From: a phage | DNA length: 64,000 nt | Sequence record: PV805638.1 | Strand: one strand, 5' to 3' | Shown: piece by piece, positions 1-64,000 of the stretch | How the letters are laid out: the number at the start of each line of letters is the position of its first letter | Numbering within the stretch: position 1 is the first letter of the stretch | Made by a program: the position numbers and the translations under genes | The notes under the pieces: generated by a model | Seen by the model: the letters and a program-made list of their open reading frames with translations, nothing else | Database searches by the model: none | Told to the model about the DNA's origin: nothing

Positions 1-1
1 A

Positions 2-427
2 CTGTTAACTGCCCGTGAATACCTGAAAGTAGATATCGCTAACAACTATGGCTTAGACAAGAAGACATGGGATGAGCGTATTAGCTGGTTCGATGAGAAT
101 GAAGCTAACCTGCTTAATCTGGTAGATGAAGCTGAAGAATCTGCATTGTTCTATGCTGGTGTAAACGCATGGAAAGATATGAAAGCCGGTAAGCCTATCG
201 GTTATGCTGTAGCTCTGGATGCTACATCATCCGGCTTACAGCTACTGGCTTGCCTGACTGGTGACCGTTCTGCTGCTGAACTGTGTAACGTAGTTAACTA
301 CATGGGGGAGAATGGTAAGCCATTACGTCGTGATGCTTATACAGTTATCTATCACAAGATGCTGGACATCCTTGGTGAAGCATCTCGTATTAAACGTAGT
401 GATACTAAGCAGGCCGTTAACCTATAA
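2..427 (+). CDS. T7-like single-subunit RNA polymerase (N4 RNAPII catalytic subunit), 5' part; partial, start lies upstream of window
   Basis: Open in frame from nt 2. Translation has motif A-like 'DATSSGLQ' (T7 'DGSCSGIQ') and ends 'RSDTKQAV' (T7 motif B 'RSVTKRSV'), followed by NL-stop at 425-427. Proposed exon end is U417. Confidence 0.6.
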   Translation: MLTAREYLKVDIANNYGLDKKTWDERISWFDENEANLLNLVDEAEESALFYAGVNAWKDMKAGKPIGYAVALDATSSGLQLLACLTGDRSAAELCNVVNYMGENGKPLRRDAYTVIYHKMLDILGEASRIKRSDTKQAVNL

Positions 428-1224
428 GTCATGGCGGCCTTTAAACCGGGTGAACTCATGGAACATCCCTAGTGGACAATCATGAGCCAAGTTGGTAACG
501 TAGAAAGCTCAATAAGGAGCATTCTATGTCAGAATTCAAAACGTGCAGTCGATGTAAAGAATTACTTCCTATCGAAGTATTCCCAGAGACTAAAAAAGCA
601 ATCACAGGACTCAAGACTAATTACGAGAATCGTTGCAGACCTTGCAAGGCTGCTGCTGCTCGTGAATGGCGTAAAAATAATCCCGGTTACACTGGAACTG
701 GGATTCTTAAGGCAATACCGGAAGAGCATCGTAAATGGTATTCAGCAGTCTCACTTAGACTGAGAGATGCAAAGAGCAGATGTAAAAAGCTCGGTAAGCC
801 TATGCCTGATTGCACAGTAGAGTACTTATTTGAAATCCTTAAATCACAGGAATTCAAATGTGCTTTAACTGGTGCAACCTTAGTAATTGAGTCGGGACAT
901 CCCTTGTGTCTATCATTAGACCAGATAGAGCCAAGCAAGGGATATAGTATTGATAATGTTCAATGGTTAGCTTGGTGTGTAAACCGAGCAAAGGGTGACC
1001 TTTCTACCAATGACTTTATTGATATGTGTGATGCTGTTTTGAATAACCAAAAGGTGCAGAGACTATCGAAAAGCAGCGTAAGCTGAACTTAGTAGAGTAG
1101 GCCCAAGTGGGTCGAAGCGCCCGGCTAGACTAATAGTCTAGATGATATAGTCCGAACTCACTGGTAACAGTGAGATGCAGGTAAAGCTGCTGGGGAAGAT
1201 TAACGACCTTCCTTGAACATAATG
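418..1224 (+). mobile_element. Putative group I intron carrying an HNH endonuclease ORF, inserted in RNAP motif B
   Basis: Exon 412-417 GGCCGU can pair with intron 434-439 GCGGCC, giving a U417-G434 wobble at the 5' splice site. Intron ends in G1224. The 3' region has 'GATATAGTCC' (1145-1154) and a GNRA hairpin ctcactg-gtaa-cagtgag (1157-1174). Joining 417 to 1225 restores '...KQAV-MTAFYGS'. Confidence 0.5.
526..1086 (+). CDS. HNH-family homing endonuclease-like protein (intron ORF)
   Basis: N-terminal CxxC...CxxC ('CSRCKEL', 'CRPCK') and C-terminal 'SLDQIEPSKGYSIDNVQWLAWCVNRAKG' resembling phage HNH nuclease cores. AAGGAG RBS at 515-520. Confidence 0.55.
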   Translation: MSEFKTCSRCKELLPIEVFPETKKAITGLKTNYENRCRPCKAAAAREWRKNNPGYTGTGILKAIPEEHRKWYSAVSLRLRDAKSRCKKLGKPMPDCTVEYLFEILKSQEFKCALTGATLVIESGHPLCLSLDQIEPSKGYSIDNVQWLAWCVNRAKGDLSTNDFIDMCDAVLNNQKVQRLSKSSVS

Positions 1225-1225
1225 T

Positions 1226-2020
1226 ATGACTGCATTCTATGGTTCAGAAGCCAAGCCTAAAGAAGTATTCGGTGAAGGTATTCGTCTCAAGACTTTTGAG
1301 AATGTAATGGAAACAGTTGCTAGTGGACCTTGGGCACTGAACAAGTTCTTACTGCAATGTGGTAACCCGGATGCTAGCCGTTACGTATGGGTACTGCCTG
1401 ACAATTTCCATGCTGTCATTAAGGTCATGGTTCCAGAGGTACAGACCGTTAACTTCTTAGGTAAGCCATTCGACATCACTCGTATGGTTCAGGGTACTGA
1501 AGATAAGACTCGTATGCTCTCTGCTAACATCACCCACTCTATTGATGGAATGGTGGTACGTGAGATGCTGCGTCGCTGTAACTTCGACATGAACCAGGTG
1601 AACTATATTAAGTCCCTCTGTGAAGGGACCAGTGAGTATATGCTGGGTACTAGCGAAAACTACGACATGGTTAGTCAACTGTGGCATAACTATGAGAAAT
1701 CAGGATTCCTGTCTACCCGTATCTTTGATTATCTGGATTCTGACTCAATTAAACTGGTTGATACAGATGTAATCATGGCTATGCTTAATACCATGCCTAA
1801 GAAACCATTCCCTGTAATGACCGTACATGACTGCTTCCGTTGTCATCCTAACTATGGCAATGACTTGCGTCGTCAGTACAATCAGATTCTGTCTGACATT
1901 GCTAAGAGTGACCTACTGGGCTTCATCCTGTCTCAGGTACTGGGGCAAGAGTTCTCTGCTGGTAAGCTGGATGACAGCCTCTGGCAGGACATCCTTGAAA
2001 CGGATTATGCATTAAGTTAA
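1226..2020 (+). CDS. T7-like RNA polymerase, 3' part (motif B 'YG' and motif C)
   Basis: Starts 'MTAFYGS' (T7 'MTLAYGS', motif B end) and contains 'VMTVHDCF' (T7 motif C 'HDSFG'). No Shine-Dalgarno upstream of 1226, consistent with being joined to the upstream exon. Confidence 0.6.
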   Translation: MTAFYGSEAKPKEVFGEGIRLKTFENVMETVASGPWALNKFLLQCGNPDASRYVWVLPDNFHAVIKVMVPEVQTVNFLGKPFDITRMVQGTEDKTRMLSANITHSIDGMVVREMLRRCNFDMNQVNYIKSLCEGTSEYMLGTSENYDMVSQLWHNYEKSGFLSTRIFDYLDSDSIKLVDTDVIMAMLNTMPKKPFPVMTVHDCFRCHPNYGNDLRRQYNQILSDIAKSDLLGFILSQVLGQEFSAGKLDDSLWQDILETDYALS

Positions 2021-2027
2021 TAAACTG

Positions 2028-2062
2028 GCCTCATACCTTCGGGTATGGGGCTTTTATTTTTT
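2028..2062 (+). terminator. Rho-independent terminator
   Basis: 10-bp stem gcctcatacc/ggtatggggc with ttcg loop, followed by ttttatttttt. Confidence 0.6.
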
Positions 2063-2064
2063 GC

Positions 2065-2262
2065 TTGGAGGTAGTCAACATGACAGACATCTATGATGTT
2101 ATTACTAAAACCGTACTGATAGTTTTATCTGCTATTGTGGTATTCACTATAGCCAATATTCATAAAACCAAGTTTTCCTATTGCTACTATGGGGCATATT
2201 CTGCCGGATGTTTTGTATTAGCCGGTTGGATAGCTTACTGGATTTACCGCATCAACAACTAG
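2065..2262 (+). CDS. Small hydrophobic (membrane) protein
   Basis: 65-aa ORF with two hydrophobic segments, flanked by terminators; GGAGG-like RBS upstream. Confidence 0.4.
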   Translation: MEVVNMTDIYDVITKTVLIVLSAIVVFTIANIHKTKFSYCYYGAYSAGCFVLAGWIAYWIYRINN

Positions 2263-2290
2263 CCACCCTCATGGGTGGCTTTCTTTTTTA
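2261..2290 (+). terminator. Rho-independent terminator
   Basis: agccaccc-tcat-gggtggct hairpin followed by ttcttttttt. Confidence 0.6.
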
Positions 2291-2336
2291 TCAGCCTTCA
2301 TAATGATTAGGCATATTTACTCAAGAGGATACATGT

Positions 2337-3158
2337 ATGCCAACCCTAAAGATTGCGTTTAATAAAACTACCAACGTTGCTATCGTGCTTGATTCAGATG
2401 GTAGTGTTCCAGATGGTTTTGCGGAAGTAGGTACTTTTGTACATCCTGATGCCACTTACCCTGATAGCTTAGTTATCTATCACGGTGTACGTGACCTGTT
2501 GTATAAACGTTCTGCTGAAGACCCTGCTGAAGAAGGTTTCTGGCCTAACAACATCGTGGATATGCAGTCAATCACTATTACCCCACAACTGACTATTGCT
2601 ACCGAACTGCCTAATGAAGTCTCTGCCAACGAAGGTGAAGATATTAACTGGCATGTTGATGTAGCAGGCGGTAAAACACCTTTTACCTATAAGTGGCAAT
2701 ACAAAGCAGATACTGATGGTGCAGTATTCACTGATATTGATTCTAGTGATAACGCATCTGCTGCTACTGCAACATTGACCCTTAATGGCGTAACCGCTGC
2801 TTCTGCTGGTACTTATAAAGTGATTGTTACTGATGCTAATGGAACCACGGTGGAAGATACCTCACTGCTGGTTGTAAGCTACCCCGAAGCAAGCTCACTG
2901 GTAGCTACTCCTGATTCACTGGAACTGTCTGTTGCTGACGATGCCACTGATGGTAAGACTGTAACCATTACTGCTTTGCCTGTAGGAGCATCTGTTGGTA
3001 CTTTATCTATCAAAACTGCTCCAGATTCTGCCCGTGCTACAGCTACCATTTCTGATAACGTACTGACAGTTAAACCTGTGGCAGAAGGTGAAGCTACTTC
3101 TGTAGTAGTTACCAACGGTACTGTCGATGTAACCATCGCTATTACTGTTGCAGCATAA
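2337..3158 (+). CDS. Ig-like domain protein, possibly N4 gp17-type capsid decoration protein
   Basis: 273 aa, Thr/Val/Ala-rich beta-rich repeats ('TYKVIVTDANGTTVED'); AGAGGA RBS 7 nt upstream; sits just after the RNAP II gene as in N4. Confidence 0.45.
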   Translation: MPTLKIAFNKTTNVAIVLDSDGSVPDGFAEVGTFVHPDATYPDSLVIYHGVRDLLYKRSAEDPAEEGFWPNNIVDMQSITITPQLTIATELPNEVSANEGEDINWHVDVAGGKTPFTYKWQYKADTDGAVFTDIDSSDNASAATATLTLNGVTAASAGTYKVIVTDANGTTVEDTSLLVVSYPEASSLVATPDSLELSVADDATDGKTVTITALPVGASVGTLSIKTAPDSARATATISDNVLTVKPVAEGEATSVVVTNGTVDVTIAITVAA

Positions 3159-3208
3159 GGGTATCCCTTATTTGGGGTTATAAACCCTGAAAGGAATCCC
3201 TCTAGTTT

Positions 3209-3238
3209 GACCTCCCTATTAAAGGGAGGTCTTTTTTT
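3209..3238 (+). terminator. Rho-independent terminator
   Basis: 9-bp stem gacctccct/agggaggtc followed by T7. Confidence 0.65.
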
Positions 3239-3263
3239 GACTTAAACAAACCGGAGCCAGGAA

Positions 3264-3452
3264 ATGTATAAAGAGATTGCATTCTTCTCGTTCTTGCTAG
3301 GTGGGTTAATTGGTGCAGGAATTGTAGCTATTTCTAATAACTACTTTGGTTCTACTCCAAACTCTGTAACACAAACCCTCAAGCATGAATGTGAATTGAA
3401 TATCCCTCGCAACCAAAACTGTGTAATGCAGTTCGTACCGGAGAAGAAATGA
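3264..3452 (+). CDS. Small membrane protein
   Basis: 62 aa with N-terminal hydrophobic helix 'IAFFSFLLGGLIGAGIVAI'. Confidence 0.35.
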   Translation: MYKEIAFFSFLLGGLIGAGIVAISNNYFGSTPNSVTQTLKHECELNIPRNQNCVMQFVPEKK

Positions 3453-3634
3453 AACTTACTCTGTCCCAAGCAATTTTCCTTCGCATGGTTCAAGGTGGTT
3501 CTGCCACCAACAACCGTAATAACAAAACCGCACAGTCTCTTAAGAAGCTGGGCTTAGTACAGTTCAATGCTGGTCTTGGGTGGTCATTAACCCCTACCGG
3601 CGTACTTCAACTCAACGAATTAAAAGGTAACTAA
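3449..3634 (+). CDS. Hypothetical protein
   Basis: 61-aa ORF; 4-nt overlap with the upstream gene suggests coupling. Confidence 0.3.
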   Translation: MKLTLSQAIFLRMVQGGSATNNRNNKTAQSLKKLGLVQFNAGLGWSLTPTGVLQLNELKGN

Positions 3635-3961
3635 ATGAAAACTTTAATTGCTGTTGTTCTTGTAGCTCTATCAGTTCTGTCATTCGGTGCTCAGGCATCT
3701 AGTCGTGCAACCTTATTGGAAGCTGCTGCTGATTACAAAGCCAATAATGCAAACTTTGTGAACCAGGGTTACTTCATGGGCATGGTTACTATGGGTGTGG
3801 AAGCAGGAAAGAATTGTGTACCTGACGGTATAAAATTAGGGCACATTTTTGACAGAGTGGCCTCTATTATTCTGTATGACCGAAAGGTTAATGCAGTAAA
3901 AGTACCATCAGACATGGTTCTGTTAGCGATTAATACAGCCTATCCCTGCGTTAAATCTTAA
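3635..3961 (+). CDS. Small secreted/periplasmic protein (signal peptide)
   Basis: N-terminus 'MKTLIAVVLVALSVLSFGAQASS' looks like a Sec signal peptide. Confidence 0.4.
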   Translation: MKTLIAVVLVALSVLSFGAQASSRATLLEAAADYKANNANFVNQGYFMGMVTMGVEAGKNCVPDGIKLGHIFDRVASIILYDRKVNAVKVPSDMVLLAINTAYPCVKS

Positions 3962-3995
3962 TTAGTAATTCCATTAACTTTAGGAGAGTAAGTAA

Positions 3996-5048
3996 ATGGC
4001 GAGCATTGACTCCTTGACTGTATGTAATACACGTCAAGCCCGTAACTTTATTATCCGTGCCTTGCAAGCAGGTAACGTACCGTTCCTGACTTCATCACCG
4101 GGTATGGGTAAGTCTGCAATTATTCGTTCTATTGCAGAAGAATTTGGTATGAAGCTGATTGACCATCGTTTGTCTACTTCTGCCCCGGAAGACTTATCTG
4201 GTCTACCATTCCGTAATGGTGACCGTGCAGAGTTTATCCCTTTCGCTGACTTATTCCCTATCGAGGGTGACGAAGTACCAGAAGGTTATAATGGCTGGCT
4301 CCTGTTCCTTGATGAGTTCAACTCAGCTAAAAAGGAAGTAGTAGCTGCTGCATACAAACTGATTCTAGACCGTATGACCGGACAGAAAAAACTTCACCCT
4401 AATGTGATGATTATCTGTGCCGGTAACAAAGCCACTGACCGAGCCATAGTTAACCCGCTGGGTACTGCAATGCAGTCCCGTGTTGTCCACTTCGAAATGG
4501 AACTCGACTTCGACATCTTTGTTGAAGACGTAATGATTCCTCAAGAATGGGATGAGCGTCTGGTTGCATTCTTACATGCTAACCCTGGTTATCTGCATGA
4601 CTTCGACCCTGCCCACAAGAACAAAACATTCTGTTGCCCTCGTACCTGGGACTTTGTTAACAAAGACCTCAAGAACCGACCAGAAGGTGCTTTGCCTGAT
4701 GAAGATTCTATCTACTATGCTGGACACGTTACTGCCGGTAAAGCTACAGAGTTTGTTCAGTTCACTCAGGTATACAATCGTATGATTACGATTGAGAAGG
4801 TAGTCAAAGACCCATTAGGCTGTGCACTACCGGAAGATAATAACCTGTGTTGGGCTACTGTTAACCATCTGGCTAACAAAACTACTGAAGATAACTTCGC
4901 TGATGTTCTTCAGTACATTGAACGCTTTAAAACGTTCACCCATAAGATTCTGTACTTCCGTACAGTAGGCAAAGCATTACCAGAAATTCAGGCTACCCCT
5001 GAATGGCGTAAGGCTGCTGCCAATATCTCTCGTTACATTCACGGATAA
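3996..5048 (+). CDS. MoxR-like AAA+ ATPase
   Basis: Walker A 'SPGMGKSAII' and Walker B 'LLFLDEFNSA'. Confidence 0.7.
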   Translation: MASIDSLTVCNTRQARNFIIRALQAGNVPFLTSSPGMGKSAIIRSIAEEFGMKLIDHRLSTSAPEDLSGLPFRNGDRAEFIPFADLFPIEGDEVPEGYNGWLLFLDEFNSAKKEVVAAAYKLILDRMTGQKKLHPNVMIICAGNKATDRAIVNPLGTAMQSRVVHFEMELDFDIFVEDVMIPQEWDERLVAFLHANPGYLHDFDPAHKNKTFCCPRTWDFVNKDLKNRPEGALPDEDSIYYAGHVTAGKATEFVQFTQVYNRMITIEKVVKDPLGCALPEDNNLCWATVNHLANKTTEDNFADVLQYIERFKTFTHKILYFRTVGKALPEIQATPEWRKAAANISRYIHG

Positions 5049-5055
5049 TCACAAC

Positions 5056-6231
5056 ATGAACCAGATACCTCAGCACACACTTAGTGATGAACAACTCATG
5101 CGTGAGTATGACCGTATTCAGGCCCAAGCCTTCCTAGGCAAGTCTGCTGCGTTTTTTGGTTCATTGCTGTGTAGTCTTAAGTTCTCATGGAAACGTGAGG
5201 GTTGTCCCACTGCATGTACCGATGGGATAGAACTCCATTTCAACCCTGACTTCTTTATCTGGATGTGCCCTGATGCAAGAGAAACAGTGCTAATGCACGA
5301 ACTCTGGCATGTGGCATATCTGCATGGCATCCGTTGTGGAAGCCGTGACCCGGAAGTCTGGAACCAGGCATGTGACCACTTCATTAACCTTCAGTTAGAA
5401 GAAGATGGTTACAAGTTCACTGGTATCGACGAAGGTATTTGCAAAGACCCTCAATATAAAGGATGGGTCGAAGAAGACATCTACGATGACCTGATGAAGA
5501 ACCCTCAGAAAAGGCAGAAGCCGTCGGGGGGAGCTGGAGCAAGTCTTGCTGGCGACATGAAAGCCCCCTCTTCGGGGCAGTCCCAGGGTGCTGTTGTCAA
5601 CAACGTAGTGCGTGCAATGCAAAGCCAGAAGATGGCTGGTGGAACAATGCCCGGTAAAGGTGCTGGTCGTATGGAAGAGGTTATTACCCAATTCCTTAAA
5701 CCAGTAGTTCCATGGCAGGAAGTTCTGATGAACTTCTTTACCGACATTGATGACACACATTATACGTGGGCCAGACCTAACCGTCGCTTCACTGACGTCT
5801 ATCTACCTTCTCTGGAAGATGATGAAGGACGCTTACGACACTTAGCCTACTTTGAGGATGTATCCGGTTCTATTAGTAGTGCTGACTCTCTGCGTTTTAA
5901 CTCAGAGGTTGCCTACGTTAAGAGCCAGTTCAATCCTAAGAAGATGACCCTAATTACCTTCGACGATATTATCCAAGAAGAAATAGACATCACTGAAGAA
6001 GATACTTTTGAAGAGATTAAGATTACTGGTCGTGGTGGTACAAACCTTGAACCAGTGCGCGAATGGATTATTAAGAATAAACCAACCGCTGCAATCATAT
6101 TCTCCGATATGTATGTTCGTCCAATGGAAGAATTACCATTTGATATCCCTATCATCTGGTGTGTTCTGAATAATCCTAATGCTACCGTACCTTTCGGGGA
6201 GGTAGTTCATATCCCTAAAGGAATGAAATAA
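5056..6231 (+). CDS. VWA-domain protein with N-terminal HExxH metallopeptidase-like motif
   Basis: 'HELWH' HExxH motif and a MIDAS-like 'DVSGSIS' (DxSxS); directly downstream of the AAA ATPase. Confidence 0.6.
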   Translation: MNQIPQHTLSDEQLMREYDRIQAQAFLGKSAAFFGSLLCSLKFSWKREGCPTACTDGIELHFNPDFFIWMCPDARETVLMHELWHVAYLHGIRCGSRDPEVWNQACDHFINLQLEEDGYKFTGIDEGICKDPQYKGWVEEDIYDDLMKNPQKRQKPSGGAGASLAGDMKAPSSGQSQGAVVNNVVRAMQSQKMAGGTMPGKGAGRMEEVITQFLKPVVPWQEVLMNFFTDIDDTHYTWARPNRRFTDVYLPSLEDDEGRLRHLAYFEDVSGSISSADSLRFNSEVAYVKSQFNPKKMTLITFDDIIQEEIDITEEDTFEEIKITGRGGTNLEPVREWIIKNKPTAAIIFSDMYVRPMEELPFDIPIIWCVLNNPNATVPFGEVVHIPKGMK

Positions 6232-6737
6232 TGATTGTTAATGGTAATTCTCTATACCGTTCATCTCAATTGCTGGATGTCCCAGACCGTAAAGTATCCG
6301 AGCATGGTGTAAGCTATGGATTAGGTGAAGCTGGTTATGATATTCGTATCAAACAAGACATTACCTTCTATCGCTTATTTGGATTGATTCCAATGGTGAA
6401 AATCGCTGATGGAAAACAAGTATCACGCCACTTCGGTAAGTTTGCATTGGCTTCAGCAATTGAGAAATTCAACATGTCCCCGTCCTGTGTAGCTATCGTT
6501 CACGATAAGTCCACATGGGCAAGACGTGCATTATCTGTGTTCAATACCGTAATAGAACCAGGATGGAAAGGGTATCTTACCCTCGAACTGGTCTATCATG
6601 GTCGTAAGAAACTGCATATCCCGGCTGGTGCTGGGATAGCTCAAGTATTATTTCATCTGGTTCAAGAGCCTGCTAACTACAATGGCAAGTATCAGAACCA
6701 GGAAAACAAACCAGTTGCTGCAAGAAGCAGCAAATAA
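6231..6737 (+). CDS. dCTP deaminase/dUTPase-fold protein
   Basis: 'GYDIRIK' and overall resemblance to the dCTP deaminase beta-barrel family; ATGA-type overlap with the upstream gene. Confidence 0.45.
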   Translation: MIVNGNSLYRSSQLLDVPDRKVSEHGVSYGLGEAGYDIRIKQDITFYRLFGLIPMVKIADGKQVSRHFGKFALASAIEKFNMSPSCVAIVHDKSTWARRALSVFNTVIEPGWKGYLTLELVYHGRKKLHIPAGAGIAQVLFHLVQEPANYNGKYQNQENKPVAARSSK

Positions 6738-6746
6738 GGAAACAAC

Positions 6747-6947
6747 ATGTCAGTATTTCAAGTATCTCCTGTTGACAGTACCCAACGTAAAACTATTGTT
6801 GCAACTAACGTAGTAGATGTAGATGAAACCCCGACTGGTGCTGTAATTCATCTGATTGATGGACGAACTGTAACTGTAAAAGAAAGCTATCGTTCAGTAC
6901 GTGGATATGTTCGTAAAGCTTTGACTGCTGACTCTGACGCAGAGTAA
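6747..6947 (+). CDS. Hypothetical protein
   Basis: 66-aa ORF in the operon. Confidence 0.3.
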   Translation: MSVFQVSPVDSTQRKTIVATNVVDVDETPTGAVIHLIDGRTVTVKESYRSVRGYVRKALTADSDAE

Positions 6948-6984
6948 GTAGCTGCCTAAATAGCCCAACTATGTTGGGCTATTT

Positions 6985-7281
6985 GTGAAGAAACTATCTC
7001 AACCTCACATAGGAACCATCATGGAATCTTTAGCAGCAATCCTCGTTCTGTTATTTGCACTTGCTGTATACCTTATCCCTACTATTATTGCTTTTGCACG
7101 AGGCCATGCCTCTAAGTGGGGCATTGGTGTACTCAATATCGTATTAGGCTGGTCTTTAGTCTTCTGGGTAGTAGCACTGATTTGGTCACTGTCTAATAAA
7201 GAACAGTCTCAGACTACAATCGTTAACGTTGGTAGTGGTAACCAGTACAACGTGTCTCAAACGAGCCTGTCTGATAAGTAA
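6985..7281 (+). CDS. Membrane protein (two TM helices)
   Basis: Two long hydrophobic segments. Confidence 0.35.
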   Translation: MKKLSQPHIGTIMESLAAILVLLFALAVYLIPTIIAFARGHASKWGIGVLNIVLGWSLVFWVVALIWSLSNKEQSQTTIVNVGSGNQYNVSQTSLSDK

Positions 7282-7357
7282 CTAACCTAAGCATCATTGT
7301 ATAGTGGTGCTTGTGGAAGTTACTTCCAGCTCATTACTTATCCATCTCCTAATCCAA

Positions 7358-7383
7358 GCCCACCTAACCCGTGGGCTTTTTTA
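7358..7383 (+). terminator. Rho-independent terminator
   Basis: agcccac-ctaaccc-gtgggct hairpin followed by tttttt. Confidence 0.55.
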
Positions 7384-7398
7384 ATTACAGGTACTCTT

Positions 7399-7779
7399 AT
7401 GTCAAACAGACAAAATGGTAAGTCTATCTTATATGGACTGGACTTAAGTAAACTGGAACAAACTGCAATGCTTACTTTAGGTATACATGACCAAGTAGAA
7501 GTGAATGGAATTGGTCCTGATGTTTGTGCAGCAATGCAAGCTGCTATTCAGAAAGGATGGACTAGTAGATCATTTAATGTTTTCCCATACATCCCTCCTG
7601 AACCTCATCTGAAATCTAAGGTAGACAGAATCATAGATAAGTTCTGGCTTAGCCCATGCGGGGATGACATGCATCTTTACCTGGCTCAAATACAAAAGAA
7701 TCCGCGTACTAAAGATGTGTTCAAAGGCAAAAGCACTACCCACCATTACCCTTGGTATAGAAGAGGTAGTAAATACTAA
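7399..7779 (+). CDS. Hypothetical protein
   Basis: The ORF-track start at 7297 lies inside the terminator; the in-frame ATG at 7399 just after it is the more plausible start. Confidence 0.35.
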   Translation: MSNRQNGKSILYGLDLSKLEQTAMLTLGIHDQVEVNGIGPDVCAAMQAAIQKGWTSRSFNVFPYIPPEPHLKSKVDRIIDKFWLSPCGDDMHLYLAQIQKNPRTKDVFKGKSTTHHYPWYRRGSKY

Positions 7780-8222
7780 TGCGTATCCCATTCCTAAGAA
7801 AAAGGGAACGAAATCCTGTTCTTTATAATAAAGGTATAGAGGATGAGTACGAACTCAACCGTAAAGCCCGTTCCTACGCAACAAAATTATTCATGGGGAC
7901 TAGCAACCCTAATAGATTACTGGACTTTGTTTTCGAACAAGTCTTTATCATATACAGCTTAGCTATGTCTGCTGGTTCACAAGAAGTAAGTGATAAGGCA
8001 AGATATGCTCTCTGTATGCTCCGGAAAGAGTATGAAGCCATCATGTATGAAGACTTGTACTCCTTTAAGAAAGAAACCGCTGTAGCGTGTTCTGTGGCTC
8101 TTACTGAAGGTATAGCAGTATTACAAGAACTACCCCGTAGTGAGTTTAAGCTGGTATATGTCCAGGCCAGGAGAATTACAGAAAACCGAAGTGGTATTAC
8201 CAACTATCTAAGGTCATTCTAA
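7779..8222 (+). CDS. Hypothetical protein
   Basis: 147-aa ORF, start overlaps the previous stop. Confidence 0.35.
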   Translation: MRIPFLRKRERNPVLYNKGIEDEYELNRKARSYATKLFMGTSNPNRLLDFVFEQVFIIYSLAMSAGSQEVSDKARYALCMLRKEYEAIMYEDLYSFKKETAVACSVALTEGIAVLQELPRSEFKLVYVQARRITENRSGITNYLRSF

Positions 8223-9166
8223 TGATTAAGGCAACTGTCATTGCAGATTCCGTTCATCATGTAACGGGTACTCGTATTACTACCTTTGAATTGGTTTATC
8301 CTCGATTCATTCACAGTGAGTTTATGACCCACCGTGTATTCAACCGAAATGCTTCAAGTAGTCGTGCTATCCCTACTTCTAAGTTTATTGAACAGGTTCG
8401 TAATGAACCAGTGATGCCAAGTCACTGGGGCAAGAACCAGAAAGGTATGCAGGCATTTGAAGAATTGTCTGAAGACCAACGTAGTGATGCAACCTTTATC
8501 TGGGAACAGGCTGCATCCAGTGCTGCTACCTATGCAGAAATGCTTCGTCGTGGACAAGTACATAAGCAGATTGTTAACCGTATTCTGGAACCATTCACAC
8601 ATATTCGTGTAGTGGTAACTTCAACTAGCTGGGCTAACTTCTATGGATTGCGTGACCATGAAGATGCTCAACCAGAGATTCGTGAATTAGCTCAAGCAAT
8701 GCGTAAGGCTCATAATGAAAGTGTTCCATCTAAGCTGTCCCAAGGTGTGTGGCATCTGCCTTATATTCGCAAGATTGATTGTATTAACGCTTACGATCAT
8801 TGCAAATATCAACGAGTTACTTGTGATAAACCAAGTGATGAAGAAGTTATAGGCTTACTGCTTAAAGTCTCTGCTGCTCGTTGTGCTCGTGCCTCCTATA
8901 ACAACTTTGAAGGCAAGCCATCTACTATTAGTGATGACCTTGCTCTCTTTGCTAAGTTGGTAGAGAAACAACCAATTCATGCATCACCTACTGAGCATCA
9001 AGCTACCCCGATGGACTTCAGTACCAAGTTTGTTAACAACCAGAACCCATTAACCTGGGAACAGGGTGTTACTTCAATGGACCGTGAAGGTAAGCTGTAT
9101 TCTGGTAACCTGTTAGATTTCATCCAATTCCGTAAACTAATCCCCGGAGAAACAATTACAGAATGA
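8222..9166 (+). CDS. thyX: ThyX-like FAD-dependent thymidylate synthase
   Basis: 'THRVFNRNASSSRA' resembles the ThyX RHRx7S signature; start overlaps the upstream stop. Confidence 0.45.
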   Translation: MIKATVIADSVHHVTGTRITTFELVYPRFIHSEFMTHRVFNRNASSSRAIPTSKFIEQVRNEPVMPSHWGKNQKGMQAFEELSEDQRSDATFIWEQAASSAATYAEMLRRGQVHKQIVNRILEPFTHIRVVVTSTSWANFYGLRDHEDAQPEIRELAQAMRKAHNESVPSKLSQGVWHLPYIRKIDCINAYDHCKYQRVTCDKPSDEEVIGLLLKVSAARCARASYNNFEGKPSTISDDLALFAKLVEKQPIHASPTEHQATPMDFSTKFVNNQNPLTWEQGVTSMDREGKLYSGNLLDFIQFRKLIPGETITE

Positions 9167-9399
9167 AACGCTTAGCTATCCAAGCAATGATTGTAAGTAT
9201 CATCCTGGTTCTGGAATTTGTATTTGCACTACATGGTGCACAGAGCCTGGAAGAGATGTTTTTCGTAGTAGCTCGTTTCTCTGCGTGTGTTCTTGGCTTA
9301 TGGTGTGTGTATTACTATGCACGCGACTATGTAGCTATCAAGGAACATGATGATGCTAAGGAACGTCTACGACAATTCGTAGAAGAGAATCGTAAGTAA
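9163..9399 (+). CDS. Small membrane protein
   Basis: 78 aa with two hydrophobic helices. Confidence 0.35.
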   Translation: MKRLAIQAMIVSIILVLEFVFALHGAQSLEEMFFVVARFSACVLGLWCVYYYARDYVAIKEHDDAKERLRQFVEENRK

Positions 9400-9404
9400 A
9401 CCTA

Positions 9405-9431
9405 AGACCTCCTCCGGGAGGTCTTTTTTTG
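9405..9431 (+). terminator. Rho-independent terminator
   Basis: agacctcc-tccg-ggaggtct hairpin followed by tttttt. Confidence 0.6.
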
Positions 9432-9458
9432 GTTTCACTTACTGTCCCAGGAGGACTT

Positions 9459-9683
9459 ATGGCTAGTTGGTATGCAACTATGTTGGAGAAAGATTCCAAT
9501 GGACTATACAGGGAATCCGTCGGTAGTTTTAAAAACATCTGTATAGATGGGCGTTTATGCACGATTAACGCAGTAGATATTGCAGAAGAAACCCTGTCTA
9601 AAGAATCAGGATATGCAGGGTTTAAGCTGGAAAAACTTAATAAAGCCTGGAATTACAGAAATCCTTTTATTTATAAAAAATAA
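9459..9683 (+). CDS. Hypothetical protein
   Basis: GGAGGA RBS 6 nt before the ATG at 9459; the ORF-track start at 9429 lies in the terminator. Confidence 0.3.
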   Translation: MASWYATMLEKDSNGLYRESVGSFKNICIDGRLCTINAVDIAEETLSKESGYAGFKLEKLNKAWNYRNPFIYKK

Positions 9684-9692
9684 GGAAACAAT

Positions 9693-9905
9693 ATGCCTGC
9701 TAAATACCGTATCAAAGACACACCTTTAATGTGTGAGGGTGAGAAGGGTGACATTGTATATGCCTGTATCCAGGATGATTTCAATGCTGCTCTGATGTTA
9801 ACCCAAATGACAAACACACTGCATGTATCAGTAACACTGGACCCTACCGGTGACTATCCATGCTTCCCTATCCCTGCTCATAACCTGGAGCAAATCCATG
9901 ATTAA
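9693..9905 (+). CDS. Hypothetical protein
   Basis: 70-aa ORF with AAGGA RBS. Confidence 0.3.
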   Translation: MPAKYRIKDTPLMCEGEKGDIVYACIQDDFNAALMLTQMTNTLHVSVTLDPTGDYPCFPIPAHNLEQIHD

Positions 9906-10206
9906 TCCTGAAGTTATTCATAGTAAAACTGGTAAAGCTGTTCCACTTAGCGATATTGCAGTTACCGGTGATATTGCTGCTTGTCCAGCTAATATCGCTT
10001 CCCTGTGTATGTGCATTGCTGCACTGGCAGAGGAACGTAAATTATGGCTGGAACCAAGCAAAGAAATGGTACTGGCTGGTATGTCTGAACTGAATGCACT
10101 TCTGAAAGAAATGTATGACGAGAATGGTCAATTAGTTGAACCAACTGATGACCAAATTTCAGACGCTGTAGTATTTGTCCTTCAAGCAATGGCAAGTAAA
10201 CGTTAA
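9898..10206 (+). CDS. Hypothetical protein
   Basis: In-frame ATG at 9898 overlapping the previous stop (ATGATTAA) is the preferred start. Confidence 0.3.
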   Translation: MINPEVIHSKTGKAVPLSDIAVTGDIAACPANIASLCMCIAALAEERKLWLEPSKEMVLAGMSELNALLKEMYDENGQLVEPTDDQISDAVVFVLQAMASKR

Positions 10207-10246
10207 TAAATATTAAGAAGCAACATTTAATCTGGAGAGTAAATAA

Positions 10247-12811
10247 ATGTTAGTCGCAGATTCCAATCAATCAGCCACTTCAGCGACACTGGGTGGCAAA
10301 GAAGCAATCGCCTTTGGCATCTCTGATGACCCGGCATTCTTTCACGTATTAAGTACTTCCTTATATAACAACCCTACACTGGCAGTAGTCCGTGAGACTA
10401 TCTGTAATAGTTGGGATGCTCATATTGAAGCAGGTAAGACTGATACTCCTATCCGTATCACTATTGATACTGACAATTTTATTACCTTCCGTGACTTCGG
10501 TAACGGGATACCAGATGAACTCATTGGTTCCATTTATGGCGTCTATGGTGCATCTACCAAGAAGTCCAACAGTAGTGTTACTGGTGGCTTTGGCCTGGGA
10601 TGTAAATCCCCATTCGCTTATACAGATAGCTTCCAGGTTACTTCATGGAACCAGGGAAAGATGTCGGTATATAACGTAGCTAAGGCTGCAATTGAGAATG
10701 ATGGTAAACCGGGTATTGTTCCTATCGTTACTGGTATTCCTACTAAGGAATCTGGTCTGGAAGTTAAATTCCAGCTAGGTAAACATGATGTGAATACCTT
10801 TGTGCATTACATCACGTCAATTGTATTTAACGGTGAAATTAAGGCTGAGCTTAGTCTTCCCAAACTTGTTCGTGAAGAAACGGGTAATAGTATTCAGCAG
10901 GGTAACTATACTCTACTGAATACACTAGGTATGTCATTTGAACCTGGTTCATATGATATGTCTGATAGATGGTATCAAGGATATATGAGTAGCAGTAACA
11001 TCTTTGTTCGCTACGGTAACGTAATGTACCCAATAGTATCTAGCCCGGCTAGTGAAGAAGCTGTAGGTCTTATTCTCAACTTCATGAATATCATTGGAGC
11101 TGATAATTTAGTAGTTCAGGCTGCACCAAATACACTAGCGATTGCTCCTAGTCGTGAAACTCTGTCTAACCAGAAGTTAACCGACGACGGCATTACTGCT
11201 CTATGTGTAGACTTAGTAGACCGTATGGAGAAAGAGATTAAGGCTAAGATTCCTGAAGCTATTAAGCAGATTGAAGAATATGCCTCCCAATCTTCTACTC
11301 GTTACTGGGAATATCCATCTTTCTTGGGTGCTGTTACATACAGAACTGTTCAACGCTATATGTCCTCTAGCTTGTGGGCTAAGCAACGTAAGCATCATAT
11401 TAAGCACTGGCGTAATCTATCCAATAAGGCATTACTAGCTCGCCCTGAATATGCAGGTCTTAAGAGAATGTATGGTAAGGCTATGCGTGCTCTTAAGGAT
11501 ACCCGTAAAGATAGTACCAACCATTCTTTCCAGGATTTGGTATATCGACATCTGCACTTACCTCAGCTTGCTGCTTTAAAAGCTACTGGTGTTAAGTGGT
11601 CTGGTTACATAATGAACCAGGGTAACAGTGTTGGCCTGGTAAAAGGTAAACTTACTGACTACTTTAAGATGGGCTATAACTCCCACCTAGGTATCGGTAT
11701 ATTCACTACCAAGAACGTTGTAGTTACCCGACGTTTCTCTGACTGTGCAGACTCTTTCTCATACTTCCCAGAGTACAACCGAGGTGACCTGGAGCGTACA
11801 GCTTTTGTTCACGTCGTTGGTCCTAAGAAGGGAGAAGCAGAAAAAGCTGTAGCTAAGTTCACTGCTATGGGTTATCGGGTAATTGACCTTACTCAATATA
11901 ATGAGTGGGACAAGCCAACTAACTTCCGCAGGGAACAAGCTAAGTTAGCTGCCGAGAAGCGTGCTAAGACAATAGCTGCCAATAAAACCAAAGTAAGCGG
12001 TAAAACTAATGCACTGGTTTCATTGAATGCAGTACTTGGTACTACTCTTGTACGAGATAAAAGTGGTGATTTGGTAACTAAACCGGTCATTGACAAGGCT
12101 TTTGCTGACCCAGCACGCCATGAGAAGTATGGTTTCGTCGAAGTAGAACAGCCTAAGTACTACGTACCAGCCAGTCAGGTTGTTTCTGGTAGACCAGAAA
12201 CTGCCAAGATTGGAACCATGTGGAAATGGTATGAACTGTCTGATGAGATGAAAGCAGGAACTGTTGTCTGTCGTAATCAAATCGAAGTTAACAAAGCCAA
12301 ACGTCGTGGGGCTATTCACATTGACGATATTCGTCTTAATGAATTGATGTCTGTTATTACCAGCAAGGGATTCAAGAAGTACGCCACTGAACAACGTAAT
12401 GGTGTTCTTGAGTATCTTGATTTAAATGACAAAGAGTACTGTGAAATCCTCGATATTCTTGGACTAACATTCAAACCATTACAGAGTCTGGTTCTTAAAC
12501 CAGAGTATGAATGGGCATGTAACTTCCTAAGAAATCATTCAAGTAACAAAGATAAACTGGTTGAGATGGGCCTCATTAAGTCAGTAGATGACTTGGAACC
12601 ATATGTAAAGATGGTTAATCCTCGTATGCATAAGCATTTCAAAGTACTTAACGAGTACAAAGGGTTATTTAGATATAGCTGGAATGATAATGACATCCTG
12701 CAAAGCCTGGATTTGAGTAGATTAATCAAACATCTCAAGAAAAATCCGGAGGATATTCCTGGATTTAAGTCCCTCTACCGTAATCGTCTAAATAAACTGA
12801 AAGGTAACTAA
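10247..12811 (+). CDS. rIIA: rIIA-like protein with GHKL-type ATPase domain
   Basis: N-terminal GHKL motifs: 'NSWDAH' (N-box), 'DFGNGI' (G1), 'GGFGLGCKS' (G2); size and position as in N4-like phages. Confidence 0.55.
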   Translation: MLVADSNQSATSATLGGKEAIAFGISDDPAFFHVLSTSLYNNPTLAVVRETICNSWDAHIEAGKTDTPIRITIDTDNFITFRDFGNGIPDELIGSIYGVYGASTKKSNSSVTGGFGLGCKSPFAYTDSFQVTSWNQGKMSVYNVAKAAIENDGKPGIVPIVTGIPTKESGLEVKFQLGKHDVNTFVHYITSIVFNGEIKAELSLPKLVREETGNSIQQGNYTLLNTLGMSFEPGSYDMSDRWYQGYMSSSNIFVRYGNVMYPIVSSPASEEAVGLILNFMNIIGADNLVVQAAPNTLAIAPSRETLSNQKLTDDGITALCVDLVDRMEKEIKAKIPEAIKQIEEYASQSSTRYWEYPSFLGAVTYRTVQRYMSSSLWAKQRKHHIKHWRNLSNKALLARPEYAGLKRMYGKAMRALKDTRKDSTNHSFQDLVYRHLHLPQLAALKATGVKWSGYIMNQGNSVGLVKGKLTDYFKMGYNSHLGIGIFTTKNVVVTRRFSDCADSFSYFPEYNRGDLERTAFVHVVGPKKGEAEKAVAKFTAMGYRVIDLTQYNEWDKPTNFRREQAKLAAEKRAKTIAANKTKVSGKTNALVSLNAVLGTTLVRDKSGDLVTKPVIDKAFADPARHEKYGFVEVEQPKYYVPASQVVSGRPETAKIGTMWKWYELSDEMKAGTVVCRNQIEVNKAKRRGAIHIDDIRLNELMSVITSKGFKKYATEQRNGVLEYLDLNDKEYCEILDILGLTFKPLQSLVLKPEYEWACNFLRNHSSNKDKLVEMGLIKSVDDLEPYVKMVNPRMHKHFKVLNEYKGLFRYSWNDNDILQSLDLSRLIKHLKKNPEDIPGFKSLYRNRLNKLKGN

Positions 12812-12815
12812 TCTG

Positions 12816-14867
12816 ATGAAAATCGAACTGATTTCTATCATCGCACTGGCAGTTGACAGTCGTAACCTTACACTGTGGAAGCCAGATGGCTCTACGGTTG
12901 TATACCCTCAGAGCGACCCACGGGTTGCTCGTATTGTATCTGAAGCACAGACTAAAGGTCTGGGCACTACCCAGGATCAAATAGAAGTAAACATTGCACC
13001 AGAAGTAGAACTTCGTACTGAATACCTGGAAGCAGAGAAAAACACCAACGGATTCGTTCGTTTCTTTAAGGTAGCTAAAGCTAAACTCAAAGAGTTCTTC
13101 GAAGATGGTACGGGTGTTTCACCAGCCCGTATCGTCTCAGATATTAAGCTAGGTAATCCTACTAAGACGCTGGTGTCTAAAGCTATGGATACCTACCTGG
13201 CTATTCAGGCTAATGAACCAGAAGTAACAGTAGCAGATGGTTACTACGACAAACGTGACAATCTGATGTGGGTTACTGGTTGGGATAAAGACCATAACCA
13301 TCTTGCACTGGTTCGTTTTATTAACGACGTACTTTGTTGGAGTCATAAGCATACTGATCATATTCTTGCACAGGAGTGGCCTATTGCAATTCGTGCAGTA
13401 TCCGATGATGAAATGGGTGAGTTTGCTAAACAAGCCCAATACATCAAAGGTGTACACATTGTATTTACCAACCGTGGGGAAACACCACTGCCTTATGTGG
13501 AAGTGGTTAAAACTACGAACCAGGATAAGCTGGCTGCTGCTTCAGAGAAGCTGGCTGCATTAGGTGCTATCAGTACCGATGATGCTAACTTCCATACTGA
13601 TGTGAAGGAAGACGAGGTGGTTGTTGCTGTTACCAATAGTGGGGTTATCCCTGGAGTTGAGAACCTGCAACGTCATCTACGTCAGTCTGCCAAGCTGAAA
13701 GACTATAAGGGCTTTACCAAGTTCCTTGAGCGTCTGGCTCCGGTTATCAAAGACCGTCTGCACTCAGTGGAAGACCTGATGAAGTTCATGGAAACTGCTG
13801 AACTGCCTATCGCTGATGATGGCTCCATCCTGTTTCTGAAACGACTTAAGATCAAAGGCGAAGAAAATGGTAAACGTGTATTCGTTGACTGTCACTCAGG
13901 CAACATCCGTCAATGGGTAGGCTGTAAAGTACAGGTACGAGAAGACCTGGTAGACCCTGACCGTCGTCGGGACTGCTCCAATGGCCTGCACGTAGCATCC
14001 ATGAGCTACATCCGCACCTTCGGTGGTAACGTAACTATCCTAGGTAAAGTAGCACCAGAAGATGTATTTGCTGTTCCTGAGTACAACACTAATAAGATGC
14101 GTGTAGCTGCGTATCACATTATTGCTGAACTACCGGAAGAGGAACGTTGCAACGTTAACAATGGTATCTATCTGTCTAATACAGAAGTAGGTAAGAAGTT
14201 ACTTAATGATGCCATCGTTGGGAACCATAGTTCACCTACCACACTTGTTATGGTTGGCGGACATCGTGGCACTAACCTCAAATACACCAATCTATCATCT
14301 GGTTCCGTAGAACAATTCCGTACAGTTGCTAATAAAGAGGCACTGAATATGGAAGAGTCACTGAATGAAGCTTTAGCTGCTGAACCAGTGAAGGCTACTG
14401 ACCTTAAACCTATTGTTAATAAGGCTCCTACCGTGAAAGAACAAATCCAGGAACTGATTAAAGAGTTCCTTAACGCAACTACTCCGGAAGATAAATTAGC
14501 TGCTGCTGACTTACTTGTGGAAATGCGAGGTAAGGCTCGTAAGCCATGGGCTGCTTTAGGTGTTGGTTCTGATGTGGTGGCTAAGATTGCTGATGTACGT
14601 ACAACCTACACAGCTAAACCTATTGGCAAACCAAAACCAGTGAAGCAAGCTAAGGTTCATCGCTCGGCTACTGCCACTAAGGTAGCACCGTCAGGTAAAC
14701 ACGCTGATAACCTGCGTAGCATCCTGAACGATACGTCCTACTCTGACTATCAGAAAGGTCATGCTCTGCAAGACTATAAGCGTCATGCTAAGAAGTCATT
14801 CACTGCAATGGGACTGACAGAAGAAGAAGCTAAGTTGGCTACCAAGCTGGTCAAGGCCGTTAAGTAA
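12816..14867 (+). CDS. rIIB: rIIB-like protein
   Basis: Large ORF immediately downstream of rIIA-like; assigned by synteny only. Confidence 0.35.
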   Translation: MKIELISIIALAVDSRNLTLWKPDGSTVVYPQSDPRVARIVSEAQTKGLGTTQDQIEVNIAPEVELRTEYLEAEKNTNGFVRFFKVAKAKLKEFFEDGTGVSPARIVSDIKLGNPTKTLVSKAMDTYLAIQANEPEVTVADGYYDKRDNLMWVTGWDKDHNHLALVRFINDVLCWSHKHTDHILAQEWPIAIRAVSDDEMGEFAKQAQYIKGVHIVFTNRGETPLPYVEVVKTTNQDKLAAASEKLAALGAISTDDANFHTDVKEDEVVVAVTNSGVIPGVENLQRHLRQSAKLKDYKGFTKFLERLAPVIKDRLHSVEDLMKFMETAELPIADDGSILFLKRLKIKGEENGKRVFVDCHSGNIRQWVGCKVQVREDLVDPDRRRDCSNGLHVASMSYIRTFGGNVTILGKVAPEDVFAVPEYNTNKMRVAAYHIIAELPEEERCNVNNGIYLSNTEVGKKLLNDAIVGNHSSPTTLVMVGGHRGTNLKYTNLSSGSVEQFRTVANKEALNMEESLNEALAAEPVKATDLKPIVNKAPTVKEQIQELIKEFLNATTPEDKLAAADLLVEMRGKARKPWAALGVGSDVVAKIADVRTTYTAKPIGKPKPVKQAKVHRSATATKVAPSGKHADNLRSILNDTSYSDYQKGHALQDYKRHAKKSFTAMGLTEEEAKLATKLVKAVK

Positions 14868-14929
14868 TAGCCTGTTCAAATGCCCTCACTTATAATAAAG
14901 TGAGGGTAAATTTGAAGAGGAAATGTACT

Positions 14930-15325
14930 ATGAGTTCTGTATACAGAGTTAATCGCAAAGCAACTGATGAAGACATCATTCGTATGAATGCTGTTGGTCT
15001 GTCCCTCGCAACTATCGCTAAGACGTTAGGGGTTCACCCCACTACGGTTACTCTGCGATTGCGTTCTTTAAACATTGAACCTGCCGACACACGTCGGACG
15101 TTCATGGAGAATGTACTCCGTCCATTACCAACCCATGTGGTAGATTGGCTATCAGAGCAAGTTGGTCCTGCTTATGAGATTCGTTCATATGTAAGGGACT
15201 TGATTCTGGAGGCATATAATAATCGCCACCTTAACCAAGAGAGTGAGCATGACAAGTTCATCCGTTTGTACGCTGGAAAACACACGGCAATGGTTTCTAA
15301 AAGCCGTACCGAATCCGACGAGTAA
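14930..15325 (+). CDS. Helix-turn-helix DNA-binding protein
   Basis: 'GLSLATIAKTLGVHPTTVTLRL' HTH; AGAGGA RBS before the ATG at 14930. The ORF-track GTG at 14900 lies in an upstream hairpin. Confidence 0.45.
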   Translation: MSSVYRVNRKATDEDIIRMNAVGLSLATIAKTLGVHPTTVTLRLRSLNIEPADTRRTFMENVLRPLPTHVVDWLSEQVGPAYEIRSYVRDLILEAYNNRHLNQESEHDKFIRLYAGKHTAMVSKSRTESDE

Positions 15326-15701
15326 GAATATTAGTACCCAGATTGGTTGCCATCTGGAAGAAGTAGCAGAAATGCTAAACGCTATTACCAGTAAAACACC
15401 AGAGCGTGCCTCACAGATCGAGGCACTACGTGCAGCAATTGACCATGTGGGTAATCTGCTTAAAAAAGATAACAATATTGTTATCAAAGACTCAGTAGAA
15501 CTACTGGACTCACTGGCAGATCAGATCGTTACAGCAACTGGCGTCGGTACTTTCCTTGGGATGAATGTCCCTGGAGCATTGGCTGAGGTCAATCGCTCAA
15601 ACTATTCCAAGTTCGAAGATGGAGAACCTATCTTCAACGAGAACAAGAAAGTCATGAAGGGGAAAGATTATACTCCCCCGGATTTAACACCTTACATCTA
15701 A
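15243..15701 (+). CDS. MazG-like nucleotide pyrophosphohydrolase; start uncertain
   Basis: 'HLEEVAEML' and 'ELLDSLADQ' fit the MazG EExxE...ExxD pattern. The only ATG overlaps the upstream gene by about 80 nt. Confidence 0.4.
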   Translation: MSMTSSSVCTLENTRQWFLKAVPNPTSKNISTQIGCHLEEVAEMLNAITSKTPERASQIEALRAAIDHVGNLLKKDNNIVIKDSVELLDSLADQIVTATGVGTFLGMNVPGALAEVNRSNYSKFEDGEPIFNENKKVMKGKDYTPPDLTPYI

Positions 15702-15722
15702 CCCTCTACGGAGGGTTTTTTA
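15702..15722 (+). terminator. Rho-independent terminator
   Basis: ccctc-tacg-gaggg hairpin followed by tttttt. Confidence 0.55.
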
Positions 15723-15734
15723 CTGGAGATTTAA

Positions 15735-17044
15735 ATGTTTTCCAAACCTACCAAAGCCCCATTGAACCAGGGGCAAGAAGCGGTTGCGAAGGAGTTCTTC
15801 GACTTCCTGCTCGACCCTAATGCCACAGAGTTCGGAATCAGTGGACCTGGGGGGACTGGTAAGACATTCCTGATGTCGCACCTAATTGATGACACTATGC
15901 CTGCGTATATGGAAACCTGTTCTCTGATGGGAACCAAGCCTCTGTATAACGAAGTTGTCATGACTGCGACCACGAACAAAGCTGCTGAAGTTCTGGCTCA
16001 AGCTACTGGGCGTCCAACGTCTACCTATCACTCCTTCCAGGGACTGATTGTTAAGAATGACTTTAAGACTGGTGAGGCTAATGTCGTACCGTCTAAGTCA
16101 TTCTCTATTAAGAAGAACAAAATCATCTTCGTAGACGAAGCATCCATGATTGACCGTCAGTTACTTAGGTATGCTCGTGAAGGTACTCACCAGTGCAAAC
16201 TGGTATTCGTAGGCGATGCTTCTCAGCTTCTACCTGTTAAAGAGAGTAAGTCTCCAGTGTACGCAGGTAATATCCCAACACACTATCTGACTGAACAGAT
16301 GCGTACCGATTCACCAGACTCAAAGCGTTGCATCAGCAATTGCGTGATACGGTGGAAGGTAAGACAGGCTTCCTGCCTATTAAATGTATTCCAGGCATTA
16401 TTGACTGGGTGCAAGGGGAAGAGATGGAGAAACTGGTTCTCAGTCACTTCACTCAGCCTACCAATAGCCGTATTGTTGCTTACACCAATGACCAGGTTAT
16501 TAATTACAATAACTACATTCGTGAAGCTAATGGCTACGTAGGTGAATACTCCATTGGTGAACAACTAGTTTCTAACTCAGCTGTTCGCTTGGGCGGGGAA
16601 GACCGTCTGTCTATTGAGCAGGACGTAAAACTCATCGACCAGGATAGTAGTACTCGAATGATTAAGGTTACAGGTGACCTGGAACTGGAAGTCCGTGATA
16701 GTACTCTAGACCTTGGTTATGGTGGTATTGTTAGTGAAGTACCAATTCCTACCGACCCAGACTACTTCAACCGTTTGGTTAAGTGGTTAGGTAAAGAGAA
16801 GAACTGGGAACCTTACTTCCGTCTTAAAGAAACTATTCCAGACCTGCGTGCTACTCATGCATGTACTGTTCATAAATCACAAGGCTCTACTTACGACACA
16901 ATCTTCATTGATGCAGATGACCTCTCAAGCTGTCGCCAACCTGATATGGTTGCCCGTCTGCTTTACGTCGCTGTGTCTCGTGCCCGTAAGCGAGTAGTGT
17001 TCTATGGCAATCTTGCCAGTAAGTACGGTGGCCTAACTTTCTAA
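15735..17044 (+). CDS. Dda/RecD-like SF1 helicase, interrupted by a 1-nt frameshift near 16320-16325
   Basis: Walker A 'GPGGTGKTFLM', Walker B 'IIFVDEASMI' and 'VGDASQLLPV' in frame 0; 'CTVHKSQGSTYDTIFID' and 'VAVSRARKRV' in the overlapping ORF 16328-17044. Frames meet at the A-run 'tcaaagcg'. Confidence 0.6.
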
Positions 17045-17054
17045 GGGAGGGTAT

Positions 17055-17585
17055 ATGCCTCAGATTGGTTCAGCGACTATTGGTCAGGTTGCCAATAGCA
17101 GTGAGATAGTCAAACACCTGTTCTTAGCAGAACTGGTTCGTCTTGATGGTGTGTTAAATGGCATTATTGATAAGAATGATCGTATCAATGGCGTAGACGT
17201 ATCGGCTGGATTCCTTCACCAAGGGGAGTTCTATCAGCGTTCCAATGCTACCAGACCCCCAACCTACGGTGAGCGATTAACGCTTAATCCAGAACTTTGG
17301 CCTGCAATGGACAAGTATCTGAAAGCCTCCAGTCGTCTGATTATGGAAGTACACCTTGTGAACCAGACTGTATATCGACTGGTTCGTGGTTGTATGTCCT
17401 ATCAGGATGTACGTGATGCTCTACCTGAATGTCTGGTAGCACAAGACCAGACTGGTCAGTACAAAGGACTACCACGTACTCGTGAAGCAGCATGGACTCT
17501 TGCTGGTGATGCTATGGCAATCAAACAGTATGAGAAGATTCTTCCTTCTATTGAGTACTATGCAGCTTCACATCTGATCTTCTAA
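17055..17585 (+). CDS. Hypothetical protein
   Basis: 176-aa ORF between helicase and polymerase, GGAGGG RBS. Confidence 0.35.
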   Translation: MPQIGSATIGQVANSSEIVKHLFLAELVRLDGVLNGIIDKNDRINGVDVSAGFLHQGEFYQRSNATRPPTYGERLTLNPELWPAMDKYLKASSRLIMEVHLVNQTVYRLVRGCMSYQDVRDALPECLVAQDQTGQYKGLPRTREAAWTLAGDAMAIKQYEKILPSIEYYAASHLIF

Positions 17586-17594
17586 GGTAAAGCT

Positions 17595-20174
17595 ATGCGT
17601 TACATCACCTCTCAGGATACTGGCAAGTATCCTATTGCTATCCTCGGTCATCAAATCCGAAGGGAGGAGATGATTAAAACCTACCTGCTGCCTTATGACC
17701 TAAGCATGGAAGATTTCATCTTCCTTGAACTTCATTCTGCCCCAGGCAAAAAGAAGACCCCTGCAAGGGAGATTAAGGAGTTCATTCAGCAGGAACTGCA
17801 ACAAGTACTGGATGATGCAGAGACTCAATACATTATCTGTACCGATTCTGACTACTTTAAAATACTGACTAAGGAAGCTAAAGCAGAAGCTAACCTCGGC
17901 TATGTTTGTGATTCGGTATGGGGTAAGCAGAAGGTTATCTATACACCCAGCTACAGACAGGTCTTCTACGACCCACCTGTAGTAAAGGCCAAGATTGCTC
18001 AGGGTATGGATGCATTACTTAACCACATCCGGGGACAGTATGCTGAACCAGGGCAGGGAATAATTGAGTTTGAAGCCTACCCAGATACACCCGAAAAGAT
18101 TAAAGCCTGGTTGGACCAGTTGCTTGAGATGAATAAGCCTCTGGCTATAGACATCGAATCGTTCGGTTTAAAGCACTATAACGCAGGTATAGGAACGATT
18201 ACGTTCTGTTGGAGTAAGACACAAGGCATAGCCTTTAATGTGGACTATGAGCCGATTAAGGGGGCTACTGAAGCTCCTTATGGGCGTATTAACAGGAACG
18301 ATGTTGTTCGTAACCTGTTACGTGAGTTCTTCATTAAGTACACTCAACGGCAGATGTATCACAACATTAGCTATGACGTGTACATACTTATCTATCAGTT
18401 ATTCATGGATAACCTGATTGATACAGAAGGCTTACTACATGGCATGGAAATCATGCTGCGTAATTGGGACTGTACTAAGTTAATCACCTACCTGGCTACT
18501 AACAGTTGCGCCGGTAATCACCTTAGTCTGAAAGAACAGGCTCAGGAATATGCTGGTAACTATGCTCAGGACGATATTAAAGACATACGTCTTATTCCTA
18601 ATGAGCAACTGTTACGCTACAACCTCATTGATGGTTTATGTACGTGGTACACCTACGAGAAGCACTGGGATACTCTCATTGCTGATGACCAACTGGATGT
18701 TTACAACAACATCTTTAAACCAGCCTGTGAAGACATTATTCAGATGCAGTTAACCGGTATGCCCATGAACATGGAAACCGTTAACCAAGTGGCTGAAGAG
18801 ATGGAAACTGACAGGAACCAGGCTTTGAAAACTATTCGTGAATCTAAGCTCATGAAGAATTTCACCCTGATGCTGCGTCAGGAATGGGTAGATGATAAGA
18901 ATGCTAAGCTTAAGAAGAAGCAGGTAACACTGGCCGATTGTGACATTGAGTTTAATCCTAACTCCGGTCCTCAATTACAGAAGCTGTTATTTGATTATAT
19001 TGGCTTACCGGTTCTTGGTCTTACTAAGAGCAAGCAACCTGCTACTGACGGTGACACTATTAAAGCACTGCGTACACATACGCAGAGTGAAGATGTTAAG
19101 GAACTGCTCAATGCACTTATCGACTATAAACTTGTGGATAAGATTATCACTAGTTTTATACCAGCTTTCAGGAATGCCCAACCGGGGCCGGATGGCTGGC
19201 ACTATCTGTTCGGAAACCTCAATCTGGGAGGCACAGTCTCCGGCAGGTTATCGGCTTCAGAGCCAAATCTACAAACAATTCCATCCGGCTCTAAATATGC
19301 CAAGAAGATTAAGAAATGCTTCGAAGCCCCTCCTGGCTGGATATTTTGCGGTTTGGACTTCGCCTCGCTGGAAGACAGAATATCTGCATTGACTACTAAA
19401 GATCCTCAGAAACTTAAGGTGTATACCGATGGTTACGATGGTCATAGTCTTCGTGCGTATGCTTACTTTGGCGAGCAGATGCCAGATATAGTAGACACAG
19501 TTGAGTCAATCAATTCTATTCAGACGAAGTACAAGCACTTGCGCAGCGATTCTAAAGCCCCAACATTCTTGCTTACCTATGGTGGCACGTATATGGGCTT
19601 GATGAAAAACTGTGGCTTCTCAGAAGAGAAAGCTAAAACAACAGAGAAACGTTATCACGACCTCTATGTAGTTAGTGATATGTGGGTTCAGTCTAAGCTA
19701 GACGAAGCTGCTAAGACTGGTTATGTAACTGCTGCATTTGGTTTGAGAGTGCGTACTCCTTTACTGGCTCAGGTTTTACGTGGGACATGTAAGACTCCAT
19801 ATGAAGCAGAAGCTGAAGGTAGAACTGCTGGTAATGCTTTAGGGCAAAGCTGGTGTCTACTGAATAACCGTGCTGGTTCAGAGTTTATGCGTAAAGTCAG
19901 AGCCAGTGAGTTCAGATTAGATATACGTCCTAGTATTCACATTCATGATGCCCAGTACTTCATGATTCGTGACAATATGGATACCTTGCAATTCACGAAC
20001 AAGCATTTGGTGGAAGCCGTTAACTGGCAAGACCATCCTGATATTGCTCATCCAGAAGTTGGTTTGGGTGGGGAACTATCCTTGTTCTACCCAACGTGGG
20101 CTAACGAGATTGAGATTCCAAATCACGCTACCCCAGAAGAAGTTCATCAAATAATTCAAAAGGCATTCGCATGA
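17595..20174 (+). CDS. Family A DNA polymerase with 3'-5' exonuclease domain
   Basis: Exo I 'LAIDIESFGL'; Pol motif A 'GLDFASLEDRI'; motif B 'RSDSKAPTFLLTYGG'; motif C 'IHIHDAQ'. Confidence 0.8.
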   Translation: MRYITSQDTGKYPIAILGHQIRREEMIKTYLLPYDLSMEDFIFLELHSAPGKKKTPAREIKEFIQQELQQVLDDAETQYIICTDSDYFKILTKEAKAEANLGYVCDSVWGKQKVIYTPSYRQVFYDPPVVKAKIAQGMDALLNHIRGQYAEPGQGIIEFEAYPDTPEKIKAWLDQLLEMNKPLAIDIESFGLKHYNAGIGTITFCWSKTQGIAFNVDYEPIKGATEAPYGRINRNDVVRNLLREFFIKYTQRQMYHNISYDVYILIYQLFMDNLIDTEGLLHGMEIMLRNWDCTKLITYLATNSCAGNHLSLKEQAQEYAGNYAQDDIKDIRLIPNEQLLRYNLIDGLCTWYTYEKHWDTLIADDQLDVYNNIFKPACEDIIQMQLTGMPMNMETVNQVAEEMETDRNQALKTIRESKLMKNFTLMLRQEWVDDKNAKLKKKQVTLADCDIEFNPNSGPQLQKLLFDYIGLPVLGLTKSKQPATDGDTIKALRTHTQSEDVKELLNALIDYKLVDKIITSFIPAFRNAQPGPDGWHYLFGNLNLGGTVSGRLSASEPNLQTIPSGSKYAKKIKKCFEAPPGWIFCGLDFASLEDRISALTTKDPQKLKVYTDGYDGHSLRAYAYFGEQMPDIVDTVESINSIQTKYKHLRSDSKAPTFLLTYGGTYMGLMKNCGFSEEKAKTTEKRYHDLYVVSDMWVQSKLDEAAKTGYVTAAFGLRVRTPLLAQVLRGTCKTPYEAEAEGRTAGNALGQSWCLLNNRAGSEFMRKVRASEFRLDIRPSIHIHDAQYFMIRDNMDTLQFTNKHLVEAVNWQDHPDIAHPEVGLGGELSLFYPTWANEIEIPNHATPEEVHQIIQKAFA

Positions 20175-20476
20175 CTAAAAGTACTAAAGAAACCGTCGTC
20201 AAAAAATATCATTGGATGGTGGCAGCACAGGTAATCTTCCAGCTTCCTAAAGCCGATGATGGTTCCCTACTTACCATGAACACAATGCTGCTCACTGACG
20301 AACCTCATGTGACTTATAAAGATTTGGCCCGTGTCAATCACTCCCTGAAGATTAGTCTGGACCAGCGTTTCGACACCTCAGTTGACCTGAAAGACATTGT
20401 TTATCTGTCTATTAACAATCTGGGTCTGATGTCTGAACCAGAGTTCCAGGCAAACATGATTCCCAAGGGGGAATAA
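20171..20476 (+). CDS. Hypothetical protein
   Basis: ATGA overlap with the polymerase stop. Confidence 0.35.
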   Translation: MTKSTKETVVKKYHWMVAAQVIFQLPKADDGSLLTMNTMLLTDEPHVTYKDLARVNHSLKISLDQRFDTSVDLKDIVYLSINNLGLMSEPEFQANMIPKGE

Positions 20477-20760
20477 TGACTAAGCTCTCCGGTGGTCTTA
20501 ATAACTACTATGTAGTTTTAATTAAAAATCCCCAACGGAAAGAGCAAGAGCCATATCAAGCAGAGTGTGAGGATATTATCCAAGCACTGGGCATGACCTT
20601 CGATGAAGGTTGTGCCTTTAAAGCTCTATGGCGAAATGCTGCTGCCCGTATGGGTAATGGTAAACCAGGTAACTCTTCGGTGTACGACTCAGAGAAGATT
20701 GTGCATTATGCCAATCGAATATTGAAAAAGGCTTACAATGAAAGTAACCAACAACCATGA
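20476..20760 (+). CDS. Hypothetical protein
   Basis: 94-aa ORF, coupled start. Confidence 0.3.
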   Translation: MTKLSGGLNNYYVVLIKNPQRKEQEPYQAECEDIIQALGMTFDEGCAFKALWRNAAARMGNGKPGNSSVYDSEKIVHYANRILKKAYNESNQQP

Positions 20761-21718
20761 TGTCTCACTAGCTCTGGCTGTATGGCTATTGCATGATGAG
20801 TATGATTATGTAGACAATCCTAAGTACCTGTCTGCTACTACATTGCTTAAGCCTATTAAGCAAATCGTCATGAAGCATCGTGTAGATTTCAGTGACCAGT
20901 CCATTGATGTTATGGATTTTGTTTCCACATCAATGGGTACTGGCTTACATGATTCTATCGAGAAAGCCTGGAAGCTGGGTCATAAGACTGCATTGAAGAA
21001 GCTGGGTTATCCTCAGCGAGTAATTGATGCAGTAGTCATTAACCCAACCAAAGAAGACTTTGCTGCTAACCCTGACCTTATCCCAATCTACATTGAACAA
21101 CGTGGAACCAAGCAGGTTAAGGGATGGACTATTGGTGGTAAATTCGACATCGTAACAGAAGGTCTGTTGCAAGACTTCAAGTCTACCTCAACCTATTCCT
21201 GGGTTGCTGGTTCCCGTGATGATGAACACAAGATGCAAGGCAGCTTGTACCGTTGGATTCACAACGACATCATTACTGAGGATGTAATTCGTATTAACTA
21301 CATCTTCACCGACTTCATGAAACACATGGCTAACAGCAATCCGAACTATCCTGCTAATCGTATTATGCATAAGGATATTCCGTTACTGTCTGTCGAGAAG
21401 ACTGAGCGTTGGGTGGAAGAGAAGATTCACTTAATCGAAAAGTACTGGGATGCACCTGAAGAGGAAATCCCTGAATGTACTGACGAGGAGTTGTGGCGAA
21501 CAGAGCCACAGTTCAAATACTTCTCTGATGCTTCTAAGGTAGATGTACCTGGAGCCAGAAGTACCAAAAACTTTGGCGATATGGCATCTGCCCGTATCTT
21601 CATGACTGAAAAAGGTGGCAAGGGTGCTATCAAGGTTGTGGAGGGGCAGGTTAAACGCTGTTTATATTGCCCTGTCGCATCCATTTGCAAACAAAAAGAG
21701 AGATATTTCCCATCATGA
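20738..21718 (+). CDS. PD-(D/E)xK nuclease with C-terminal Cys cluster (Cas4/RecB-like)
   Basis: 'GKFDIV...LLQDFK' nuclease-like core and C-terminal 'C...CLYCPVASIC' (CxxCx5C) typical of Fe-S nucleases. Confidence 0.45.
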   Translation: MKVTNNHDVSLALAVWLLHDEYDYVDNPKYLSATTLLKPIKQIVMKHRVDFSDQSIDVMDFVSTSMGTGLHDSIEKAWKLGHKTALKKLGYPQRVIDAVVINPTKEDFAANPDLIPIYIEQRGTKQVKGWTIGGKFDIVTEGLLQDFKSTSTYSWVAGSRDDEHKMQGSLYRWIHNDIITEDVIRINYIFTDFMKHMANSNPNYPANRIMHKDIPLLSVEKTERWVEEKIHLIEKYWDAPEEEIPECTDEELWRTEPQFKYFSDASKVDVPGARSTKNFGDMASARIFMTEKGGKGAIKVVEGQVKRCLYCPVASICKQKERYFPS

Positions 21719-23868
21719 GTATTGACCTTACCGGAGTAGTGCATCATCAGGCGATTGAAGAAATCGTAGATGTGCTCTGCAATAAAACCCAGAATAACGA
21801 CCGGGGATTCTTCCGTGTCGAAGTAGCCTACTTCTTGGCTAAAATGGCATCCTGCATGGGTGCAACCATCGTAACTAAAGACCGTGGTGACCTGCCGGTA
21901 AACATCTACGCTATGGCGTTGGCTACATCTGGTTTCGGTAAAGGTCACTCGGTAAATATCATTGAAGACGGGTTCATGACTGGCTTCCGTAAACGTTTTA
22001 TGGAAGACACCATGCCCGTCATTGCAAATGACCGTTTATGGAAGATTGCTAACGAACGTGCTGCTCGTCAGGGTACGGACCAGAATGATGAGTTCGATAA
22101 AGTTGAGGCAGAGTATAAGCGTGCTGGGGCATTCCCATTCACATTCGACTCTGGTACAGCACCTGCTGTAAAACAGCTTCGTCACAAGCTGCTTATGGCT
22201 GGTTGTGGTGCTATTAACTTACAAATTGATGAGATTGGTTCCAACCTCATTGCCAACGTTGAAGTTCTTAACCTGTTCCTTGAGTTGTATGACCAGGGGA
22301 AAGTAAAACAGAAGTTAACCAAGAACACTGCTGAAAGTATTCGTGGTGAAGAACTGGATGGTAAAACTCCTGCTAACCTGCTGCTGTTCGGTACTCCGAG
22401 TAAGCTGCTGGATGGTGGTCAGACCGAAGACCAGTTCTATGATTTCCTCGATACAGGGTATGCACGTCGTTGTCTATTTGCCATTGGGCACTTAGATAAA
22501 CGAGCACATGCAACGATGACTCCGGAAGAAATCTACCATAACCTGATTAAGCAGGATAACGTTCAGTCTCTTGGTAAGTGGGCCAACCACTTCCATAGTC
22601 TGGCTGACCCAAACCTGTTTGGCTTTAAGATGATTGTGGAAGATGCAGTGGGTATTGCTCTGATTGCTTACAAAATTGATTGTGAGAAACAAGCAGAGGC
22701 TATGGCTGACCACGAAGAAATTCGTAAGGCTGAAATCTCCCATCGTTACTTCAAGGCTCTTAAACTGGCAGGTGCATTGGCGTTTGTTGACCAGAGTTCA
22801 TTCATTGAGATGTCTCACCTTAAACAAGCAATCCTGCTCGTAGAAGAATCTGGGGCAGCATTCCAGGGTATTCTCAATCGTGAGAAAGCCTATGTGAAGC
22901 TGGCTAAGTACATTGCCTCCGTAGGTAAAGAGGTTACTCATGCTGACTTGCTGGAGTCGTTACCATTCTATAAGAGTGGTAATGCAGCTCGTAATGAGAT
23001 GATGACTCTTGCTACAGCATGGGGTTACAAACAGCACATCATTATTAAGAAGACCTTCAATGAAGGTATTGAGTTCTTCCGTGGGGAGACTCTGAAAGAG
23101 ACTGACACCAATGAGATGATAGTGGCATATAGTGATAGCTTTGCTTATGACTATGTTGGTGAACGTGTACCGTTTGACCAGCTACATGTATTAACCCAAG
23201 CTCCCGGTATGCACTGGGTAAACCATCACATGAAGAATGGGCATCGTTCTGAAGAGAACGTTATTCCAGGATTTAACATGATTGTTATTGACTGTGATGG
23301 TGGAGTACCACTGCATACGTGCCATGAACTGATGAAGGAATATAAGTTCATGACCTATACCACTAAGCGTCATACCGATGAAGAGAACCGTTTCCGTTTG
23401 ATTATTCCAATGAACTATGAGTTACACCTCGACACTGAGGAATACAAAGAGTTCATGAATAACGTTATGGCTTGGCTACCATTCGAAACGGATGAGTCTG
23501 CTAACCAACGAGCTAAGAAGTGGATGTCCTGTGAGACTGGTTCCTATCATTACAACCTTGATGCGAATCTGTTGGATGTACGTGACTTTATTCCTCGTAC
23601 CAGTAAGAACGAGCAGTTCCAGAACCAGATGAAGGAAGTTCAGTCGTTGGATAATCTGGAGCGTTGGTTCGCTGGTCGTATTGCCTCCGGTAATCGTAAT
23701 AATCAAATGATTAAATACGCACTGGCATTAGTAGACAGTGGTTGGGACTTTGCTCAGGTACAGCAAGCCGTCTACTCATTCAATAAGAAACTGGCTAATC
23801 CATTACCAGATGATGAATTGAATTCAACCGTAATGGTCACCGTGGCTAAACGCTTCGCTGGCAAGTAA
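21715..23868 (+). CDS. Putative DNA primase (AEP/prim-pol-like)
   Basis: 'MIVIDCDGG' hhhDxD-type motif; ATGA overlap with the upstream stop; position between polymerase and SSB. Confidence 0.45.
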   Translation: MSIDLTGVVHHQAIEEIVDVLCNKTQNNDRGFFRVEVAYFLAKMASCMGATIVTKDRGDLPVNIYAMALATSGFGKGHSVNIIEDGFMTGFRKRFMEDTMPVIANDRLWKIANERAARQGTDQNDEFDKVEAEYKRAGAFPFTFDSGTAPAVKQLRHKLLMAGCGAINLQIDEIGSNLIANVEVLNLFLELYDQGKVKQKLTKNTAESIRGEELDGKTPANLLLFGTPSKLLDGGQTEDQFYDFLDTGYARRCLFAIGHLDKRAHATMTPEEIYHNLIKQDNVQSLGKWANHFHSLADPNLFGFKMIVEDAVGIALIAYKIDCEKQAEAMADHEEIRKAEISHRYFKALKLAGALAFVDQSSFIEMSHLKQAILLVEESGAAFQGILNREKAYVKLAKYIASVGKEVTHADLLESLPFYKSGNAARNEMMTLATAWGYKQHIIIKKTFNEGIEFFRGETLKETDTNEMIVAYSDSFAYDYVGERVPFDQLHVLTQAPGMHWVNHHMKNGHRSEENVIPGFNMIVIDCDGGVPLHTCHELMKEYKFMTYTTKRHTDEENRFRLIIPMNYELHLDTEEYKEFMNNVMAWLPFETDESANQRAKKWMSCETGSYHYNLDANLLDVRDFIPRTSKNEQFQNQMKEVQSLDNLERWFAGRIASGNRNNQMIKYALALVDSGWDFAQVQQAVYSFNKKLANPLPDDELNSTVMVTVAKRFAGK

Positions 23869-23924
23869 GTAAACAGGAGTCTTTCTTTGGTTTGAAGGAC
23901 TCCTAAACTAAACGAGGAAAAATA

Positions 23925-24677
23925 ATGTCCGAAGAAATCTCCAATGATATGAACACTCAGCTAATTCTGATTGCAGGATTCTCAGCGAGTGGTAAATCAG
24001 CATCATTGCGTAATATCCGGAACCAGGATCGCTGGTTGTATCTGAATACGGAAGCAGGTAAGCGTCTACCTTTCCGTAATAAGTTCAACACCTACAACAT
24101 TGAAGACCCATATCAGATTTGGGAAGCATTTGATGTTGCATCTCCGGGTGGTGAAATGGCAGACGATGTTGATGGTATCATTATCGACTCTGCTACCTTC
24201 ATGATGGACATGCTGGAATCCCAGTATGTATTGCCATCTGCTAATACCCAGAAAGCCTGGGGAGACTTTGCACAGTTCTTTAAAATACTGCTGCAACAAA
24301 AAGTCGTTAAGTTTGGTAAGCCAGTAATCATTACTGCTCATGCCAAAGATGAACTCGATGAAGCTGCTGGTGTGATGAAAACATTCATCCCGGTTAAGGG
24401 TTCACTGAAGAACAATGGCCTTGAGGCTTACTTCTCTACAGTGGTTTATGCAGAACGCGTAGACATTAAAGAACTGGAGAAGTATGGCAACAAGATGCTT
24501 GATATTACGGAAGAAGAACGTGACTTAGGCTATAAGCACGTATTCCAGACTCGCCCAACCAAGAAGTCTGTTGGTAAACGACTTCGCTCACCAATGGGTA
24601 TGTTTGATAAGTCGCAGACTTACATTGATAATGATGCCCAAAAACTCTTAGACCATCTGGCTGAATACTACGCTTAA
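23925..24677 (+). CDS. P-loop ATPase (Sak4/AAA_24-like recombination ATPase candidate)
   Basis: Walker A 'GFSASGKSAS' and Walker B 'GIIIDSATF'. Confidence 0.5.
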   Translation: MSEEISNDMNTQLILIAGFSASGKSASLRNIRNQDRWLYLNTEAGKRLPFRNKFNTYNIEDPYQIWEAFDVASPGGEMADDVDGIIIDSATFMMDMLESQYVLPSANTQKAWGDFAQFFKILLQQKVVKFGKPVIITAHAKDELDEAAGVMKTFIPVKGSLKNNGLEAYFSTVVYAERVDIKELEKYGNKMLDITEEERDLGYKHVFQTRPTKKSVGKRLRSPMGMFDKSQTYIDNDAQKLLDHLAEYYA

Positions 24678-24717
24678 GCGTTTGCCTGGTTGTTAATCAC
24701 TTATTAGGAAAAATATT

Positions 24718-25521
24718 ATGGCACTGTTCGGTAACTTGAAAGAAAAGACCAAAAACGTTGAAGCTGCAAAAGACTCCCTTGGTGGTGGTGGCTTCGGTGC
24801 AAAAGAATCCGATATCTACACTGGTACTGTAAAAGTAGCTTATGTAGGTAAAGCTGACTCTGGTGCAGACTGGATGCAGTTAATCATCGAAAACCTGAAA
24901 GGTTCTGACGGCAATGATGCTGGTGAGTTCCGTGCTCAGGTGTACTTTACTTCTGGTAATGCTAAAGGCAATAAGCCAACTTACGAGAAGAACGGTAAAG
25001 AGTACTTCTTGCCTGGTTACACTGTCATTAATGACATGATGCTTATGGCTACTGGTTGTGAACTGCCAGATGCAGACTTCGAAGAGAAGATTGTTAAAGT
25101 CTATGACTTCGATCTGAAAGCTGAAACCAATAAGTCTGTCATGGTTCCAGTTGACCTGGTTGGTCAGACTGTTACCTTCGCTCTGGAAAAGGTTCTGGAA
25201 GCTAAGCAGGTTAAAGGTGACAACGGTTACGTTGACTCCGGTGAAACTCGTGAAGTAAACGAGATTCAGAAAGTGTTTCATCCGGAACTGCTGGTCACAG
25301 TCGTCGAGGCTCAGGAAGCAGAGAAGGCTGAGAAAGAACTGACCCCAGAACTGGCTGTATTCTATGGAGCATGGCTGGAAAAGAACAAAGGTAAAACCCG
25401 TGATAAGACCAAGGGTTCTACTGGTGGTAATGGTAAAGGTGGCTTGCCTCCTAAACCAGGTGCAGGTGCTGGCACAGGTACTACTCCAGCTGGTGGTAAA
25501 TCTCTGTTCGGTAAGCGTTAA
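24718..25521 (+). CDS. Putative single-stranded DNA-binding protein (N4 gp45-like)
   Basis: 267 aa with Gly-rich C-terminal tail, at the position and size of the N4 SSB; no diagnostic motif read. Confidence 0.4.
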   Translation: MALFGNLKEKTKNVEAAKDSLGGGGFGAKESDIYTGTVKVAYVGKADSGADWMQLIIENLKGSDGNDAGEFRAQVYFTSGNAKGNKPTYEKNGKEYFLPGYTVINDMMLMATGCELPDADFEEKIVKVYDFDLKAETNKSVMVPVDLVGQTVTFALEKVLEAKQVKGDNGYVDSGETREVNEIQKVFHPELLVTVVEAQEAEKAEKELTPELAVFYGAWLEKNKGKTRDKTKGSTGGNGKGGLPPKPGAGAGTGTTPAGGKSLFGKR

Positions 25522-26075
25522 TGAAAATCCCAATTGTCGGTGCAGACATTAGTCTCCGCAATTGGGGATTAGCTCGTGGGATGCTGGACATTGAGTCCGG
25601 CGTCTTCGAGCAGGTCGAACTTAAACTGGTTCAAACTGAAGTTGACCACAACAAACAAGTTCGAACCAACTCCAAAGATATACAAGCTGCCCATGATTTG
25701 TTTCTTGGTTGTGAAGAATGGTTACGGTCTGCTAAAGCAGTATTCGTAGAAGTACCAGTAGGCTCTCAGTCTGCTAATGGTATGAAGTCTTATGGTGTAT
25801 GCGTAGGATTAATCGGTGCATTCCGCGCATTGGGTTGCCCAATCTTTGAAGTATCCCCAATTGAAAACAAACTTGCACTGGTCGGTGATAAAACCGCATC
25901 CAAAGACACGATGATTCGTGCTGCTCATGCCATCTATCCCGAAGCCAACTGGCTCACGGATAGTAAAGGTAAACTTCTGAATAAGAACGAGCACTTAGCT
26001 GATGCAATCGGTGCAATCCACGCTGGGGTAAATCTTCCAGCTTTCCAGAATCTCATTAAATTAATAAAGGCATAA
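25521..26075 (+). CDS. RuvC-like Holliday junction resolvase
   Basis: 'IVGADISLRNWGLA' N-terminal RuvC-like motif and C-terminal 'HLADAIGAIHAG'. Confidence 0.5.
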   Translation: MKIPIVGADISLRNWGLARGMLDIESGVFEQVELKLVQTEVDHNKQVRTNSKDIQAAHDLFLGCEEWLRSAKAVFVEVPVGSQSANGMKSYGVCVGLIGAFRALGCPIFEVSPIENKLALVGDKTASKDTMIRAAHAIYPEANWLTDSKGKLLNKNEHLADAIGAIHAGVNLPAFQNLIKLIKA

Positions 26076-26076
26076 T

Positions 26077-26526
26077 ATGCAAATCGTTCTGAACCAGTCT
26101 GAAGTAGAAGCTGCTATTGAAGCTTATGTAAATGAGCAAGTTAATCTTGCCGGGGACATTAATATCCTGGTGAATGCAGATGGTACTGCCACAATCGGTA
26201 TTAATGAAGAGGCCGGTCATAGTGATGACACTCCCCCCGTGGTAGAGAAGAAGACTCGTCGTTCTCGTAAGAATCCACAAGAAGCCAAACACCGTCCGGT
26301 AGAACCGGAACCGGTTGTTGAGGATGAAGCCGAAGAAGAGGTAAAGGAAGAAGAAATCCCGACCTCTACTGGTGGACCGAACGGGAGTTCTACGCCGGAA
26401 CCTGAAGAAGTAGTAGCTGAACCAGAAGCACAAGAAGAAGTTGTGCAGGAGGAAGTTAAGGCAGAAGAACCAGCAGAGAAACCTGCTGCGAAGCCTTCAC
26501 TGTTCGCTGGCCTAAAACGTAGTTAA
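26077..26526 (+). CDS. Highly acidic Glu/Pro-rich protein
   Basis: C-terminal half is an EPEPVVEDEAEEE-type low-complexity tail. Confidence 0.35.
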   Translation: MQIVLNQSEVEAAIEAYVNEQVNLAGDINILVNADGTATIGINEEAGHSDDTPPVVEKKTRRSRKNPQEAKHRPVEPEPVVEDEAEEEVKEEEIPTSTGGPNGSSTPEPEEVVAEPEAQEEVVQEEVKAEEPAEKPAAKPSLFAGLKRS

Positions 26527-27294
26527 TCTGGTAGGTGGCTCAGAAGCTGCTGCTAGGTGTGGTAGTGTTTATAGTTCTGATGCTACTACTGGTCAGGATT
26601 ATAGACGTGTCGGCTCCATACATAGCTTTTATCATCACTGTCATTATCCTGTGGAAATGCAGTGGTAAACACGGTGGTGACAAGCCGCCAGAATAACAAC
26701 AACCGAACCAGTGGATTGGAATACTCTCCCCAGTCCATTGGTTCAACCGAGGCTGATATGAACAAATTTACTATTCACTGGCTCAATGGAAAGGTTAGTT
26801 CTTTCATGGGTGGAGAACCTGTTGAAGGAAGCATTGAAAAAGAGTAGTTAATATCGTGAAGGGTTCTGTTAGAATCCTTTGAGATAGGAACTCCTATCAT
26901 AACCATTCTTAACTTAATCCTGCCGTATGGCACTGACGCTAGGGGTGGCCCCCCATCCGTCAGACAGACTATTTTAAGAATAGGTTATCACAGAAAATGT
27001 AAAGCAACATTTGGGTTAATCAATGGCCTCTCCTATAGGGGCCATTTCTGAATCTCAGGCTATATCCCAAAGATTAGTGTCTTTGGGATAAGGCTTCAGA
27101 TCCCTTATCAAACTAACGCTCATGTTGAGCACAACATTAACCAATAATGTCGGATAGTTCGTTACGCTATTCATTCAGCATCGAGATGTTAGGTCTTACA
27201 TGTAAAATAAAACATAGGGTAAAGAGGGACTCATCCTCCCTCTCCTATTATAATGGTCGAGGTAGCACGTAGGCATGTGTAGAAGGTCGCTACT

Positions 27295-27565
27295 TCTCTC
27301 GCTGGTTCGAGTCCAGATGCCGGAACCAATTCGTGAGAACTCTTATCTTGGCTACCGGGAAAGGAGTGAAAAATATTCGTAAACTACTCCCCAATTAGGT
27401 TCAACTCCTAAACCAGGGTAAGTGTTCTCACAAATTGGAAGAATTAAGACGGGTCTGGTGAAGTAGATGGGGTTCGATTCCCTCCGGTGGAGTAATCCAC
27501 TAGCGTGCTTGGTGCACGAATAAGACTTAATACTGGTGGTTCGATTCCATCCCCCGTTACCCGAA
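27295..27565 (+). other. Cluster of tRNA-like T-arm/acceptor elements; canonical cloverleafs not confirmed
   Basis: GGTTCGAGTCC (27304-27314, followed by ...ACCA), GGTTCAACTCC (27398), GGTTCGATTCC (27471 and 27538). Matching 5' acceptor strands were not found by hand. Confidence 0.3.
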
Positions 27566-27971
27566 GTCGCCAGGTACTTATGGCAAACAACGAGGTAGTA
27601 ACGAACTAGTCATTCGTCAAACGCCTCACCTAATTATGAGTCAGCAAGAGCGCCTTCACTTAAACTTAAACAAAAAAGCTTAACGCAATAATTATGTAGG
27701 GGTATGTAAGGATTGCGAAGAAGGAGCCAGTTAGAGCCTGGCATGACTCTCCCATTTAGCAGTAACATAGTCCTGATTGCATAGCACTCTAAAGACAACA
27801 CTGGTAAGACAGTCCAGTGGCTGCTAATGTATTGATATTCCCCTCGACGGGAATTTCGCTAGTGAAGGTAACACTTAAAAATCCAAACCTACGTCTTACT
27901 ACTATCGGGCTATCAACCCACTAGTGATAGTAGTTTGACGGCCTGCCTCGTTGACTGCGTTAAAGTCACTA

Positions 27972-28010
27972 AGTCCCTCGGAGCCGTCACTCTGGGGGAC
28001 TTTTTTATTT
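27972..28010 (+). terminator. Putative terminator closing the ORF-free region
   Basis: agtccc...gggact stem followed by ttttttattt. Confidence 0.4.
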
Positions 28011-28439
28011 GAGAACTACTTATTGGACGATTCATATGATTGACCTAATCTTAACCCCGTATGCCTATGAGGTAACGGATAACCGAGGACGTAAGTCTTT
28101 GGTGTTTGCAGGTAGCGTAGCCTATAACAACGCAGTCATGTTTAAATACAAACTTAAACCGCTCTATGAGGCTAACAATGGAATTTGATGATTTAGATTT
28201 TGAAGCTATTGAAAAGGCGAACCAGGAGAAACTGGAACAGGCTAATCGTGAAGCTGAAGAGTTGGAAAACGCTAAAGATAACAACGATTGCACTAGTGGT
28301 GGTTGCACCATTTAACAAACAGGTATATGGTAGTTTTTACCGAAAGGTACTAAACTACCCGACATGTAGTAAGGCTCATGAAGCCAAAACAAAACAAGCC
28401 CTCTTAGTGAGGGCTTTCTCATATCTGTAGGAAACTATT

Positions 28440-28670
28440 ATGACGCAAGTATCTATTACCTCTGTTGTTCGTGAAGCCATTCTCAATAATACCGTCCGTA
28501 CGTATTCATTCGATGAAATCGCAGAGAAGCTAGGAGTAACTCGTTACGTAGCTAAAAAACTCTACTTCACATTCCTATGGTTCCCTACGGAAGAAACATT
28601 ACGGAAGATTAAAGAGACTGGTAAATTTCCAAGTGAAGGACGTAAGCCTAAAATGTGGAAAACACCCTAA
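28440..28670 (+). CDS. Small HTH-like protein
   Basis: 'SFDEIAEKLGVTRYVAKK' HTH-like segment; convergent with the virion RNAP gene. Confidence 0.35.
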   Translation: MTQVSITSVVREAILNNTVRTYSFDEIAEKLGVTRYVAKKLYFTFLWFPTEETLRKIKETGKFPSEGRKPKMWKTP

Positions 28671-28682
28671 CTTCTAAAAGCA

Positions 28683-28714
28683 AAGCCCCTCTTTTGAGGG
28701 GCTTTCTTATTTTA
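28683..28714. terminator. Bidirectional terminator between convergent genes
   Basis: aagcccctc-tttt-gaggggctt hairpin with T-rich tract on the plus side and a U-rich tract in the minus-strand transcript. Confidence 0.6.
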
Positions 28715-31700
28715 GTTTACTAAGTTCATCCAAGGGTTTAGGTTGTGAGCACGAAGCCCCTGACCAAAGCCCCATGAGTAATCCAGACTACCCTTAGCAG
28801 CAATACTAAAGATGTTGTCCTGAATAGGTAAGCCAACGTTACCAAACATGGTAGGAGTTGGAGCCAGCATCGCCATTGCTGCATGTACTGGGTTATTGCG
28901 AATCATGGACACTGCAACCTTAGCTGAACGAATCTTAAAGTTGTAGAACCACATTAAACCAACGCTTTCCATATACCCACGGAAACGGCCCGGCAGACGG
29001 TCATAGTTAATGAACTCTTCGGTTACACGTCCCAGTGCTTCTTCACGAGTCTTACCTTTACGCTGGGTCAATTCATCATAGATGATTGCTTTAGCGATAA
29101 AGTCAGAGTACTCAACCGTCTTCTGGATACCCTGGAACAGAGCAGTATCCTTAGTGATAAGTGCATAACGACCAGCAGCACGTACAGACTTAGGTAACTT
29201 ATCCGCCAGCTTTTCCATGTATTCGTGAAGTTTACCTTCAGTAATCAGGATGTCATCACGACCAATACCAGCATCTGCAATTGAAGAGAACTCACCAGCT
29301 TCTATCAGAGGCCAGATACTCATACGCTTATGGCTATCAGTAATGGACTGAATCTCAGCCTTAAGTTTACGAATCTGGTTCGGGTTAGTAGCTGCACGTA
29401 ATTCTGCTTCTGCATCTACCTGACGTAAACGAGATTTAAGGTACTGGTTAATCTCAGCAGTCTTCCGTGGAATGCTCTTAGCAATGTTCTTAACCGGTAC
29501 ACCACGAGCAACCATCTGGTAAAGGTTAGCCAAAAAGTTAACAACAGGTACGACTACTGACTTAACTACAATCAGAGTCTTAGCATCTTTAACTAAGTTT
29601 TGAACCAGGTTCTCACCACCCATTAAGTACTTATAGGCACGGTTACCGGCTAAACCCAGAATAGCTTTTTTAAAGGTATTAAGCGTTTCCGGGGACCAAC
29701 GAGAATTACCAGACCAAGCATCACCAATCGAAGCTGCACGATAGCCAAGTGCATCATTCAGCATGTCCCGACGTACCCACAGTTCACCCTCACCAAACAG
29801 TTTTTCTGCTTTCCGTCGAGTTTCGCTGTTCATCAGCTTAAGAGCATCAGCAGTTACTGGGTCCAGTTTAGAACCAAAAAGGTTCACGTACTGGGACTTA
29901 TTAGCAGCAGACATCTTAATGTCTTCCTTGTACATGCTATACAGGTTCTCAATCAGCATATCGTTGAAACGCTGAGCCTTAGCTTCTTCCACCTGACGAC
30001 CACGCCATACACCAATTGCACGGGCAAGATGATTTTCACCTTCAATATGCTTCAGCATATTAGGGTTAATTGATTCCTCATAAGCAACCACATCACCTTT
30101 AGCATTATATACGGGCAATAGTGGTTCATTACCACGTTCACCACGAGCTAGTGCTTTAGCGATACGGTCTACAGAAGGCTTGTCAGTAATACGACCAGCT
30201 ACCATGGAACCCATCGTAAAGCCTGTACCGAGGTCTACACCACCAGCAGTATTACGAACGTTCTGTAGAATACCTTGTGAGAACGGAGCCTGTGCCTGTA
30301 CTGGGGCAAAGTAGTAGCTACGTGCCAGACCTCGGTTAGCAGAGCTACCTTGATAAGTACTCAGACGTACATAGGACTTCTCTATCAAATCACCAAACTG
30401 GCTATCTTCAGCAACAACCAGACTAACACCCTGTTTAGTCTCACTAGGGATATACCCTTTGTACTGGTTCAGGGTTGCACGCATATTAGATTTGGCTTTA
30501 GCCATTTCATCTTTACGCTGCCCAACCAGGTAAGAAGTAGCAAAGTCCATTCCCTCAACTTCTGTCTGAGCCAGTGAAGATAACATCTCACGGTCGGACT
30601 TGTTCATTGCTTCCAGTGCATACAGGGTAATAAGTTTATCCAGTTGAGCTACATCTACAATAGAGCGAGTAGTCTTACGTTCACCTAACATACGAGAGAT
30701 TGCAGTAGCATTCCGCAGCAAGTTTTTACCGACTGTGCCATTAATCATGTACTGAGCCAGTTGCTTAGATTTACGGTTAATCAGAGGCCAGTTACGACCA
30801 GCTTGTTTCTGCAAATCTGCTTCCAGCTTATTCACTTCACGGTCAACAATCTTCTGGTCAGATAGCAGGTCACGGATTTCAGCCAGAGACATGGTGTCAC
30901 GCAGGACAGCTAAGTCAGTTTTACCCATACCAGTGTACATTGCTTTCCACTCATCCTTAGTCAGCTTACGGCTGAACTTAGATGCGATAGTGGTAGGCAG
31001 GTGTTCACGGAACTGCTGACGGTCAGCCTGCACCTGTGCACGAACTGCTTTAATCAAATCGTATACAGAAGCATTACTCTTAGTACGACCGGTTAAGTCA
31101 TTAACCAGGTCATGGAAAGGTTGCCATACTTTACCCTGGTTCATTGCAACCATAACGCCTTCAGCTACGTTTGCACCATTCTTCTCTGTAGCAATAGCAG
31201 CCATTAGTTGTGCAGCATGAGCAGCACCCTTAACCAATGGATTTTTGGTATTGGCTGCAACTTCACGAGCACTTTCTAAAACACGGGTAGACAGTACATC
31301 AATAGAGTCCACCAAATACTGGTTAGCACGGTCAATAGCATTACCACTAGGAGTAGCAACGGAATCATAGAATGACTGTGCATTAAGGCTAGTCTGCATG
31401 ATTGTTTGAGCCAGTGCATCCATACCTTCCTGTACGTTGGTAGCTTTAGTGTCACCTGCTACACGAGCATTCAGGCTTGCCATTGCAGCAGTACCAATGT
31501 TAGTCAGCATTGCATCGACGGTATTCCCAGATTTCTTATCTGCTTTCATAACAGGAATGTTAGCCAGTACATTACGTACCTCTTCACTTACCATTGCCAG
31601 ACCAACAAAGGTAGGCAGTATTGAAGAACGACCCTGCGCATCAAACTCAATATTGTTAGCACCCATGATGGTATCGAACTTCTGCTGTGCATAGTAACGG

Positions 31701-34700
31701 TCAGCAGGGTTAGTACTATCTGGGTCAGTCATGAATGATTCAACAGTCAGGTTCTTAGTAACGTGTGCATAGTATTCCTGTGCACGAGAAAGAGCAGCCG
31801 GACTAATAGCAGCTTCAGTAGCGAGTGCAGCAACAATGTTAGTAAAGAGACGCTGCTCCTGCATATTCATAGTGAAGCCATGAGCCTGAACATCACGGGT
31901 TACTTTAGTTGCGTGCTTTTTCGCATCAGAGAACTTACCTTCACGGATTACTTGCTGTACTGGTTCTGAACCAATGTAGTTAGTAATCAGCTTATCAAAT
32001 GTCTGTCCTAACTCTTCCAGACGGGTATTGTCACCATATGCTTTGTTATGGAACAAGGTAGTATCTTTGGCTACAGCAGCCGTAGGAGCCTGTCCACGCA
32101 TAACTACTGAAGAGTTAAACAGTAAGCCAGAGAACATATCATCTGCATTAGCAGGTGCTTTCTTGCGACCAAATACCAGACGTTTGATTGCTTCATATAC
32201 TGACTGAACCATGGCTTTCAGTGCAGTGGTCTTCTTCTGCTTACTAATTAATTCACGGTTAGTTAAGCCCCAAGCCATGTACTCATTCAGTGCAGCAGCT
32301 TTAGCCATTGCTGGTTCAATAAAGCCGTTAGACAAGTGACCATTAATGGTATTAAGTGCATCAGCATATGCTTCACGTACTGCCGGAGATTCATCCATAA
32401 CATCCAGATTACGGAACTGGTTCATCAAGTCTTCAATATTCTGGACTGCTTCATTAGGAGTACCCTCATAGTGAGCCAGTACAGATTCAAAAGTAGAAGC
32501 ATGTACTAATTCATGAACCAGAGTCTCTAGGGAAGGGGTAACTAAGTAGATGGTTTTATCATCAAAGTTAGTCCAGCCATACGCATTACCAGCTTCGGCA
32601 GCTTCAATATCTTCCGGTGCTGGACGAGTAATGTTCTTCTCAATAGCATAGGCATCCAGTTGAGCAGGAGTACCGTAAACAACTTTGTAGTCTTTAGCAG
32701 CAAGGGATTTCTGTATCTCTTTCAATACTGCTTGCTGTTCTGGAGACATCTCTTTAGCCAGCTTGGTAATAGCAGTATTAGACAATAGACGTACACCAGA
32801 CTTAAGTACACGACCAACTTGTTCCATTGCTGGCACTTCTTTAACAGGTGCTTCTTTAGTAGGTACTTCTTTCACTGGATCTGCTTTAGCAGCACGTACT
32901 GCATCACGACGCTTATTTAATTCAGCATCAAACAGTTCGTTCAGCTTAGCTACTTGCTGGTCTACAGTCAGTCCCTCAAGAGAAATTTTACCGTTGTTCA
33001 CATAAGGAGCACCTACAGCAGCCATCTGGTCAACAGTGGTCTGTACCTGGTTCATTACTTTGTGGCGAATATCCACACTTAAAGCAATGTTACGCAGGTT
33101 ACGCTCAATAAGGTTAACACCTGAATTCTTAATCATATCAATCTTATACTGCCTGTCTCCCTCAACGCGACTGATATGAGAAAGCTGTTCAAAATCTAAA
33201 GCGGAACGGGCAATGTCATCAATTGTCTTATCTGACAACTTATCAAAGTCTACATTCTTCAAGAACTCAGAGAAGGATTCATATACAGCCTTGATAGGAT
33301 TCCCCTGCCAGGAAGTGTATACAGCCTCGTTTGCTTTACGACTTGCATCAGTGATGTCACTAATACCAATGTTCATACCATCAAAGATTTTCAGGGTATT
33401 CTTCGGAGCACCTTTCATAGTAGAAAGGGTCTGCATCATCATGCCATCACCAGTACCGATGGTCATAAATGGAATACCTGCAACACCTGCTTGTGAAGGA
33501 GCATAGATGCTCATTGGCACACGCATACGGTCATCTAAGTTGGTAGCCAGTACTTGGTTAGCAACGTCAGTACTCTCACTGCCAGCAAGGTAGAAAGTCT
33601 GTGAGCCAGTCTCAATCATTGGAGCCAATGGAGATAATGATTCCTGGATTTCATTCAGTTCTTTCTGTGTTAAGAAATCACCCTTCTTCCAGGTTGGGTC
33701 TTTTTCTTTTTCTGCTAGCTTAGCCTGTACTGCTTGCTGGAACATATCCTGCAATACCAGAGACTGAATCTGAGTAGCCTTCTGCAAGTTCTCAGTAGAG
33801 TACATCAGACCTTCACCAACAGTATTACGGATACCGGTACGCATTGGCTCAACGAACAAATGGAGCATGTTCTCTTGTAAGTTCTTCAGAGCATTACCGG
33901 ATACGGTAAATTTCTGAGGGTCTAACTTACCAGTCAGAGCACCATCTACTTCCTTAATAAATAACTTACCTTTACGCTTAGCTGGAATCTTACCGGTCAG
34001 TGCTTCCATAGAAGTAAGGAAGGTATCCAGCATAGCCTGAGCATCTGCCTCAGACGCAGCCTCCTTACCAAACATTGCCATAGCCGGGGAAATGCTAGGG
34101 TCAGCAGCACGTGCTTGCAGAACGTCGCTGAAGCGTTCGTAGATGGTGTCAGTAATTGCACTGACCATCTTGCCAGCAATACCACGAGCACCAGAACCAT
34201 AGATGGTAATGGTCAGAGGGTTCTTAGCGATACCACGTTTCAGGTCCAGAGTACCATCTTCATTCAGGTTAAAGTCTTTAATGAACAGGTCCATTAACTT
34301 CTGGAGATGATTTATCTGGTTCATAACTGGAACGTTGTTACGGTAAGTAGTACGTAACTCATTCAGTGCTTGTTGCAGACCATTGGTAGATGCTTCATAC
34401 AAGTCAACATTATCGTCGATAGAACAGTGTTCGTTCATCGTTTTACCAGCGCGACCGAAGAACAGTCCACCTTTAGCAGTGTTCTTAATCCAGTCTGGGG
34501 TGAACTTACCACCAGTCATTAATACCATTGCGTTGATTGGGCCGTTGGTTACACCATCAGCTTCAACGTACAGAGGGGTAGTAAAATTAGCACGGTCATC
34601 ACTGTTCAGGTAACGGGCATATTCCATCAGAGCCATGAGAGCTACGAAGGATTTGTTATCACCCAGGGAAGACTTCAGAATATCTACTGCATCAGTAGGT

Positions 34701-37700
34701 AAGTAGCCAGACTTATCAAACTCGACCATCATATCAACAGCAGGTTTCAGATTACCTTCCAGAGCTTTGGTCAGATTTTCAGACATAGCTTCACGGGACA
34801 TTTTATGTACCTTGATGCCCAATGCCTGAGCCAGACCTAGCTGGAAGTCAGAGAACGCTTGGCTGTTTTCATTACTTAAGTCGATAGTAGAGAAGGTTGG
34901 CAAAATTGCTTCACGAACCAGCTTACTGGATTGTGGGTTATTTTTACCAAGCATCTGCATACGACCTACACGGGTCATGTTATAGCCATAGTGAATGGGA
35001 GTATCCAAACCATTCTCTTGTTCTTTTAGCTGATTAATTAAACCGAACAAGGAATCATATGCCATAGATACTGATAAGTTCTTACCTTCCAGAGATTTGG
35101 CAGTGTTTTCATTCAGCAAATCAGGATTAAGAGAACCAGCACCCATCAGTTCCAGAATGCCGTCACGCCCCAATGCTTCATAGAAGTTAACCATCGGCAT
35201 GTGTACACGGAACTCGGTAGCCTGTTCAGCTTTCAGAGCAGCTTTCTGTTCAGGGGTATTCTTAACAGCAGGGTTACGTAACTGAGTCTGAGCCACAGAA
35301 GGAATGTCATCACCAAAGTACATTTTCTCTTCTGGTTCTAAGAGGACAGCTTCCTCAATAGCAGTAGGGAATTTGTTAATGGCATCATTGTCATCCAGTT
35401 TCTCAATAGTATACAGACCAATGGTCTTATTGGAGTCTGGGTCAATCTCAGACACATCCAGCATAGACTCTTTAACTTCACCCATCTCAATGAGGGAAGA
35501 CAGAATCTCTGTAGCCATTGCCATTGGGATACCTTTTGTATAACCCAGTGGTGCATTAGGATTACGATTCAAACCCCAATAAGATTCAATCTTCTGAGCC
35601 AGTGAGTTAGTAGCTTCGACCAGAGTCTGGGCATTCTCGAACTCAGCCAGAATACCTTCTGGTAACAGAGATGCATCTACACCAGTAATAGCAGCTACGT
35701 CTTTCATGTCTTTAATGGCAGCATTCTGTGTAGCAGTCAGTCGCCATTGCAGACCAGCAAGTACAGCAGTCTCTAACAACTGGTCATTAAACTTAAAGGT
35801 GTCACCATCACGTTCAACGATATTCAGCAGTTTGCCACCTACCCAACGGTTAGCTTCAGTACCTTCTGCAAAACGCTTACCAACGTTCTTGTTAGCAAGG
35901 AACTTAGCCAGTCGTTCAGACAAAGTAGTCTTCAGAGTTTCCCCAAAGTCCATCAAGTCTTGATAACGTTCTAACACATCACCTGTAAGAGCGTTATTTT
36001 CTTTTTGAGTGAACGCTTCAAAGCGAGCAGCAGAAGACAGTGCTTGCTTAATATCAGCCAAAGGGGATTCTGAACCAATGGTACGGGACTTAGGTTCTTC
36101 CGGTAAGGTAAACGCCTTCAGGAACTGGTTCGGTGTCTTCTCATTGTTATAGACAGGGAACACTGTTTCCATTTCAGAAAGAGGTTTGCCACCTACTGTA
36201 TAATCTGCTTTCAATTGAGCCAGTGATACTTCATCTTCCTCCGCGTTGTTAGTGTTAAGACCAGAGGTATCTACACCAACCAGAATATGTGCATTATTGG
36301 CTTCAACGAAAGACTGAACAGTATTGAATTGTTCGGCAGTCAGTTTCTGATTATCGAACAGCTGTAAGGACACAAACGGGTGTTCACTGCCTTTATAGAA
36401 CATAGAGCGAATAGCACCTGTATCCAGAGACATATCACGATAACCATCATGACCAAATACATCGGACAGGCTGATATGGTCGCCATTAGAACCAACCACA
36501 GTACCATCAGCAAACAGCCATGGACTTTCTCTATGGTCACCATACTTATTAAGAGTTTCCTGTGAAATAGTATTTTCTTTCACATAGGCATCTCTTTCAG
36601 ATTCGGTAGGTTGCTCGATGGTATCCTCATTAGTGGGGGTAGCATCATCTACAACCGGGCTAGTCTTTTCAGACTTAGGTACTTTCTCTTCCTGTGCAGG
36701 TGTAACTTCTGGCTGGGAGAATGTATTACGTACATAGTTCATAAAATCATTACGTGCTTGAGAAGGAGAAGACCATACTTCCCGTGTGCTACGTAAACTA
36801 AAGATTCGACCTTCAGGAGTCATTACGTAAGGTACATTTGTTTCACCGTACTTAAATGAAGTGAGTACATCTGACTTACCAGTAACAGTGCTTTCCCCTG
36901 GAATGACAATAGTCTTACCACCAGTAGAAGGAGCAGCACGAACACCCTCAATATCCTTACCAAGAGAAATATACTCTTTACCGTTGTAATCAAAGTACTG
37001 ACCTATCTGCATATAGGTAGCTTGTTGCTTACCAGTAAACTCAGCAGTTTTCATCTCCGGGCCGTTAGGTACAGACGTACTTTCAGACTTAGGCTTAGAT
37101 ACTTTCTCTGGTTCTGACTTAGACTCTACAGTGTTAGGAGCAGTTTTATTGTTTACCACTGGTTTAGCTTTAGACTGTACAGTAGTGACTGGTTCCTGTG
37201 TTTTTACAGGTGTTTCATTAACCTGATTCACTGGTTCATTAGCCTGTTGAGACTGAGTGGCATTAAGACCACCTTGACGGAACTCTTTAACTACCTGGGC
37301 AGCTGGCTTGTTCAGACGTGAATCCAACGAGGTAACTTTCACATGAGAAACATTAAGCTCCGGGTAAGCCGTAGCAAGTGCATTAGCAATATCAGCTACG
37401 GTCTTAGCTTCCAGTGCTACTTGCTGGGCAAACTTAACAGACTTGGTATCGTAAGGATTGACACCGAGGCCAGTACGACTACGTACCCATTCACGAGTAG
37501 GTGTGAGAGCCTGATAATGAACAGACTTATTCTTATCCGCATTCCCAGAAATCAGATGCTCATTCAACGCTCCGACCTTATTCTGCATGTGCTGGGCGAA
37601 CTTCATAAAATCGCTCAGATAAGCGGAAGCCAAATCGAAGTTACCAGAGTTATACGCAGAACGAATGCGTTTCGCATGTTGCAACGCAGAGTACTGTCCT

Positions 37701-39991
37701 TCATTAGAACGAGACTCGTCGGTTTTAATCTGTTTACTAACGATATCTTGACGACGTAAGCCCAGTTCTTCTGCTTTAGCATCATACTCACGTGCACCCT
37801 GTAATAGAGCAGCAGCTGATTGCAGGGCAGCACGTTGACGATTATTCAGTGTAATCTTACCTTCACTCGCATGCTTCAGAACCATATTCACTGAATCTGC
37901 GTCCAGTACTTCTGGGGATACATCAGCAGCCATAGCAATGTTGTTTGCTTGGGCTTGGTTAGCTTCTTCAGTAGCTTTCAGCTTACCTGCTTCAGCCTGT
38001 TCCTGAATCATAGAATGGATGGCACGGAATGCACGAAGTACTTTAGGGGTATTCTGTATGTTAGCCATCAGGCCGGAGAACTGGTCTACGATTGCAGCAG
38101 CAGGAGAACCTTGTTCCAGATTAGCCAGAGCACCTGGGTCACGGTTAATGAAGCTATCCATAGACATGATATTGTCATACATCTGGATTGCAGCTTCCAT
38201 TTGAACGTTAGGGTCTTCAGCAGTATTAACCAGGTCAGCCATCTTCTGAATAGCTTCCACACGGTTAGTGGAACCAGAAACGGCTTCACGGATTACTGGG
38301 TTAGCTTGTTCCAATTCTACTGGGTCAAACTTCATTGCCTGAGTTAAGTCAGCAGCATACTGGGTAGCAGCAGCCTTCTCTTCCGGAGTGATATCCATTG
38401 CATCTACTGCTTCCTGTACGGTTGCCTGTGCTTGCTCTGCTTGAGCAGCAGCTTCCTGTGCAGCAGCATTAACCGTAGCATCAGCTACAGGGGATGCTTG
38501 TTCATTACGCTTAGCAACTTCTTCACCACGTTGAACCAGGATGTTAGTAAGAGGAGATGCAGCTTTTGCTAATGTTTTACCAACCAGAGAAGCACCAGCC
38601 AGAGTAGTACGAAGAGCAGGACCAGCAGCAGCACCGGCAGCTTTAACGGTTGCACCAGGAGCTTGAGCAACCCCAGCACTACCGAAGCCATAGAGTGCAC
38701 CAAGACCAGCTTGCTCACCGACACCTTTGAGGGTATCTCGGGATGCATCAACATTTTCCTTGATTGCACGGTTCTGTGCGAACTGACCAAAGCCTGATTG
38801 AGTACCCTCTTCAAAAGTCTGAGCACCAAGGTTAGTAAGGGCTGCCCCAGCAGAACCAACCCTCATGGGGTTAAGTTCAAACTTAGATACTAACGGACCC
38901 ATAGCAGCAGCAACTGGAGCAGTTAAGCCAGCAGCAATGATACCTGTTTCGGATGCAGTCTGACGACGTGCTTCATCAGGAGATAAACCATCAGCAATAT
39001 GTTGTTGGTAAACAGGAGACTTACTTGCCAGTTCTGGATGGGACATCTTCATGATTTCAGAAGCAGTCTGTTGGTATGCACCACCAGCTTCCATACCACC
39101 GATTGCAATAGCAGGTGCAGCAACACGACCAGTAGACAATGCAACCTGTGCAGGACGTGAACCTAACCCAGCAGCTAAGGTAATACCCTTAACAGCTTTA
39201 TCACCACCTACCATTACTTTACCGAGTGCAGATACACCACGGATAAGAGGACCACCAGTAAAGAGGGAACCAACACCTTCACTCAGTCCATCTGAGGCAG
39301 CCATACCATTATCAAGTGTATTAGCAACAGAGTCGAAAGCATCACGACCAATGCGAGACAGGGAGGCAACCAAATCGCTCTCCCCGTTTTTAATGTCCTG
39401 TTCATAGAGTTTCTGATTCTTTTGGGCAGAAATCTGGTTCTGATTCTGAACAACTTTACGGGTAGCATTCAGTGCATCAGACTGTAGATTGTGTACGCCT
39501 TCATTCAACCAATCCATCCCGGAAGCAATGGTTGCCCCGGCATTATCATTGACCAGACCTGCGCCAAGAGCAGCAATGCCCCCAAGGGTATTAGCAACAC
39601 CAAGACCAACACCAGAAAGAGTATCGCCAAATGCTTCTGCGTTAGTACGCTGCTTAGATAAGTCCTGACGTACAGCATCCGCAGCATTAGCTCGGCTATT
39701 AAGAATCTGTAGACCTTGCTCATTACCGTATTTATTAATGATTTCTAATGGGGAGGCTTGAGTGAAGTCTGCCTGAAGTGAACCTGGTTCGAATGCACCG
39801 ATTCCAAGATTACCTACTCGTCCAGTCTGGAGATTGTAAGCATTCTCTGGGGTTAATCGGAAAGGGCTTTGCCCTTGTGCAGCTTGCTTCTGAGCGGTTG
39901 CAGTAGAGACATCGACTTGCTTAGCATTAGTGATGCTGTCTGCGAAACCTGCCAGACGGTCAAATGTTGACATAGCATGTTTCCTGTTCAA
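28712..39991 (-). CDS. Virion-encapsidated giant RNA polymerase (N4 vRNAP-like), 3759 aa
   Basis: Central T7-like motifs: 'EADGVTNGPIN' (motif A), 'RGIAKNPLTITIYGSG' (motif B), 'LKIFDGMNIG' (motif C). Size and position match N4 gp50. Confidence 0.85.
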   Translation of the reverse strand: MNRKHAMSTFDRLAGFADSITNAKQVDVSTATAQKQAAQGQSPFRLTPENAYNLQTGRVGNLGIGAFEPGSLQADFTQASPLEIINKYGNEQGLQILNSRANAADAVRQDLSKQRTNAEAFGDTLSGVGLGVANTLGGIAALGAGLVNDNAGATIASGMDWLNEGVHNLQSDALNATRKVVQNQNQISAQKNQKLYEQDIKNGESDLVASLSRIGRDAFDSVANTLDNGMAASDGLSEGVGSLFTGGPLIRGVSALGKVMVGGDKAVKGITLAAGLGSRPAQVALSTGRVAAPAIAIGGMEAGGAYQQTASEIMKMSHPELASKSPVYQQHIADGLSPDEARRQTASETGIIAAGLTAPVAAAMGPLVSKFELNPMRVGSAGAALTNLGAQTFEEGTQSGFGQFAQNRAIKENVDASRDTLKGVGEQAGLGALYGFGSAGVAQAPGATVKAAGAAAGPALRTTLAGASLVGKTLAKAASPLTNILVQRGEEVAKRNEQASPVADATVNAAAQEAAAQAEQAQATVQEAVDAMDITPEEKAAATQYAADLTQAMKFDPVELEQANPVIREAVSGSTNRVEAIQKMADLVNTAEDPNVQMEAAIQMYDNIMSMDSFINRDPGALANLEQGSPAAAIVDQFSGLMANIQNTPKVLRAFRAIHSMIQEQAEAGKLKATEEANQAQANNIAMAADVSPEVLDADSVNMVLKHASEGKITLNNRQRAALQSAAALLQGAREYDAKAEELGLRRQDIVSKQIKTDESRSNEGQYSALQHAKRIRSAYNSGNFDLASAYLSDFMKFAQHMQNKVGALNEHLISGNADKNKSVHYQALTPTREWVRSRTGLGVNPYDTKSVKFAQQVALEAKTVADIANALATAYPELNVSHVKVTSLDSRLNKPAAQVVKEFRQGGLNATQSQQANEPVNQVNETPVKTQEPVTTVQSKAKPVVNNKTAPNTVESKSEPEKVSKPKSESTSVPNGPEMKTAEFTGKQQATYMQIGQYFDYNGKEYISLGKDIEGVRAAPSTGGKTIVIPGESTVTGKSDVLTSFKYGETNVPYVMTPEGRIFSLRSTREVWSSPSQARNDFMNYVRNTFSQPEVTPAQEEKVPKSEKTSPVVDDATPTNEDTIEQPTESERDAYVKENTISQETLNKYGDHRESPWLFADGTVVGSNGDHISLSDVFGHDGYRDMSLDTGAIRSMFYKGSEHPFVSLQLFDNQKLTAEQFNTVQSFVEANNAHILVGVDTSGLNTNNAEEDEVSLAQLKADYTVGGKPLSEMETVFPVYNNEKTPNQFLKAFTLPEEPKSRTIGSESPLADIKQALSSAARFEAFTQKENNALTGDVLERYQDLMDFGETLKTTLSERLAKFLANKNVGKRFAEGTEANRWVGGKLLNIVERDGDTFKFNDQLLETAVLAGLQWRLTATQNAAIKDMKDVAAITGVDASLLPEGILAEFENAQTLVEATNSLAQKIESYWGLNRNPNAPLGYTKGIPMAMATEILSSLIEMGEVKESMLDVSEIDPDSNKTIGLYTIEKLDDNDAINKFPTAIEEAVLLEPEEKMYFGDDIPSVAQTQLRNPAVKNTPEQKAALKAEQATEFRVHMPMVNFYEALGRDGILELMGAGSLNPDLLNENTAKSLEGKNLSVSMAYDSLFGLINQLKEQENGLDTPIHYGYNMTRVGRMQMLGKNNPQSSKLVREAILPTFSTIDLSNENSQAFSDFQLGLAQALGIKVHKMSREAMSENLTKALEGNLKPAVDMMVEFDKSGYLPTDAVDILKSSLGDNKSFVALMALMEYARYLNSDDRANFTTPLYVEADGVTNGPINAMVLMTGGKFTPDWIKNTAKGGLFFGRAGKTMNEHCSIDDNVDLYEASTNGLQQALNELRTTYRNNVPVMNQINHLQKLMDLFIKDFNLNEDGTLDLKRGIAKNPLTITIYGSGARGIAGKMVSAITDTIYERFSDVLQARAADPSISPAMAMFGKEAASEADAQAMLDTFLTSMEALTGKIPAKRKGKLFIKEVDGALTGKLDPQKFTVSGNALKNLQENMLHLFVEPMRTGIRNTVGEGLMYSTENLQKATQIQSLVLQDMFQQAVQAKLAEKEKDPTWKKGDFLTQKELNEIQESLSPLAPMIETGSQTFYLAGSESTDVANQVLATNLDDRMRVPMSIYAPSQAGVAGIPFMTIGTGDGMMMQTLSTMKGAPKNTLKIFDGMNIGISDITDASRKANEAVYTSWQGNPIKAVYESFSEFLKNVDFDKLSDKTIDDIARSALDFEQLSHISRVEGDRQYKIDMIKNSGVNLIERNLRNIALSVDIRHKVMNQVQTTVDQMAAVGAPYVNNGKISLEGLTVDQQVAKLNELFDAELNKRRDAVRAAKADPVKEVPTKEAPVKEVPAMEQVGRVLKSGVRLLSNTAITKLAKEMSPEQQAVLKEIQKSLAAKDYKVVYGTPAQLDAYAIEKNITRPAPEDIEAAEAGNAYGWTNFDDKTIYLVTPSLETLVHELVHASTFESVLAHYEGTPNEAVQNIEDLMNQFRNLDVMDESPAVREAYADALNTINGHLSNGFIEPAMAKAAALNEYMAWGLTNRELISKQKKTTALKAMVQSVYEAIKRLVFGRKKAPANADDMFSGLLFNSSVVMRGQAPTAAVAKDTTLFHNKAYGDNTRLEELGQTFDKLITNYIGSEPVQQVIREGKFSDAKKHATKVTRDVQAHGFTMNMQEQRLFTNIVAALATEAAISPAALSRAQEYYAHVTKNLTVESFMTDPDSTNPADRYYAQQKFDTIMGANNIEFDAQGRSSILPTFVGLAMVSEEVRNVLANIPVMKADKKSGNTVDAMLTNIGTAAMASLNARVAGDTKATNVQEGMDALAQTIMQTSLNAQSFYDSVATPSGNAIDRANQYLVDSIDVLSTRVLESAREVAANTKNPLVKGAAHAAQLMAAIATEKNGANVAEGVMVAMNQGKVWQPFHDLVNDLTGRTKSNASVYDLIKAVRAQVQADRQQFREHLPTTIASKFSRKLTKDEWKAMYTGMGKTDLAVLRDTMSLAEIRDLLSDQKIVDREVNKLEADLQKQAGRNWPLINRKSKQLAQYMINGTVGKNLLRNATAISRMLGERKTTRSIVDVAQLDKLITLYALEAMNKSDREMLSSLAQTEVEGMDFATSYLVGQRKDEMAKAKSNMRATLNQYKGYIPSETKQGVSLVVAEDSQFGDLIEKSYVRLSTYQGSSANRGLARSYYFAPVQAQAPFSQGILQNVRNTAGGVDLGTGFTMGSMVAGRITDKPSVDRIAKALARGERGNEPLLPVYNAKGDVVAYEESINPNMLKHIEGENHLARAIGVWRGRQVEEAKAQRFNDMLIENLYSMYKEDIKMSAANKSQYVNLFGSKLDPVTADALKLMNSETRRKAEKLFGEGELWVRRDMLNDALGYRAASIGDAWSGNSRWSPETLNTFKKAILGLAGNRAYKYLMGGENLVQNLVKDAKTLIVVKSVVVPVVNFLANLYQMVARGVPVKNIAKSIPRKTAEINQYLKSRLRQVDAEAELRAATNPNQIRKLKAEIQSITDSHKRMSIWPLIEAGEFSSIADAGIGRDDILITEGKLHEYMEKLADKLPKSVRAAGRYALITKDTALFQGIQKTVEYSDFIAKAIIYDELTQRKGKTREEALGRVTEEFINYDRLPGRFRGYMESVGLMWFYNFKIRSAKVAVSMIRNNPVHAAMAMLAPTPTMFGNVGLPIQDNIFSIAAKGSLDYSWGFGQGLRAHNLNPWMNLVN

Positions 39992-40041
39992 ACTTATATC
40001 GTATATAGGTAACTTACTCTACAGTAAGCCAGTTAAAGAAA

Positions 40042-40064
40042 AAAGCCCCGTAGGGCTTTTATTA
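40042..40064. terminator. Hairpin terminator between a late virion gene and the vRNAP gene
   Basis: aaagccc-cgta-gggcttt hairpin flanked by A- and T-runs. Confidence 0.5.
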
Positions 40065-40067
40065 GTA

Positions 40068-42032
40068 TTACCGATTTTGTCTTGGTTGCATATACTCAGG
40101 CAGTCCTTGTGCCTGACGTAAGTACCGTGCAGCACGCTCTTCATCTTCCTTAGCTCGTGCCCTGTCCACACTAGCCTGTGACTGAAAACCTCTTGGAGCC
40201 AGGTTAGCTGGGTCAGCTTGTACTTGTGCCTGTGCAGCTTGGAGCATTGCAGCAGCTTTAGTAACAGCCTCCTGACGTGCAGGTAACAGAGCAGTAAGAC
40301 CGGTTTGCCCGGTGTTAATCTTATTCTGGGTATTTGTCAGTGCAGCTACAGCAGCATCATATGCAGTCTGTGCTGCCTGAATATTCTGCATAGCCTGAGC
40401 ACGACCTAGGTTGCGTACACTACCTTCCAGTGGCTCGCCTCGTTGTACGCCTTCAATTAACTGTTCTACCAGACGGTCATTAAGACGCATACCATTACCG
40501 GCTTCATTGGTAATGAGTGGGTTAATTGCATCAATAGCACGGCTAATATAACCTTCCGGTACACCAGTCTGTGCACGTTGCATAACAGCAGCAGCCATAG
40601 CTGGTGACATATTCCCACGCTGAGAAATATCATTCAGTCGGTTCAGTACCCAGTTACGGTCAGCACCTTTAAAATCACCTTCCAACAAACGGTTAGCAAT
40701 CTCACCTACTGGGGTATTATCCGTGACAGTACCGAGGAAGTCAGTGTTAAGACTACCGGTATTATCCTGCATAGAACGAGTACCAATCATACCCTGAGCC
40801 AGGGTAGATACTGCCTGATTACCCTGATTATTCTGAACCATAGCGAGTGGGTCAGCCCCTACCTCAGCTTGGGCAATAACAGGTTTAATCTGTTCCCAAG
40901 TCATATCCTTATAAGCACCTGGGGTAGAGTTAGGGAGTGCAGCCCATGTATCTTTAAGGTTACCGTTCTTACGGGCCTCGAAGATAGCCTTACCAATCTT
41001 ATCCTGGTTCTCAGGAGAAAGGGGCTGGCTTTGCCAATCTGAACCAAGAACTTTAGGAGCGAAGTCTAGCAGAGTAGCTTGGTTAATCTGGAATGCACCA
41101 ACAGGTGAAGCACCCTGCTTCGTCTTCATACTATCCTGGTGCTTAATTACATCACCAATACTCATTTGAGTAATAGGAGTAGATGTACCAGCAAACTGGT
41201 AAGTAACATCGTAAGGGGAACCCTGACGAGTACCGGCAGTACCTGGGGCAGACGTAGCACCAACATTGTTACCGTAAACGCCCGGATATGCTCGTGCAAG
41301 CATCTCCTGCAAACGTGCCTGTGCAACCGGAGACAGATTCTTACTATAAGATTCTGCCAGAATACGGGCATCGTCAGCATTCTCAGCACCGCGAGTAATC
41401 AGTGCCATTACACCCGTAGCAGCCTGACTATCAGCATCATTACGTTGAGCAACACCCAAATCAAAACGATTCTGTGCCTGATTAATAGCCTGACCACCCT
41501 GACCTTGAAGACGACTCAGCATGTCCAATTGCTGGTCAGCAGGGAGTGCAGACAATGCATCACGGGTCTGACTTAATGCAGCATTAATACGGTTCTGGTC
41601 CCCCGACTGATAAGCCTCAGACAGCAAACGAATAGCAGGGGAAGCATTATCTAATGCAGTGTTAGTATCCTGTAAACGACCAAAGCGATACGCATTGTAG
41701 TCATTGGTTCCTTGCTGACCTTGTTGAGTCAGTAATGTACCTGCTCGCTCATCCAGATTTTGGAGAGTACGTTGGTTTACCAGTGAAGGGTCAACTCCCT
41801 GAAATAATGCACCAGATGCCAAAGCATTACGGTACTCAGTAGGGTCTTGATACTGCATAGCATTCATCATGACGGCATTGCCAGCCTCCTGCTTGGCAGC
41901 GTTCTGGAAATTACCCAGTGCATCACTTAAGCCGGAGGTGGCGTTACCAATCATGCTACCAAATGTGCGAATGCTGTCACCAACTCCAGAGAAGTTAGGT
42001 GCATCAACATTTCTCCACGTTATCTGAGCCAT
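40068..42032 (-). CDS. Virion protein (N4 gp51/52-region homolog), function unknown
   Basis: 654-aa Gln/Ala-rich ORF immediately upstream of vRNAP in the late operon. Confidence 0.4.
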   Translation of the reverse strand: MAQITWRNVDAPNFSGVGDSIRTFGSMIGNATSGLSDALGNFQNAAKQEAGNAVMMNAMQYQDPTEYRNALASGALFQGVDPSLVNQRTLQNLDERAGTLLTQQGQQGTNDYNAYRFGRLQDTNTALDNASPAIRLLSEAYQSGDQNRINAALSQTRDALSALPADQQLDMLSRLQGQGGQAINQAQNRFDLGVAQRNDADSQAATGVMALITRGAENADDARILAESYSKNLSPVAQARLQEMLARAYPGVYGNNVGATSAPGTAGTRQGSPYDVTYQFAGTSTPITQMSIGDVIKHQDSMKTKQGASPVGAFQINQATLLDFAPKVLGSDWQSQPLSPENQDKIGKAIFEARKNGNLKDTWAALPNSTPGAYKDMTWEQIKPVIAQAEVGADPLAMVQNNQGNQAVSTLAQGMIGTRSMQDNTGSLNTDFLGTVTDNTPVGEIANRLLEGDFKGADRNWVLNRLNDISQRGNMSPAMAAAVMQRAQTGVPEGYISRAIDAINPLITNEAGNGMRLNDRLVEQLIEGVQRGEPLEGSVRNLGRAQAMQNIQAAQTAYDAAVAALTNTQNKINTGQTGLTALLPARQEAVTKAAAMLQAAQAQVQADPANLAPRGFQSQASVDRARAKEDEERAARYLRQAQGLPEYMQPRQNR

Positions 42033-42044
42033 GATGGTTTCCTA

Positions 42045-42509
42045 TTAACGAGTTAGTTTATTGGCTGCAATGTAAGCATCAGCCGAAGACTGGTCACGGT
42101 TTTCTGCTGTAGCACGGCTACGAGCACGGTCTTCCAGTGCAGTGTTATAAGACTTAATCTGATTATTCAAGTTAGTGTTAGTAACACTCTTAGCAAAATT
42201 CAGCTGGTCTTTGGCTAACTTGTTAGCCTGGAAACCACTATAGATATTAGCTAAGGAACCAAGTGCACCCAGTCCTAGTTGGAAGGTAGGAATGTTCATG
42301 CCTAACTGATTAGCTGAACCAGATAAGAAAGAGGTAGGGGTAGTTAATCCTGTACCTGCATTCATACCAATAGCTGCACCCGGATTGTAGTTCATAGCTG
42401 GGGTATTAAAGTTTTGATTGTTATTAGACATCCAAGACATAGCAGCTGGCTGTGGGGTTTGGTTGCCCGTTAAGAATGACAAATCCATGGGGATTCTCCT
42501 GTTAAACAA
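42045..42509 (-). CDS. Virion structural protein
   Basis: 154-aa ORF in the late operon, Gly/Asn-rich. Confidence 0.35.
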   Translation of the reverse strand: MFNRRIPMDLSFLTGNQTPQPAAMSWMSNNNQNFNTPAMNYNPGAAIGMNAGTGLTTPTSFLSGSANQLGMNIPTFQLGLGALGSLANIYSGFQANKLAKDQLNFAKSVTNTNLNNQIKSYNTALEDRARSRATAENRDQSSADAYIAANKLTR

Positions 42510-45153
42510 GGTCAGTATTAAGAGTCATATCAGAGTAGCTGCCAACCATGTTTAAAGACATGTCAGCTATATCCGAACCAGTCATAAGAGTACGTGAGAG
42601 GAAAGAATCCAACGACTCCATTGACACAAATTGCATAGGGTCAATTACACCCTGCCCAGCAGTACCAAACATTTCTTCATACTGCTTATTGATTGCCATC
42701 ATATCAGTATTGTACTGCTGCATTACATTCTCTGCTTTCTGAATAGTAGCAGCCGTAGATGCATTAATATACTGGCTAATGCCGTTACCTACTGAACTGG
42801 TAAGCTGCATGATGTTCTGAGCATTCATCATTTCACTGGCTAAAGTAGATAAGGATGTACCGGTAGACATAGCAGTACCAACGTTCATAGCCACCATTGA
42901 AGCAACAGCAGCAATGATAAATCCTAGCTTATCCCCAAACAGTGAAGTGGATACTTTAGTGACAATAGATATCATAATCATTGCAGCAATGGCGTTTGCT
43001 ACAGCACCTACTATTACAGCAGCTAATCCAACAAAGCCAAGTGATGCACCAACTGCACCATATGCCCCAAGAATACCTGCACCACCTGCACTACCAGCAC
43101 CCATAGTAAATACGGATATAACGACAGCAACTACAACAACCACAATCTTAAAGGCAGAGGACTGATACCACTTTTTCTTAACCTTTTTATATGAGTTCAT
43201 TACTAAGTAAGAGCAGGCAGTAGATAACTGAGTACTACGAACCAGTGACATTGAGCGATAGATGTTGGTGTGCAGGGGAATAATGAATCCGCTTTCCTCT
43301 GCATCACCCATCGCCTCAGCAACATCAATATTTACTGACTTATTTTTATATACCTTGTTGCTATGATGAAGGCCCAATATCCTAAGTTTACGGTAGGTGT
43401 TATTACCATCCTGCCAAAGCAACTCATACTCCTGCATAGAATAAAATGTAGGGGTAACTTCTAGTTTTTTGCTAGCACCAGTACGCATGTTCTTACGGGT
43501 AAGAGTTATATCCCCTGCATATCTGGCTCGAAGCTGTCCCTGTTTAGCACCAGACCACGCTTTACCTGAGTGGGTAGTTTCAAATGCGTAGTTCCAACTA
43601 ATAGTCATGTCATACTTATACTGCTTACTACTGTGTACCCTAAACTCCCGCTTAGGTATAACAGGGTATTCTGGCAGAGGTGGAGGTGTTCCAACAGTTT
43701 GACCTTCATGCCTGTCCCACCATTCCTCATATGCATCGACTGCATCATTTGCTGCCTGATAACCTGCAATCACTGATTCTAATGTAGGGTAGGTTGGGTC
43801 AGGTGGGAATGCTTCAGTAGCCATCTGAAAGAAACGGTAGATGTATTCCTTAGCAGTATCTTCTGGAGTATTAAGAGATACACCGAATGTGCCATAGATG
43901 TATTGAATATCGCCTATGTCACCATTCTTCTTAAGCTCAGTCACTACTTTATCTAGCTTACCACCAGTAGCTTTATAGAGTGCCTTCTTACAGTATGGGT
44001 AGATTGGGTCATACTCTACCCATTGTTTATCATTCCTGATTGGGATGAATGGATAGAATCGGTTATCGGTAGCTTCGGTCTTAAACAGAGAATCGAGTGC
44101 AACGTTACCGGAGTTCTGCTTATAGATAAGCATCTTAGGTGTACCAACAGCAGTCATCTCAGTATCGGTACGAGTAGTCTGGGATGAGTACTTACGAACC
44201 AGTGTCTCTGTGGTTGTGGTTATTGTATCTGTGCGAGTAACACCACCACCTAAATCAACAACATTGGTAATTACAGTAGTACTGGATTGAACCTCACCAA
44301 ACTTTCTATGAGTCATCACTCTGTCAGATACAACTACAGTTACATCATCAGGTTTCTCAGTGTATCCTCTACGGTAAACCTTAACGTAAGAGTTCCAGTT
44401 ATCCACACTTGATTCAGTAACAGTACTATCCTCATCCGGTCTACCATCAGAGTAAACAGAATGAGTCTGTACAGTCTTAGTAAGATTAGTTGTGTTAGCT
44501 GTAGTATCACTAGAGATTGTGGTCCACAGCAAGGTTGATGGTAAATCACCCTCATTGCTGTAGACAGTAGTTGGTCCTACTACCGGTGGATTGGTAGCCG
44601 GGGACTTATAGAACGTGTAATCAGCATAGAGATACAAAGCACCTGGTTCAAAGTTAGTAGGTGTGAATGTAATGGGGGAACCTCCATCTAAGGAGGTCAT
44701 AGTGATTACATTAGTATCTTCATCAATGTCTACGTCGAATCGTTCCATGATTCGACTTGGGGCATTATCATAAAGATACTGATCACACCATTGCTCAAAG
44801 TCAGCAAAGCCAATCTCTGCTGCCTGAACATAGACAGATTCTCCAGCAGGTGGGGTAATTTGACCCTCTATAACAGTAGGGTCAATCTTAGCCAGTACAC
44901 CTAACGAAGAACCCGCCATACCAACTTCTGAATCATAGTGGTTCTTACTCCAGCTAGAGAACAGTCGCATACGTATACCAGGCCCCTTCAGATAACTATC
45001 AGAGATAGTGTCTGCCATAGTGAATCCTGTATCAGCAACAATCTTACCGATGACTACAGTCTTCATATAGTTTGGACGTTTGTGTATATCCCCTGCCATG
45101 TTATAGACAGAGGATGCTACGTATACTTTGGTCTTACTACTGAATAAGCCCAT
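42502..45153 (-). CDS. Large virion protein with C-terminal multi-pass hydrophobic region
   Basis: 883 aa; C-terminal 'VVVVVAVVISVFTMGAGSAGGAGILGAYGAVGASLGFVGLAAVIVGAV' Gly/Ala-rich TM cluster. Confidence 0.4.
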   Translation of the reverse strand: MGLFSSKTKVYVASSVYNMAGDIHKRPNYMKTVVIGKIVADTGFTMADTISDSYLKGPGIRMRLFSSWSKNHYDSEVGMAGSSLGVLAKIDPTVIEGQITPPAGESVYVQAAEIGFADFEQWCDQYLYDNAPSRIMERFDVDIDEDTNVITMTSLDGGSPITFTPTNFEPGALYLYADYTFYKSPATNPPVVGPTTVYSNEGDLPSTLLWTTISSDTTANTTNLTKTVQTHSVYSDGRPDEDSTVTESSVDNWNSYVKVYRRGYTEKPDDVTVVVSDRVMTHRKFGEVQSSTTVITNVVDLGGGVTRTDTITTTTETLVRKYSSQTTRTDTEMTAVGTPKMLIYKQNSGNVALDSLFKTEATDNRFYPFIPIRNDKQWVEYDPIYPYCKKALYKATGGKLDKVVTELKKNGDIGDIQYIYGTFGVSLNTPEDTAKEYIYRFFQMATEAFPPDPTYPTLESVIAGYQAANDAVDAYEEWWDRHEGQTVGTPPPLPEYPVIPKREFRVHSSKQYKYDMTISWNYAFETTHSGKAWSGAKQGQLRARYAGDITLTRKNMRTGASKKLEVTPTFYSMQEYELLWQDGNNTYRKLRILGLHHSNKVYKNKSVNIDVAEAMGDAEESGFIIPLHTNIYRSMSLVRSTQLSTACSYLVMNSYKKVKKKWYQSSAFKIVVVVVAVVISVFTMGAGSAGGAGILGAYGAVGASLGFVGLAAVIVGAVANAIAAMIMISIVTKVSTSLFGDKLGFIIAAVASMVAMNVGTAMSTGTSLSTLASEMMNAQNIMQLTSSVGNGISQYINASTAATIQKAENVMQQYNTDMMAINKQYEEMFGTAGQGVIDPMQFVSMESLDSFLSRTLMTGSDIADMSLNMVGSYSDMTLNTDLV

Positions 45154-45154
45154 A

Positions 45155-45997
45155 TTAATTCAGCCCGTTGTTAGACTTCAGCTTGGACAAAATGGTATCA
45201 ATACTTGCGTTAGTGAATCCATTAGGTGGGTTCAAGCCTTCATCAATAGTCTTCTGTGTAATCCATGCATCAGTAAACAACTTAGATGCTTTAACTTCTG
45301 CATCACGTTGGTAAGAAGTAATCTGTTGAGAGTACAACTCTTTCTGCTTACCTACGGAACCAGTAACAGTAGCCCCATCACTTCGGGTATCAAGTGTTTG
45401 TGCACGCTGTGCCTCAGTCTGCTCAGTAATTAGTTTAAGCTGTTGAGGTAACATCTGATCAGCATTAAACAATGCAGCACAGTATGTCTCAGACTCAGTA
45501 GCAATTTTCATCTTAGTGAGGGCATATTCACTCTTAGCAGACAGTGCCTGAATCTTAGCCAGTACAAACTGTGCCTTAGAGGATGCCAATTGAACACGTG
45601 CAGTAACTGCCTGAATCTGTGCCATAGCAGCAGCCCAGTATGCCTGGTCACGACCAAGTAAGAACTGAACAGCATTACTCATGCATGATTCCATCATGGC
45701 AATATATGCCTTGGTGTATTCACCACCGGTAATACGGTTAGCTTTAAACTCAGCTTTAAGATGGTTGTGTGCGGATTCCATTAATGCATCAAACGTACCA
45801 CTACCACCTACTTCACGGGTAGTAAGTGATTCGTTAGTTATTTTGCTAATATCACCAAAGATGGGAGAGTCATCCCCACCAGGGATATCCCATTCGGGAC
45901 CAGACATATCAATATCAGGGAGGGTAAAGTCATCACCCTTAGTTAACTCTTCTAGGAGTCGGTTAGCTTCTACCTCAGCAGAACAAGACATAATCAT
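45155..45997 (-). CDS. Virion structural protein
   Basis: 280-aa ORF in the late operon. Confidence 0.35.
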
Positions 45998-46067
45998 TCC
46001 TCTCGGTTCAAAAAGAAACGGCCCACGGAGTTACCCCAGTGAGCCGTGTTGAACTGTAGCTTATACG

Positions 46068-46709
46068 TTAATCGTTCAGGCTACCAGCAGCAATCTGTGC
46101 TTGAGCCAGTTGAGCCAATTCTGCTTCAGTCAGCGGAGGCAATACTTCAATGGAGAACTCACGTGCTTCTGTTGCACGGATATCTGGTAAGCCATTCTTA
46201 CCTTTACGAGTCGTAATGTTGATGAACTTACGCTCTTTAAGGAACTCGTAGATACAGTACGGAATATGATAACCATTGTCGGTAACTTCACCGAATGGAA
46301 CAAACTTACGCACAGTACCCATATATTCGTTAGCTACGGTGATAATCTCACCCGGCAGGTCTTTCTTCTTAGGATCAAGGTTCTGGATACGTACACGAAT
46401 CAGTCGAGTCTGTTCTGCACGAATCTTCTGACCCAGGGTCATCTTCTTAACACCAGCTTCTTGTTTTTCACCCAAAGGATTAACAGCAGCTTCTTTTACT
46501 TCTGGTTCATCTTTTGCTTGTGCAGCTTCAATCTTCTCACGGAGTTTCTCAACGGAGATGTTGTTAGAGAACTTAATATTCATCAACGTTGCACGTTGCT
46601 TAAGAACTTCAAGTTCGCTAGGCATTGCAATATCGTTAACGGTATCTTCGTTGCCCTGTACGTCCAGTTCTACGCCAGTGGTCGGTTTATCGTTAATGCT
46701 CATGTTCAT
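46068..46709 (-). CDS. Virion structural protein
   Basis: 213-aa ORF directly downstream of the capsid gene. Confidence 0.35.
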   Translation of the reverse strand: MNMSINDKPTTGVELDVQGNEDTVNDIAMPSELEVLKQRATLMNIKFSNNISVEKLREKIEAAQAKDEPEVKEAAVNPLGEKQEAGVKKMTLGQKIRAEQTRLIRVRIQNLDPKKKDLPGEIITVANEYMGTVRKFVPFGEVTDNGYHIPYCIYEFLKERKFINITTRKGKNGLPDIRATEAREFSIEVLPPLTEAELAQLAQAQIAAGSLND

Positions 46710-46776
46710 ATTTCCTGTGGTTCAACTAGTTTTATTAAGAGGGGGACACTAGTCCCCCTTATTTTATTTAGGACTA

Positions 46777-47979
46777 TTACAGAGGAGCAACAGTCTTAAT
46801 CAGAGCCAGACGTTCTGGGCGTTTAACCAGGATACCGTAGTACCACTTGATGGAACTGAAGCCAGTCTCACCATACGGATCATTACGGTCAGCAGTTTCA
46901 CGACCAGGCATCTTAGTCATGATGGAGAACTTAACAGACTTACCATCAGTCTGGAAGCCAATGGTAGAGAAGGAGTCATCACCAACTACCAGCATCGGGA
47001 ATACGTCGTAGTGTTCCTGACCACTAACCATAGATGAACGGTAACCAGGGTTAGTAGAGACTTGAGCACCAGCACCTGCCCAATGCAGCATCTCAGGAAC
47101 CTGGATAATACGGAACTTGTCGATACAACCAATCTCACCATTCATCAGAGTACCAGCATCAGCATAGTGCTGAACCTCGACAAATGCTTTGTTACCGAAC
47201 AGGTCTTTCATCGCTTTCAGTTCTGGAACCAGTTCAGAACCAACGTACATTACACGAGTACCACCAAGTACTTTGGTATCAGTAAGTTTAGAACCAGTGA
47301 TGATAGTAGTCTGGGTCGGAGTACGGTTCTCAGTAAGAATCTGGTCAAGACGCATCAGGTTCTTATAAGAAACTACAGACGGGGTAAGACCTTCACCAGT
47401 GATGGTAGCATCAGAGGTAGCAGCACCTGCATACAGTACAGTACCAGCAGCAGCCAACAGGTCTTTCTGGAGAACAGCTTCAGTCAGCTGTACAGCACCG
47501 TTCATCAGTTCACGAGACAGGTGTTCTTTCAGTTGGTCATCAGAATCAAAGTCCAGGGACTCTTGGGTAAATTCATAGAAGAAACCGAACTTATGAATGG
47601 AACCTTCACGGGACAGACGAGTAAAGCCTACACGGTTAACACGACCACCGTTCTCTGTCAGCAGAGGCAGTTTAGAAGTGATGTTACCAACGTCTCGGGA
47701 AGAACCATACAGGTTACCATTAACGATGGTAGCACCATTAGCATCAATACCCTGGTCGTTGATGTTCTTATCGTCAAGCAGTGGAACGTATTCGTACACC
47801 TTAACAGTCTTACCGTAGTTCTTCGGCATGTTAATGGTGTTAGCCAGTGGCATGAAGTACTGGTCTTTACGGGACTGAATAATAGCTTTCTTCAGCCAGT
47901 AATAGGTATTCATCTGGTCGGAACCAGAACCATCAATGCTAGATTTCTGGCCGTCAATTGGGGCGTTATAGTTTAACAT
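46777..47979 (-). CDS. Major capsid protein candidate (N4 gp56-like)
   Basis: 400 aa, matching N4 MCP size and position between scaffold-like and downstream structural genes. Confidence 0.55.
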
Positions 47980-47995
47980 ATCATCTTATTCCTGT

Positions 47996-49216
47996 TTAAA
48001 GACTACCCGGTACTGGGAGTTTAGCGAAATCTTCATCACTCATAGCGAGTGGGTTTACAATAGGTGTTGCTTTACGTGTAGCAGCCCGATTAAGGGAAGC
48101 TGCTTTAGCTTGCTCACTGTTAGCCAGAGTCTGCTTAGGTTGTGCTACACGCACTACCGGCTGAACCACTGGTTTAACTGCTTGTACCGGTTCTGGCTTA
48201 GCCACTCGGTTAAATGCCCCTTGTTGTGCAAGGAGGTTACCGACGTGGTTATAAGCCTGAATGAACGGAGTACCTACCGGAATCTGGCCTAACATCTGAA
48301 GACGGTTCACTTCGTTTGCAATGGTGTCATAAATGCCATTCTCACGTTGTTCGTGAATAGTCTGAAGTAGGCCACGATTCTGGTAAAGAGCTTCTTTACT
48401 GGCAGCATCCCATGTCGAGCCGATAACACCTAATGTAGCTTGTCCTTCTTGAGTAGACTTTAAGTCGTCAATTTCGGTTGCAAAATCTGCTTCGGTGTCG
48501 GTAACACGGTGATTGCCACCCTGGTAGTTAATTTCTTCATCTGGATTAAAGTCCAGAGGATCTGTACCAGAGTCTTTGAGCAACTTCTTAATGGCTTCAG
48601 GATTCTTTTTATCCAGGTCAATAAGGAAAGAAAGTTTATCCTCATCCATCAAACCGTTGTTCTGTAACATCAGCATTACCTTACGGTAAGGCTTTAGTTC
48701 TTGCATCTTACGAGTATAGTTAGCACCCATCTGCATCAGGCTAATGGCCTCCTCCGGTGAACGGGGAGTAATCACTTTGCCGTTAGCTTTAAAAGGAGCC
48801 ATCAACTTCTCGTAACCTTCTTTATAGTTGAAGTCAGCAGGCAGACCTTCAGACTGTTTGCCTTCTTCTTTCTGTTCCTGGCCTGGTTCAGTAGTAGAAG
48901 GTTCAGCTTTAGTAATCGGCTCGCCGTTACTATCAACTTCTGTGTCAACAACTTTATCATCAACTTTATCAGAAGTTAAAGAATTTGCTGAATCTTCTTC
49001 GTCTGGTTCGGCTTCAGGGGAGGTTTCTTCAGTTGGTAGGTCTTCAACAGCAGGGGTGTCAACTTCTTCTTCAGGAGTCTGTACGCCGTTGGTTTCTGGG
49101 TTGTTCTGAGTGGAAGTATCTTCCTCAGCGATAATTGCTGGGGCTTCCATATTCAGAATCTCATCATCCGACATTGCGAGAATGTCGGAAGCTGTGGTTG
49201 CAGCTTCCGTAGTCAT
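47996..49216 (-). CDS. Scaffold-like protein with highly acidic N-terminal region
   Basis: 406 aa; Glu/Asp/Thr/Pro-rich low-complexity N-terminus; between portal and capsid genes. Confidence 0.35.
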   Translation of the reverse strand: MTTEAATTASDILAMSDDEILNMEAPAIIAEEDTSTQNNPETNGVQTPEEEVDTPAVEDLPTEETSPEAEPDEEDSANSLTSDKVDDKVVDTEVDSNGEPITKAEPSTTEPGQEQKEEGKQSEGLPADFNYKEGYEKLMAPFKANGKVITPRSPEEAISLMQMGANYTRKMQELKPYRKVMLMLQNNGLMDEDKLSFLIDLDKKNPEAIKKLLKDSGTDPLDFNPDEEINYQGGNHRVTDTEADFATEIDDLKSTQEGQATLGVIGSTWDAASKEALYQNRGLLQTIHEQRENGIYDTIANEVNRLQMLGQIPVGTPFIQAYNHVGNLLAQQGAFNRVAKPEPVQAVKPVVQPVVRVAQPKQTLANSEQAKAASLNRAATRKATPIVNPLAMSDEDFAKLPVPGSL

Positions 49217-49235
49217 AGGAAATATCTCCGGTTAA

Positions 49236-49580
49236 TTATTCGTCTTCAGGTTCAGCACGAACTGCGTCGAGTTCTTCTTCTACCTGTAGAATAACGTCAG
49301 CTTCGTTTTCGCCCATACGAATGGCGAGGTCGAGCCAACGACGTAAGTGACCAGCAGCTTGAGCCATGTTCAATGCATCTGCACGGTTATTAGGTTCAAG
49401 CAGTGGGTCACCAGACTCTTGCACGTAACGTGCACAATCTTCCGTACAGAACTGGCGAAGAATTACTTTACGGAACAATGGATTCTCTAGAAGTTTACGT
49501 ACATCTTCTGCATGTGCAACTGCACCTTTAGCAGCTTCTAGTCGATGTTCCAGCCCAGCGATTGTTGATTCTTTACTCAT
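49236..49580 (-). CDS. Hypothetical virion-associated protein
   Basis: 114-aa ORF between portal and scaffold-like genes. Confidence 0.35.
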   Translation of the reverse strand: MSKESTIAGLEHRLEAAKGAVAHAEDVRKLLENPLFRKVILRQFCTEDCARYVQESGDPLLEPNNRADALNMAQAAGHLRRWLDLAIRMGENEADVILQVEEELDAVRAEPEDE

Positions 49581-49593
49581 GTGAAGGTCTGCC

Positions 49594-51864
49594 TTACAGG
49601 TTCATGCCAAGAGCCGATGCTGGGTCTTGGCTAGGGTCATAGTATTGGGAACTAAGTGAATAAGACGGGTCTTGCTGAGCAGCTAAATCCCGTTCTGGTA
49701 TAGAGTTCACGTTAGTCAAAGTATTATATCCAACAGCTGCAGATATGTTGGGGGTAGTTTCCCCTTCTTTAATAGGTGTTGTCAATGCCTTAGTTATTTG
49801 AAGGTTCTGGTTTCCTTGGGATTGTGCTTTTTGTTTTTCCATATCACGAGCATGTTTAGTACCAGATTCCTGTTCCAGATAATCCAGGTCTTTAAGGTCA
49901 CCACTAGAAGCAGCCTCTTTAGCTTTAGCCATATTGAGTGCAATCTTACTTTGCAACTCTTCATTCTCAAGCTGTGCTTTCTGAATTGCCAATTGCTTAA
50001 GCTGTTCTTCCATAGGGTCTGGTTGTGGTTGCCAAGTACGTAACTCATGAGCCAGGTCAGGCATACGTTTAAGCTCTGCAATCTTAGCTACGAGGGATAA
50101 TGTAATAGTCTGGTCAACCGTATTACCCAATGTTTGAACCATGAAGCTCAAGTCCTGGGATTTCTGGTTATCAATTTCAGCAGTGTTAATATCAACCTCA
50201 ATGTCGAAGTTACCTTTAAGATCTTCACGGTTAATCTCTACATACTGCTCGTTAGTAATACGTACTACTTCCTTCTCAGATAAGAACACAGCATTCATTG
50301 CACAAATCTTAGTACCAATGTCTGCCATACCCTTAGCTAATCGACGAAGGATTGCCATCTCACGCTTGGATGCTGCATCAAGTGCACCACGAATACCAGC
50401 AGCCACATCTCCGTATGCTGAACCAGTTACACCACCGGAGAATGCTTTAACACCAGTTAATGATTCAGCTTCCTGGTTTTGCATCTGGGTCATTATTATT
50501 GCCGACTGAGGTAACTCAGGGAACTTATGTTCCATAATGGCTTGACTAGGATTACCCTGCATTGGGTTGTATTCATAGTCTTGCCCATCGTCATAACGAC
50601 GTCGGTTTAGTGTATCCAACATCCCTTTAGGATAACCACGCTGACCATTTGCACTTCGACCTAACAGGTCAATCATCCCACGCATAGTTGCACCAAGAAT
50701 TGCTTGGTTATCCCCTAATAGTTCAGCATCAGCTTCACCAAAGAGTTCACGTTTACGAGGCATGTAAGGAACAACTACTAAAGGTAATTTGCCGTCAGGG
50801 AATGGGTTCCTCTCCATACGAATAAGGGTAGAACCAATCCAGGTAGCAACAATAGGTTCCAGAGAACCATCATCATTGATGTCGTAGAATCCCCAGTATT
50901 CATAAGCAACAACTTTCTTACGTAGTGCATCCTTAAACTGAAAGTCACTAGGGGTTTTACTTTCATGGTCTGGGTCAGTCATTGGGCTAGAACTTTCCCA
51001 GTCAATCTTATCTAAATTGTGGTAACGGTCTTTGTTCTTCATGAGGTCTGCTTTGCATGTCTCAAATGAGATAACTGCATACAGAGCCTTATCCAAATCA
51101 CCGTTACAGCTTGGGTCAATAACTACGTTATTGGGGTTAAGCATTTCAACGGTAGGTCTGTTAACCAGTGCCTTCTCTACCTCTACTTCAGTAACCCCTG
51201 TCTGGATTGCATACGTAGCTTCTCCAGTTTCATTGAAGTAGTTAACAGCTTCCTTAATATCTTCAGGCATTGTTTCATCATACTCACGAGGATTCTCTGC
51301 CTGAAGCTGTAAAGCCTGTTGAAGAACATCTGCCTGTTCTTGGTTCTCAATTGGATACAACTGGAAGACTGGTGTTTCTGTTTTAATCTTAACGGTCTTA
51401 CGTTCCCAACCAATACGAGCAATACCAGTACCGTCATCTACGACACTGTGTACGTAATCATCTACCAGTTTTACTTTATTAAGCTGTGTACGGAATTGGT
51501 AGTTAAGAACTAATTCATTCTGACGTGCAGCTAACTCATCTTCAAAAGTAACCGGGGTTACTTTAAAGAGTTTGTTAGATGAGAGGAATGGCTCGGATAA
51601 TGGAGCATATCGCCACTCTGCCTGACGGCGAACCAGTCTGGGCTGGACTTGTGATCGTCCTTTAACCTTTGGGGGTTTAGCTTTACCTTTAACTTCCATC
51701 AGGTCATTCCACTCACGAATCTGTGCCATAATCGCATCGTGAGCAGGTTTAGCTGATTCCAAATCACCCTTCAGTAATTGGATACTTGGTTCCTTCTTCC
51801 AGTCCGTTAACTTCTCTGATTGAGCCGGGTCTGGTAAAGGCTTAAAAGTGTCTTGGTGTTCCAT
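49594..51864 (-). CDS. Portal protein candidate (N4 gp59-like)
   Basis: 756 aa, size and position as for the N4 portal. Confidence 0.55.
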
Positions 51865-51872
51865 AGTTAATC

Positions 51873-52373
51873 CTATTCAAAAAGTTTACGGTCAGCCTGA
51901 ATTTGCTTACCCAACTCAATTAGTTGGTTGTCACGGAGTCTAACAGTTGCCCGGAGTTCTTCAACCAAACGTCTGCCTTCTTCAAGACTGTTGTCGAGTC
52001 TGGCTGCATGGCTTGCAAGACTTCTGCACTCAAGGGTTCCGGCTTCGGCTTGACGTTTATATACCGATGCTCGTCTTTCAGACTGTTGCATCCGGCTGTC
52101 GTAATCACTGCTAACGCGAGCAAGCTCGCTTGCGTAATTACTCTCAGCCGTCTGCAACCGGGAAGTAAGTAACCCGACTTCATAACTATGGTTTCTTTGG
52201 AGAGCATTGTATTTGTCCTGTAGTTTTTGTGTTGCCTTCTGGTCTTCAACCTTTTGAGCATCCCATCTCTTTTGGACAGTAGACTGTCCATTGGAATTGC
52301 CCCAAAAGTAAATGGTGGCCCCGAGGACCACCACCAGAAGATAAGGCCAACCTTTAGAGATTAGCATCTTCAT
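51873..52373 (-). CDS. i-spanin (Rz-like)
   Basis: N-terminal TM '[16 protein letters not shown]' followed by a coiled-coil-like periplasmic domain. Start placed at an internal Met to limit overlap with the endolysin. Confidence 0.5.
51920..52183 (-). CDS. o-spanin (Rz1-like lipoprotein) embedded in the i-spanin gene
   Basis: '[32 protein letters not shown]' signal peptide with lipobox, then a Pro-rich tail; alternate frame inside the Rz-like gene. Confidence 0.55.
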   Translation of the reverse strand: MKSGYLLPGCRRLRVITQASLLALAVITTAGCNSLKDEHRYINVKPKPEPLSAEVLQAMQPDSTTVLKKADVWLKNSGQLLDSVTTN

Positions 52374-52989
52374 TACATGCCTCCAGTGGTACATTACCGA
52401 TTCGGTTAGCTACCCAACCATACGTAAAGTCTGGCATGTTCAATGAGGTGTAGTGGTTCAATTGTTTAGCATCAAGCAACTTAATCATTACCTGACATGC
52501 TGCAACTTTGCCTCGTTTTTTCTGTAATGCTTTATATGCATTAACAGTACCTGCACCGACTTTACCATCAACTTGTATTTTAGGGTAGTCTTTGCCATCA
52601 CGGGACATTTCATTAAGGGATTGCTGCAACCACTTAGCTGGTCTGGTTACACCGGTATTAACACCAGCATCAACCAGTTTGTGTGTTACAGCAGGAGATA
52701 TATCAGCGAAGGCTACGAAGTTAGGCTTAATAACGTAGTCATCAATGTATATCTCAGCAGCCATCTCTTTAGATAAACCCTTCATGGAACCATCCCAACC
52801 ATACTCAGTAGCCAGAACTTCTTTATGAGACTTAGCTACTGAATGAGTAATACCATGATTAGTTTCCCCGCCTGGGTCACGAGGATTGTTTACGTATCCC
52901 CCTTCCATATAGAACACTGCCCCCAGAATAGCAGCGATAACTCCTCCCACCGCACCCCCTTTTGCAGCAAGTTTCTGTTTAGCTTTCAT
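52354..52989 (-). CDS. Endolysin: GH108-like N-acetylmuramidase with N-terminal SAR-like segment
   Basis: 'EGGYVNNPRDPGGETNHGIT' GH108 signature; Gly/Ala-rich weakly hydrophobic N-terminus 'GGAVGGVIAAILGAVFY'. Confidence 0.65.
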   Translation of the reverse strand: MKAKQKLAAKGGAVGGVIAAILGAVFYMEGGYVNNPRDPGGETNHGITHSVAKSHKEVLATEYGWDGSMKGLSKEMAAEIYIDDYVIKPNFVAFADISPAVTHKLVDAGVNTGVTRPAKWLQQSLNEMSRDGKDYPKIQVDGKVGAGTVNAYKALQKKRGKVAACQVMIKLLDAKQLNHYTSLNMPDFTYGWVANRIGNVPLEACNEDANL

Positions 52990-53239
52990 GAGAATCTTCC
53001 TTTGGATGGAATCGTATTAGTCTACCTACAATGTTTAAGGCAAATAGTGCGATTGTAATACTGGAACCATGTGGAATATCTTCAAGGATGTGACGTGGTA
53101 GTCCCGTCAGCATTGGTTGGATAATATCTACTGTAGAAAACAGAATTACTCCAAATGCACTAATCTGAACAGATGCCCACTTCCAGGACCTCTTCCAGTT
53201 AGGAACTAGCCCTATTTTTCTTTTTAGCTTGCGAACCAT
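52979..53239 (-). CDS. Putative holin/pinholin (two TM helices)
   Basis: Two hydrophobic helices ('VQISAFGVILFSTVDII', 'ITIALFALNIVGRLI'); start placed at internal 'MVRKLKRK'. Confidence 0.35.
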   Translation of the reverse strand: MVRKLKRKIGLVPNWKRSWKWASVQISAFGVILFSTVDIIQPMLTGLPRHILEDIPHGSSITIALFALNIVGRLIRFHPKEDSHES

Positions 53240-53556
53240 GCGAATATCTCCCGTCTTGCAGCAGCCAATACACCAATGATTGCACCTGCCCCAGCCCATA
53301 CCCACTTGCCAAAAATTCCAGCACCTGCAACCTTATGTTTAATGGTGATGAACTCTTCGATGGTAGGTTCAGACTTAGTGATGCTCTCCTCTACCCGTTT
53401 AAGTCGGGTACTAAGGTCACCCATAGACTCACTTAGTTTTTTAATAGACTCTTCCATTTTCTCCCTATCCCTCGATTCACGAGTTTGGTTTTCGAAAATG
53501 TTTCTTAGTCTCTCTTCGAGTCTGGCTAGAGTTACGTTATCTGGTTCATTTCCCAT
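53224..53556 (-). CDS. Membrane-anchored coiled-coil protein (possible lysis regulator)
   Basis: Charged coiled-coil N-terminus and C-terminal TM 'GIFGKWVWAGAGAIIGVLAA'. Confidence 0.3.
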   Translation of the reverse strand: MGNEPDNVTLARLEERLRNIFENQTRESRDREKMEESIKKLSESMGDLSTRLKRVEESITKSEPTIEEFITIKHKVAGAGIFGKWVWAGAGAIIGVLAAARREIFAWFAS

Positions 53557-53803
53557 AGGGATTTTCTCAGGTTAGTTAAGTCGTAATTGACTAAAACAGT
53601 CTACCTAATGACTTGTTTTTGGTACAACAAAAACCCACCCCCCGCAACCTAGTTGGGCTGGTTAAAGCCTGAAATATGGAACAGCAGTCACCAAAACAAC
53701 AAAGACCATACTTAGGGTTGAGACAATCATATGGGTGGCTATATGCGTATAATATTTTTAGGGAGCAAGTGTATACTTGCTCCCCAGAGTTATCTCAGAG
53801 TCA

Positions 53804-56338
53804 TCAGAACACATAATCCAGTTGCGTAAGCTGCTTCAACTGAATCTGCACGGTACTATCCAGAGTTACTGCCGGAACAGTTAAGCCAGAAACACCGATT
53901 GCAAAGTCCGCAATGAACCCGGTAGTAGGATTCTTTACTATATCCGCCCCAGTACCCCCAGAACCTGTACTTGCAAACTGAGTCTGCTTAGTACCATAAG
54001 CATTCCCTGTACCCGCAATAACTAGTTGCCATACACCCCTGCCGAGCGTACCTGGAATACTCAAGCTACCTGAACCAGCAGCCCGAAATATCTTGGTATT
54101 CTCATAGAACATACACTCTTGCAACGTGCAGGTACTTCTCTGCCCGGTACTCACAACCTGATTACCCCGGAAGCTAAAGTTAGTCTGGTCATTCAGAACG
54201 AAGTCACACAGCTTAGCCTCTTGCACCCGCACGTTCATATCCAGAGTGTTGGCATGAGCAATCAGGGACTTAGGAATACCTTGCACCTTATATCCAACAG
54301 CACGATAACTTAAATCCAGAGAGTTGTACTGCTTCACGGAGTTGCCAATCAGCTTAACCGTCTGTCCCCGATATACCTGGGATGCGCTAGCCCCAGCGTT
54401 AACTATAATAGCCTCGGTTGTGTTATTGACAGTCTGACACTTAAGTACAACCGTATTGTGACTGATATCGATATCCTGGTACACCTGGTATGAGCTATCC
54501 CCTGCTCCGGTCGATATAGCTACCCCATCAAAAGCTCTAAGCTCGCAATAGTTGTTGTGAATCTTAACAAAGGGGTTCGGATACGTCGCTGCCGTAGCCT
54601 CCCCGCCGCCACCTACATCGATGCTGCGAGTATACTTTCCACCTATAAGCAGTCCGGAAGTAGCACTAGCAGGAATATCTCTGGAGCGCACATAGTTGTT
54701 GCTAACGATGAGGTTGTATGGTTCGTAGTTTGGATTCCAACCTGCCCCACATTTAGCATATATACCAACTACGCCGTGCTCAAGGCACATGTTCTCCGTG
54801 ATGATTACCTGCCCACCACCGTGGAAGTCAATACACTTACGACGACAGTTCTTAATCTGGTTTTTAGCAACAACTACGTTCCTGATTCTTCGGTTACGCG
54901 CATGCGAAATACCGTACCCAGGGTCGTAGCTATCGTTCAGAACATCATCACCATAAGGGTGTCCAATATTCTGGATATCGTTGGACTCATAGTTTAGTCT
55001 GTAGCCGGACAGTACGTAGATACCTGCACTGTAGCAATCCTTGATGGTACAGCCCATAACCATAACACCGTCAGGTACATCCGTGTCATTCGTATAATCC
55101 GTGCTGCCGTAGGTAGTCGCAATGTTACGGATGCCGATACCAATGCCACCAAAGTTAAAACCGGATACGTGCGAGTTCAGAATAAGGATGCCACGGCAGC
55201 CGCGTTGCACCTTGATACCATTAGCCCAGCTTCCGATGTAACCGCCAAGGAAAGTCCCCCAGGTACTGCGCCACCCATCCAACTGATTACCCGCGTCATC
55301 ATAGTTAGGGAACTGTCCAGCTACACCAGCATAAGCACCAGACGTGTACGCACTGGAGTCAACGGAGTTATTAGGACCTGTAAACAGTGCTGTATCGTAT
55401 CCGAAACGAGCCTCACCTTTCTCTGCATAACCAGTAGGCACATCTATAGCAGGGAACTTGTTAGGGCCACGCACAGTCAGCGATACAGTCACGTTCCGGC
55501 AATTTACAAGGGCAAGTCCGTCCAGCCCATGCGTATTCACAATTATAGTGCCGTTGGAGATACGAATACCTTCCTTATTTACCAGTGCCAGACACGGACT
55601 GTAGTTACGTGTACCGTCGCTGAAGTCAGGCTCAGTAGGGTACGTAGAAGCCAATGCAGGATTTTTTCGAACTAAATATGTCTTTCCTCCTAAATCAATA
55701 TCTCCAGTGGCGGCGTCGAAACATGCCTGCACTGCCAACGTATCGTCGGCAACGCCATCGCCAACCGCCCCCCATCCACGTGGATCGCCATTATCACGCC
55801 AGCGAGCCATTTGTAGTTCGGGGTATTTTGTTGCACCTTCAGGGTCTGAAATCTGTCCTCGTAGCACCACATCCCCAACACTCACCCAAGCACCCAGACC
55901 AACACCACCAGAAGTTTTAGGGGTTGAGTCGGCAGGAACTACTTTAGGCAATACACCATCCCATCGATACTTACCATCGGTAAAGACAACCAGTTCATTC
56001 TTGGTATTAACTGTTACACCAGTATCAAATGAACCAGGTAAGGTTACATACTCTTCACGAGCAACAGCAAGTGCACCTAAGTCCACACTACCAGCAGAGT
56101 GTACTAATACCCCAGATGGACTAAGACTTGCAGCAGTAACCCCTGAACCAATGTCAGCAGGTAAGGAATAAGCACGCTGTGTCTCCTTGTCGTAGATGAC
56201 TTTGTAACCACTTAGTACAGCACCCACTGAGAAGTAAACAACCTCAGATTGCTTAACTCCAAAGTGACGGGCTACTGCTTGTTTATTGGTTAAGATTCCA
56301 GTTGAACCTTTACCACCTTGAGAGAACATTTCGTTCAT
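53804..56338 (-). CDS. Tailspike with pectate-lyase-like beta-helix depolymerase domain
   Basis: 'GWGAVGDGVADDTLAVQACFDAA' motif typical of pectate-lyase-3 type tailspikes; 844 aa. Confidence 0.6.
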   Translation of the reverse strand: MNEMFSQGGKGSTGILTNKQAVARHFGVKQSEVVYFSVGAVLSGYKVIYDKETQRAYSLPADIGSGVTAASLSPSGVLVHSAGSVDLGALAVAREEYVTLPGSFDTGVTVNTKNELVVFTDGKYRWDGVLPKVVPADSTPKTSGGVGLGAWVSVGDVVLRGQISDPEGATKYPELQMARWRDNGDPRGWGAVGDGVADDTLAVQACFDAATGDIDLGGKTYLVRKNPALASTYPTEPDFSDGTRNYSPCLALVNKEGIRISNGTIIVNTHGLDGLALVNCRNVTVSLTVRGPNKFPAIDVPTGYAEKGEARFGYDTALFTGPNNSVDSSAYTSGAYAGVAGQFPNYDDAGNQLDGWRSTWGTFLGGYIGSWANGIKVQRGCRGILILNSHVSGFNFGGIGIGIRNIATTYGSTDYTNDTDVPDGVMVMGCTIKDCYSAGIYVLSGYRLNYESNDIQNIGHPYGDDVLNDSYDPGYGISHARNRRIRNVVVAKNQIKNCRRKCIDFHGGGQVIITENMCLEHGVVGIYAKCGAGWNPNYEPYNLIVSNNYVRSRDIPASATSGLLIGGKYTRSIDVGGGGEATAATYPNPFVKIHNNYCELRAFDGVAISTGAGDSSYQVYQDIDISHNTVVLKCQTVNNTTEAIIVNAGASASQVYRGQTVKLIGNSVKQYNSLDLSYRAVGYKVQGIPKSLIAHANTLDMNVRVQEAKLCDFVLNDQTNFSFRGNQVVSTGQRSTCTLQECMFYENTKIFRAAGSGSLSIPGTLGRGVWQLVIAGTGNAYGTKQTQFASTGSGGTGADIVKNPTTGFIADFAIGVSGLTVPAVTLDSTVQIQLKQLTQLDYVF

Positions 56339-56387
56339 ATAAACCTCATTGTTTTTCTAGGTAAGCCCCCAACTACGGGGGCTTTGA

Positions 56388-59306
56388 TTAAAGCAGTGTG
56401 TATTCCACTGTAGATGGAAGGGGGACACCTACTGCTACAGGTCTGTTTACTGTAATTACACCAGCAGAGCAAGAAGCAGTATCGTTTGCAGTAGCTGGGT
56501 CAACTACCCATGAGCGAACTCTATACGACTTAGTTGTGTCTGCATTAGGTATAGTTAATGTTCCAGAAGTGGCCCCAATAGCAACAGGAACACTTACTAC
56601 CCCATTGGTAGCAGGTGTGCCTCTATTAGAACGATAGTAATTATAAGAATTGGAAGGCTTCAATATTTCCTCAATACCAGTTAATCCGGAATTTTGCACT
56701 ACAACATCACTAGAACCAGTTAGGTACAACGGATTTGCCAAAGTACATGAATCAATAACAATACCCCCACCAGTATGGTTAAAAATTGCTATACCCGACC
56801 ACCCACCGACAAACGTAGACTGGCCGATGTATACAGGCCCAACATGTTGGCCAGCAATGTTAATACCAATGTTATTATTGAGAGGGTTGGCATTATGCAA
56901 ATTACAGTGCAAACCAGTAATCGATTTCTGTTGTTGGATTTGGTTAGCGTTTAAAGAGACTGCAAAAAATTGCTCTGTGGACTCACCATCGCCAGCTATC
57001 CATGAATCTGACAGGTTAAATCCACCGTTAACGTTAATAATAGCCACGGCATTCTTTCGAATGTAATCCAAATCCAGATTACTCATCTGCAAGTCCAGGC
57101 AGTCATCAACATAGATGCCATAATCTACGGAAATACACATAGTTTCCCCATCAATAACGATGGCTTCACTACGAGATCCTGAACTCTGGTCAGGACTCCA
57201 CGCATACACCCTAGGCTGGATGCGAATGCCAAACGTGTTACCCAATGTAGAATAATGATCACGGCGGAAATGGCATCCCGTGATATTGATAGAAACGTTT
57301 TGCCCCCATAGATGTAACCCCATACGGCAGCTACTAGTAGTGCAGTTACGCAACGTAGAATGCCACAACCCCTGTAGTTGCATTCCTATTTCAAACACCT
57401 CAGCACAAACACCCTGGATATCGAAACCGTAAATTTGCTGTTCTGCCTCGGCAGTGGATTCAATATCTGTACCAATCCCTATGCCAGTGCCATTCCCCTG
57501 CAAGCGGAAATTGTATAAATAACGGCCAGATATCCCGCCTCCATGCATCAAAACTAACAGACCTTTACCGAGATCAGTGTAGGTTTTAAGACACGAGTTA
57601 ATACCCTCGCCTCTTAGATTAACAAATGGCTTGAGCATTATAGATTTTGTTACCAGGTAGCCTATGCCCTGATTACCTGCACTTCCGGTAGATTTAGGTA
57701 TAAATACCTCACCACCCCCAAGTGCATAAACAGCATCAATAGCCGCCTGTATTGCGTCGGAACTGTCCGTAATGCCAGTTGGGTCTGCACCAAAACTAAT
57801 AATATTTACGCTTACAGAAATAGCTTTTTTTAACGACTGATTAACAGCCCCAGGTAAATCGATTTTACCGGAAACGGTATCAAACCCTTCATCACTGCTA
57901 AGGAGCTGTCGCAGTCCTTTTTGGTATACGGATGACCACGCAACGGCTGCAATACCACCTGTAGATGCCGGAGTTGATTTAGCCGGAACAGTTTTCGGGA
58001 AAGTGTCATTCCACACATAACACTGTCCACCAGAAATATGCCAAACCGCATCCGTTTTACTATTTACTGTTGCACCTTCTTCAAAGCTACCATCAACAAG
58101 AGTTAAACCGGCCTCAGCAAGACTGCGACGCCATAGTTCTCTGGTATCCTGTTGTTGGTAGGTATCTGGCAGAGTAACAGTAATATTCCCAGGAGAATAA
58201 GTTAACTGCCCATTGGAAACAGTGTTGATATAAACATTAGCAGGAAGAGCAGGAAGACCATAAATCTTTTGTGCTACTACATCATAAATAACCTTCATCC
58301 CATTTAGATACTGGGTAGTATTAGTACTCAAGATAACTTCATTCTCATGAACATTAGCAGAACGAGCTATTTCCTGAATGGTACGGTCAGACATAACCAG
58401 GGTAGTAGACTCACCACCAATAGTTACAATCAAACGATCGTTGGTAGCCAGAGGCTCCGTTAAAAGGATACGCTGGTTAGCTGCATCGACTGTATAGGAT
58501 TTATCAACCAAACCTGCATAGTAGCGTTCGCCATTCTTGTAGATGGCTGGCACAGATTCAAACGTATACGGAACAGCAATTACTTGCTCACCCCCCGAAG
58601 CATACCCACCGTTGTATAGCCAGTTAATCTGAACCCAGTCATTTACGTTAGGGTTATCTGGAACAGCAGGAGTACCGGTAAGGAACAGATGTACTTCATC
58701 ACCAGGTTCCAATGGTTGAGCCAGAGTAACAGTTAGTGAAGCTGCATCGTAAGTAAAACCATAACCAACTAAGTTGGTATAGCCATCAACAACAATCATC
58801 GGTACACCAACCGTACCAACAGGCACTGGGATAGTAGTTTCCCCCCCAATAGCAGAACCATTATTATACGTATATGGGATGTATGGAGTGGATGCTTTAT
58901 CATCACCACCATCTCCGCCACTGTCTGAATTAGAAGTGGCAACCAAAATCCAGGAACCAGTAGCAGACGAGTCATCAGGAATGACACCTGTACGGTCACC
59001 ATCTACATACAGGTAATCTGTAACAACTCGTTTATTGGTATTATCAAAACCATACAGACGTACATAGGATGCACTGGTAGGCATGGCCTTCAGTTCAGCT
59101 TCTGATTGAACACCTAGTACCATTCCATATTTATTCAAGAAATCGTAAATGAGTTTCAGGTTACCCAAGTTACAGTAGACAGTACGAACCACATGATAAG
59201 CATTACCAAGTAGTGCATCTACCATTGGATCATTAGAAGTATTCTGGCAGTAAGGATTGGTCCAATCCTGATTTGCATCAAAGGGGGTATGTGCGTTCAT
59301 CGCCAT
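56388..59306 (-). CDS. Second tailspike with pectate-lyase-like depolymerase domain
   Basis: 'FGADPTGITDSSDAIQAAIDAV' motif; 972 aa. Confidence 0.6.
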   Translation of the reverse strand: MAMNAHTPFDANQDWTNPYCQNTSNDPMVDALLGNAYHVVRTVYCNLGNLKLIYDFLNKYGMVLGVQSEAELKAMPTSASYVRLYGFDNTNKRVVTDYLYVDGDRTGVIPDDSSATGSWILVATSNSDSGGDGGDDKASTPYIPYTYNNGSAIGGETTIPVPVGTVGVPMIVVDGYTNLVGYGFTYDAASLTVTLAQPLEPGDEVHLFLTGTPAVPDNPNVNDWVQINWLYNGGYASGGEQVIAVPYTFESVPAIYKNGERYYAGLVDKSYTVDAANQRILLTEPLATNDRLIVTIGGESTTLVMSDRTIQEIARSANVHENEVILSTNTTQYLNGMKVIYDVVAQKIYGLPALPANVYINTVSNGQLTYSPGNITVTLPDTYQQQDTRELWRRSLAEAGLTLVDGSFEEGATVNSKTDAVWHISGGQCYVWNDTFPKTVPAKSTPASTGGIAAVAWSSVYQKGLRQLLSSDEGFDTVSGKIDLPGAVNQSLKKAISVSVNIISFGADPTGITDSSDAIQAAIDAVYALGGGEVFIPKSTGSAGNQGIGYLVTKSIMLKPFVNLRGEGINSCLKTYTDLGKGLLVLMHGGGISGRYLYNFRLQGNGTGIGIGTDIESTAEAEQQIYGFDIQGVCAEVFEIGMQLQGLWHSTLRNCTTSSCRMGLHLWGQNVSINITGCHFRRDHYSTLGNTFGIRIQPRVYAWSPDQSSGSRSEAIVIDGETMCISVDYGIYVDDCLDLQMSNLDLDYIRKNAVAIINVNGGFNLSDSWIAGDGESTEQFFAVSLNANQIQQQKSITGLHCNLHNANPLNNNIGINIAGQHVGPVYIGQSTFVGGWSGIAIFNHTGGGIVIDSCTLANPLYLTGSSDVVVQNSGLTGIEEILKPSNSYNYYRSNRGTPATNGVVSVPVAIGATSGTLTIPNADTTKSYRVRSWVVDPATANDTASCSAGVITVNRPVAVGVPLPSTVEYTLL

Positions 59307-60007
59307 CCTCGTTGTTCAAATTTAGTTTCGGTAATTGAAATACTTCCATTAGCCAGGTCGTAATCAACAACCTCACCACAGATGCTTTCATACGTTTGCA
59401 GATACTCTGCTGCTTTAGCGTTAGCTTCAGGAGTATTCAAACCAGTGTGGTAACGATAACCCACCCAGTTATGAAGTGCCGTCATTAGCGTATCAGCTAA
59501 ATCAACTTCCTGTTCTTCATCACCCGTAAGTACTGGGTGCTTAGCTTGATACGTTACGTTAAGTGCCTCGAAGTGTCGAGGTCTCATACACTGAATAGTA
59601 TCAGGCCGTGGAGTGAATATAGCACGGGGGTCTGAGTCGTCGTTCAGTCTACGTCGATTCCCAGAGTTATCAAACACATTTAAGATTTTAATAACATCAT
59701 CCTGGAAAGGCTTCATGAACCCATCCATGATATAAGGATATTGAACCTCAAGGGTAGGCTTAGTAAATTTGGAGTAAGCATATTTGGAATGAAGGGGGTA
59801 ATCAGTACGTCCTTCCTTCATCTCCACAATGCAGCTATTTGTCTTAAGAGGGAAACGACTATGCAGTCGTACCAGTCCTTCATTAATAGCTGCCAGTATC
59901 TCCGGCTTACTATCTGGTTCAATATCCAGTCTGTCATCCGTGACTGCACCAGTACCCTTCAAGGTACTTAGTGCCAAGCCACGATATACTTCCGATAATT
60001 TCTGCAT
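59297..60007 (-). CDS. Virion/tail-associated protein
   Basis: 236-aa ORF between tailspike and terminase genes. Confidence 0.35.
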   Translation of the reverse strand: MQKLSEVYRGLALSTLKGTGAVTDDRLDIEPDSKPEILAAINEGLVRLHSRFPLKTNSCIVEMKEGRTDYPLHSKYAYSKFTKPTLEVQYPYIMDGFMKPFQDDVIKILNVFDNSGNRRRLNDDSDPRAIFTPRPDTIQCMRPRHFEALNVTYQAKHPVLTGDEEQEVDLADTLMTALHNWVGYRYHTGLNTPEANAKAAEYLQTYESICGEVVDYDLANGSISITETKFEQRGWR

Positions 60008-60013
60008 GGTTCC

Positions 60014-61624
60014 TCACACAATGTATGAACGTAGTGGGTTAACACTATCATCTTCTTCCTCATCCCACATCGGGTCACCCTTGTTATCCACCAGAGTCAT
60101 GCCTGCTTGTGGTTTCCAAGGATTGAGATAACCCAGCATGGAGATAGTATCAATACAGTCATCCTTACCTTTTATTCCATTAATGGTAGCTAGTTTAATC
60201 TGGCCCATGAACAGACCCATAATAGTTGTATCTCTCAACTCTTCCGGAAAGTACATCTTACCAGCTTTGAACCATGGAACTACCAGGTTAAAGCGTGACA
60301 GTTTAGAGGTTACAGGACGGATGCCAGGCTTACCACCCTCAGAGGATGCAAAGTTAAAGAAGACATTACGGTTAATCATTTCTTTCTGAAGGAGTGAAAT
60401 GAATCCACCTTGCTGTCCTGTAATTTCGACACCAACGTTTTGTGGCTGGTATTCCTGAACCAGACGGAAGAGGTCGTCGAAGTTCTTATCCATAAGCTGA
60501 CGATTAGCCACACCATCAACCCAGAACCAATCTCCATTAGAACTATAAGCCCAAACTGATATGACGCTGTAGTCACTGGTCTGTTTCTCCGAGGTAGCAA
60601 AGTCAGTTGTAATGTAATAGTTGTAGCAGGACTTCATCTTTAACAGTTGCTGTCTGCTGTACCATTTAATCTCACTATCCTGAACAAGACGTTCATCTTC
60701 AGAACTAATACGAAGCATAAGTTCCTGGTAGAAACCAGCCAACTTACCGGTCTTAACTGCCATGTCGTATTGAGCTTTGATGTAGTCATACGAGAAACGG
60801 TCATCCCATGCACCCTGAAACTCTTCCCTACTACATGGGAACTTCTCACACACGGGCCATACGTTGACATCCCATGCACCGGACTCTACTGCTTCAATGA
60901 TGATGTCTTCCTTATTAAAGGGAGTACCATTGAAGATTACTTTACGACGTGTCGGGTCAAGAGCATGGTTCACACCCTTATAGACGGTATCCTTAATAGC
61001 TTCCATACTTGTCTTAGAATTAGCATCACCATCACTAATCAGGTCATCCAGTACACAAAGTGTTGGACGCTTACCATATATCTTCGTACCACGAAGACCG
61101 GTCTTAGCACCGAATAACTTAACACCCAGTCGATGTCCTTCTGCATTACGAAACTCTAACAGGTTATCTGTAAAAATAGCTTCGGGTATCCACTGTTGAA
61201 GGAACTCACTATTCTTATATCGGAACTCAATGTTCTTACGTGCAGACTTAGCACCGTTATCCATTGAGTCTGATACGTAAATCATTCCTTCTACCTTACC
61301 TAAACTTGGTAAGTGTCCAAACACTGCCAAGAACAAAGTAAAGTATTCCATGAACACAGCAGTCTTACCTGCACCACGGAAGCACAGATTAACTACATAC
61401 TGGTTCGGGGTAATCATCTTATCCAACATCTTCAGGTGAACTGGGGGTGTTTTGTTGGATTCACCTTCTTTGCCATTAACCAACTTAATAAAGTTGGCAA
61501 AGGTAAGAGCAAACTGACTAGGAACATAGTTAGAAGAATTAAGGTGGGAGTAGTCCACCTGGTCTAGCCATTCATCTAGTTCCTGCTTAATTAACTCAGA
61601 CATCTGTAATGTCCTCATCTGCAC
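60014..61624 (-). CDS. Terminase large subunit
   Basis: Walker A 'RGAGKTAVF', Walker B 'LCVLDDLISDGD'; 536 aa. Confidence 0.75.
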   Translation of the reverse strand: MQMRTLQMSELIKQELDEWLDQVDYSHLNSSNYVPSQFALTFANFIKLVNGKEGESNKTPPVHLKMLDKMITPNQYVVNLCFRGAGKTAVFMEYFTLFLAVFGHLPSLGKVEGMIYVSDSMDNGAKSARKNIEFRYKNSEFLQQWIPEAIFTDNLLEFRNAEGHRLGVKLFGAKTGLRGTKIYGKRPTLCVLDDLISDGDANSKTSMEAIKDTVYKGVNHALDPTRRKVIFNGTPFNKEDIIIEAVESGAWDVNVWPVCEKFPCSREEFQGAWDDRFSYDYIKAQYDMAVKTGKLAGFYQELMLRISSEDERLVQDSEIKWYSRQQLLKMKSCYNYYITTDFATSEKQTSDYSVISVWAYSSNGDWFWVDGVANRQLMDKNFDDLFRLVQEYQPQNVGVEITGQQGGFISLLQKEMINRNVFFNFASSEGGKPGIRPVTSKLSRFNLVVPWFKAGKMYFPEELRDTTIMGLFMGQIKLATINGIKGKDDCIDTISMLGYLNPWKPQAGMTLVDNKGDPMWDEEEDDSVNPLRSYIV

Positions 61625-62285
61625 GTACTAGTTTAGAACCAGCAATCTCTTTAGTAGGTACACCACTATTGATTGCATTAATTTGCTGTTCAGCTAATGC
61701 AGCAAGTGTTGCTTTGAGGTCAGTCAACCCAGAGTTCTCCCTCAAGTCCAGATTGATATTCGTTACCTGGTCTTTCGGTTTAGCTAAATGGGTAAGGATA
61801 GAGTTGGCTGCATCACATCTTACTTTCTCACTTACTGCTGTAGTCATCAGTTCAACCTGAACATTGATTGCCTTCTGATAATTATCTTGGTTCACAATCC
61901 ACACTGGAACCAAACTTTGTTCCATGATGAGGTTAACTAACTTACCCCTGTGGTAGGCAGAGACATAAGCACTAATATCTTTCTCACTGGTTCCTCGTGC
62001 TATAAGTTCTGCTTGTCGGTTAGGGAATGTTTTGAAGTAGGCTTCCTTATTTGAGTAGCCCATATGTTTGTAAGTTACATACTGAACTGCATTCATGTAG
62101 TCCTGTGTCTTAAACTTACCTTCCTTCATAACACCAGAGTAAGAGATGAAGTTTTCACGAAATGCTTCAGCAACCAGTTGGTCTTGGGTTATGTTGTTAA
62201 TTGTGTCTACCAACTCCTGGCTTACACTGTTCTTGAAGTTAGCAGGTAAGGCATTAATGATCTGCTGCTTAGTTAGCTCTCTCAT
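61596..62285 (-). CDS. Putative terminase small subunit / packaging protein
   Basis: 229-aa ORF immediately upstream of and overlapping the large terminase gene; assigned by position. Confidence 0.35.
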   Translation of the reverse strand: MRELTKQQIINALPANFKNSVSQELVDTINNITQDQLVAEAFRENFISYSGVMKEGKFKTQDYMNAVQYVTYKHMGYSNKEAYFKTFPNRQAELIARGTSEKDISAYVSAYHRGKLVNLIMEQSLVPVWIVNQDNYQKAINVQVELMTTAVSEKVRCDAANSILTHLAKPKDQVTNINLDLRENSGLTDLKATLAALAEQQINAINSGVPTKEIAGSKLVRADEDITDV

Positions 62286-62456
62286 ACTTATCTCTCTACA
62301 AAGTTATGTCTATTAACGAAGATTCTTTTCTTGGGGTGGGATACCCCTTGAAGAAACTCTAACACACAGTTACACTTTAGTCATGATATAGAAAAAGTTC
62401 ATGATACTAAATAGTATGTAATGTTCCGATGACCCTATTCCCAAAAGGAGTAACCT

Positions 62457-62747
62457 TTGAGAATCTATATGAGAGTCCAAGACTCCGAAGATAAATACTC
62501 AGAGATAGACCACACCAAAGCTGGCTTTATGGCTGGTGATATAATCCTTACCCATGACGAAGATACATTCCATGAATTAGCTGGGATGATGCTATTAGAG
62601 AACCGTCCTGGTGTTAAAGTCTTAGAACCGCAAGAAACTTACTCTTTAGAAAAGTCTATTCCATCTCTTGTGTTCTTTACAAAATTACCTCATAGTGTCT
62701 CCATCAAACGAAGCAAAGATAGCGTTCGGATGACGGTGATGATGTGA
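62457..62747 (+). CDS. Small protein, member 1 of a tandem paralog family
   Basis: TTG start with AAGGAG RBS; contains 'DTFHELAGMMLL' family motif. Confidence 0.35.
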   Translation: MRIYMRVQDSEDKYSEIDHTKAGFMAGDIILTHDEDTFHELAGMMLLENRPGVKVLEPQETYSLEKSIPSLVFFTKLPHSVSIKRSKDSVRMTVMM

Positions 62748-62896
62748 TTAGTCATACCGCCTAGTAGACAGTGGCGGTACTCGTAAAGAGTTAATAACTT
62801 CTACAGTCAGGGTTCCCCGGCTCCTTTCCTACTCCGTAGGTCTAACGGTACATAAGTACCTAGGGGGGTGAACTGACCCGTGATTGAAAACGGTAA

Positions 62897-62934
62897 GGGG
62901 TAGAGTCGAGAGGCTCTACCCCATTTCTTTTTCT
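62897..62934 (+). terminator. Hairpin with T-rich tract between paralog genes
   Basis: ggggtagag...ctctacccc stem with a gaga-containing loop, followed by atttctttttct. Confidence 0.45.
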
Positions 62935-62948
62935 GGAGGTATGCAATT

Positions 62949-63347
62949 ATGAGCATCTACGCTTTTGATATTGATATTACTGGAGTACTCCGTAAACAGG
63001 AACCCTATTACCTTGGGGAACCAGAAGTAGTAAGTAAGTTCACTACCCCGTGGCAAACAGTATTCTTACCTGACTGTGAAGAGTCCCATGAAGTAATTGG
63101 TTCTCTTTTCTTATCCAACCTTCAACTTAACACTGTGATATTGTCTGAACCAAGGGTGTATGACCTTACCTATTATGATGGGTTTAACGAGTTCTTCCCC
63201 GGCATACGCTTCTATAAGATAGATGGTTGGGAATTGATAGCTGACCATAACGTATTTAATAAAACACTTTCCATTTACTTCAGACCTATCCCTAAAGGAA
63301 GGAAAATCAATCATGAAATTCATAATGACTATCCCCAGTTTTGTTGA
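62949..63347 (+). CDS. Small protein, paralog family member 2
   Basis: GGAGG RBS; 'VFLPDCEESHEVIGSLFL' motif. Confidence 0.4.
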   Translation: MSIYAFDIDITGVLRKQEPYYLGEPEVVSKFTTPWQTVFLPDCEESHEVIGSLFLSNLQLNTVILSEPRVYDLTYYDGFNEFFPGIRFYKIDGWELIADHNVFNKTLSIYFRPIPKGRKINHEIHNDYPQFC

Positions 63348-63357
63348 GGGGGAATCT

Positions 63358-63618
63358 ATGTACACAACTGACTTCTCTTTAGAAGAGGTCATGAACAGCA
63401 ACCCCCAGCAAGTAATCCTGGTTCCTACCTTAGAGAATTATCACGAAGTAAGGGGTCACCTCTTCTTAGCAGGCAATGACCGTAAGGTGTATGCATTATC
63501 CCACCTTCTGTCTATACCAACTATAACGCTAATGACCCCATACCGTACATGCTGGTATCCGATGAATACCAATGGGGGAGTCGTTACGAGAATGGTGAAT
63601 ATCATTACTACTATGTAA
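63358..63618 (+). CDS. Small protein, paralog family member 3
   Basis: GGGGG RBS before the internal ATG at 63358; 'ILVPTLENYHEVRGHLFL' motif. Confidence 0.35.
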   Translation: MYTTDFSLEEVMNSNPQQVILVPTLENYHEVRGHLFLAGNDRKVYALSHLLSIPTITLMTPYRTCWYPMNTNGGVVTRMVNIITTM

Positions 63619-63629
63619 GGAAGTAGGGT

Positions 63630-63941
63630 ATGCACCTGTACTGCCTGATTAGCTATGCCACTACCTGTTATCTATCCCCGTATACAATGGATAATATCCT
63701 GGCAGGTAAGGGGAGTGTTGCCACCATCCTATATGAACCAAGTGAAGAAGCAGAAGTATTCCTGGGTACTTGCTTAATACTGGGGCAACCTATCCAGTTC
63801 ATTAAGATAGTGGATTCTGTGGAAATACCGGAGCACACCTGTGTGTACATACTGTCTGATAAAGAGCCTATGGTAGCTACTACTCTTACAGGTAGACTCA
63901 TTACCCTTTACCCTTCCTCCTATTTAACTGCTTATAAGTGA
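63630..63941 (+). CDS. Small protein, paralog family member 4
   Basis: 'ILYEPSEEAEVFLGTCLIL' variant of the family motif. Confidence 0.35.
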   Translation: MHLYCLISYATTCYLSPYTMDNILAGKGSVATILYEPSEEAEVFLGTCLILGQPIQFIKIVDSVEIPEHTCVYILSDKEPMVATTLTGRLITLYPSSYLTAYK

Positions 63942-64000
63942 GATAGCTACAATATTTTTGCATGTCGATTTCATCATAGCTATGTGTAGCTACAGTGGTG

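Follow-up and report, generated by a model that had tools for sequence, protein, structure and literature searches.

Group I introns that carry nuclease genes and lie in the active-site codons of polymerases are a textbook theme in phages. In the N4-type heterodimeric RNA polymerase II, the RNAP2 subunit, the carrier of the T7-like motif B, is the product of gene 16. In cells infected with the G7C-like phages Sz33 and N4G2, the ~800-bp g16 insertion was shown by Babenko et al. (2019) to splice, on the evidence of RT-PCR, sequencing across the junction and the peptide QAVMTAFYGSEAK spanning it, and recombinant gp16 produced from the cloned intron-containing gene in a T7-promoter vector had the size of the spliced product (bioRxiv 10.1101/542787). 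For this intron the same report gave no Rfam match and a generic stem-loop picture, with the remark that such elements ‘may be type I introns’; it also described phage 10Gb, another G7C-like phage, in which a non-splicing ~800-bp insertion in g39 results in two polypeptides (bioRxiv 10.1101/542787). Elsewhere in the literature, split RNAP2 genes have been viewed as interrupted, possibly non-functional genes, not as introns (PMC3915230, PMC4193335). A related arrangement has been described in the jumbo phage ΦPA3, where, according to the summary of Birkholz et al. 2024 in PMC12908238, an intron with a homing endonuclease in an RNAP-subunit gene acts against the intronless allele carried by a relative in the same cell.

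The window analyzed here, a 64-kb stretch of phage DNA (PV805638.1), belongs to a G7C-like coliphage whose gene 16, encoding RNAP2, is interrupted by 807 nt at positions 418-1224 of the plus strand. The edges of the insertion are exact, since comparison with the intronless G7C allele places the 807 nt between T417 and T1225, a site across which the G7C sequence runs unbroken from AAGCAGGCAGT into TATGACTGCG. The flanking coding segments are as follows.

2 to 417, plus strand: first exon of RNAP2 (homologue of gene 16); the window opens about 2 codons into the gene, and the exon ends ...RSDTKQA-V, with GT of the valine codon before the boundary
1225 to 2020, plus strand: exon 2 of RNAP2, starting with U, then AUG ACU..., protein V-MTAFYGS...

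An earlier note on this DNA had read the upstream frame as ending in ...RSDTKQAV, the downstream ORF as beginning with MTAFYGS, and the two as together restoring motif B. Both termini are as it described, the upstream frame running on into NL and a stop codon at 427 and the downstream ORF spanning 1226-2020, and alignment shows that, across motif B, the spliced frame runs colinearly with both G7C gp16 and N4 RNAP2. The N4 protein is uninterrupted over the junction (KQAIMTALYGSEAK). The conceptual splice product comprises 403 aa, aligns without gaps to G7C gp16 at 97.3% identity, is covered by Pfam RNA_pol (PF00940) over residues 6-146, and matches the solved N4 RNAP2 structure (chain 6DT7_B) end to end over residues 4-404 with E=2.5e-194. 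Conceptual splicing of the RNAP2 genes of JWAlpha, HN04, phi 1 and pVco-5 likewise yields frames that are in register and contain no stop codons. Gene 16 of the window is a single gene whose parts, 2-417 and 1225-2020, are joined by splicing, and the methionine at ATG1226 is, as the aligned sequences indicate, a motif-B residue and not an initiator. This settles the annotation of the window as a single gene 16 and not as two genes plus a hypothetical protein.

The insertion could also be read as a non-splicing endonuclease cassette that leaves RNAP2 in two pieces, the first terminating in ...KQAVNL* and the second initiated at M1226, so that together with RNAP1 a three-piece polymerase would result. 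The frame of exon 1 does stop 10 nt inside the insertion, exon 2 happens to start with ATG, and the GenBank annotation of JWAlpha, HN04, phi 1, pVco-5 and XC38 follows exactly this arrangement; moreover, split expression is not exotic among G7C-like phages, because the g39 insertion of 10Gb gives two DNA-polymerase fragments (bioRxiv 10.1101/542787). We nevertheless consider such a gene in pieces highly improbable. ATG1226 encodes a conserved internal residue of motif B, and it is preceded by no Shine-Dalgarno sequence: the downstream exon had been noted to be devoid of a ribosome-binding site, and its 20 upstream nucleotides indeed contain no purine-rich Shine-Dalgarno. Furthermore, the corresponding junction of XC38 is without any start codon, and both splicing and a junction-spanning peptide were found in Sz33 and N4G2 (bioRxiv 10.1101/542787).

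The preferred reading is that positions 418-1224 are very probably a mobile intron of group I, subgroup IA2, in gene 16 of a G7C-like (Gamaleyavirus) coliphage, where it interrupts the codons of motif B. The group I assignment proposed in the earlier note is borne out by the U·G pair in P1, an adjoining P10, the terminal G, a complete IA2 core and helices supported by covariation. The ribozyme elements are listed below.

418 to 1224, plus strand: group I (IA2) intron of 807 nt, identified by the intronless G7C allele, RF00028 matches and covariation
412 to 439, plus strand: P1, exon GGCCGU (412-417) with guide GCGGCC (434-439), U417·G434 at the 5' splice site
428 to 433, plus strand: P10 guide strand GUCAUG, with the first 6 bases of exon 2, UAUGAC (1225-1230)
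446 to 486, plus strand: P3 5' strand (446-451), J3/4, P4 (455-460/481-486) and P5 (466-468/474-476)
487 to 496, plus strand: P6 5' strand (487-488, with 1053-1054) and P6a 5' strand (492-496, with 1046-1050)
1055 to 1066, plus strand: J6/7 and P7 5' strand GACUAU (1061-1066), a classical R element located within the ORF, where it encodes ..VQRL..
1071 to 1090, plus strand: P7.1 (1071-1073/1088-1090) and P7.1a (1074-1077/1082-1085) with a GUAA loop; both-side changes present
1100 to 1113, plus strand: P7.2 hairpin GGCCC-AAGU-GGGUC, preceded by a GUA linker; 100% paired, 3 pairs altered on both sides
1119 to 1152, plus strand: P3 3' strand (1119-1124), P8 (1125-1131/1135-1141), J8/7 and P7 3' strand AUAGUC (1147-1152), the S element
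1157 to 1214, plus strand: P9 (1157-1163/1168-1174, GUAA loop), P9.1 (1177-1180/1187-1190) and P9.2 (1192-1198/1208-1214, loop AUUAACGAC)

The P3-P8 and P4-P6 core was located in full, including its P3/P7 pseudoknot and elements P, Q, R and S, and 77 of the 77 modeled pairs are canonical in the window; the intron has no P2. The individual signatures on which the group I proposal had been built are in place, namely GGCCGT at 412-417 with its complement GCGGCC at 434-439 and the U417·G434 wobble, a short element, GATATAGTCC, at 1144-1153, the GNRA hairpin near the 3' end (GUAA cap, 1157-1174), and G1224 as the last inserted base. That note did not mention P10, P7.1, P7.2, the R element and P7 that lie in the 3'-terminal part of the ORF, or the earlier publication. 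Subgroup IA2 is marked by two additional helices, P7.1 and P7.2, which lie between P7 and P3' and are linked by G-U-A (PMC3428280); in the window, P7.1/P7.1a at 1071-1090 and P7.2 at 1100-1113 are separated by the linker AGUAGAGUA, and both helices covary. An initial assignment that placed P7 directly upstream of P3' was discarded, given the R element inside the ORF and the Twort-like P7.1/P7.2, which explain the spacing.

Covariation was assessed in an alignment of 13 homologues that occupy the same site and come from several genera of Schitoviridae and from metagenomes. DNA patterns of the ribozyme core were far more productive in retrieving homologues than a scan of IMG/VR with an endonuclease profile, which mostly returned distant endonucleases in other genes. 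Across the 13 introns, 92.4% of cells were paired (76.6±0.8 when shuffled), and 44 of the 77 pairs showed changes on both sides, against 27.8 in shuffled and 11-14 in slid controls; none of 500 shuffles reached the observed values. At the splice sites, the exon and guide strands of P1 covary among homologues (GGCGAU/GUCGCC, GGCCAU/GUGGCC, AGCGAU/GUCGCU, CGCGGU/GCCGCG), while P10, 6 bp long and contiguous with the P1 guide strand, is paired in 87% of cells in the 13 sequences. Within the core, P3 is 100% paired with 3 pairs altered on both sides, P4 is 98.7% paired (13 sequences), and P6 and P6a are both 100% paired, with both-side changes in 5/5 P6a pairs and in one P6 pair. All 5 outer pairs of P8 show both-side changes, and the P9-P9.2 helices are 85-95% paired with many compensatory changes. 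The R element and P7 5' strand are invariant in the 13 sequences, so P7 is uninformative for covariation. Because the insertion occurs in 0/62 phage records matching the exons (including 0/50 Escherichia phage records), other N4-like phages have homologous insertions in identical codon phase, and the compensatory changes are far above the shuffled and slid controls, the pattern lies beyond chance. Compensatory changes maintain helices that include P1 and P10, both of which use exon bases, and such selection makes sense only if the RNA splices, which again argues against RNAP2 being made in separate pieces.

The search for a group I model in Rfam, proposed in the earlier note, gave the following result: in a scan of the region, RF00028 was recovered with E=1.4e-5 and 30.2 bits, below the gathering score of 50, the match being split by the ORF. 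In E-value mode this model, in two half-matches, is the sole group I match in the 64-kb window, and at the gathering threshold a scan of the whole window returned no matches. L102, a natural homologue of 325 nt without an endonuclease, matches the full RF00028 model with 49.8 bits and E=1.3e-9.

The P6a stem encloses an ORF in a loop of 544 nt, and the translation start of this ORF lies within a second structured element.

526 to 1086, plus strand: intron ORF of 186 aa, an endonuclease VII-like (ββα-Me) putative homing endonuclease bearing the motifs CxxC...CxxC and LSLDQIEP..GY..NVQW..NRAKG
498 to 529, plus strand: hairpin sequestering the Shine-Dalgarno AAGGAG (514-519) and the start codon (526-528), ΔG -14.6 kcal/mol, z = -4.9

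The ORF and its own ribosome-binding site, AAGGAG at 514-519, had been recognized in the earlier note, which called the product HNH-like. That description holds in part. Membership in the ββα-Me nucleases is suggested by a match to PHROG 1035, ‘endonuclease VII’ (E=4e-32), and by an AlphaFold model (pLDDT 88.9) whose best PDB matches in Foldseek are consistently Cas9 HNH domains, PacI, Gme HNH, McrA and Hpy99I, at E-values of 5e-3 to 0.2 with none <=1e-3. The HNH label itself has to be qualified: the Pfam search of the ORF found no family at E<=1 and no HNH model, the PDB sequence search returned nothing meaningful, and the canonical catalytic histidine is missing, the ‘DH’ position reading D-Q/K/R and no histidine being invariant among 55 homologues. 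More than 150 homologues of ~186 aa each were found, and across the 55 compared (44-91% identity) 26 residues are invariant, including the four Zn-ligand cysteines, D132, N144 and N153. An alternative in which the ribozyme splices while the ORF is dead or a domesticated remnant, and the element is fixed and immobile in its lineage, could appeal to the missing histidine, to the lack of a Pfam HNH match and to the relative L102, which kept the ribozyme and lost the ORF, so that this path of decay does occur. We regard it as unlikely, since the intron is patchily present among G7C-like phages that are >90% identical, which argues for recent mobility, and since the ORF is full length with 26 residues invariant across 55 homologues; for the latter reason the histidine-less motif characterizes the family and is no lesion.

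The ORF and the ribozyme overlap at the 3' end of the reading frame, where the last ~10-12 codons also serve as J6/7, P7 and P7.1 and the stop codon TGA (1084-1086) falls within the P7.1/P7.1a helix; in the protein sequence, QRLSK at the C terminus is conserved. In 9 of 11 lineages an equivalent of the 498-529 hairpin pairs the AUG, the stem sequences differing between them.

Under the mobile intron model, the guide at 428-439 of the early transcript (5'-GUCAUG directly followed by GCGGCC-3') forms P1 with the last bases of exon 1 and P10 with the first bases of exon 2, as the sequence and its covariation show. By analogy with the family, the P3-P8/P4-P6 core would bind guanosine in P7, and two transesterifications would free the intron after G1224 and join GU to U AUG, giving ...KQAVMTAFYGS...; splicing in vivo has been demonstrated for the g16 intron of Sz33 and N4G2. 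By enclosing the ribosome-binding site and AUG, the hairpin may prevent ribosomes from entering the ribozyme core for as long as it stays closed. In mixed infections, the endonuclease presumably cuts or nicks an intronless gene 16 near motif B, and recombinational repair would then copy the intron into the cut gene. The distribution of the intron includes occupation of the same site in several genera. Intron-containing alleles carry the P1-matching GCC codon, and intronless alleles carry GCA or GCT. Identity of the endonuclease versus the host gene is 54-56% versus 44-55% for proteobacterial phages and 43-45% versus 31-35% for Vibrio phages, a comparison that is no more than suggestive of horizontal transfer. 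It is possible, although doubtful, that the histidine-less endonuclease family targets the near-universal motif-B coding sequence of N4-type RNAP2, which could permit cross-genus homing in the Schitoviridae and let the intron serve, as was shown for the ΦPA3 RNAP intron, as a weapon of interference competition against intronless co-infecting N4-like phages, with the hairpin and the ORF/ribozyme overlap coupling endonuclease expression to the splicing of the gene driving the early-to-middle switch.

Among known systems, the closest is the intron of N4G2 and Sz33, which shares with the window the G7C-like group, the RNAP2 subunit A gene, a size of ~800 bp, an internal homing-nuclease ORF and the peptide QAVMTAFYGSEAK. 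From the common phage group, gene, size and junction peptide, we infer that the window intron is the g16 intron of these phages. The suggestion in the earlier note that no intron had been described in an N4-type RNAP is wrong, as one was reported for N4G2 and Sz33 in 2019 (bioRxiv 10.1101/542787). The finding as such is already known, splicing of the g16 intron in G7C-like phages having been shown in that year, and the scientific surprise is small, both because the theme is a textbook one and because this intron has been verified experimentally. The 2019 report differs from the present analysis in being without the IA2 assignment, P1/P10 and comparative data.

Homologous introns with their endonucleases, in identical codon phase, are found in Achromobacter phages JWAlpha and JWDelta, Burkholderia phages HN02/04/05 and Vibrio phages phi 1 and pVco-5/7. 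The split-RNAP2 phages are 60-79% identical to the window in the ribozyme core (nt) and 43-56% in the endonuclease (aa), and the Vibrio versions differ from that of the window in having P2. The same re-annotation applies to the ‘split’ RNAP2 of JWAlpha, JWDelta, HN02/04/05, phi 1, pVco-5/7 and Acinetobacter phage XC38, and the catalytic motifs of N4-type middle polymerases serve repeatedly as homing sites for introns. In NAN33P5, an extra ~120 nt in the gp16 region proved to be intergenic, after the stop codon, and irrelevant to the intron. The gp16 region of phi G17 also has an extra ~120 nt.

Beyond the N4-like phages, the core is near-superimposable on that of Twort orf142-I2 (IA2; AF132670), with J6/7-P7 GUGCA.(A/C)GACUAU, P7.2 GG...AAGUG...CGAA, J8/7-P7' UGAUAUAGUC, L9.2 A.UAACGA. 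and the tail AACAUAAU(U)G in common. The Twort intron, however, has P2 and no ORF and lies in a structural gene of a Staphylococcus phage, whereas the window intron lacks P2 and carries an ORF. The introns of Pf-WMP3 (I-PfoP3I), ΦI and W31 are alike in being IA2 without P2, in the GUA-joined P7.1/P7.2 and short P10, in an ORF extending from P6a through P6, P7 and P7.1, and in their position at a polymerase catalytic motif (PMC3428280). They encode HNH endonucleases and differ in residing in DNA polymerase genes of T7-like phages, the host gene in the window encoding an RNA polymerase. The window ORF is histidine-less and endonuclease VII-like. ΦPA3, finally, differs in its multisubunit RNAP and in being a nucleus-forming phage, and the passages of PMC12908238 that deal with it state that a competitive advantage was shown for ΦPA3.

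The window begins about 5 bases inside the homologue of gene 16 (RNAP2) of a G7C-like coliphage (Gamaleyavirus, Schitoviridae). A megablast search with window positions 1-2100 matched 62 phage records (50 of them Escherichia phages) with identities of 87-96%; each match was split into two or three segments, leaving out about 807-808 bases of the query, 80% query coverage was reached by none of the 62, and the search found no intron-bearing Gamaleyavirus in the phage collection. G7C gp16 is a single, uninterrupted gene of 405 codons in which ...AAGCAGGCAGT is followed directly by TATGACTGCG, and the bases equivalent to T417 and T1225, separated by 807 nt (418-1224) in the window, are contiguous. 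The reading frames described in the earlier note are present: exon 1 ends in ...RSDTKQAV and then runs into NL* within the insertion, of which G1224 is the final base, while the downstream ORF (1226-2020) begins MTAFYGS and lacks a Shine-Dalgarno-like run 5' of ATG1226.

Joining 2-417 to 1225-2020 yields a gap-free frame of 403 aa with 97.3% identity to G7C gp16. The conceptually spliced product matches Pfam RNA_pol, and its residues 2-403 align with residues 4-404 of PDB 6DT7 chain B, the RNAP2 subunit of N4 RNAPII (E=2.5e-194); the product is colinear with G7C gp16 and with its N4 counterpart across motif B. N4 RNAP2 reads KQAIMTALYGSEAK continuously over the junction position, which makes M1226 a residue inside motif B rather than an initiator. 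Conceptual splicing is also in frame and stop-free in the phages JWAlpha, HN04, phi 1 and pVco-5.

The proposal of a putative group I intron splitting the RNAP gene is sustained by matches to RF00028 (the Rfam group I intron model), helices, covariation and the colinear spliced frame. In E-value mode over 300-1400, RF00028 matched 835-1174 (30.2 bits, E=1.4e-5; R element, P8, J8/7 and P9) and 382-635 (17.7 bits; P1 and P3-P6), the model match being divided in two by the intron ORF. The Rfam search thus returned two half-matches, but both lie under the gathering score of 50, which nothing in the 64-kb window reached; the 30.2-bit match is the sole group I signal across it. A 325-nt same-site intron that has lost nearly all of its ORF (L102, with identical copies L106 and L124; IMG/VR and JGI metagenome contigs) matched the full model, 1-253 including P1, at 49.8 bits (gathering score 50; E=1.3e-9). 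These three keep the ribosome-binding site together with the final ~15 codons, which form ribozyme core, and are a naturally occurring derivative of the same-site intron.

Helices of the predicted intron structure (window coordinates, strand as presented).
P1: 412-417 with 434-439; U417·G434 at the splice site
P10: 428-433 with 1225-1230; 6 bp, adjoins the P1 guide strand
P3: 446-451 with 1119-1124
P4: 455-460 with 481-486
P5: 466-468 with 474-476
P6: 487-488 with 1053-1054
P6a: 492-496 with 1046-1050; surrounds the ORF
P7: 1061-1066 with 1147-1152; R and S elements
P7.1/P7.1a: 1071-1077 with 1082-1090; GUAA loop, contains the ORF stop codon
P7.2: 1100-1104 with 1109-1113
P8: 1125-1131 with 1135-1141
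P9: 1157-1163 with 1168-1174; GUAA loop
P9.1: 1177-1180 with 1187-1190
P9.2: 1192-1198 with 1208-1214

The exon sequence GGCCGT (412-417) and GCGGCC (434-439) are both present and form P1 with the U-G wobble that the note had placed at the 5' splice site; the GATATAGTCC element lies at 1144-1153, and the GNRA-capped hairpin near the 3' end at 1157-1174, with a GUAA cap. P2 is absent. Subgroup IA2 is defined in the literature by P7.1 and P7.2 joined by GUA (PMC3428280), and the window intron has both helices, joined by GUA.

For covariation, 13 same-site introns were aligned with the ORF removed, the window structure was projected onto them and pairs were counted, with 500 shuffles and slides of ±1-3 columns as controls.

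Covariation in the 13 introns (observed; shuffled; slid).
Cells in a standard base pair: 92.4%; 76.6 ± 0.8%; 33-41%
Pairs changed on both sides (n=77): 44; 27.8 ± 2.6; 11-14
Covariation score: 0.478; 0.171; 0.06-0.09

None of the 500 shuffles attained the observed value for any of the three measures. Pairing is 100% in P3, P6 and P6a, with repeated compensatory switches, and 97% in P8, all five of whose outer pairs vary on both sides; P7 is invariant. The P1 guide sequence follows the coding exon across homologues.

P1 exon/guide sequences.
GGCCGU/GCGGCC: window, JWAlpha, HN04
GGCGAU/GUCGCC: L093
GGCCAU/GUGGCC: L102
AGCGAU/GUCGCU: L128, L133
CGCGGU/GCCGCG: L130

This tracking, the most telling case of covariation in these sequences, is what exon-intron pairing in a functional RNA would produce, and is not otherwise expected. 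The Ala codon within P1 is GCC in the three aligned intron-containing G7C-like alleles (window, L121, L129) and GCA or GCT in all four aligned intronless ones.

The intron ORF (526-1086) has its own ribosome-binding site, as noted earlier (AAGGAG, 514-519). It had no Pfam match and no PDB sequence match, and matched PHROG 1035 'endonuclease VII' (E=4e-32); more than 150 metagenome homologues of ~186 aa were found, many on 72-77-kb N4-like contigs. Its AlphaFold model (pLDDT 88.9) gave weak best structural matches (E 5e-3 to 0.2) to Cas9 HNH domains, PacI, Gme HNH, McrA and Hpy99I. Four Cys (CxxC...CxxC), D132, Y140, N144, N153 and K156 are invariant in the family; the position after the Asp, canonically His, is occupied by Q, K or R, and the family has no invariant His. 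Based on PHROG 1035, the model matches and the invariant residues, the ORF is placed in the endonuclease VII/HNH superfamily as a putative ββα-Me nuclease with a non-canonical active site and predicted activity; the description 'HNH-like' needs qualifying on two counts, the missing canonical His and the lack of a Pfam match. Its last ~10-12 codons (..KVQRLSKSSVS*) coincide with J6/7, P7 and P7.1, and the C-terminus is conserved at the protein level because these codons double as ribozyme. The Shine-Dalgarno sequence and AUG of the ORF are hidden in a hairpin (498-529; -14.6 kcal/mol, z = -4.9). Among 11 endonuclease-bearing lineages, 9 likewise have a stable hairpin whose 3' strand is the AUG, with stem sequences that differ wholly between lineages. 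By the general rule given in PMC3984707, we infer that this hairpin may restrict translation into the ribozyme core.

Free-standing G7C endonuclease gp15.1 (L001 858-1436), encoded directly 5' of gene 16, is a distant relative of the intron ORF (526-1083; 25% identity, pairwise E=3e-6) that shares its CxxC and SLD.(I/L)..KGYS.DN motifs. The three HNH endonuclease genes that stand free in G7C (gp24.1, gp41.1 and gp47.1) are absent from the window (sites 5049-5144, ~20700-20800 and ~26730-26830), which has an extra ~370 nt relative to G7C at 7394-7763, with a small ORF spanning roughly 7397-7779; its DNA polymerase gene 39 is uninterrupted.

By blastn, Achromobacter phages JWAlpha and JWDelta and Burkholderia phages HN02, HN04 and HN05 have ~75% identical insertions at this position, and the Vibrio phages phi 1 and pVco-5/7 have more diverged versions. 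Core-sequence patterns located further same-site introns in IMG/VR and metagenomes (L093, L102, L111, L122, L128, L130, L133) and two near-identical copies on G7C-like contigs (L121, L129); endonucleases 91% identical to the window's form a cluster found on 13 contigs, all with the order exon 1, endonuclease, exon 2, as in the window. Some intronless relatives carry an extra ~120 nt around gp16; as located in Gamaleyavirus NAN33P5 (L141 ~1518-1635), it is intergenic, 3' of the gp16 stop codon, and was rejected as an intron remnant.

A G7C-like contig of 74.8 kb labelled Salmonella enterica (L134; GCA_026132285.1, JANDFC010000012.1) carries the motif-B intron at 92% nt identity to the window and, at ~3806-4750, a second RNAP2 insertion at motif C (LTVHD/CFRCHPNYG) that has 5' sequences resembling group I and an ORF for an AP2/HNH_3 endonuclease, so motif C appears to be a second intron homing site in RNAP2. 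In Acinetobacter phage XC38 (L005 1663-2490), an RNAP2 intron is inserted 7 nt further downstream than in the window (ACC U/CU), which is a distinct insertion site in motif B; it has its own P1 (UGACCU/GGGUCA), a spliced frame of ...KRAVMTSGYGS..., a 45% identical endonuclease and an exon-2 junction without a start codon. The DNA polymerase I gene of Escherichia phage KarlSchell_Bas89 (L008) is annotated as a join and scores 48.1 bits with RF00028; the same endonuclease family therefore serves introns in further polymerase genes.

The view that no intron had been described in an N4-type RNAP does not stand. The JWAlpha and N4-like core-genome papers noted the interrupted RNAP2 and questioned its functionality without terming it an intron (PMC3915230, PMC4193335), and in the ZC08 paper a comparable case is attributed to insertion of a homing endonuclease. 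Babenko et al. 2019 (bioRxiv 10.1101/542787) reported a ~800-bp g16 insertion, called identical, in the G7C-like horse phages N4G2 and Sz33; it had no Rfam match, splicing was demonstrated by RT-PCR with the junction sequenced, the cloned intron-containing gene gave recombinant gp16 of spliced size, and the junction peptide QAVMTAFYGSEAK was detected by MALDI-TOF. Given this splicing evidence, the central claim was already known: the feature is real and correctly interpreted, but was described and experimentally verified earlier. A search of the large protein collection found no exact copies of the window's proteins. What this analysis contributes is an IA2 structure that includes P1 and P10 and is backed by formal covariation; it also accounts for the missed Rfam hit, describes the fold of the endonuclease and how its gene overlaps the ribozyme, identifies the hairpin over the start codon, and recognises that 'split RNAP2' genes of several other Schitoviridae contain the same intron. 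The N4G2/Sz33 insertion is likened to that of the window by phage group, gene, size and the junction peptide, which matches the window junction exactly. The core sequence of the window intron parallels that of Twort orf142-I2 (AF132670), and the DNA-polymerase introns of Pf-WMP3, ΦI and W31 likewise lack P2 and have an ORF extending from P6a through P6, P7 and P7.1 (PMC3428280).

Follow-up and report, generated by a model that had tools for sequence, protein, structure and literature searches.

Midasin, NorQ–NorD and CbbQ–CbbO work through a MIDAS metal ion that grips an acidic residue. Midasin (Rea1/Mdn1), a eukaryotic ribosome-biogenesis factor, carries its six AAA modules fused in a single chain of ~4,700–4,900 residues, and bacterial MoxR–VWA pairs carry out chaperone-like remodelling with an AAA_5- or AAA_3-type ATPase. 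In NorQ–NorD, CbbQ–CbbO, RavA–ViaA, CoxD–CoxE and the pair of Acidianus two-tailed virus (ATV), a separate ATPase gene stands beside a VWA/MIDAS gene. Such MoxR–vWA precedents have been described (PMC7159879, PMC7824862), as has the midasin principle, in which an AAA ring and a MIDAS domain pull a substrate off a complex, the MIDAS domain having gripped one of the substrate's acidic residues (PMC7159879). In the vWA–MoxR ternary conflict systems, MoxR and vWA proteins are joined by a third large component in conflict-type neighbourhoods, and the vWA protein sometimes carries a fused peptidase effector (Kaur et al. 2020, PMC7159879).

In phages, a MoxR plus metallopeptidase–vWA pair has been reported in group 2.2 jumbo phages, with a proposed role in virion assembly (Iyer et al. 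2021, PMC7824862). The genes gp24 and gp25 belong to the set of 14 core genes in N4-like phages, are middle genes and have no known function (PMC4193335); they are also signature genes of a proposed family (PMC7650795). The gp24–gp25 pair is already known, as a core gene pair since 2009–2014 and as a peptidase–vWA plus MoxR architecture since 2021. Our literature search found no paper characterizing its function, in agreement with the initial annotation of the DNA analysed here.

Gene layout and phage of origin

We analysed a 64,000-nucleotide stretch of phage DNA (the window), in which three open reading frames are packed closely at positions 3996–6737. These, like all features given below, are on the plus strand. 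The first (3996–5048, 350 aa) encodes, by its reading frame and profile matches, a homologue of gp24, an AAA+ ATPase of the midasin/MoxR (AAA_5) group. The second (5056–6231, 391 aa) encodes a homologue of gp25, composed of a zincin-like N-domain, a conserved linker and a VWA/MIDAS C-domain. Profiles identify the third (6231–6737, 168 aa) as a homologue of gp26, a dCTP deaminase-like protein of the trimeric dUTPase fold. The layout of three genes in the initial annotation was correct. Seven nucleotides separate the gp24 stop from the gp25 ATG, and the gp25 TAA overlaps the gp26 ATG. A terminator-like hairpin lies upstream of the gene block that contains the three genes (3209–3231), where the G7C annotation has a stem-loop at the equivalent place, and a second one closes the block (7356–7378).

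The source is a G7C-like phage (Gamaleyavirus, Schitoviridae), and the three genes are orthologues of N4 gp24, gp25 and gp26. The whole stretch is matched by 59 phage records at 80–99% nucleotide identity, and DNA identity to Gamaleyavirus genomes is 92–97%. G7C labels the three genes gp24, gp25 and gp26, in the order seen here, and the gp24 protein shares 99.4% identity with its G7C counterpart and 62% with that of N4. In G7C, an HNH endonuclease gene (gp24.1) separates gp24 from gp25, whereas the window has no such gene there; apart from gp24.1, nothing sets the window genes apart from the N4/G7C-type orthologues in Schitoviridae.

gp24, a predicted AAA+ ATPase with midasin as its best solved relative

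Among Pfam models, gp24 exceeded the cut-off of AAA (28.5 bits, cut-off 21.2, E 2.4e-6) and scored below those of AAA_5 (18.2 bits, cut-off 22, E 0.0027) and bpMoxR (13.7 bits, cut-off 27), and the scan returned no AAA_3 match. The AAA_5 model was matched at E < 0.01 by 10 of the 15 gp24-family members, and cellular members exceeded its cut-off (23.8 and 27.9 bits). The protein also matched phrog_1297 'ATPase' (3e-134) and, weakly, phrog_249 'porphyrin biosynthesis' (E 0.001). When a gp24-family profile was compared with the PDB, midasin AAA modules were the closest solved relatives (5.5e-14 to 1.8e-12). Other AAA proteins followed at 1.8e-5 or worse, mostly over the P-loop only, and the best 60 PDB matches included no bacterial MoxR, RavA, CbbQ or NorQ chain and no CoxD-type ATPase. 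Together, these sequence comparisons place gp24 among the AAA+ ATPases of the dynein/midasin/MoxR (AAA_5) group. The earlier label 'MoxR-like AAA ATPase' stands as far as the AAA_5 group is concerned and holds in the broad sense only, with AAA_5 scoring under its cut-off and midasin as the best relative.

Residue conservation was followed in 29 Schitoviridae homologues and in wider sets for gp24 and gp25 that comprised jumbo phages, bacteria and one archaeal MAG at 23–30% identity. The Walker A, Walker B, sensor-1-like and arginine-finger-like residues are all intact in gp24. Pro35, Gly38, Lys39 and Ser40 of the Walker A motif SSPGMGKS (aa 33–40; 4092–4115) are invariant in the Schitoviridae homologues and in the wider phage and bacterial set, and Leu105, Asp106 and Glu107 are the invariant residues of the Walker B motif LLFLDEF (aa 102–108; 4299–4319). 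By position, Asn144 (CAGN) is the likely sensor-1 and Arg162 (MQSR) the likely arginine finger (4416–4481), and Ala142, Gly143, Asn144 and Arg162 are invariant in both sets. The best-conserved stretch, DHRLSTSAPEDLSGLP (aa 56–71; 4161–4208), lies between Walker A and Walker B and is probably the site of the helix-2 insert of the MoxR/dynein clade. Its residues Asp56, His57, Arg58, Leu59, Ser60, Thr61, Ser62, Pro64, Asp66, Gly69, Leu70 and Pro71 are invariant in the Schitoviridae set, and Asp56, Arg58, Leu59, Gly69 and Pro71 are still invariant when jumbo-phage and bacterial members are included. The family-specific C-terminal domain contains the conserved motif FCCPRTW (aa 212–218; 4629–4649). 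Thr211, Phe212, Cys213, Arg216, Thr217 and Trp218 are invariant there in Schitoviridae, with Arg216 and Trp218 kept out to bacterial members, and hhalign comparison extends the homology with the bacterial ATPases through this domain.

gp25 combines a predicted zincin domain with a VWA domain

Profile searches asked whether the second protein falls outside the VWA/MIDAS families and placed it within them. The Pfam model DUF2201_N 'putative metallopeptidase' matched aa 17–253 (8e-55, 186.8 bits, cut-off 23.2) and DUF2201 'VWA-like' matched aa 263–386 (1.8e-34, 119 bits, cut-off 26.4). Both models are thus exceeded, in the order DUF2201_N then DUF2201, as in the COG3864-type 'predicted metal-dependent peptidase'. 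A PDB search found no solved structure that matches gp25 by sequence. In the predicted structure, the zincin and VWA folds were both recovered, the C-domain having a Rossmann-like VWA fold by profile and fold comparison. These results uphold the initial annotation of a VWA partner with a HELWH motif and a MIDAS-like DxSxS, the MIDAS being complete and invariant.

The model assigns the N-domain to the zincin fold, which comprises a mixed beta-sheet, the active-site helix and a helix after it, with HExxH on helix 72–87. HELWH itself spans aa 81–85 (5296–5310), within the longer motif HELWHVAYLH (aa 81–90; 5296–5325), marked by conservation and the model, in which a conserved His stands five residues on. 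Given the length and composition of gp25, about 0.02 HExxH motifs would arise by chance. His81, Glu82, Trp84 and His85 are invariant in the 29 homologues, which are at ~50% identity, and Glu82 is kept in 90% or more of the wider set. The third zinc ligand has two conserved candidates, His90 (HExxHxxxxH, at least 90% conserved) and the invariant Asp107 of ACD (aa 105–107; 5368–5376), which lies on the next helix and could be a third or additional metal ligand. ChlH, an HExxH non-peptidase, was among the fold matches of the model.

Between the two domains, conservation marks a linker motif, W-x-RPNRR-x5-YLPS (aa 238–252; 5767–5811). Trp238, Arg243, Arg244, Tyr249, Leu250 and Pro251 are invariant in the 29 homologues, and Pro241, Arg243, Arg244 and Pro251 reach at least 90% conservation when bacterial members are included; model pLDDT is below 50 at residues 231–256, which span the motif. 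The MIDAS is complete and conserved out to bacterial members, with Asp268, Ser270 and Ser272 followed by Thr329 and then Asp351. Its DxSxS (DVSGS, aa 268–272; 5857–5871) aligns with the MIDAS of the integrin alpha-X I-domain, and Asp268, Ser270, Gly271 and Ser272 are invariant in the 29 homologues. The same holds for Gly327, Gly328 and Thr329 (GRGGT) and Asp351 (FSDM; together 6028–6111); in the wider set Asp351 is invariant and the other three are at least 90% conserved. The aligned sequences indicate purifying selection on every catalytic or ligand residue of gp24 and gp25, out to 23–30% identity.

Many RefSeq and PHROG-derived annotations call gp25 orthologues HNH endonucleases, and gp25 matches phrog_1314, which bears that label, at 1.3e-144. 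According to a note in the RaK2 record, the label goes back to a roseophage protein called 'putative HNH endonuclease'. HNH families were absent from the gp25 Pfam scan at E values up to 0.1, profile and fold identify the two domains as zincin and VWA, and true HNH genes in such phages are separate reading frames, such as G7C gp24.1 and the window ORF at 526–1086. That gp25 is an HNH homing endonuclease is barely credible. With zincin and VWA found and HNH/beta-beta-alpha-Me absent, we reject the label for the gp25 homologues as wrong.

The pair is widespread in phages

Homologues of gp25 and gp24 were found in 733 and 798 phage records, respectively, with nearly identical genus profiles. That the pair extends to over 700 phage genomes, in several families, is new here. 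Gene order is kept across Schitoviridae, so that the synteny recorded in the initial annotation for N4-like phages holds: gp24 precedes gp25 in Enquatrovirinae, Litunavirus, Rhodovirinae and one Vibrio schitovirus, as well as in RaK2. The homologues also adjoin each other in PBECO4 and WPEC3, and in rV5-like and PVP-SE1-like phages they are a few kb apart on opposite strands. The carriers are podoviruses of ~70 kb and myoviruses of 115–145 kb and 290–385 kb. The RNA polymerase II genes always lie to one side of the pair and the replication genes to the other; the late structural genes are on the opposite strand.

RaK2 and the group 2.2 jumbo phages have the two-gene architecture seen here, with homologous genes that keep HExxH and MIDAS; the RaK2 gp24-like protein matches at 2e-28, and the gp25-like protein at 24.6% identity with 93% query coverage. 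Compared with the window proteins, those of the jumbo phages contain inserts and are longer, at 424 and 461 aa, and their phages are myoviruses.

Cellular homologues lie behind a third gene

Approximately seven cellular contexts were inspected. At six loci, a gp24-family ATPase gene is directly upstream of a gp25-family gene, and in four of these (L018, L019, L023 and L024) the two gene calls overlap by 4 nt. At five bacterial loci (the same four and L010), a homologous gene of 470–625 aa comes before the gp24- and gp25-family genes. This occurrence of the bacterial genes together behind a third gene is new here. The archaeal locus (L012) instead has an upstream gene of 548 aa, with no significant pairwise similarity to the bacterial one. 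No Pfam model matched the upstream protein, whose resemblance to LRR proteins is weak.

Neighbours of the cellular loci include WYL/WCX regulators, toxin–antitoxin genes (HigB, ParE, Gp49), an integrase and IS21, together with SIR2, an LmuB-like SMC protein, an ADP-ribosylglycohydrolase and a DEAD/MZB helicase. Read from the neighbours in these approximately seven contexts, the bacterial regions look like defence islands. PADLOC 2.0 gave no match for gp25, gp26 or the cellular homologues of gp24 and gp25, and only weak P-loop-level matches for gp24 (DolB, 0.0022).

With a third conserved upstream gene and defence-looking neighbours, the cellular relatives resemble the ternary conflict systems of Kaur et al. 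The VMAP, FtsH or beta-propeller third components of those systems were not found, and gp24 scored below the bpMoxR cut-off. Unlike the ternary systems, the phage pair is without a third component.

A proposed mechanism for gp24 and gp25

We consider gp24 and gp25 to be, probably, two subunits of one split ATP-dependent metalloprotease or remodeller that is directed to its substrate through the MIDAS. Gene linkage and analogy suggest that the two proteins interact physically; complex formation, peptidase activity and the following order of events are inferred. gp24 presumably forms a ring, and gp25 would act as the adaptor-effector of that ring. In the VWA domain, the metal ion held by the MIDAS would grip an acidic residue, either on the substrate or on the ATPase ring. 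The zincin domain (HExxH with His90 and/or Asp107) would then cleave the protein that the ATPase has remodelled. Alternatively, the AAA+ ring could act alone, and gp25 could be its substrate and not a partner.

The pair is expressed from the block of middle genes, which has the phage RNA polymerase II genes on one side and those for DNA replication on the other, and is not a virion component; gp24 and gp25 are absent among the N4 homologues of the roseophage virion proteins found by MS (PMC4193335 Table 4). Because the pair is core in all Schitoviridae and recurs elsewhere, its substrate must be something shared by very different hosts or by the phages themselves. Several other families of large virulent phages also carry it.

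A zincin domain distinguishes gp25 from the VWA partners in NorQ–NorD, CbbQ–CbbO, RavA–ViaA, CoxD–CoxE and ATV, which are without one, and midasin likewise has no peptidase domain. Coupling of an AAA+ unfoldase to an HExxH peptidase is seen in FtsH (AAA and M41 in one chain) and in Wss1/SPRTN with Cdc48/p97, which serve as analogy only, as no sequence-level relation of gp24 or gp25 to FtsH, Wss1 or SPRTN was found. Coupling in the phage pair would use a VWA/MIDAS domain and two polypeptides, unlike FtsH, and neither a membrane anchor nor a DNA-binding domain was detected in gp24–gp25.

What the pair acts on

Two readings of the target are possible, each with well under an even chance. One, a specific choice of substrate within the machine proposed above, makes the pair a virion-assembly chaperone and maturation protease that folds, assembles or trims a structural protein and is absent from the particle. 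Such a role was proposed for the jumbo-phage pair, and a MoxR–vWA pair is needed in tail development of ATV (cited in PMC7824862 and PMC7159879). The pair is core, as are the capsid, portal and terminase genes, and a 'second structural module' lies near its homologues in roseophages (PMC4193335). Just upstream in the early-to-middle region of G7C is gp17, 'Hoc-like head decoration', which is similar to the N4 32 kDa virion protein. However, the position of the pair between the RNA polymerase II and replication genes sets it apart from the late structural genes, and its carriers belong to families with unrelated tails and capsid sizes. Close cellular homologues of both genes occur in islands without virion genes, and the module therefore needs no virion substrate. 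The other reading is as tentative: a host-takeover or conflict module whose target, either a conserved host protein or a component of host defence, is remodelled or destroyed, the phage pair being a version without sensor of a cellular system of LRR-like protein, MoxR-type ATPase and zincin–VWA protein. The conserved three-gene operon at the five bacterial loci and the defence-type neighbours (WYL/WCX, toxin–antitoxin, SIR2, LmuB-like SMC) point this way, as do the known MoxR–vWA conflict systems with peptidase effectors (PMC7159879) and the middle-phase expression of gp24 and gp25 (PMC4193335). Against it, the pair is core, at ~50% identity across phages of Escherichia, Pseudomonas, Vibrio, Rhizobium, Achromobacter and roseobacters, whereas counter-defence genes are normally variable accessories. 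No PADLOC 2.0 model was significantly matched by the phage or cellular proteins, and the bpMoxR score of gp24 is about half the cut-off. A more specific version, that the pair is the sensor-less phage form of an undescribed three-gene cellular conflict system and an essential ATP-dependent protease that removes a host or phage-bound protein of universal conservation, is unlikely. If true, the system would combine a zincin–VWA protease and a midasin/MoxR-type ATPase with a large LRR-like protein, often beside a WYL regulator, and removal would act at the switch from early transcription to replication, by analogy to Wss1/SPRTN with Cdc48/p97.

Proteolysis is dispensed with altogether if the pair is an activase or metal-insertion chaperone that matures a phage metalloenzyme or an enzyme of nucleotide metabolism. 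HExxH would then be a metal-handling rather than a peptidase site, and the pair would be likened to NorQ–NorD, CbbQ–CbbO, CoxD–CoxE and the chelatases CobS–CobT and BchI–BchD. The fold match of gp25 to ChlH and the weak match of gp24 to the porphyrin biosynthesis profile are in its favour, as are the neighbours, dCTP deaminase and ThyX here and a thymidylate synthase ~2 kb downstream in RaK2. Nucleotide-metabolism neighbours of the pair are not conserved, however, and no metalloenzyme gene is a consistent neighbour of the cellular homologues. The HExxH Glu is the general base of zincins, and its conservation as Glu82, invariant in Schitoviridae and nearly so beyond, would not be required by pure metal handling. 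We regard this role as highly improbable.

gp26 is a neighbour outside the module

The third gene had been annotated as dCTP deaminase-like, which its profile matches bear out. gp26 matched Pfam DCD (PF22769) at 1.7e-16 (61.1 bits, cut-off 27), phrog_1663 'dCTP deaminase' at 3.4e-59 and the solved dCTP deaminases 4dhk (1.6e-11) and 3km3 (1.3e-10). Because it exceeds the DCD cut-off and falls short of the equivalog cut-off of TIGR02274 (79.2 bits, cut-off 92.8), gp26 is a member of the Dcd family whose functional orthology is uncertified. KSTWAR (aa 93–98) and LTLEL (aa 116–120) align with kStyaR and vTLEf of 4dhk, and we take the Ser/Arg segment and the catalytic Glu of TLE to have the roles they have in E. 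coli Dcd. The gene after gp25 is a helicase in Litunavirus; in a Vibrio phage and in Rhodovirinae it encodes a hypothetical protein, the next gene being DNA polymerase in the former and a dCMP deaminase in the latter. gp26 is a lineage-specific neighbour outside the gp24–gp25 module, adjacent to the pair in some Schitoviridae lineages only. As an ordinary dCTP deaminase, it would feed dUTP and dUMP towards the phage ThyX.

Gene organization and family background

The window belongs to an N4-like coliphage of the G7C type (Gamaleyavirus, Schitoviridae), and 59 phage records match its 3996–6737 interval over at least 80% of the length with 80–99% nucleotide identity. Three open reading frames, all on the + strand, fill this interval: gp24 (3996–5048, 350 aa), gp25 (5056–6231, 391 aa) and gp26 (6231–6737, 168 aa), exactly where the initial annotation had proposed three genes. 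In G7C they are annotated as an ATPase, a VWA-like domain-containing protein and a dCTP deaminase, respectively. gp24 has a strong Shine-Dalgarno sequence in front of it, its stop codon lies seven nucleotides before the gp25 ATG, and the gp25 TAA overlaps the gp26 ATG, a packing that resembles one translational unit. Terminator-like hairpins on the + strand at 3209–3231 and 7356–7378 flank the gene block that holds the three genes.

The gp24–gp25 pair is an already annotated and already noted core module, and the window copy is 95–99% identical to known ones at the protein level. Both belong to the set of 14 genes that make up the N4-like phage core, where they are described as middle genes (PMC4193335), and both are signature genes in the proposal of the Schitoviridae (PMC7650795). 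For group 2.2 jumbo phages, Iyer et al. (2021) described a MoxR ATPase together with a vWA protein carrying an N-terminal metallopeptidase, and, citing the tail-assembly pair of the Acidianus two-tailed virus, ATV, as an analogue, suggested that it acts in virion assembly and the proteolytic processing that goes with it (PMC7824862). Our literature searches on the VWA and ATPase genes of N4-like phages and Schitoviridae returned nothing on function, and those on DUF2201, COG3864, PF13203, PF09967 and DUF7663 no relevant paper. N4 gp24 and gp25 are absent from the data of a CRISPRi-ART study and of a preprint on transposon mutagenesis in phages; the 'gp25' of the former is a gene of phage PTXU04. 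The initial annotation had named no characterized phage function or target for the pair, and our searches found no experimental work on any member.

Mobile insertions are concentrated in the gp24–gp25 region. In G7C the HNH gene gp24.1 separates the two genes (7057–7533 of locus L001, against window 5049–5055, where it is absent), and the relatives P0142, P0145 and P0213, as well as P0364 and P0367, are recorded for the same insertion hot spot. Shortened gp24 variants of 224–268 aa with 95–98% identity are known, and some gp25 relatives of 519–701 aa align in two stretches, as if interrupted.

gp24 is a predicted midasin/MoxR-group ATPase

gp24 passes the Pfam AAA cut-off (28.5 bits; cut-off 21.2) and falls below those of AAA_5 (18.2 bits; cut-off 22) and bpMoxR (13.7 bits; cut-off 27). 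An NCBIfam scan matched neither gp24 nor gp25, and a PADLOC scan of gp24, gp25 and gp26 gave no meaningful match. Across 29 gp24 homologues of about 50% identity, the Walker A residues Pro35, Gly38, Lys39 and Ser40, the Walker B residues Leu105, Asp106 and Glu107, Asn144, Arg162 and a long block, DHRLSTSxPEDxxGLP (aa 56–71), are all invariant. A wider profile, which added members from RaK2, Paride, Litunavirus, a roseophage, Vibrio phage, bacteria and archaea, matched the AAA modules of midasin in the PDB at 5.5e-14; the remaining AAA proteins there scored 1.8e-5 or worse, mostly over the P-loop only. AAA_5 is matched by 10 of 15 family members, with the cellular ones exceeding its cut-off. 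The midasin match and the AAA_5 matches across the family thus assign gp24, by sequence, to the dynein/midasin/MoxR group, as a distinct subfamily with a C-terminal domain of its own that is marked by a conserved FCCPRTW motif.

gp25 combines a zincin-like domain with a VWA domain

Residues 17–253 of gp25 match Pfam DUF2201_N ('putative metallopeptidase', 8e-55) and residues 263–386 match DUF2201 ('VWA-like', 1.8e-34). His81, Glu82, His85 and Asp107 of the first domain and the MIDAS residues Asp268, Ser270, Ser272, Thr329 and Asp351 of the second are invariant across Schitoviridae, where His90 is at least 90% conserved. When the comparison is extended to jumbo-phage and bacterial members and one from an archaeal MAG, His81, His85, Asp107, Ser272 and Asp351 are still invariant, and the other residues named here are at least 90% conserved. 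By chance, about 0.02 HExxH motifs would be expected in a protein like gp25. Searches of PDB sequences with gp25 alone or as a profile found no relative except a marginal integrin MIDAS match. Between the two domains lies a linker motif, W-x-RPNRR-x5-YLP(S/G) (aa 238–252; window 5767–5811, + strand), which is invariant from coliphages to bacteria and predicted to be disordered (pLDDT below 50). It could serve to dock gp25 onto the ATPase, or be a site at which gp25 is processed.

The label 'HNH endonuclease' given to gp25 orthologues is wrong, as the protein consists of a zincin and a VWA domain and contains no HNH domain. The label follows that of phrog_1314, is widespread in RefSeq phage records and should be corrected; a note in the RaK2 record traces it to a roseophage ORF.

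gp26 is a variable neighbour

gp26 matches Pfam DCD (1.7e-16) and solved Dcd proteins (down to 1.6e-11), with which its Ser/Arg segment and the glutamate of its TLE motif align. At the sequence level, these matches place gp26 in the trimeric dUTPase superfamily as a dCTP-deaminase-like protein; its score against the NCBIfam equivalog (79.2) is below the cut-off (92.8), so its exact activity is uncertified. In Litunavirus, gp25 is followed by a helicase gene; in a Vibrio schitovirus, by a gene for a hypothetical protein and then one for DNA polymerase; and in Rhodovirinae, by a gene for a hypothetical protein and then one for dCMP deaminase. As the gene in this position varies with the subfamily, gp26 is not a partner of gp24 and gp25, and a functional link of the deaminase to the two was dropped.

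The initial annotation had called a MoxR-like AAA ATPase, a VWA partner with HExxH and MIDAS-like DxSxS motifs, and a dCTP deaminase-like gene 3' of them. The profile matches and invariant residues bear out all three calls, the first in the broad sense of MoxR-like; as a whole, the observation is real and its interpretation is supported.

Two further matches to G7C lie downstream. Window 6985–7281 corresponds to gp27.1, an Imm-like superinfection-immunity membrane protein, and 8222–9166 to gp30, the FAD-dependent thymidylate synthase ThyX. Together, gp26 and ThyX would supply a route from dCTP through dUTP and dUMP to dTMP.

The pair recurs across large virulent phages

Homologues of gp25 and gp24 were found in phage records in similar numbers (733 and 798), with almost the same genus profiles. 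Outside Schitoviridae they occur, among others, in RaK2/PBECO4-type jumbo phages, PA5oct/Paride-type, rV5-like and PVP-SE1-like phages, Aeromonas and Campylobacter phages, cyanophages S-TIM5 and S-TIM66, and Bacillus phage PBS1. The two genes are adjacent in RaK2, PBECO4 and WPEC3 and lie close together in Paride, whereas a few kilobases separate them in rV5-like and PVP-SE1-like phages. Against 1.84 billion cluster representatives, the family profile retrieved 21,673 clusters at E ≤ 1e-3, about 15,000 at E ≤ 1e-10 and 5,369 at E ≤ 1e-30. Large virulent phages with the pair number in the hundreds, and some of them are candidates for phage therapy against E. coli, Pseudomonas, Klebsiella and Achromobacter.

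Two neighbouring ORFs were considered and rejected. The 'anti-sigma factor' ORF directly 5' of the gp25 homologue in rV5-like phages is not a gp24 homologue, the ATPase there being located a few kilobases away. Alignment likewise rejected Paride_0138, a 'homing endonuclease' beside the Paride gp25 homologue, as a second gp25 copy.

Cellular relatives form a three-gene operon

At six cellular loci the zincin–VWA gene lies directly 3' of a full-length gp24-family ATPase. The ATPase was recognized by Pfam AAA and AAA_5 matches in a Wenzhouxiangella MAG (L010) and an archaeal MAG (L012), by BLASTP in Natronospira (L018; 2e-30), by hhalign in a Xanthomonadales MAG (L019) and Sphaerotilus (L023; probabilities of 99.8–100% for the two), and by a faint precomputed Pfam AAA match in Methylonatrum (L024). 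In L018, L019, L023 and L024 the calls of the two genes share 4 nt. A 263-kb metagenome contig (L025) is a seventh place with a gp24-family ATPase just upstream. In P. mendocina, where the copy is disrupted, an IS21 element occupies the expected place of the ATPase, and the ORF 3' of the zincin–VWA gene was rejected as an ATPase.

All five bacterial loci have a gene of 470–625 aa 5' of the ATPase. In the pairs of bacterial loci that were compared, its products are homologous; they have no Pfam match, and the sole match outside the group is weak and LRR-like. The 548 aa gene in the upstream position of the archaeal locus has no significant similarity to the bacterial ones. Neighbours of the cellular operons include WYL/WCX regulators, toxin–antitoxin genes, an integrase, IS21, SIR2, an LmuB-like SMC protein, an ADP-ribosylglycohydrolase and a DEAD/MZB helicase, and across about seven loci the context looks like that of defence islands. 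PADLOC 2.0 matched none of the proteins of the cellular loci. The operon of LRR-like-match protein, ATPase and zincin–VWA protein may be an undescribed conflict system; if its members do serve in defence, they would form a new MoxR–vWA conflict class with a phage counterpart. No conserved fourth gene is claimed, since the genes flanking the pair in L010 and L012 have no detectable similarity to one another; DUF7663 occurs in two loci only.

N4-like middle-gene blocks also sit beside ordinary bacterial genes on long Mesorhizobium contigs. A 153-kb contig from a Mesorhizobium sp. MAG carries gp24, gp25, dCMP deaminase, ThyX, helicase and family A DNA polymerase genes, and about 1.5 kb upstream of gp24 ordinary bacterial genes begin, one of them for a LysR regulator; a 727-kb contig of Mesorhizobium yinganensis carries gp24, gp25 and a dCTP-deaminase-like gene. 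Such blocks are unexpected in a family regarded as strictly lytic, and could be integrated or remnant N4-like elements or assembly chimeras.

A model for gp24 and gp25

The best-supported reading is that gp24 and gp25 are the subunits of a two-part machine. Domain identities, the strict conservation of all predicted catalytic and ligand residues, gene linkage and co-occurrence underpin it; physical contact, peptidase activity and the order of events are inferred. In this model gp24 would assemble into an AAA+ ring, and the MIDAS-bound cation of the gp25 VWA domain would hold an acidic residue of the substrate or of the ring, as in midasin, NorQ–NorD and CbbQ–CbbO. The zincin domain would then cut what the ATPase exposes.

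The substrate could be a structural or assembly protein, as in the published proposal, or a host or nucleoprotein target in takeover or conflict, and we consider the two about equally probable. Against an assembly substrate, the pair keeps a constant place among transcription and replication genes, is present in phages of unrelated virion architectures, and has cellular homologues without virion genes nearby. Middle-phase expression and the cellular contexts favour takeover or conflict, yet the pair consists of highly conserved core genes. A non-proteolytic role, in inserting metal or activating an enzyme, is less likely. A further reading, of low probability, is that the pair represents the phage counterpart of an undescribed cellular conflict system of three genes and works as an ATP-dependent protease essential to the phage. 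Identifying the target of this predicted ATPase–protease pair would close one of the few gaps left in our picture of the N4 infection programme.

A putative intron in the RNA polymerase gene

At the left end of the window, the gene for the large subunit of the middle RNA polymerase (RNAP2, N4 gp16 homologue), which is uninterrupted in G7C, contains an 807-nt insert at 418–1224, between exons ending at 417 and spanning 1225–2020. An HNH ORF lies inside it (526–1086). The insert obeys the group I splice-site rule, with exon 1 ending in U (T in DNA) and the insert in G, and Rfam Intron_gpI matches 835–1174, taking in the GAUAUAGUCC core, at 30.2 bits (E 1.3e-5), below the gathering score of 50. 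The insertion point falls exactly between TKQAV and MTAFYG, within a VMTxxYG segment resembling motif B of T7 RNAP. The insert is probably a mobile group I intron with an HNH homing endonuclease.

No record in the phage collection covers more than 36% of window 300–1350. Among the matches listed, related coliphage records align over the exon flanks only (23% of the query) and lack the insert, and the only similar insert sequence is that of Achromobacter phages JWAlpha and JWDelta (75% identity; query 599–980, window about 898–1279; features 'endonuclease' and 'RNA polymerase'). There it sits in an interrupted RNAP2 region, and the functionality of RNAP2 in these two phages has been questioned (Chan et al. 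2014). This distribution suggests that the putative intron moved between distant Schitoviridae.

Follow-up and report, generated by a model that had tools for sequence, protein, structure and literature searches.

T4 Dda is an accessory, dispensable helicase. Its solved chain (PDB 3UPU) and those of Deep-Sea Helicase 9 (8JX6) and 9KWF have SF1B motifs I, Ia, II, III, IV, V and VI in common with the gene studied here, of which these Dda-family structures are only distant homologs. In phages of the genus Gamaleyavirus (Schitoviridae), the corresponding gene is gp37 of G7C and N4, which has gp36 upstream and gp38 and the DNA polymerase gene downstream. This gene is uninterrupted throughout the group; in G7C, Bas96, ST4 and Mimir124 it is a single coding sequence of 1311 bp, annotated as an ATP-dependent RecD-like or Dda-like helicase. 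Here, we describe a gene with the same neighbors that, unlike any other member of the group, lacks one A (at 16318) and is read as two overlapping open reading frames (ORFs).

Genomic setting of the helicase gene

The DNA analyzed is a stretch of 64,000 nucleotides (here called the window; all positions refer to it), and its source is a G7C-like coliphage (Gamaleyavirus, Schitoviridae, N4-type). The whole window was collinear with ~6.7 to 71.8 kb of G7C. When 1.6 kb around the helicase was used as a query, 59 phage records matched with 93 to 97% identity, the best being G7C (97%), and across the whole gene the DNA identity to G7C gp37 was 96.7%. The gene order at the locus was conserved as well, namely, rIIB, gp35, an NTP pyrophosphohydrolase gene (the gp36 homolog), the helicase gene, gp38 and the DNA polymerase gene. 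With its high identity and with the order gp36-gp37-gp38-DNA polymerase retained, the segment 15735-17044 reads as the ortholog of G7C and N4 gp37, an ordinary and highly conserved Dda/RecD-like SF1B helicase. The helicase gene as such is of an already known kind and carries a trivial one-base lesion. The features of the locus are collected in Table 1.

Table 1. Positions of features at the helicase locus of the window
Feature	Position	Strand	Remarks
Intrinsic-terminator-like hairpin	15700-15723	+	AACCCTC-tacg-GAGGGTT followed by a T-run; downstream of the gp36 homolog, ahead of the helicase start
ORF1	15735-16541	+	268 aa: native residues 1-194 (motifs I, Ia, II, III and IV) and an out-of-frame tail of 74 residues; stop codon 16539-16541
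Motif I / Walker A	15843-15866	+	GPGGTGKT; read from the sequence
Motif II / Walker B	16128-16148	+	FVDEASM
Motif III	16209-16238	+	VGDASQLLPV
Motif IV	16287-16304	+	LTEQMR; last conserved motif ahead of the break; aligned to Dda-family structures
C-terminal helicase frame	16295-17044	+	Open from 16295; first start TTG at 16328; motifs V and VI; stop codon 17042-17044
Lesion site	16317-16319	+	G-A-C in the window, G-A-A-C in all relatives; one A missing at 16318
A_AAG tetramer	16322-16325	+	Put in frame by the deletion, two codons downstream of it; if tRNA-Lys slipped by -1 here, translation would return to the native frame, with EL changed to DS
ORF2	16328-17044	+	238 aa; overlaps ORF1
Motif V	16862-16897	+	-1 frame
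Motif VI	16961-16996	+	-1 frame

The start codon of the helicase is directly preceded by the terminator-like hairpin, with only a GGAG ribosome-binding site in between. The matching region is annotated as a terminator in PhAPEC5, PhAPEC7 and SP5M, and a search for a sigma-70-like promoter in 15300-17400 found none. In that case, expression of the helicase would require read-through or an N4-type middle promoter that has escaped recognition.

Elsewhere in the window, RNAP2 (the homolog of G7C gp16) was split by an insertion of ~806 bp (420-1224), exactly between ...SDTKQAV and the native MTAFYGSE. This insertion carries an ORF on the plus strand (526-1086, 186 aa) whose product is endonuclease VII/HNH-like (phrog_1035, E = 4e-32), and its junctions, GCCGU/UAACC...AUAAUG/UAUGACU, fit the group I rule, with U ending the 5' exon and G ending the insert. 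A match to Rfam Intron_gpI at 835-1174, in which the P7/P9 core was aligned, stayed below threshold (30.2 bits; gathering score, 50; E = 1.2e-5). None of 56 Escherichia/Shigella Gamaleyavirus records contained the insertion; its nearest DNA relative was an "endonuclease/RNA polymerase" junction in the Achromobacter phages JWAlpha and JWDelta, and it was found at ~90% identity in two independent metagenome contigs (SKEL01003965.1 and SKEF01003253.1), neither of which extends to the helicase. The insertion is likely, from its sequence features, a mobile group I intron with a homing endonuclease. In several metagenomic relatives (at ~3541-6531 of four loci), the DNA polymerase was interrupted by an insertion, either an HNH_3 endonuclease ORF or an unannotated ORF, that leaves two DNA_pol_A ORFs, while the polymerase of the window and of G7C is intact (859 aa). 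Mobile endonuclease insertions in replication and transcription genes seem to be common in the genus. Three free-standing HNH endonuclease genes of G7C, gp24.1, gp41.1 and gp47.1, are missing from the window (~5048-5065, ~20720-20740 and ~26765), which contains, in addition, an extra segment of ~370 bp (7393-7764) with a 160-aa ORF (7297-7779) that had no Pfam match. Its gp41 is a short variant of 94 aa, also observed in two of the relatives' loci.

Two reading frames and the missing base

The signatures of an SF1B Dda/RecD-like helicase, namely, Walker A (GxGKT), Walker B (DExx) and the C-terminal motifs V and VI, were all present at the locus. Their positions agreed with the original prediction, which had placed the Walker A/B motifs in frame 0 and the C-terminal motifs in an overlapping ORF. 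Indeed, motifs V and VI of the C-terminal RecA-like domain, CTVHKSQGSTYD and LYVAVSRARKRV, lie in the -1 frame, and as the sequence is written the two RecA-like domains do not share one uninterrupted frame; they do so only after one A is restored. In Pfam, ORF1 matched AAA_30 (E = 8e-20), AAA_19 and PIF1, and ORF2 matched UvrD_C_2 (E = 7e-15); the ORF2 region also matched RecD and Dda-family chains. When the two ORFs were aligned to the PHROG 325 "Dda-like helicase" profile, residues 1-193 of ORF1 covered positions 462-647 and residues 2-235 of ORF2 covered positions 653-876. Since these profile positions are successive, the two ORFs are consecutive pieces of one protein, which is predicted to be an ATP-dependent 5'-3' DNA helicase. 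The shifted tail of 74 residues at the end of ORF1 had no match among protein clusters, where the coverage of the query was at most 82% and mostly ~74%.

The helicase spans 1310 bp in the window and 1311 bp in every relative. Given that the gene is 93 to 97% identical at the DNA level to intact orthologs, this difference is far beyond chance. Together with the consecutive coverage of PHROG 325, it upholds the claim that a single-base frameshift breaks the gene. The proposed likeness to Dda was also borne out, with the break falling just after motif IV and the solved Dda-family chains (8JX6, 9KWF and 3UPU; E = 1e-13 to 1e-22) running continuously across the break point.

The lesion was located by alignment with 4 and then with 14 relatives. 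The relatives read CCA GAA CTC AAA GC(A) (P-E-L-K-A) and the window reads CCA G-A CTC AAA GC(G); in unspaced form, CCAGAACTCAAAGC in the relatives corresponds to CCAG-ACTCAAAGC in the window, with a single A at 16318. The lost base lies within the GAA Glu codon of the native ...TD(T/S)PELKALHQQ..., just past motif IV (LTEQMR). The original prediction had reconciled the frames by an extra A in the AAA run at 16322-16324. Such a base does restore the frame, giving ...PDSKALHQQ, but the place was wrong: according to the alignment the lost A belongs at 16318, and the true change is AA to A, 4-6 nt upstream of that run.

Once one A was restored, the predicted protein was 436 aa long and differed from G7C gp37 at 5 residues. 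In the gene repaired in this way, the ratio of synonymous to nonsynonymous codon differences from G7C was 20:3 before the break and 16:2 after it, and 10 substitutions were private to the window, compared with a range of 0-18 in the relatives. The low nonsynonymous counts and the ordinary number of private substitutions thus give no sign of pseudogene decay, and the C-terminal frame is, by these counts, under purifying selection essentially up to now. Because this selection was kept in the C-terminal frame, the lesion would be either extremely young or not biological. Two of the private substitutions lie on either side of the deletion and no more than 9 nt from it, 16311 (ACA to TCA, T193S) and 16327 (GCA to GCG, silent); the remaining eight are spaced 30-270 nt apart (p ~0.03 for the clustering near the deletion, by a rough Poisson estimate). 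Either a poor consensus in this region or a mutational event that affected several bases could account for the clustering.

Among the relatives, we observed the deletion nowhere. With an 81-nt query across the site, 60 of 60 phage records were one base longer, and none carried the deletion. Ten metagenome or genome contigs with a gp38 identical to that of the window all encoded a 436-aa helicase, each with exactly one gap relative to the window, and the same single gap was found in each of the 14 aligned loci. The deletion was likewise absent from 12 IMG/VR contigs, in 11 of which the helicase was intact. When ORF1 was compared with 5.8 billion proteins, 119 of the 120 best clusters were single chains of 427-450 aa, and the sole short homolog among them was a fragment on a 1.7-kb contig. 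Exact-protein look-ups found no protein identical to the truncated ORF1, the DNA polymerase or rIIB of the window; exact DNA scans of IMG/VR and JGI metagenomes found no match to the helicase allele of the window, with or without the extra base, and E. coli genomes and plasmids gave no match. The 15-mer that spans the deletion context had 90 matches in IMG/VR, which were rejected as chance, none being a Gamaleyavirus helicase. The comparison with the helicases of related phages that the original prediction had called for thus found all of them uninterrupted at the site, and none of these homologs was naturally split at this point. Judged against these collections, the deletion is private to the window sequence.

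Origin of the missing base

We favor, with modest confidence, the reading that the lost A is a sequencing, assembly or consensus-calling error, that is, an under-call of one base in a short run, rather than a fresh mutation. As the sequence is written, a ribosome would read 194 native and 74 junk residues and would stop at 16541, with motifs V and VI out of reach in the -1 frame; if the record is in error, the actual phage would make a normal 436-aa helicase. An error would agree with the intact 1311-bp, 436-aa gene of every relative and with the lack of pseudogene decay, and the private substitutions at 16311 and 16327, within 9 nt, would fit a locally poor consensus.

The whole window was compared with G7C and every indel was listed, compensated indels in diverged patches being set aside. 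This comparison left three isolated frame-breaking differences, at 16318, 63488 and 26828. The last of these, a 2-nt deletion, was rejected as a lesion, since it is a natural variant common to PhAPEC5 and E20. The difference at 63488 (ORF 63313-63618, plus strand) is a private deletion of one base (GGTTG to GGTG, TT to T) that frameshifts the gp71.1 homolog. The extra T was present in 51 of 51 related records, the downstream, C-terminal 44 aa of the repaired product were identical to those of G7C, and PHROG 11661 (function unknown) matched just residues 1-61 of the broken homolog. Both private deletions, at 16318 and 63488, sit in 2-nt runs of ORFs that are otherwise perfectly conserved, and the presence of this second deletion in the window would speak for an artifact.

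A precedent is offered, by analogy, by Shigella phage pSb-1. In its RefSeq record (NC_023589), the same helicase gene, in the same genus, is broken by private one-base deletions in short runs; there are two of them, at gene positions 222 and 309, unlike that of the window, and the pieces are annotated as the "hypothetical proteins" gp83 and gp84. The record looks error-rich, with a gene count inflated to 103, and in it the virion RNA polymerase is also broken into three coding sequences, while the tape measure, SSB and RNAP2 each occupy two. So many split essential genes are incompatible with a viable phage, and the splits of pSb-1 are thus artifacts. Its isolated one-base indels relative to G7C numbered 17 (14 deletions and 3 insertions), and 14 of the 17 lay in runs of 1-3 nt. 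With this bias toward deletions in short runs, artifactual deletions in the genus carry the signature of the two lesions of the window, at a higher density, and the shared signature would favor an artifact in the window as well. Homopolymer profiling was rejected as a means to tell artifact from mutation; it does not discriminate, since the artifactual deletions of pSb-1 are also found in runs of 1-3 nt.

In contrast to pSb-1, which is clearly error-rich, the 64 kb of the window contain just two lesions of this kind. The window is otherwise clean, and two isolated errors would need a specific cause, which counts against an artifact. Indeed, only 1 of the 313 homopolymers of at least 4 nt that were cleanly comparable with G7C differed in length, and that one (a T-run at 7377) is the common allele. 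Thus, the assembly is not generally error-prone.

The high quality of the rest of the sequence would also suit a real and very recent frameshift, a credible alternative to which we give rather less than even weight. Such a mutation could have been fixed, for example, by laboratory propagation or plaque purification, with the helicase being dispensable in the growth conditions used or the allele being hypomorphic. By analogy with T4, where Dda is dispensable, a real knockout might be tolerated, and the phage has other replication factors, since a primase-type protein (PriCT_1) and an AAA_24 ATPase are among its gene products. In the hypomorphic version, a few ribosomes could slip by -1 at A_AAG and make a 436-aa helicase in which Glu-Leu is changed to Asp-Ser within the poorly conserved linker that follows motif IV. 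The predicted product of this leaky slip is a full-length protein of ~49 kDa with the junction peptide ...TDSPDSKALHQQ..., and the Dda-family structures are variable at the positions that align with the two altered residues.

In E. coli, A_AAG is the minimal -1 shift site and was documented to compensate a nearby -1 frameshift mutation (PMC5009743), a single tRNA-Lys decodes both AAA and AAG (PMC5009743; PMC10861913), and single-base deletions are suppressed in a nonprogrammed manner at 1-10% in aggregate (PMC10861913). Similarly to the E. coli frameshifts that are compensated by A_AAG slippage ("savior" indels), the window has an in-frame A_AAG two codons past the deletion; this likeness is relevant only to a real deletion, and the operation of such a slip here is hypothetical. 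When the 992 distinct one-base deletions of the gene were enumerated, an A_AAG rescue that changes at most two residues was available to 3.3% of them and any A_AAG rescue to 10%. An A_AAG this near the lesion is what the survivorship of a leaky allele would predict, and the small share of deletions so placed (3.3%) counts against an artifact.

Several observations speak against a real mutation. All N4-like phages sampled keep the helicase as one chain, an argument for strong selection, and with no signal of relaxed selection the lesion would have to be extremely young. The second private frameshift, at 63488, would also have to be real; it lies in another conserved ORF, and no -1 slip site was found near it. 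Moreover, a stimulatory element is absent at A_AAG. A search of the literature on the essentiality of N4 gp37 or on helicase frameshifts in G7C-like phages found nothing useful. The more specific proposal that the deletion is real and the helicase hypomorphic, with most ribosomes stopping at 16541 and a few per cent slipping at A_AAG to give functional full-length protein ("savior indel plus compensatory slippage"), seems unlikely to us. Such a hypomorphic allele might have been selected because a lower level of a Dda-like helicase helps the phage, e.g., by evading a host defense that senses it.

We regard it as highly improbable that the helicase is naturally split into two polypeptides or that the site is a phase-variable contingency switch. 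Natural gene splits do occur in the genus, as in RNAP2 of this window and in the DNA polymerase of some relatives, where the insertions bear endonucleases. However, the helicase halves have no intervening sequence, the gene measuring 1310 against 1311 bp with exactly one gap, compared with the 806-bp insertion in RNAP2; a split by a mobile intron or homing endonuclease was rejected, since nothing is inserted. The TTG at 16328 has no Shine-Dalgarno sequence in front of it, and initiation at the first ATG that does have an SD-like sequence (16424) would cost the product 33 residues. Lacking a Shine-Dalgarno sequence for the C-terminal ORF, a two-subunit helicase is unsupported, and short homologs were absent from the 120 best clusters except for the fragment on the 1.7-kb contig. 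Phase variation, which had been proposed as one of three explanations, fared no better: the lesion lies in a 2-nt run (AA beside AAA), a long homopolymer or tandem repeat was not found at the site, and all relatives have the same length there.

Weakest of all, and barely conceivable in our view, is the idea that the phage has evolved programmed -1 frameshifting on the ribosome, or transcriptional slippage, to obtain two helicase products in a set ratio. In its favor, the 0 and -1 frames each hold a long ORF, and A_AAG lies where the two overlap. However, the two-frame layout occurred in none of more than 80 relatives (60 phage records, 10 metagenome or genome contigs and 12 IMG/VR contigs), the shift site exists only through the deletion, and transcriptional slippage would need a longer run than AAA. 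No X_XXY_YYZ heptamer was found between 16295, after the -1-frame stop at 16292-16294, and 16541; the only tetramers in this overlap (16295-16541) were AAAG, AAAT, GGGG and AAAC, with A_AAG being unique within the rescue window. The predicted RNA fold of 16300-16400 was no better than that of shuffled sequences (MFE z = -1.44), the site had no inverted repeats and no Rfam match even at E <= 1, and no SD-like sequence was read upstream of 16322. With the two-frame layout missing from all of these relatives, programmed frameshifting can in practice be excluded. Thus, two of the three proposed explanations, programmed frameshifting and phase variation, fall away; what is left is an error of sequencing or assembly, or else a real mutation of very recent date.

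Implications for annotation and helicase biology

In annotation, the two ORFs should be merged into a single helicase gene whose frameshift needs to be checked or repaired; they should not be entered as two proteins or as a case of recoding. Even if real, the deletion would reveal no new mechanism. If it is confirmed, it would provide a small natural test of the dispensability of a Dda-like helicase in N4-like phages and would also test how well nonprogrammed A_AAG slippage rescues a frameshift in a phage gene.

Follow-up and report, generated by a model that had tools for sequence, protein, structure and literature searches.

N4-like phages occur in abundance and have found use in phage therapy, and decades of work have gone into their replication. 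In the early N4-like genome papers, the N4 polymerase was found to have no 5'-3' exonuclease domain, and the product of gene 42 (gp42) was listed as "unknown" (PMC2784036). A 5'-3' exonuclease coded by N4 was purified in 1986 (JBC 1986;261:10736), as that work is cited in PMC8994998. Current RefSeq records and PHROG 2139 label gp42 an exonuclease; the searchable literature yielded no biochemistry for any member of the gp42 family and nothing specific on iron-sulfur (Fe-S) nucleases in the Schitoviridae.

Phage recombination systems that pair an exonuclease with an annealase are exemplified by lambda Exo-Beta and RecE-RecT. Lambda Exo (Red-alpha) and RecE, the partners of Red-beta and RecT, are toroidal oligomers with no Cys cluster, and their sequence similarity to gp42 is undetectable. 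The activity of Sak4, a single-strand annealing protein with a RecA fold, is enhanced by its cognate SSB, a distant relative of the N4 SSB (PMC5928155), and pairs of an exonuclease and Sak4 have earlier been put forward as recombination systems of phages (PMC3483164). Another comparison is provided by gp75 of Burkholderia phage AH2, a DUF2800-type "Cas4 superfamily exonuclease" of siphophages, which is an Fe-S-type PD-(D/E)XK protein encoded beside SSB/annealase genes. Like gp42, it possesses a CxxCx5C triad; unlike gp42, it has the canonical N-terminal Cys (..WLTC-PG..) and a long C-terminal extension after the triad.

The window analysed here is the whole 64,000-nt stretch of phage DNA from record PV805638.1, in which an ORF on the + strand (20738..21718; ATG start, 326 aa, predicted mass 37.6 kDa) encodes a gp42-type exonuclease, predicted to be a Cas4/RecB-like PD-(D/E)XK nuclease with a four-Cys cluster. 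Judged by its sequence, this ORF is homologous to N4 gp42 and belongs to a G7C-like coliphage (Gamaleyavirus, Schitoviridae). Specifically, the 10 kb surrounding the gene match Escherichia phage vB_EcoP_G7C and related members of that genus at 96-97% nucleotide identity, and the protein is 95-99% identical to G7C-like products labelled "exonuclease" and ~71% identical to the homologues in two other N4-like coliphages (enquatroviruses). The protein has full-length homologues in 472 phage records, almost all from N4-like phages, and its residues 1-325 match PHROG 2139 (profile positions 2-324 of 330; E 7.3e-152). N4 gp42 and its Schitoviridae counterparts in PHROG 2139 are direct orthologues, equal in length, situated between gp41 and gp43 and, in N4 and G7C, sharing a 4-nt overlap with the primase gene. 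Public records already list the gene as an exonuclease, and it is, in that respect, largely ordinary. What is new here is a non-canonical ligand arrangement across PHROG 2139, the breadth of the family's association with annealases, and the candidacy of gp42 as the classical N4 exonuclease.

Conservation was assessed in an alignment of 145 sequences, including 144 representatives at 32-52% identity to the query; the underlying whole-library HMM search had returned 3,994 cluster representatives, of which 462 reached E <= 1e-30. The hallmarks of the nuclease superfamily stand out clearly in this alignment. Motif I, G67-x3-H71-x3-E75 (20936..20962, + strand), has invariant G67 and H71 and a 97% conserved E75, while motif II, G-G-K-F-D137 (21134..21148, +), contains the invariant G134 and the invariant, putatively metal-binding Asp, D137. 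Motif III, D146-F-K148 (21173..21181, +), corresponds to the (D/E)xK catalytic pair and motif IV, Q167-G-S-L-Y171 (21236..21250, +), to the QxxxY of the RecB family; both residues of each pair are invariant. E120 is likewise invariant among the representatives (n=144). In 79 shorter relatives from viral metagenomes, referred to here as short-type, the equivalent of motif III is D-Y-K, invariant in 79/79.

Profile searches point in the same direction at lower strength. Pfam PDDEXK_1 (PF12705) aligns with gp42 at 16.8 bits (E 0.0068), under its 22-bit gathering threshold, with the alignment reaching the profile end (247/247) at residue 318. The same profile matches 54/145 family members at E < 0.01 (best E 3.7e-7), and the relative from Synechococcus phage MinM2 scores 34.6 bits, above the threshold. 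PHROG 1706, described as "CRISPR/Cas system associated", matches gp42 at E 7e-12. When the PDB was queried with gp42 alone or with profiles of 18 and 145 sequences, the outcome was noise or nothing, and searches of NCBIfam and PADLOC gave no matches to gp42. Since PDDEXK_1 falls below threshold and the PDB searches gave no significant match, the link between gp42 and Cas4 is drawn from structure prediction together with the weak profile matches.

The AlphaFold model used for that purpose was built from the 145-sequence alignment and has a pLDDT of 97.4; it supersedes an earlier model from an 18-sequence alignment (pLDDT 76.5), in which the active-site strand, 139-158, fell below 50. The predicted structure adopts the PD-(D/E)XK restriction-endonuclease-like fold, and the iron-sulfur members of the superfamily occupy the top of its list of structural matches. 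Cas4 SSO0001 (PDB 4ic1) scores highest, at 13.1 with 184/202 residues aligned, followed by human EXO5 (11.4), a Cas4-Cas1 fusion (10.4), Dna2 (9.6), AdnAB (9.5), MGME1 (9.4), RecE (8.8), AddB (7.5) and Lambda Exo (7.2). Cas4-like viral nucleases in the BFVD cover only part of the model (TMq ~0.4). Relative to Cas4/AddB-type enzymes, gp42 carries a helical insert of ~35 residues after motif I (~80-115), which the short relatives do not have, and its gene is linked neither to cas genes nor to a helicase domain. On the strength of the model and the conserved motifs, gp42 is most likely a metal-dependent PD-(D/E)XK nuclease of the Cas4/AddB/Dna2/EXO5 group, with an active site formed by D137 and D146-x-K148. 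The first-pass annotation had read a PD-(D/E)xK-like core and a Cas4/RecB-like nuclease from the letters of the gene, a reading to be abandoned if no nuclease fold could be found and if the cysteines were not conserved in homologues. The core is borne out by the invariance of D137, D146, K148, Q167 and Y171, the reading itself is supported by the best structural matches of the model (Cas4 and EXO5), the nuclease fold is present in the model, and the cysteines are conserved.

These cysteines are exactly four in number, C247, C308, C311 and C317, and among the columns at least 90% conserved in the 145-sequence alignment, Cys occurs only at these four positions. The last three form the triad C308-LY-C311-PVASI-C317 (21659..21688, +), a C308-x2-C311-x5-C317 arrangement that is 99% conserved and corresponds to the C-terminal Fe-S ligand motif of Cas4, AddB and PDDEXK_1 proteins; the Cys cluster noticed at first pass is confirmed, and a CxxCx5C pattern arises by chance in just 0.034% of 100,000 shuffles of the gp42 protein. 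Cys247 (21476..21478, +) lies in the motif P-E-C-T-D-E-E-L-W, is invariant in 145 N4-like and 79 short-type sequences, and is proposed as the fourth cluster ligand. It sits after the nuclease core and ~60 residues ahead of the triad. The same Cys arrangement is found in Leptospira phage LE4, Pelagibacter phage Baldr, Synechococcus phage MinM2 and the contig vir555. Among the 79 metagenomic relatives, conservation of the four Cys columns is complete (100%), with two to four residues separating the first two Cys of the triad (CxxC, Cx3C, Cx4C).

In canonical Fe-S nucleases the order is different. Cas4 SSO0001, AddB, Dna2 and EXO5 share the Cys order of canonical Cas4, an "iron staple" in which the first Cys is N-terminal to the nuclease core. 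For example, in three CRISPR Cas4 sequences the first ligand is at about residue 16 in a YC(H/P/K)R motif, ~21-23 residues before GxxxH, and the other three Cys form a C-terminal CxxCx5C. In gp42, which has the triad, there is no Cys before residue 247, and in the alignment of 79 sequences no column upstream of the DxK motif reaches 50% Cys. By motif comparison, the place of the canonical first Cys is taken in gp42 by S32-A-T-T-L-L-K38-P39 (20831..20854, +), a motif with no Cys. Here S32, T34 and L36 are at least 92% conserved in the 145-sequence alignment, and K38 and P39 are at least 90% conserved or invariant among 18 closer homologues. Short-type relatives instead have P-P-R or S-P-R at this place (...L-I-S-P-P-R-I-Q-L-L, ...D-S-P-R...), always 26 residues before GxxxH. 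Thus, compared with Cas4 (SSO0001, 4ic1; PF01930), PDDEXK_1/AddB-type proteins, EXO5, Dna2 and AdnB, gp42 would have K-P in the place of the first Cys and a ligand, C247, located after the core. This proposed replacement of the canonical Cys by K38-P39 is argued from motif order and spacing because the hhalign alignments were non-significant: against AH2 gp75 the triad alone was aligned (probability 6.5%), and against the three-sequence CRISPR Cas4 alignment the probability was 1.2%, with an unreliable alignment.

Between Cys247 and the triad, the model places a beta-beta-alpha-beta insert of ~55 residues (~250-305; 21485..21652, +; pLDDT 97.4), with predicted strands at 258-262, 277-279 and 297-301, a predicted helix at 282-291, and W253, Y261, A285 and G296 as conserved residues. 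Most likely, C247, C308, C311 and C317 together hold an iron-sulfur cluster that would stabilise the C-terminal part of gp42. If so, we infer that one ligand has been relocated and that the cluster would close a loop around the inserted module instead of stapling the N-terminus to the C-terminus.

Turning to gene context, the order gp41-gp42-gp43-gp44-gp45 is common to the window, N4, G7C and LUZ7, and is found in pVa5 with one extra gene. In the window, gp42 is followed by the genes for the gp43 DNA primase (717 aa; 21715..23868, +; PHROG 2135 from residue 3, E = 0; Pfam PriCT_1, 2.6e-7) and for gp44, a Sak4-like (RecA-fold) ssDNA annealing protein (23925..24677, +; PHROG 124, E 8e-50; Pfam AAA_24, 6e-11), which is the proposed recombination partner. 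These, in turn, are followed by the genes for gp45, an N4-type SSB (24718..25521, +; PHROG 743, E 4e-88), and gp46, a RuvC-like Holliday junction resolvase (25521..26075, +; PHROG 159, E 1e-41). As is expected of the exonuclease of a two-component phage recombinase, gp42 therefore lies in one block with an annealase, with the gp44 gene 2.2 kb downstream on the same strand; in N4-like phages, however, the primase gene comes between the two, a point against the pairing. In the regions of G7C examined (1-34,945), gp42 is the sole gene annotated as an exonuclease.

Outside the Schitoviridae, the association with annealases persists while the annealases themselves change. For example, in Leptospira phage LE4 a single small gene lies between the nuclease and a RecT-like annealase, in Synechococcus phage MinM2 an Erf gene is two genes from the nuclease, and in vir555 the nuclease gene overlaps that of an Erf-like annealase by 8 nt. 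The record host of vir555 is Methanomicrobiales, and with that predicted host this single contig indicates a possible reach of the family into archaeal viruses. A broader sample came from 79 IMG/VR viral metagenomic contigs, gathered with a profile of the short type and with three genes on each side clustered. A Sak-like annealase (PHROG 659, 4e-50) occurs no more than three genes downstream in 58/79 of these loci, which do not amount to 79 independent observations because their nucleases are related (median 43% identity). Other neighbours are a RusA-like resolvase upstream (49/79; PHROG 140, 2.3e-10), a small SSB (40/79; PHROG 18154, 4.6e-5) and a primase-helicase (30/79; PHROG 239, 1.1e-99), the representative gene of the last being on the opposite strand. 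Four annealase families, Sak4, Sak, Erf and RecT, are thus paired with gp42-type nucleases. Because these families are unrelated, the association is taken to mark gp42-type nucleases as the exonuclease part of an exo/annealase recombinase, as in lambda Exo-Beta and RecE-RecT.

Taken as a whole, the fold, the motifs, the conservation of the cysteines and the gene context suggest that gp42 is probably an exonuclease of the Cas4/AddB group and Fe-S type that resects dsDNA ends 5'-to-3', providing the exonuclease half of a phage recombination system composed of an exonuclease and an annealase. Cas4 acts 5'-3' on DNA ends (PMC5704561), and 5'-3' resection with 3' tails is proposed for gp42 because its relatives Cas4, EXO5 and Dna2 have this polarity on DNA ends. 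In the proposed scheme, gp42 would resect double-stranded ends in the 5'-to-3' direction, leaving 3' single-stranded tails for the gp45 SSB to coat; the Sak4-like gp44 would then anneal the coated tails, and the RuvC-like gp46 would resolve the resulting junctions. Such a system may serve recombination-dependent replication and concatemer formation. In addition, gp42 is a natural candidate for the 5'-3' exonuclease purified in 1986. With gp42 as the resection nuclease of a Sak4/SSB/RuvC module, a testable picture of recombination intermediates and concatemers in N4-like phages is at hand.

The junction between gp42 and the primase gene deserves separate attention. An ATGA overlap of the gp42 stop and the gp43 start had been noted at first pass and holds up at 21715..21718 (+), where gp42 ends ...CCA TCA TGA, the primase begins ATG AGT... 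from 21715, and the ORF that follows is the PHROG 2135 primase (E = 0). A TTG-extended ORF from 21667 was considered and set aside as an artefact of choosing the longest ORF, the primase starting at 21715. Annotations of N4 (27314-27317) and G7C (28549-28552) show the identical 4-nt overlap. No good Shine-Dalgarno sequence exists 5-10 nt upstream of the gp43 start; the only candidate is AGAGAGA, farther off at approximately -13 to -19, and termination-reinitiation is plausible for gp43 because a good Shine-Dalgarno is missing at the usual distance. The overlap probably couples translation of gp43 to that of gp42. Overlaps are frequent in this part of the genome, with 4 nt shared by gp39/gp40, 1 nt by gp40/gp41, 23 nt by gp41/gp42 and 4 nt by gp42/gp43. 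In LUZ7, the gp42/gp43 junction is a 9-nt gap and the primase gene has its own GGAG; in pVa5, another gene lies between nuclease and primase. The gp42/gp43 overlap is therefore a property of a compact gene block and not the sign of a specific functional pairing. A dedicated nuclease-primase complex signalled by the overlap was also considered and was rejected, as the overlap is not conserved beyond the Enquatrovirinae (LUZ7, pVa5).

The same junction bears on the main alternative to recombination, namely that gp42 acts at the replication fork with the primase and polymerase, removing 5' flaps or RNA primers in the manner of Dna2 or FEN during lagging-strand maturation, with the overlap keeping its stoichiometry to the primase. 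The placement of gp42 within the gp37-gp45 replication block, overlapping the primase start, would suit such a role, as would the presence among the best structural matches of Dna2 and EXO5, which are 5'-flap or 5'-ssDNA nucleases, and the missing 5'-3' exonuclease domain of the N4-type polymerase. We nevertheless regard it as unlikely, though worth keeping in view: adjacency to the primase is not conserved (the LUZ7 gap with its own Shine-Dalgarno and the intervening gene of pVa5), the conserved neighbour outside the Schitoviridae is an annealase (RecT, Erf, or Sak in 58/79) as against a primase/helicase in 30/79, and N4 replication takes the 5'-3' exonuclease for the primer or flap step from host Pol I. 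It is possible that gp42 serves both at the fork and in recombination, as these roles are not mutually exclusive, with the conserved context favouring recombination. A nuclease expressed together with replication genes might, alternatively, degrade or scavenge the host chromosome, for nucleotide supply or host shut-off. This is very improbable, since nothing specific among the results speaks for it, the family is consistently found inside modules of exonuclease, annealase, SSB and resolvase, which are a signature of recombination, and its nearest structural relatives are end-processing enzymes. Thus, among the roles suggested at first pass, recombination is strengthened by the conserved annealase context, fork processing keeps a minor place and degradation of host DNA finds no specific support.

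The kinship with Cas4 raises the further question of whether gp42 manipulates spacer acquisition by the host. The type I-E and I-F CRISPR systems of E. coli are not known to use Cas4. There is a precedent in Campylobacter phages, for whose Cas4-like proteins such manipulation has been proposed (PMC4283603), and both the PHROG 1706 match and the top structural match, a CRISPR Cas4, could be read in this way. Against these stand the lack of any PADLOC defence or Cas model matching gp42, the failure of Pfam Cas_Cas4 (PF01930) to match gp42 (E 0.093 in one distant relative), and a context of phage replication genes from which cas1 and cas2 are absent, so that a CRISPR-related function is the least probable of the roles considered. 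Finally, the four cysteines might coordinate zinc or be purely structural instead of holding an iron-sulfur cluster, which would leave the nuclease role as it is. Four invariant Cys fit a Zn(Cys)4 site, the first ligand does not sit where proven Fe-S nucleases have it, and the first spacing of the triad varies in distant relatives; the Cx2-4Cx5C triad, however, occupies the C-terminal place that it also has in Cas4, AddB, Dna2 and EXO5, all of them Fe-S nucleases and top structural matches, making zinc a distinctly unlikely choice.

Returning to an exonuclease of the Fe-S type acting in recombination, it is tempting to suggest, with somewhat less than even confidence, that PHROG 2139 is a distinct variant of the Fe-S nucleases. 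The ancestral N-terminal Cys would have been lost and a new ligand recruited from beyond the core, such that the cluster clamps a small inserted beta-beta-alpha-beta module that may bind DNA. The variant would act as a generic resection partner of annealases from four or more unrelated families (Sak4, Sak/Rad52-like, Erf and RecT), in bacterial phages and possibly in viruses of archaea, and may also be the 5'-3' exonuclease that N4 replication requires in vitro. The displaced Cys ligand offers a small natural experiment on the role of the Fe-S cluster in nucleases of the Cas4/AddB/Dna2 type. None of this overturns current understanding, and specialists will be little surprised. As a minor point of comparison with G7C, gp41 of the window is shorter, and the HNH homing endonuclease that lies between gp41 and gp42 in G7C has no counterpart at that place in the window.

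Two boundaries of gp42, the Cas4/RecB-like exonuclease gene, merit closer description. At its 3' end, the longest-ORF listing begins the gp43 primase with a TTG at 21667, inside gp42, a start that is ruled out both by alignment to the phage protein family PHROG 2135 and by the annotations of N4 and G7C. The alignment begins at residue 3 of the product read from the ATG at 21715; judged from this sequence comparison, that ATG is the true primase start, and region 21667-21714 is an upstream extension introduced by the listing.

At its 5' end, gp42 shares a 23-nt overlap with gp41 (20476-20760), which encodes only 94 aa in the window; its counterparts in G7C and N4 have 156 and 202 aa, respectively. 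The short product matches positions 229-312 of 316 in PHROG 7063 and positions 331-420 of 423 in PHROG 4521, in each case the C-terminal end of a phage 3'-phosphatase/5'-polynucleotide kinase family. Based on these matches, gp41 in the window appears to be a stand-alone piece or domain of what is a larger protein in related phages. In G7C, an HNH homing endonuclease gene, gp41.1 (4519-5016 of the G7C locus L002), lies between gp41 and gp42, and a second such gene is located after gp47. Comparison with G7C found no HNH homing endonuclease insert at the window's gp41/gp42 junction (about 20760), and homing-endonuclease content therefore varies among near-identical phages.

Outside this group, gp42-type nucleases of a short kind, about 290 aa in length, form a recurrent module in 30-70 kb IMG/VR viral contigs (L012-L091). 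On the upstream side, a RusA-like resolvase is present at 49 of the 79 loci and a primase-helicase at 30, with representative genes of both on the strand opposite the nuclease; downstream follow a Sak-like annealase (58/79) and a small SSB (40/79). Two more small genes are conserved in the neighbourhood, one encoding about 96 aa at 16 loci and the other about 104 aa at 10 loci; neither had a PHROG match. In Vibrio phage pVa5, the gp42-like exonuclease (3986-4969 of locus L005) carries the GenBank/RefSeq note “structural protein”, a label that may have originated in virion proteomics; if it is real, this nuclease would be packaged.

Elsewhere in the window, the gp37 gene for a RecD/Dda-like helicase (15735-17044) is broken near 16317, which leaves two ORFs (15735-16541 and 16328-17044) that overlap but are read in different frames. 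When aligned with G7C gp37, the window shows a single 1-nt deletion (CACCAG-ACTC versus CACCGGAACTC in G7C), and the break region spans 241 nt in the window versus 242 nt in all 12 of the relatives listed. The deletion stems from an error in sequencing or assembly, or else it is a private inactivating mutation of the PV805638.1 genome. Finally, a single 3,759-aa ORF occupies 28712-39991 on the minus strand; given its fitting size and position, we presume it to be a candidate for the N4-type virion RNA polymerase (gp50).
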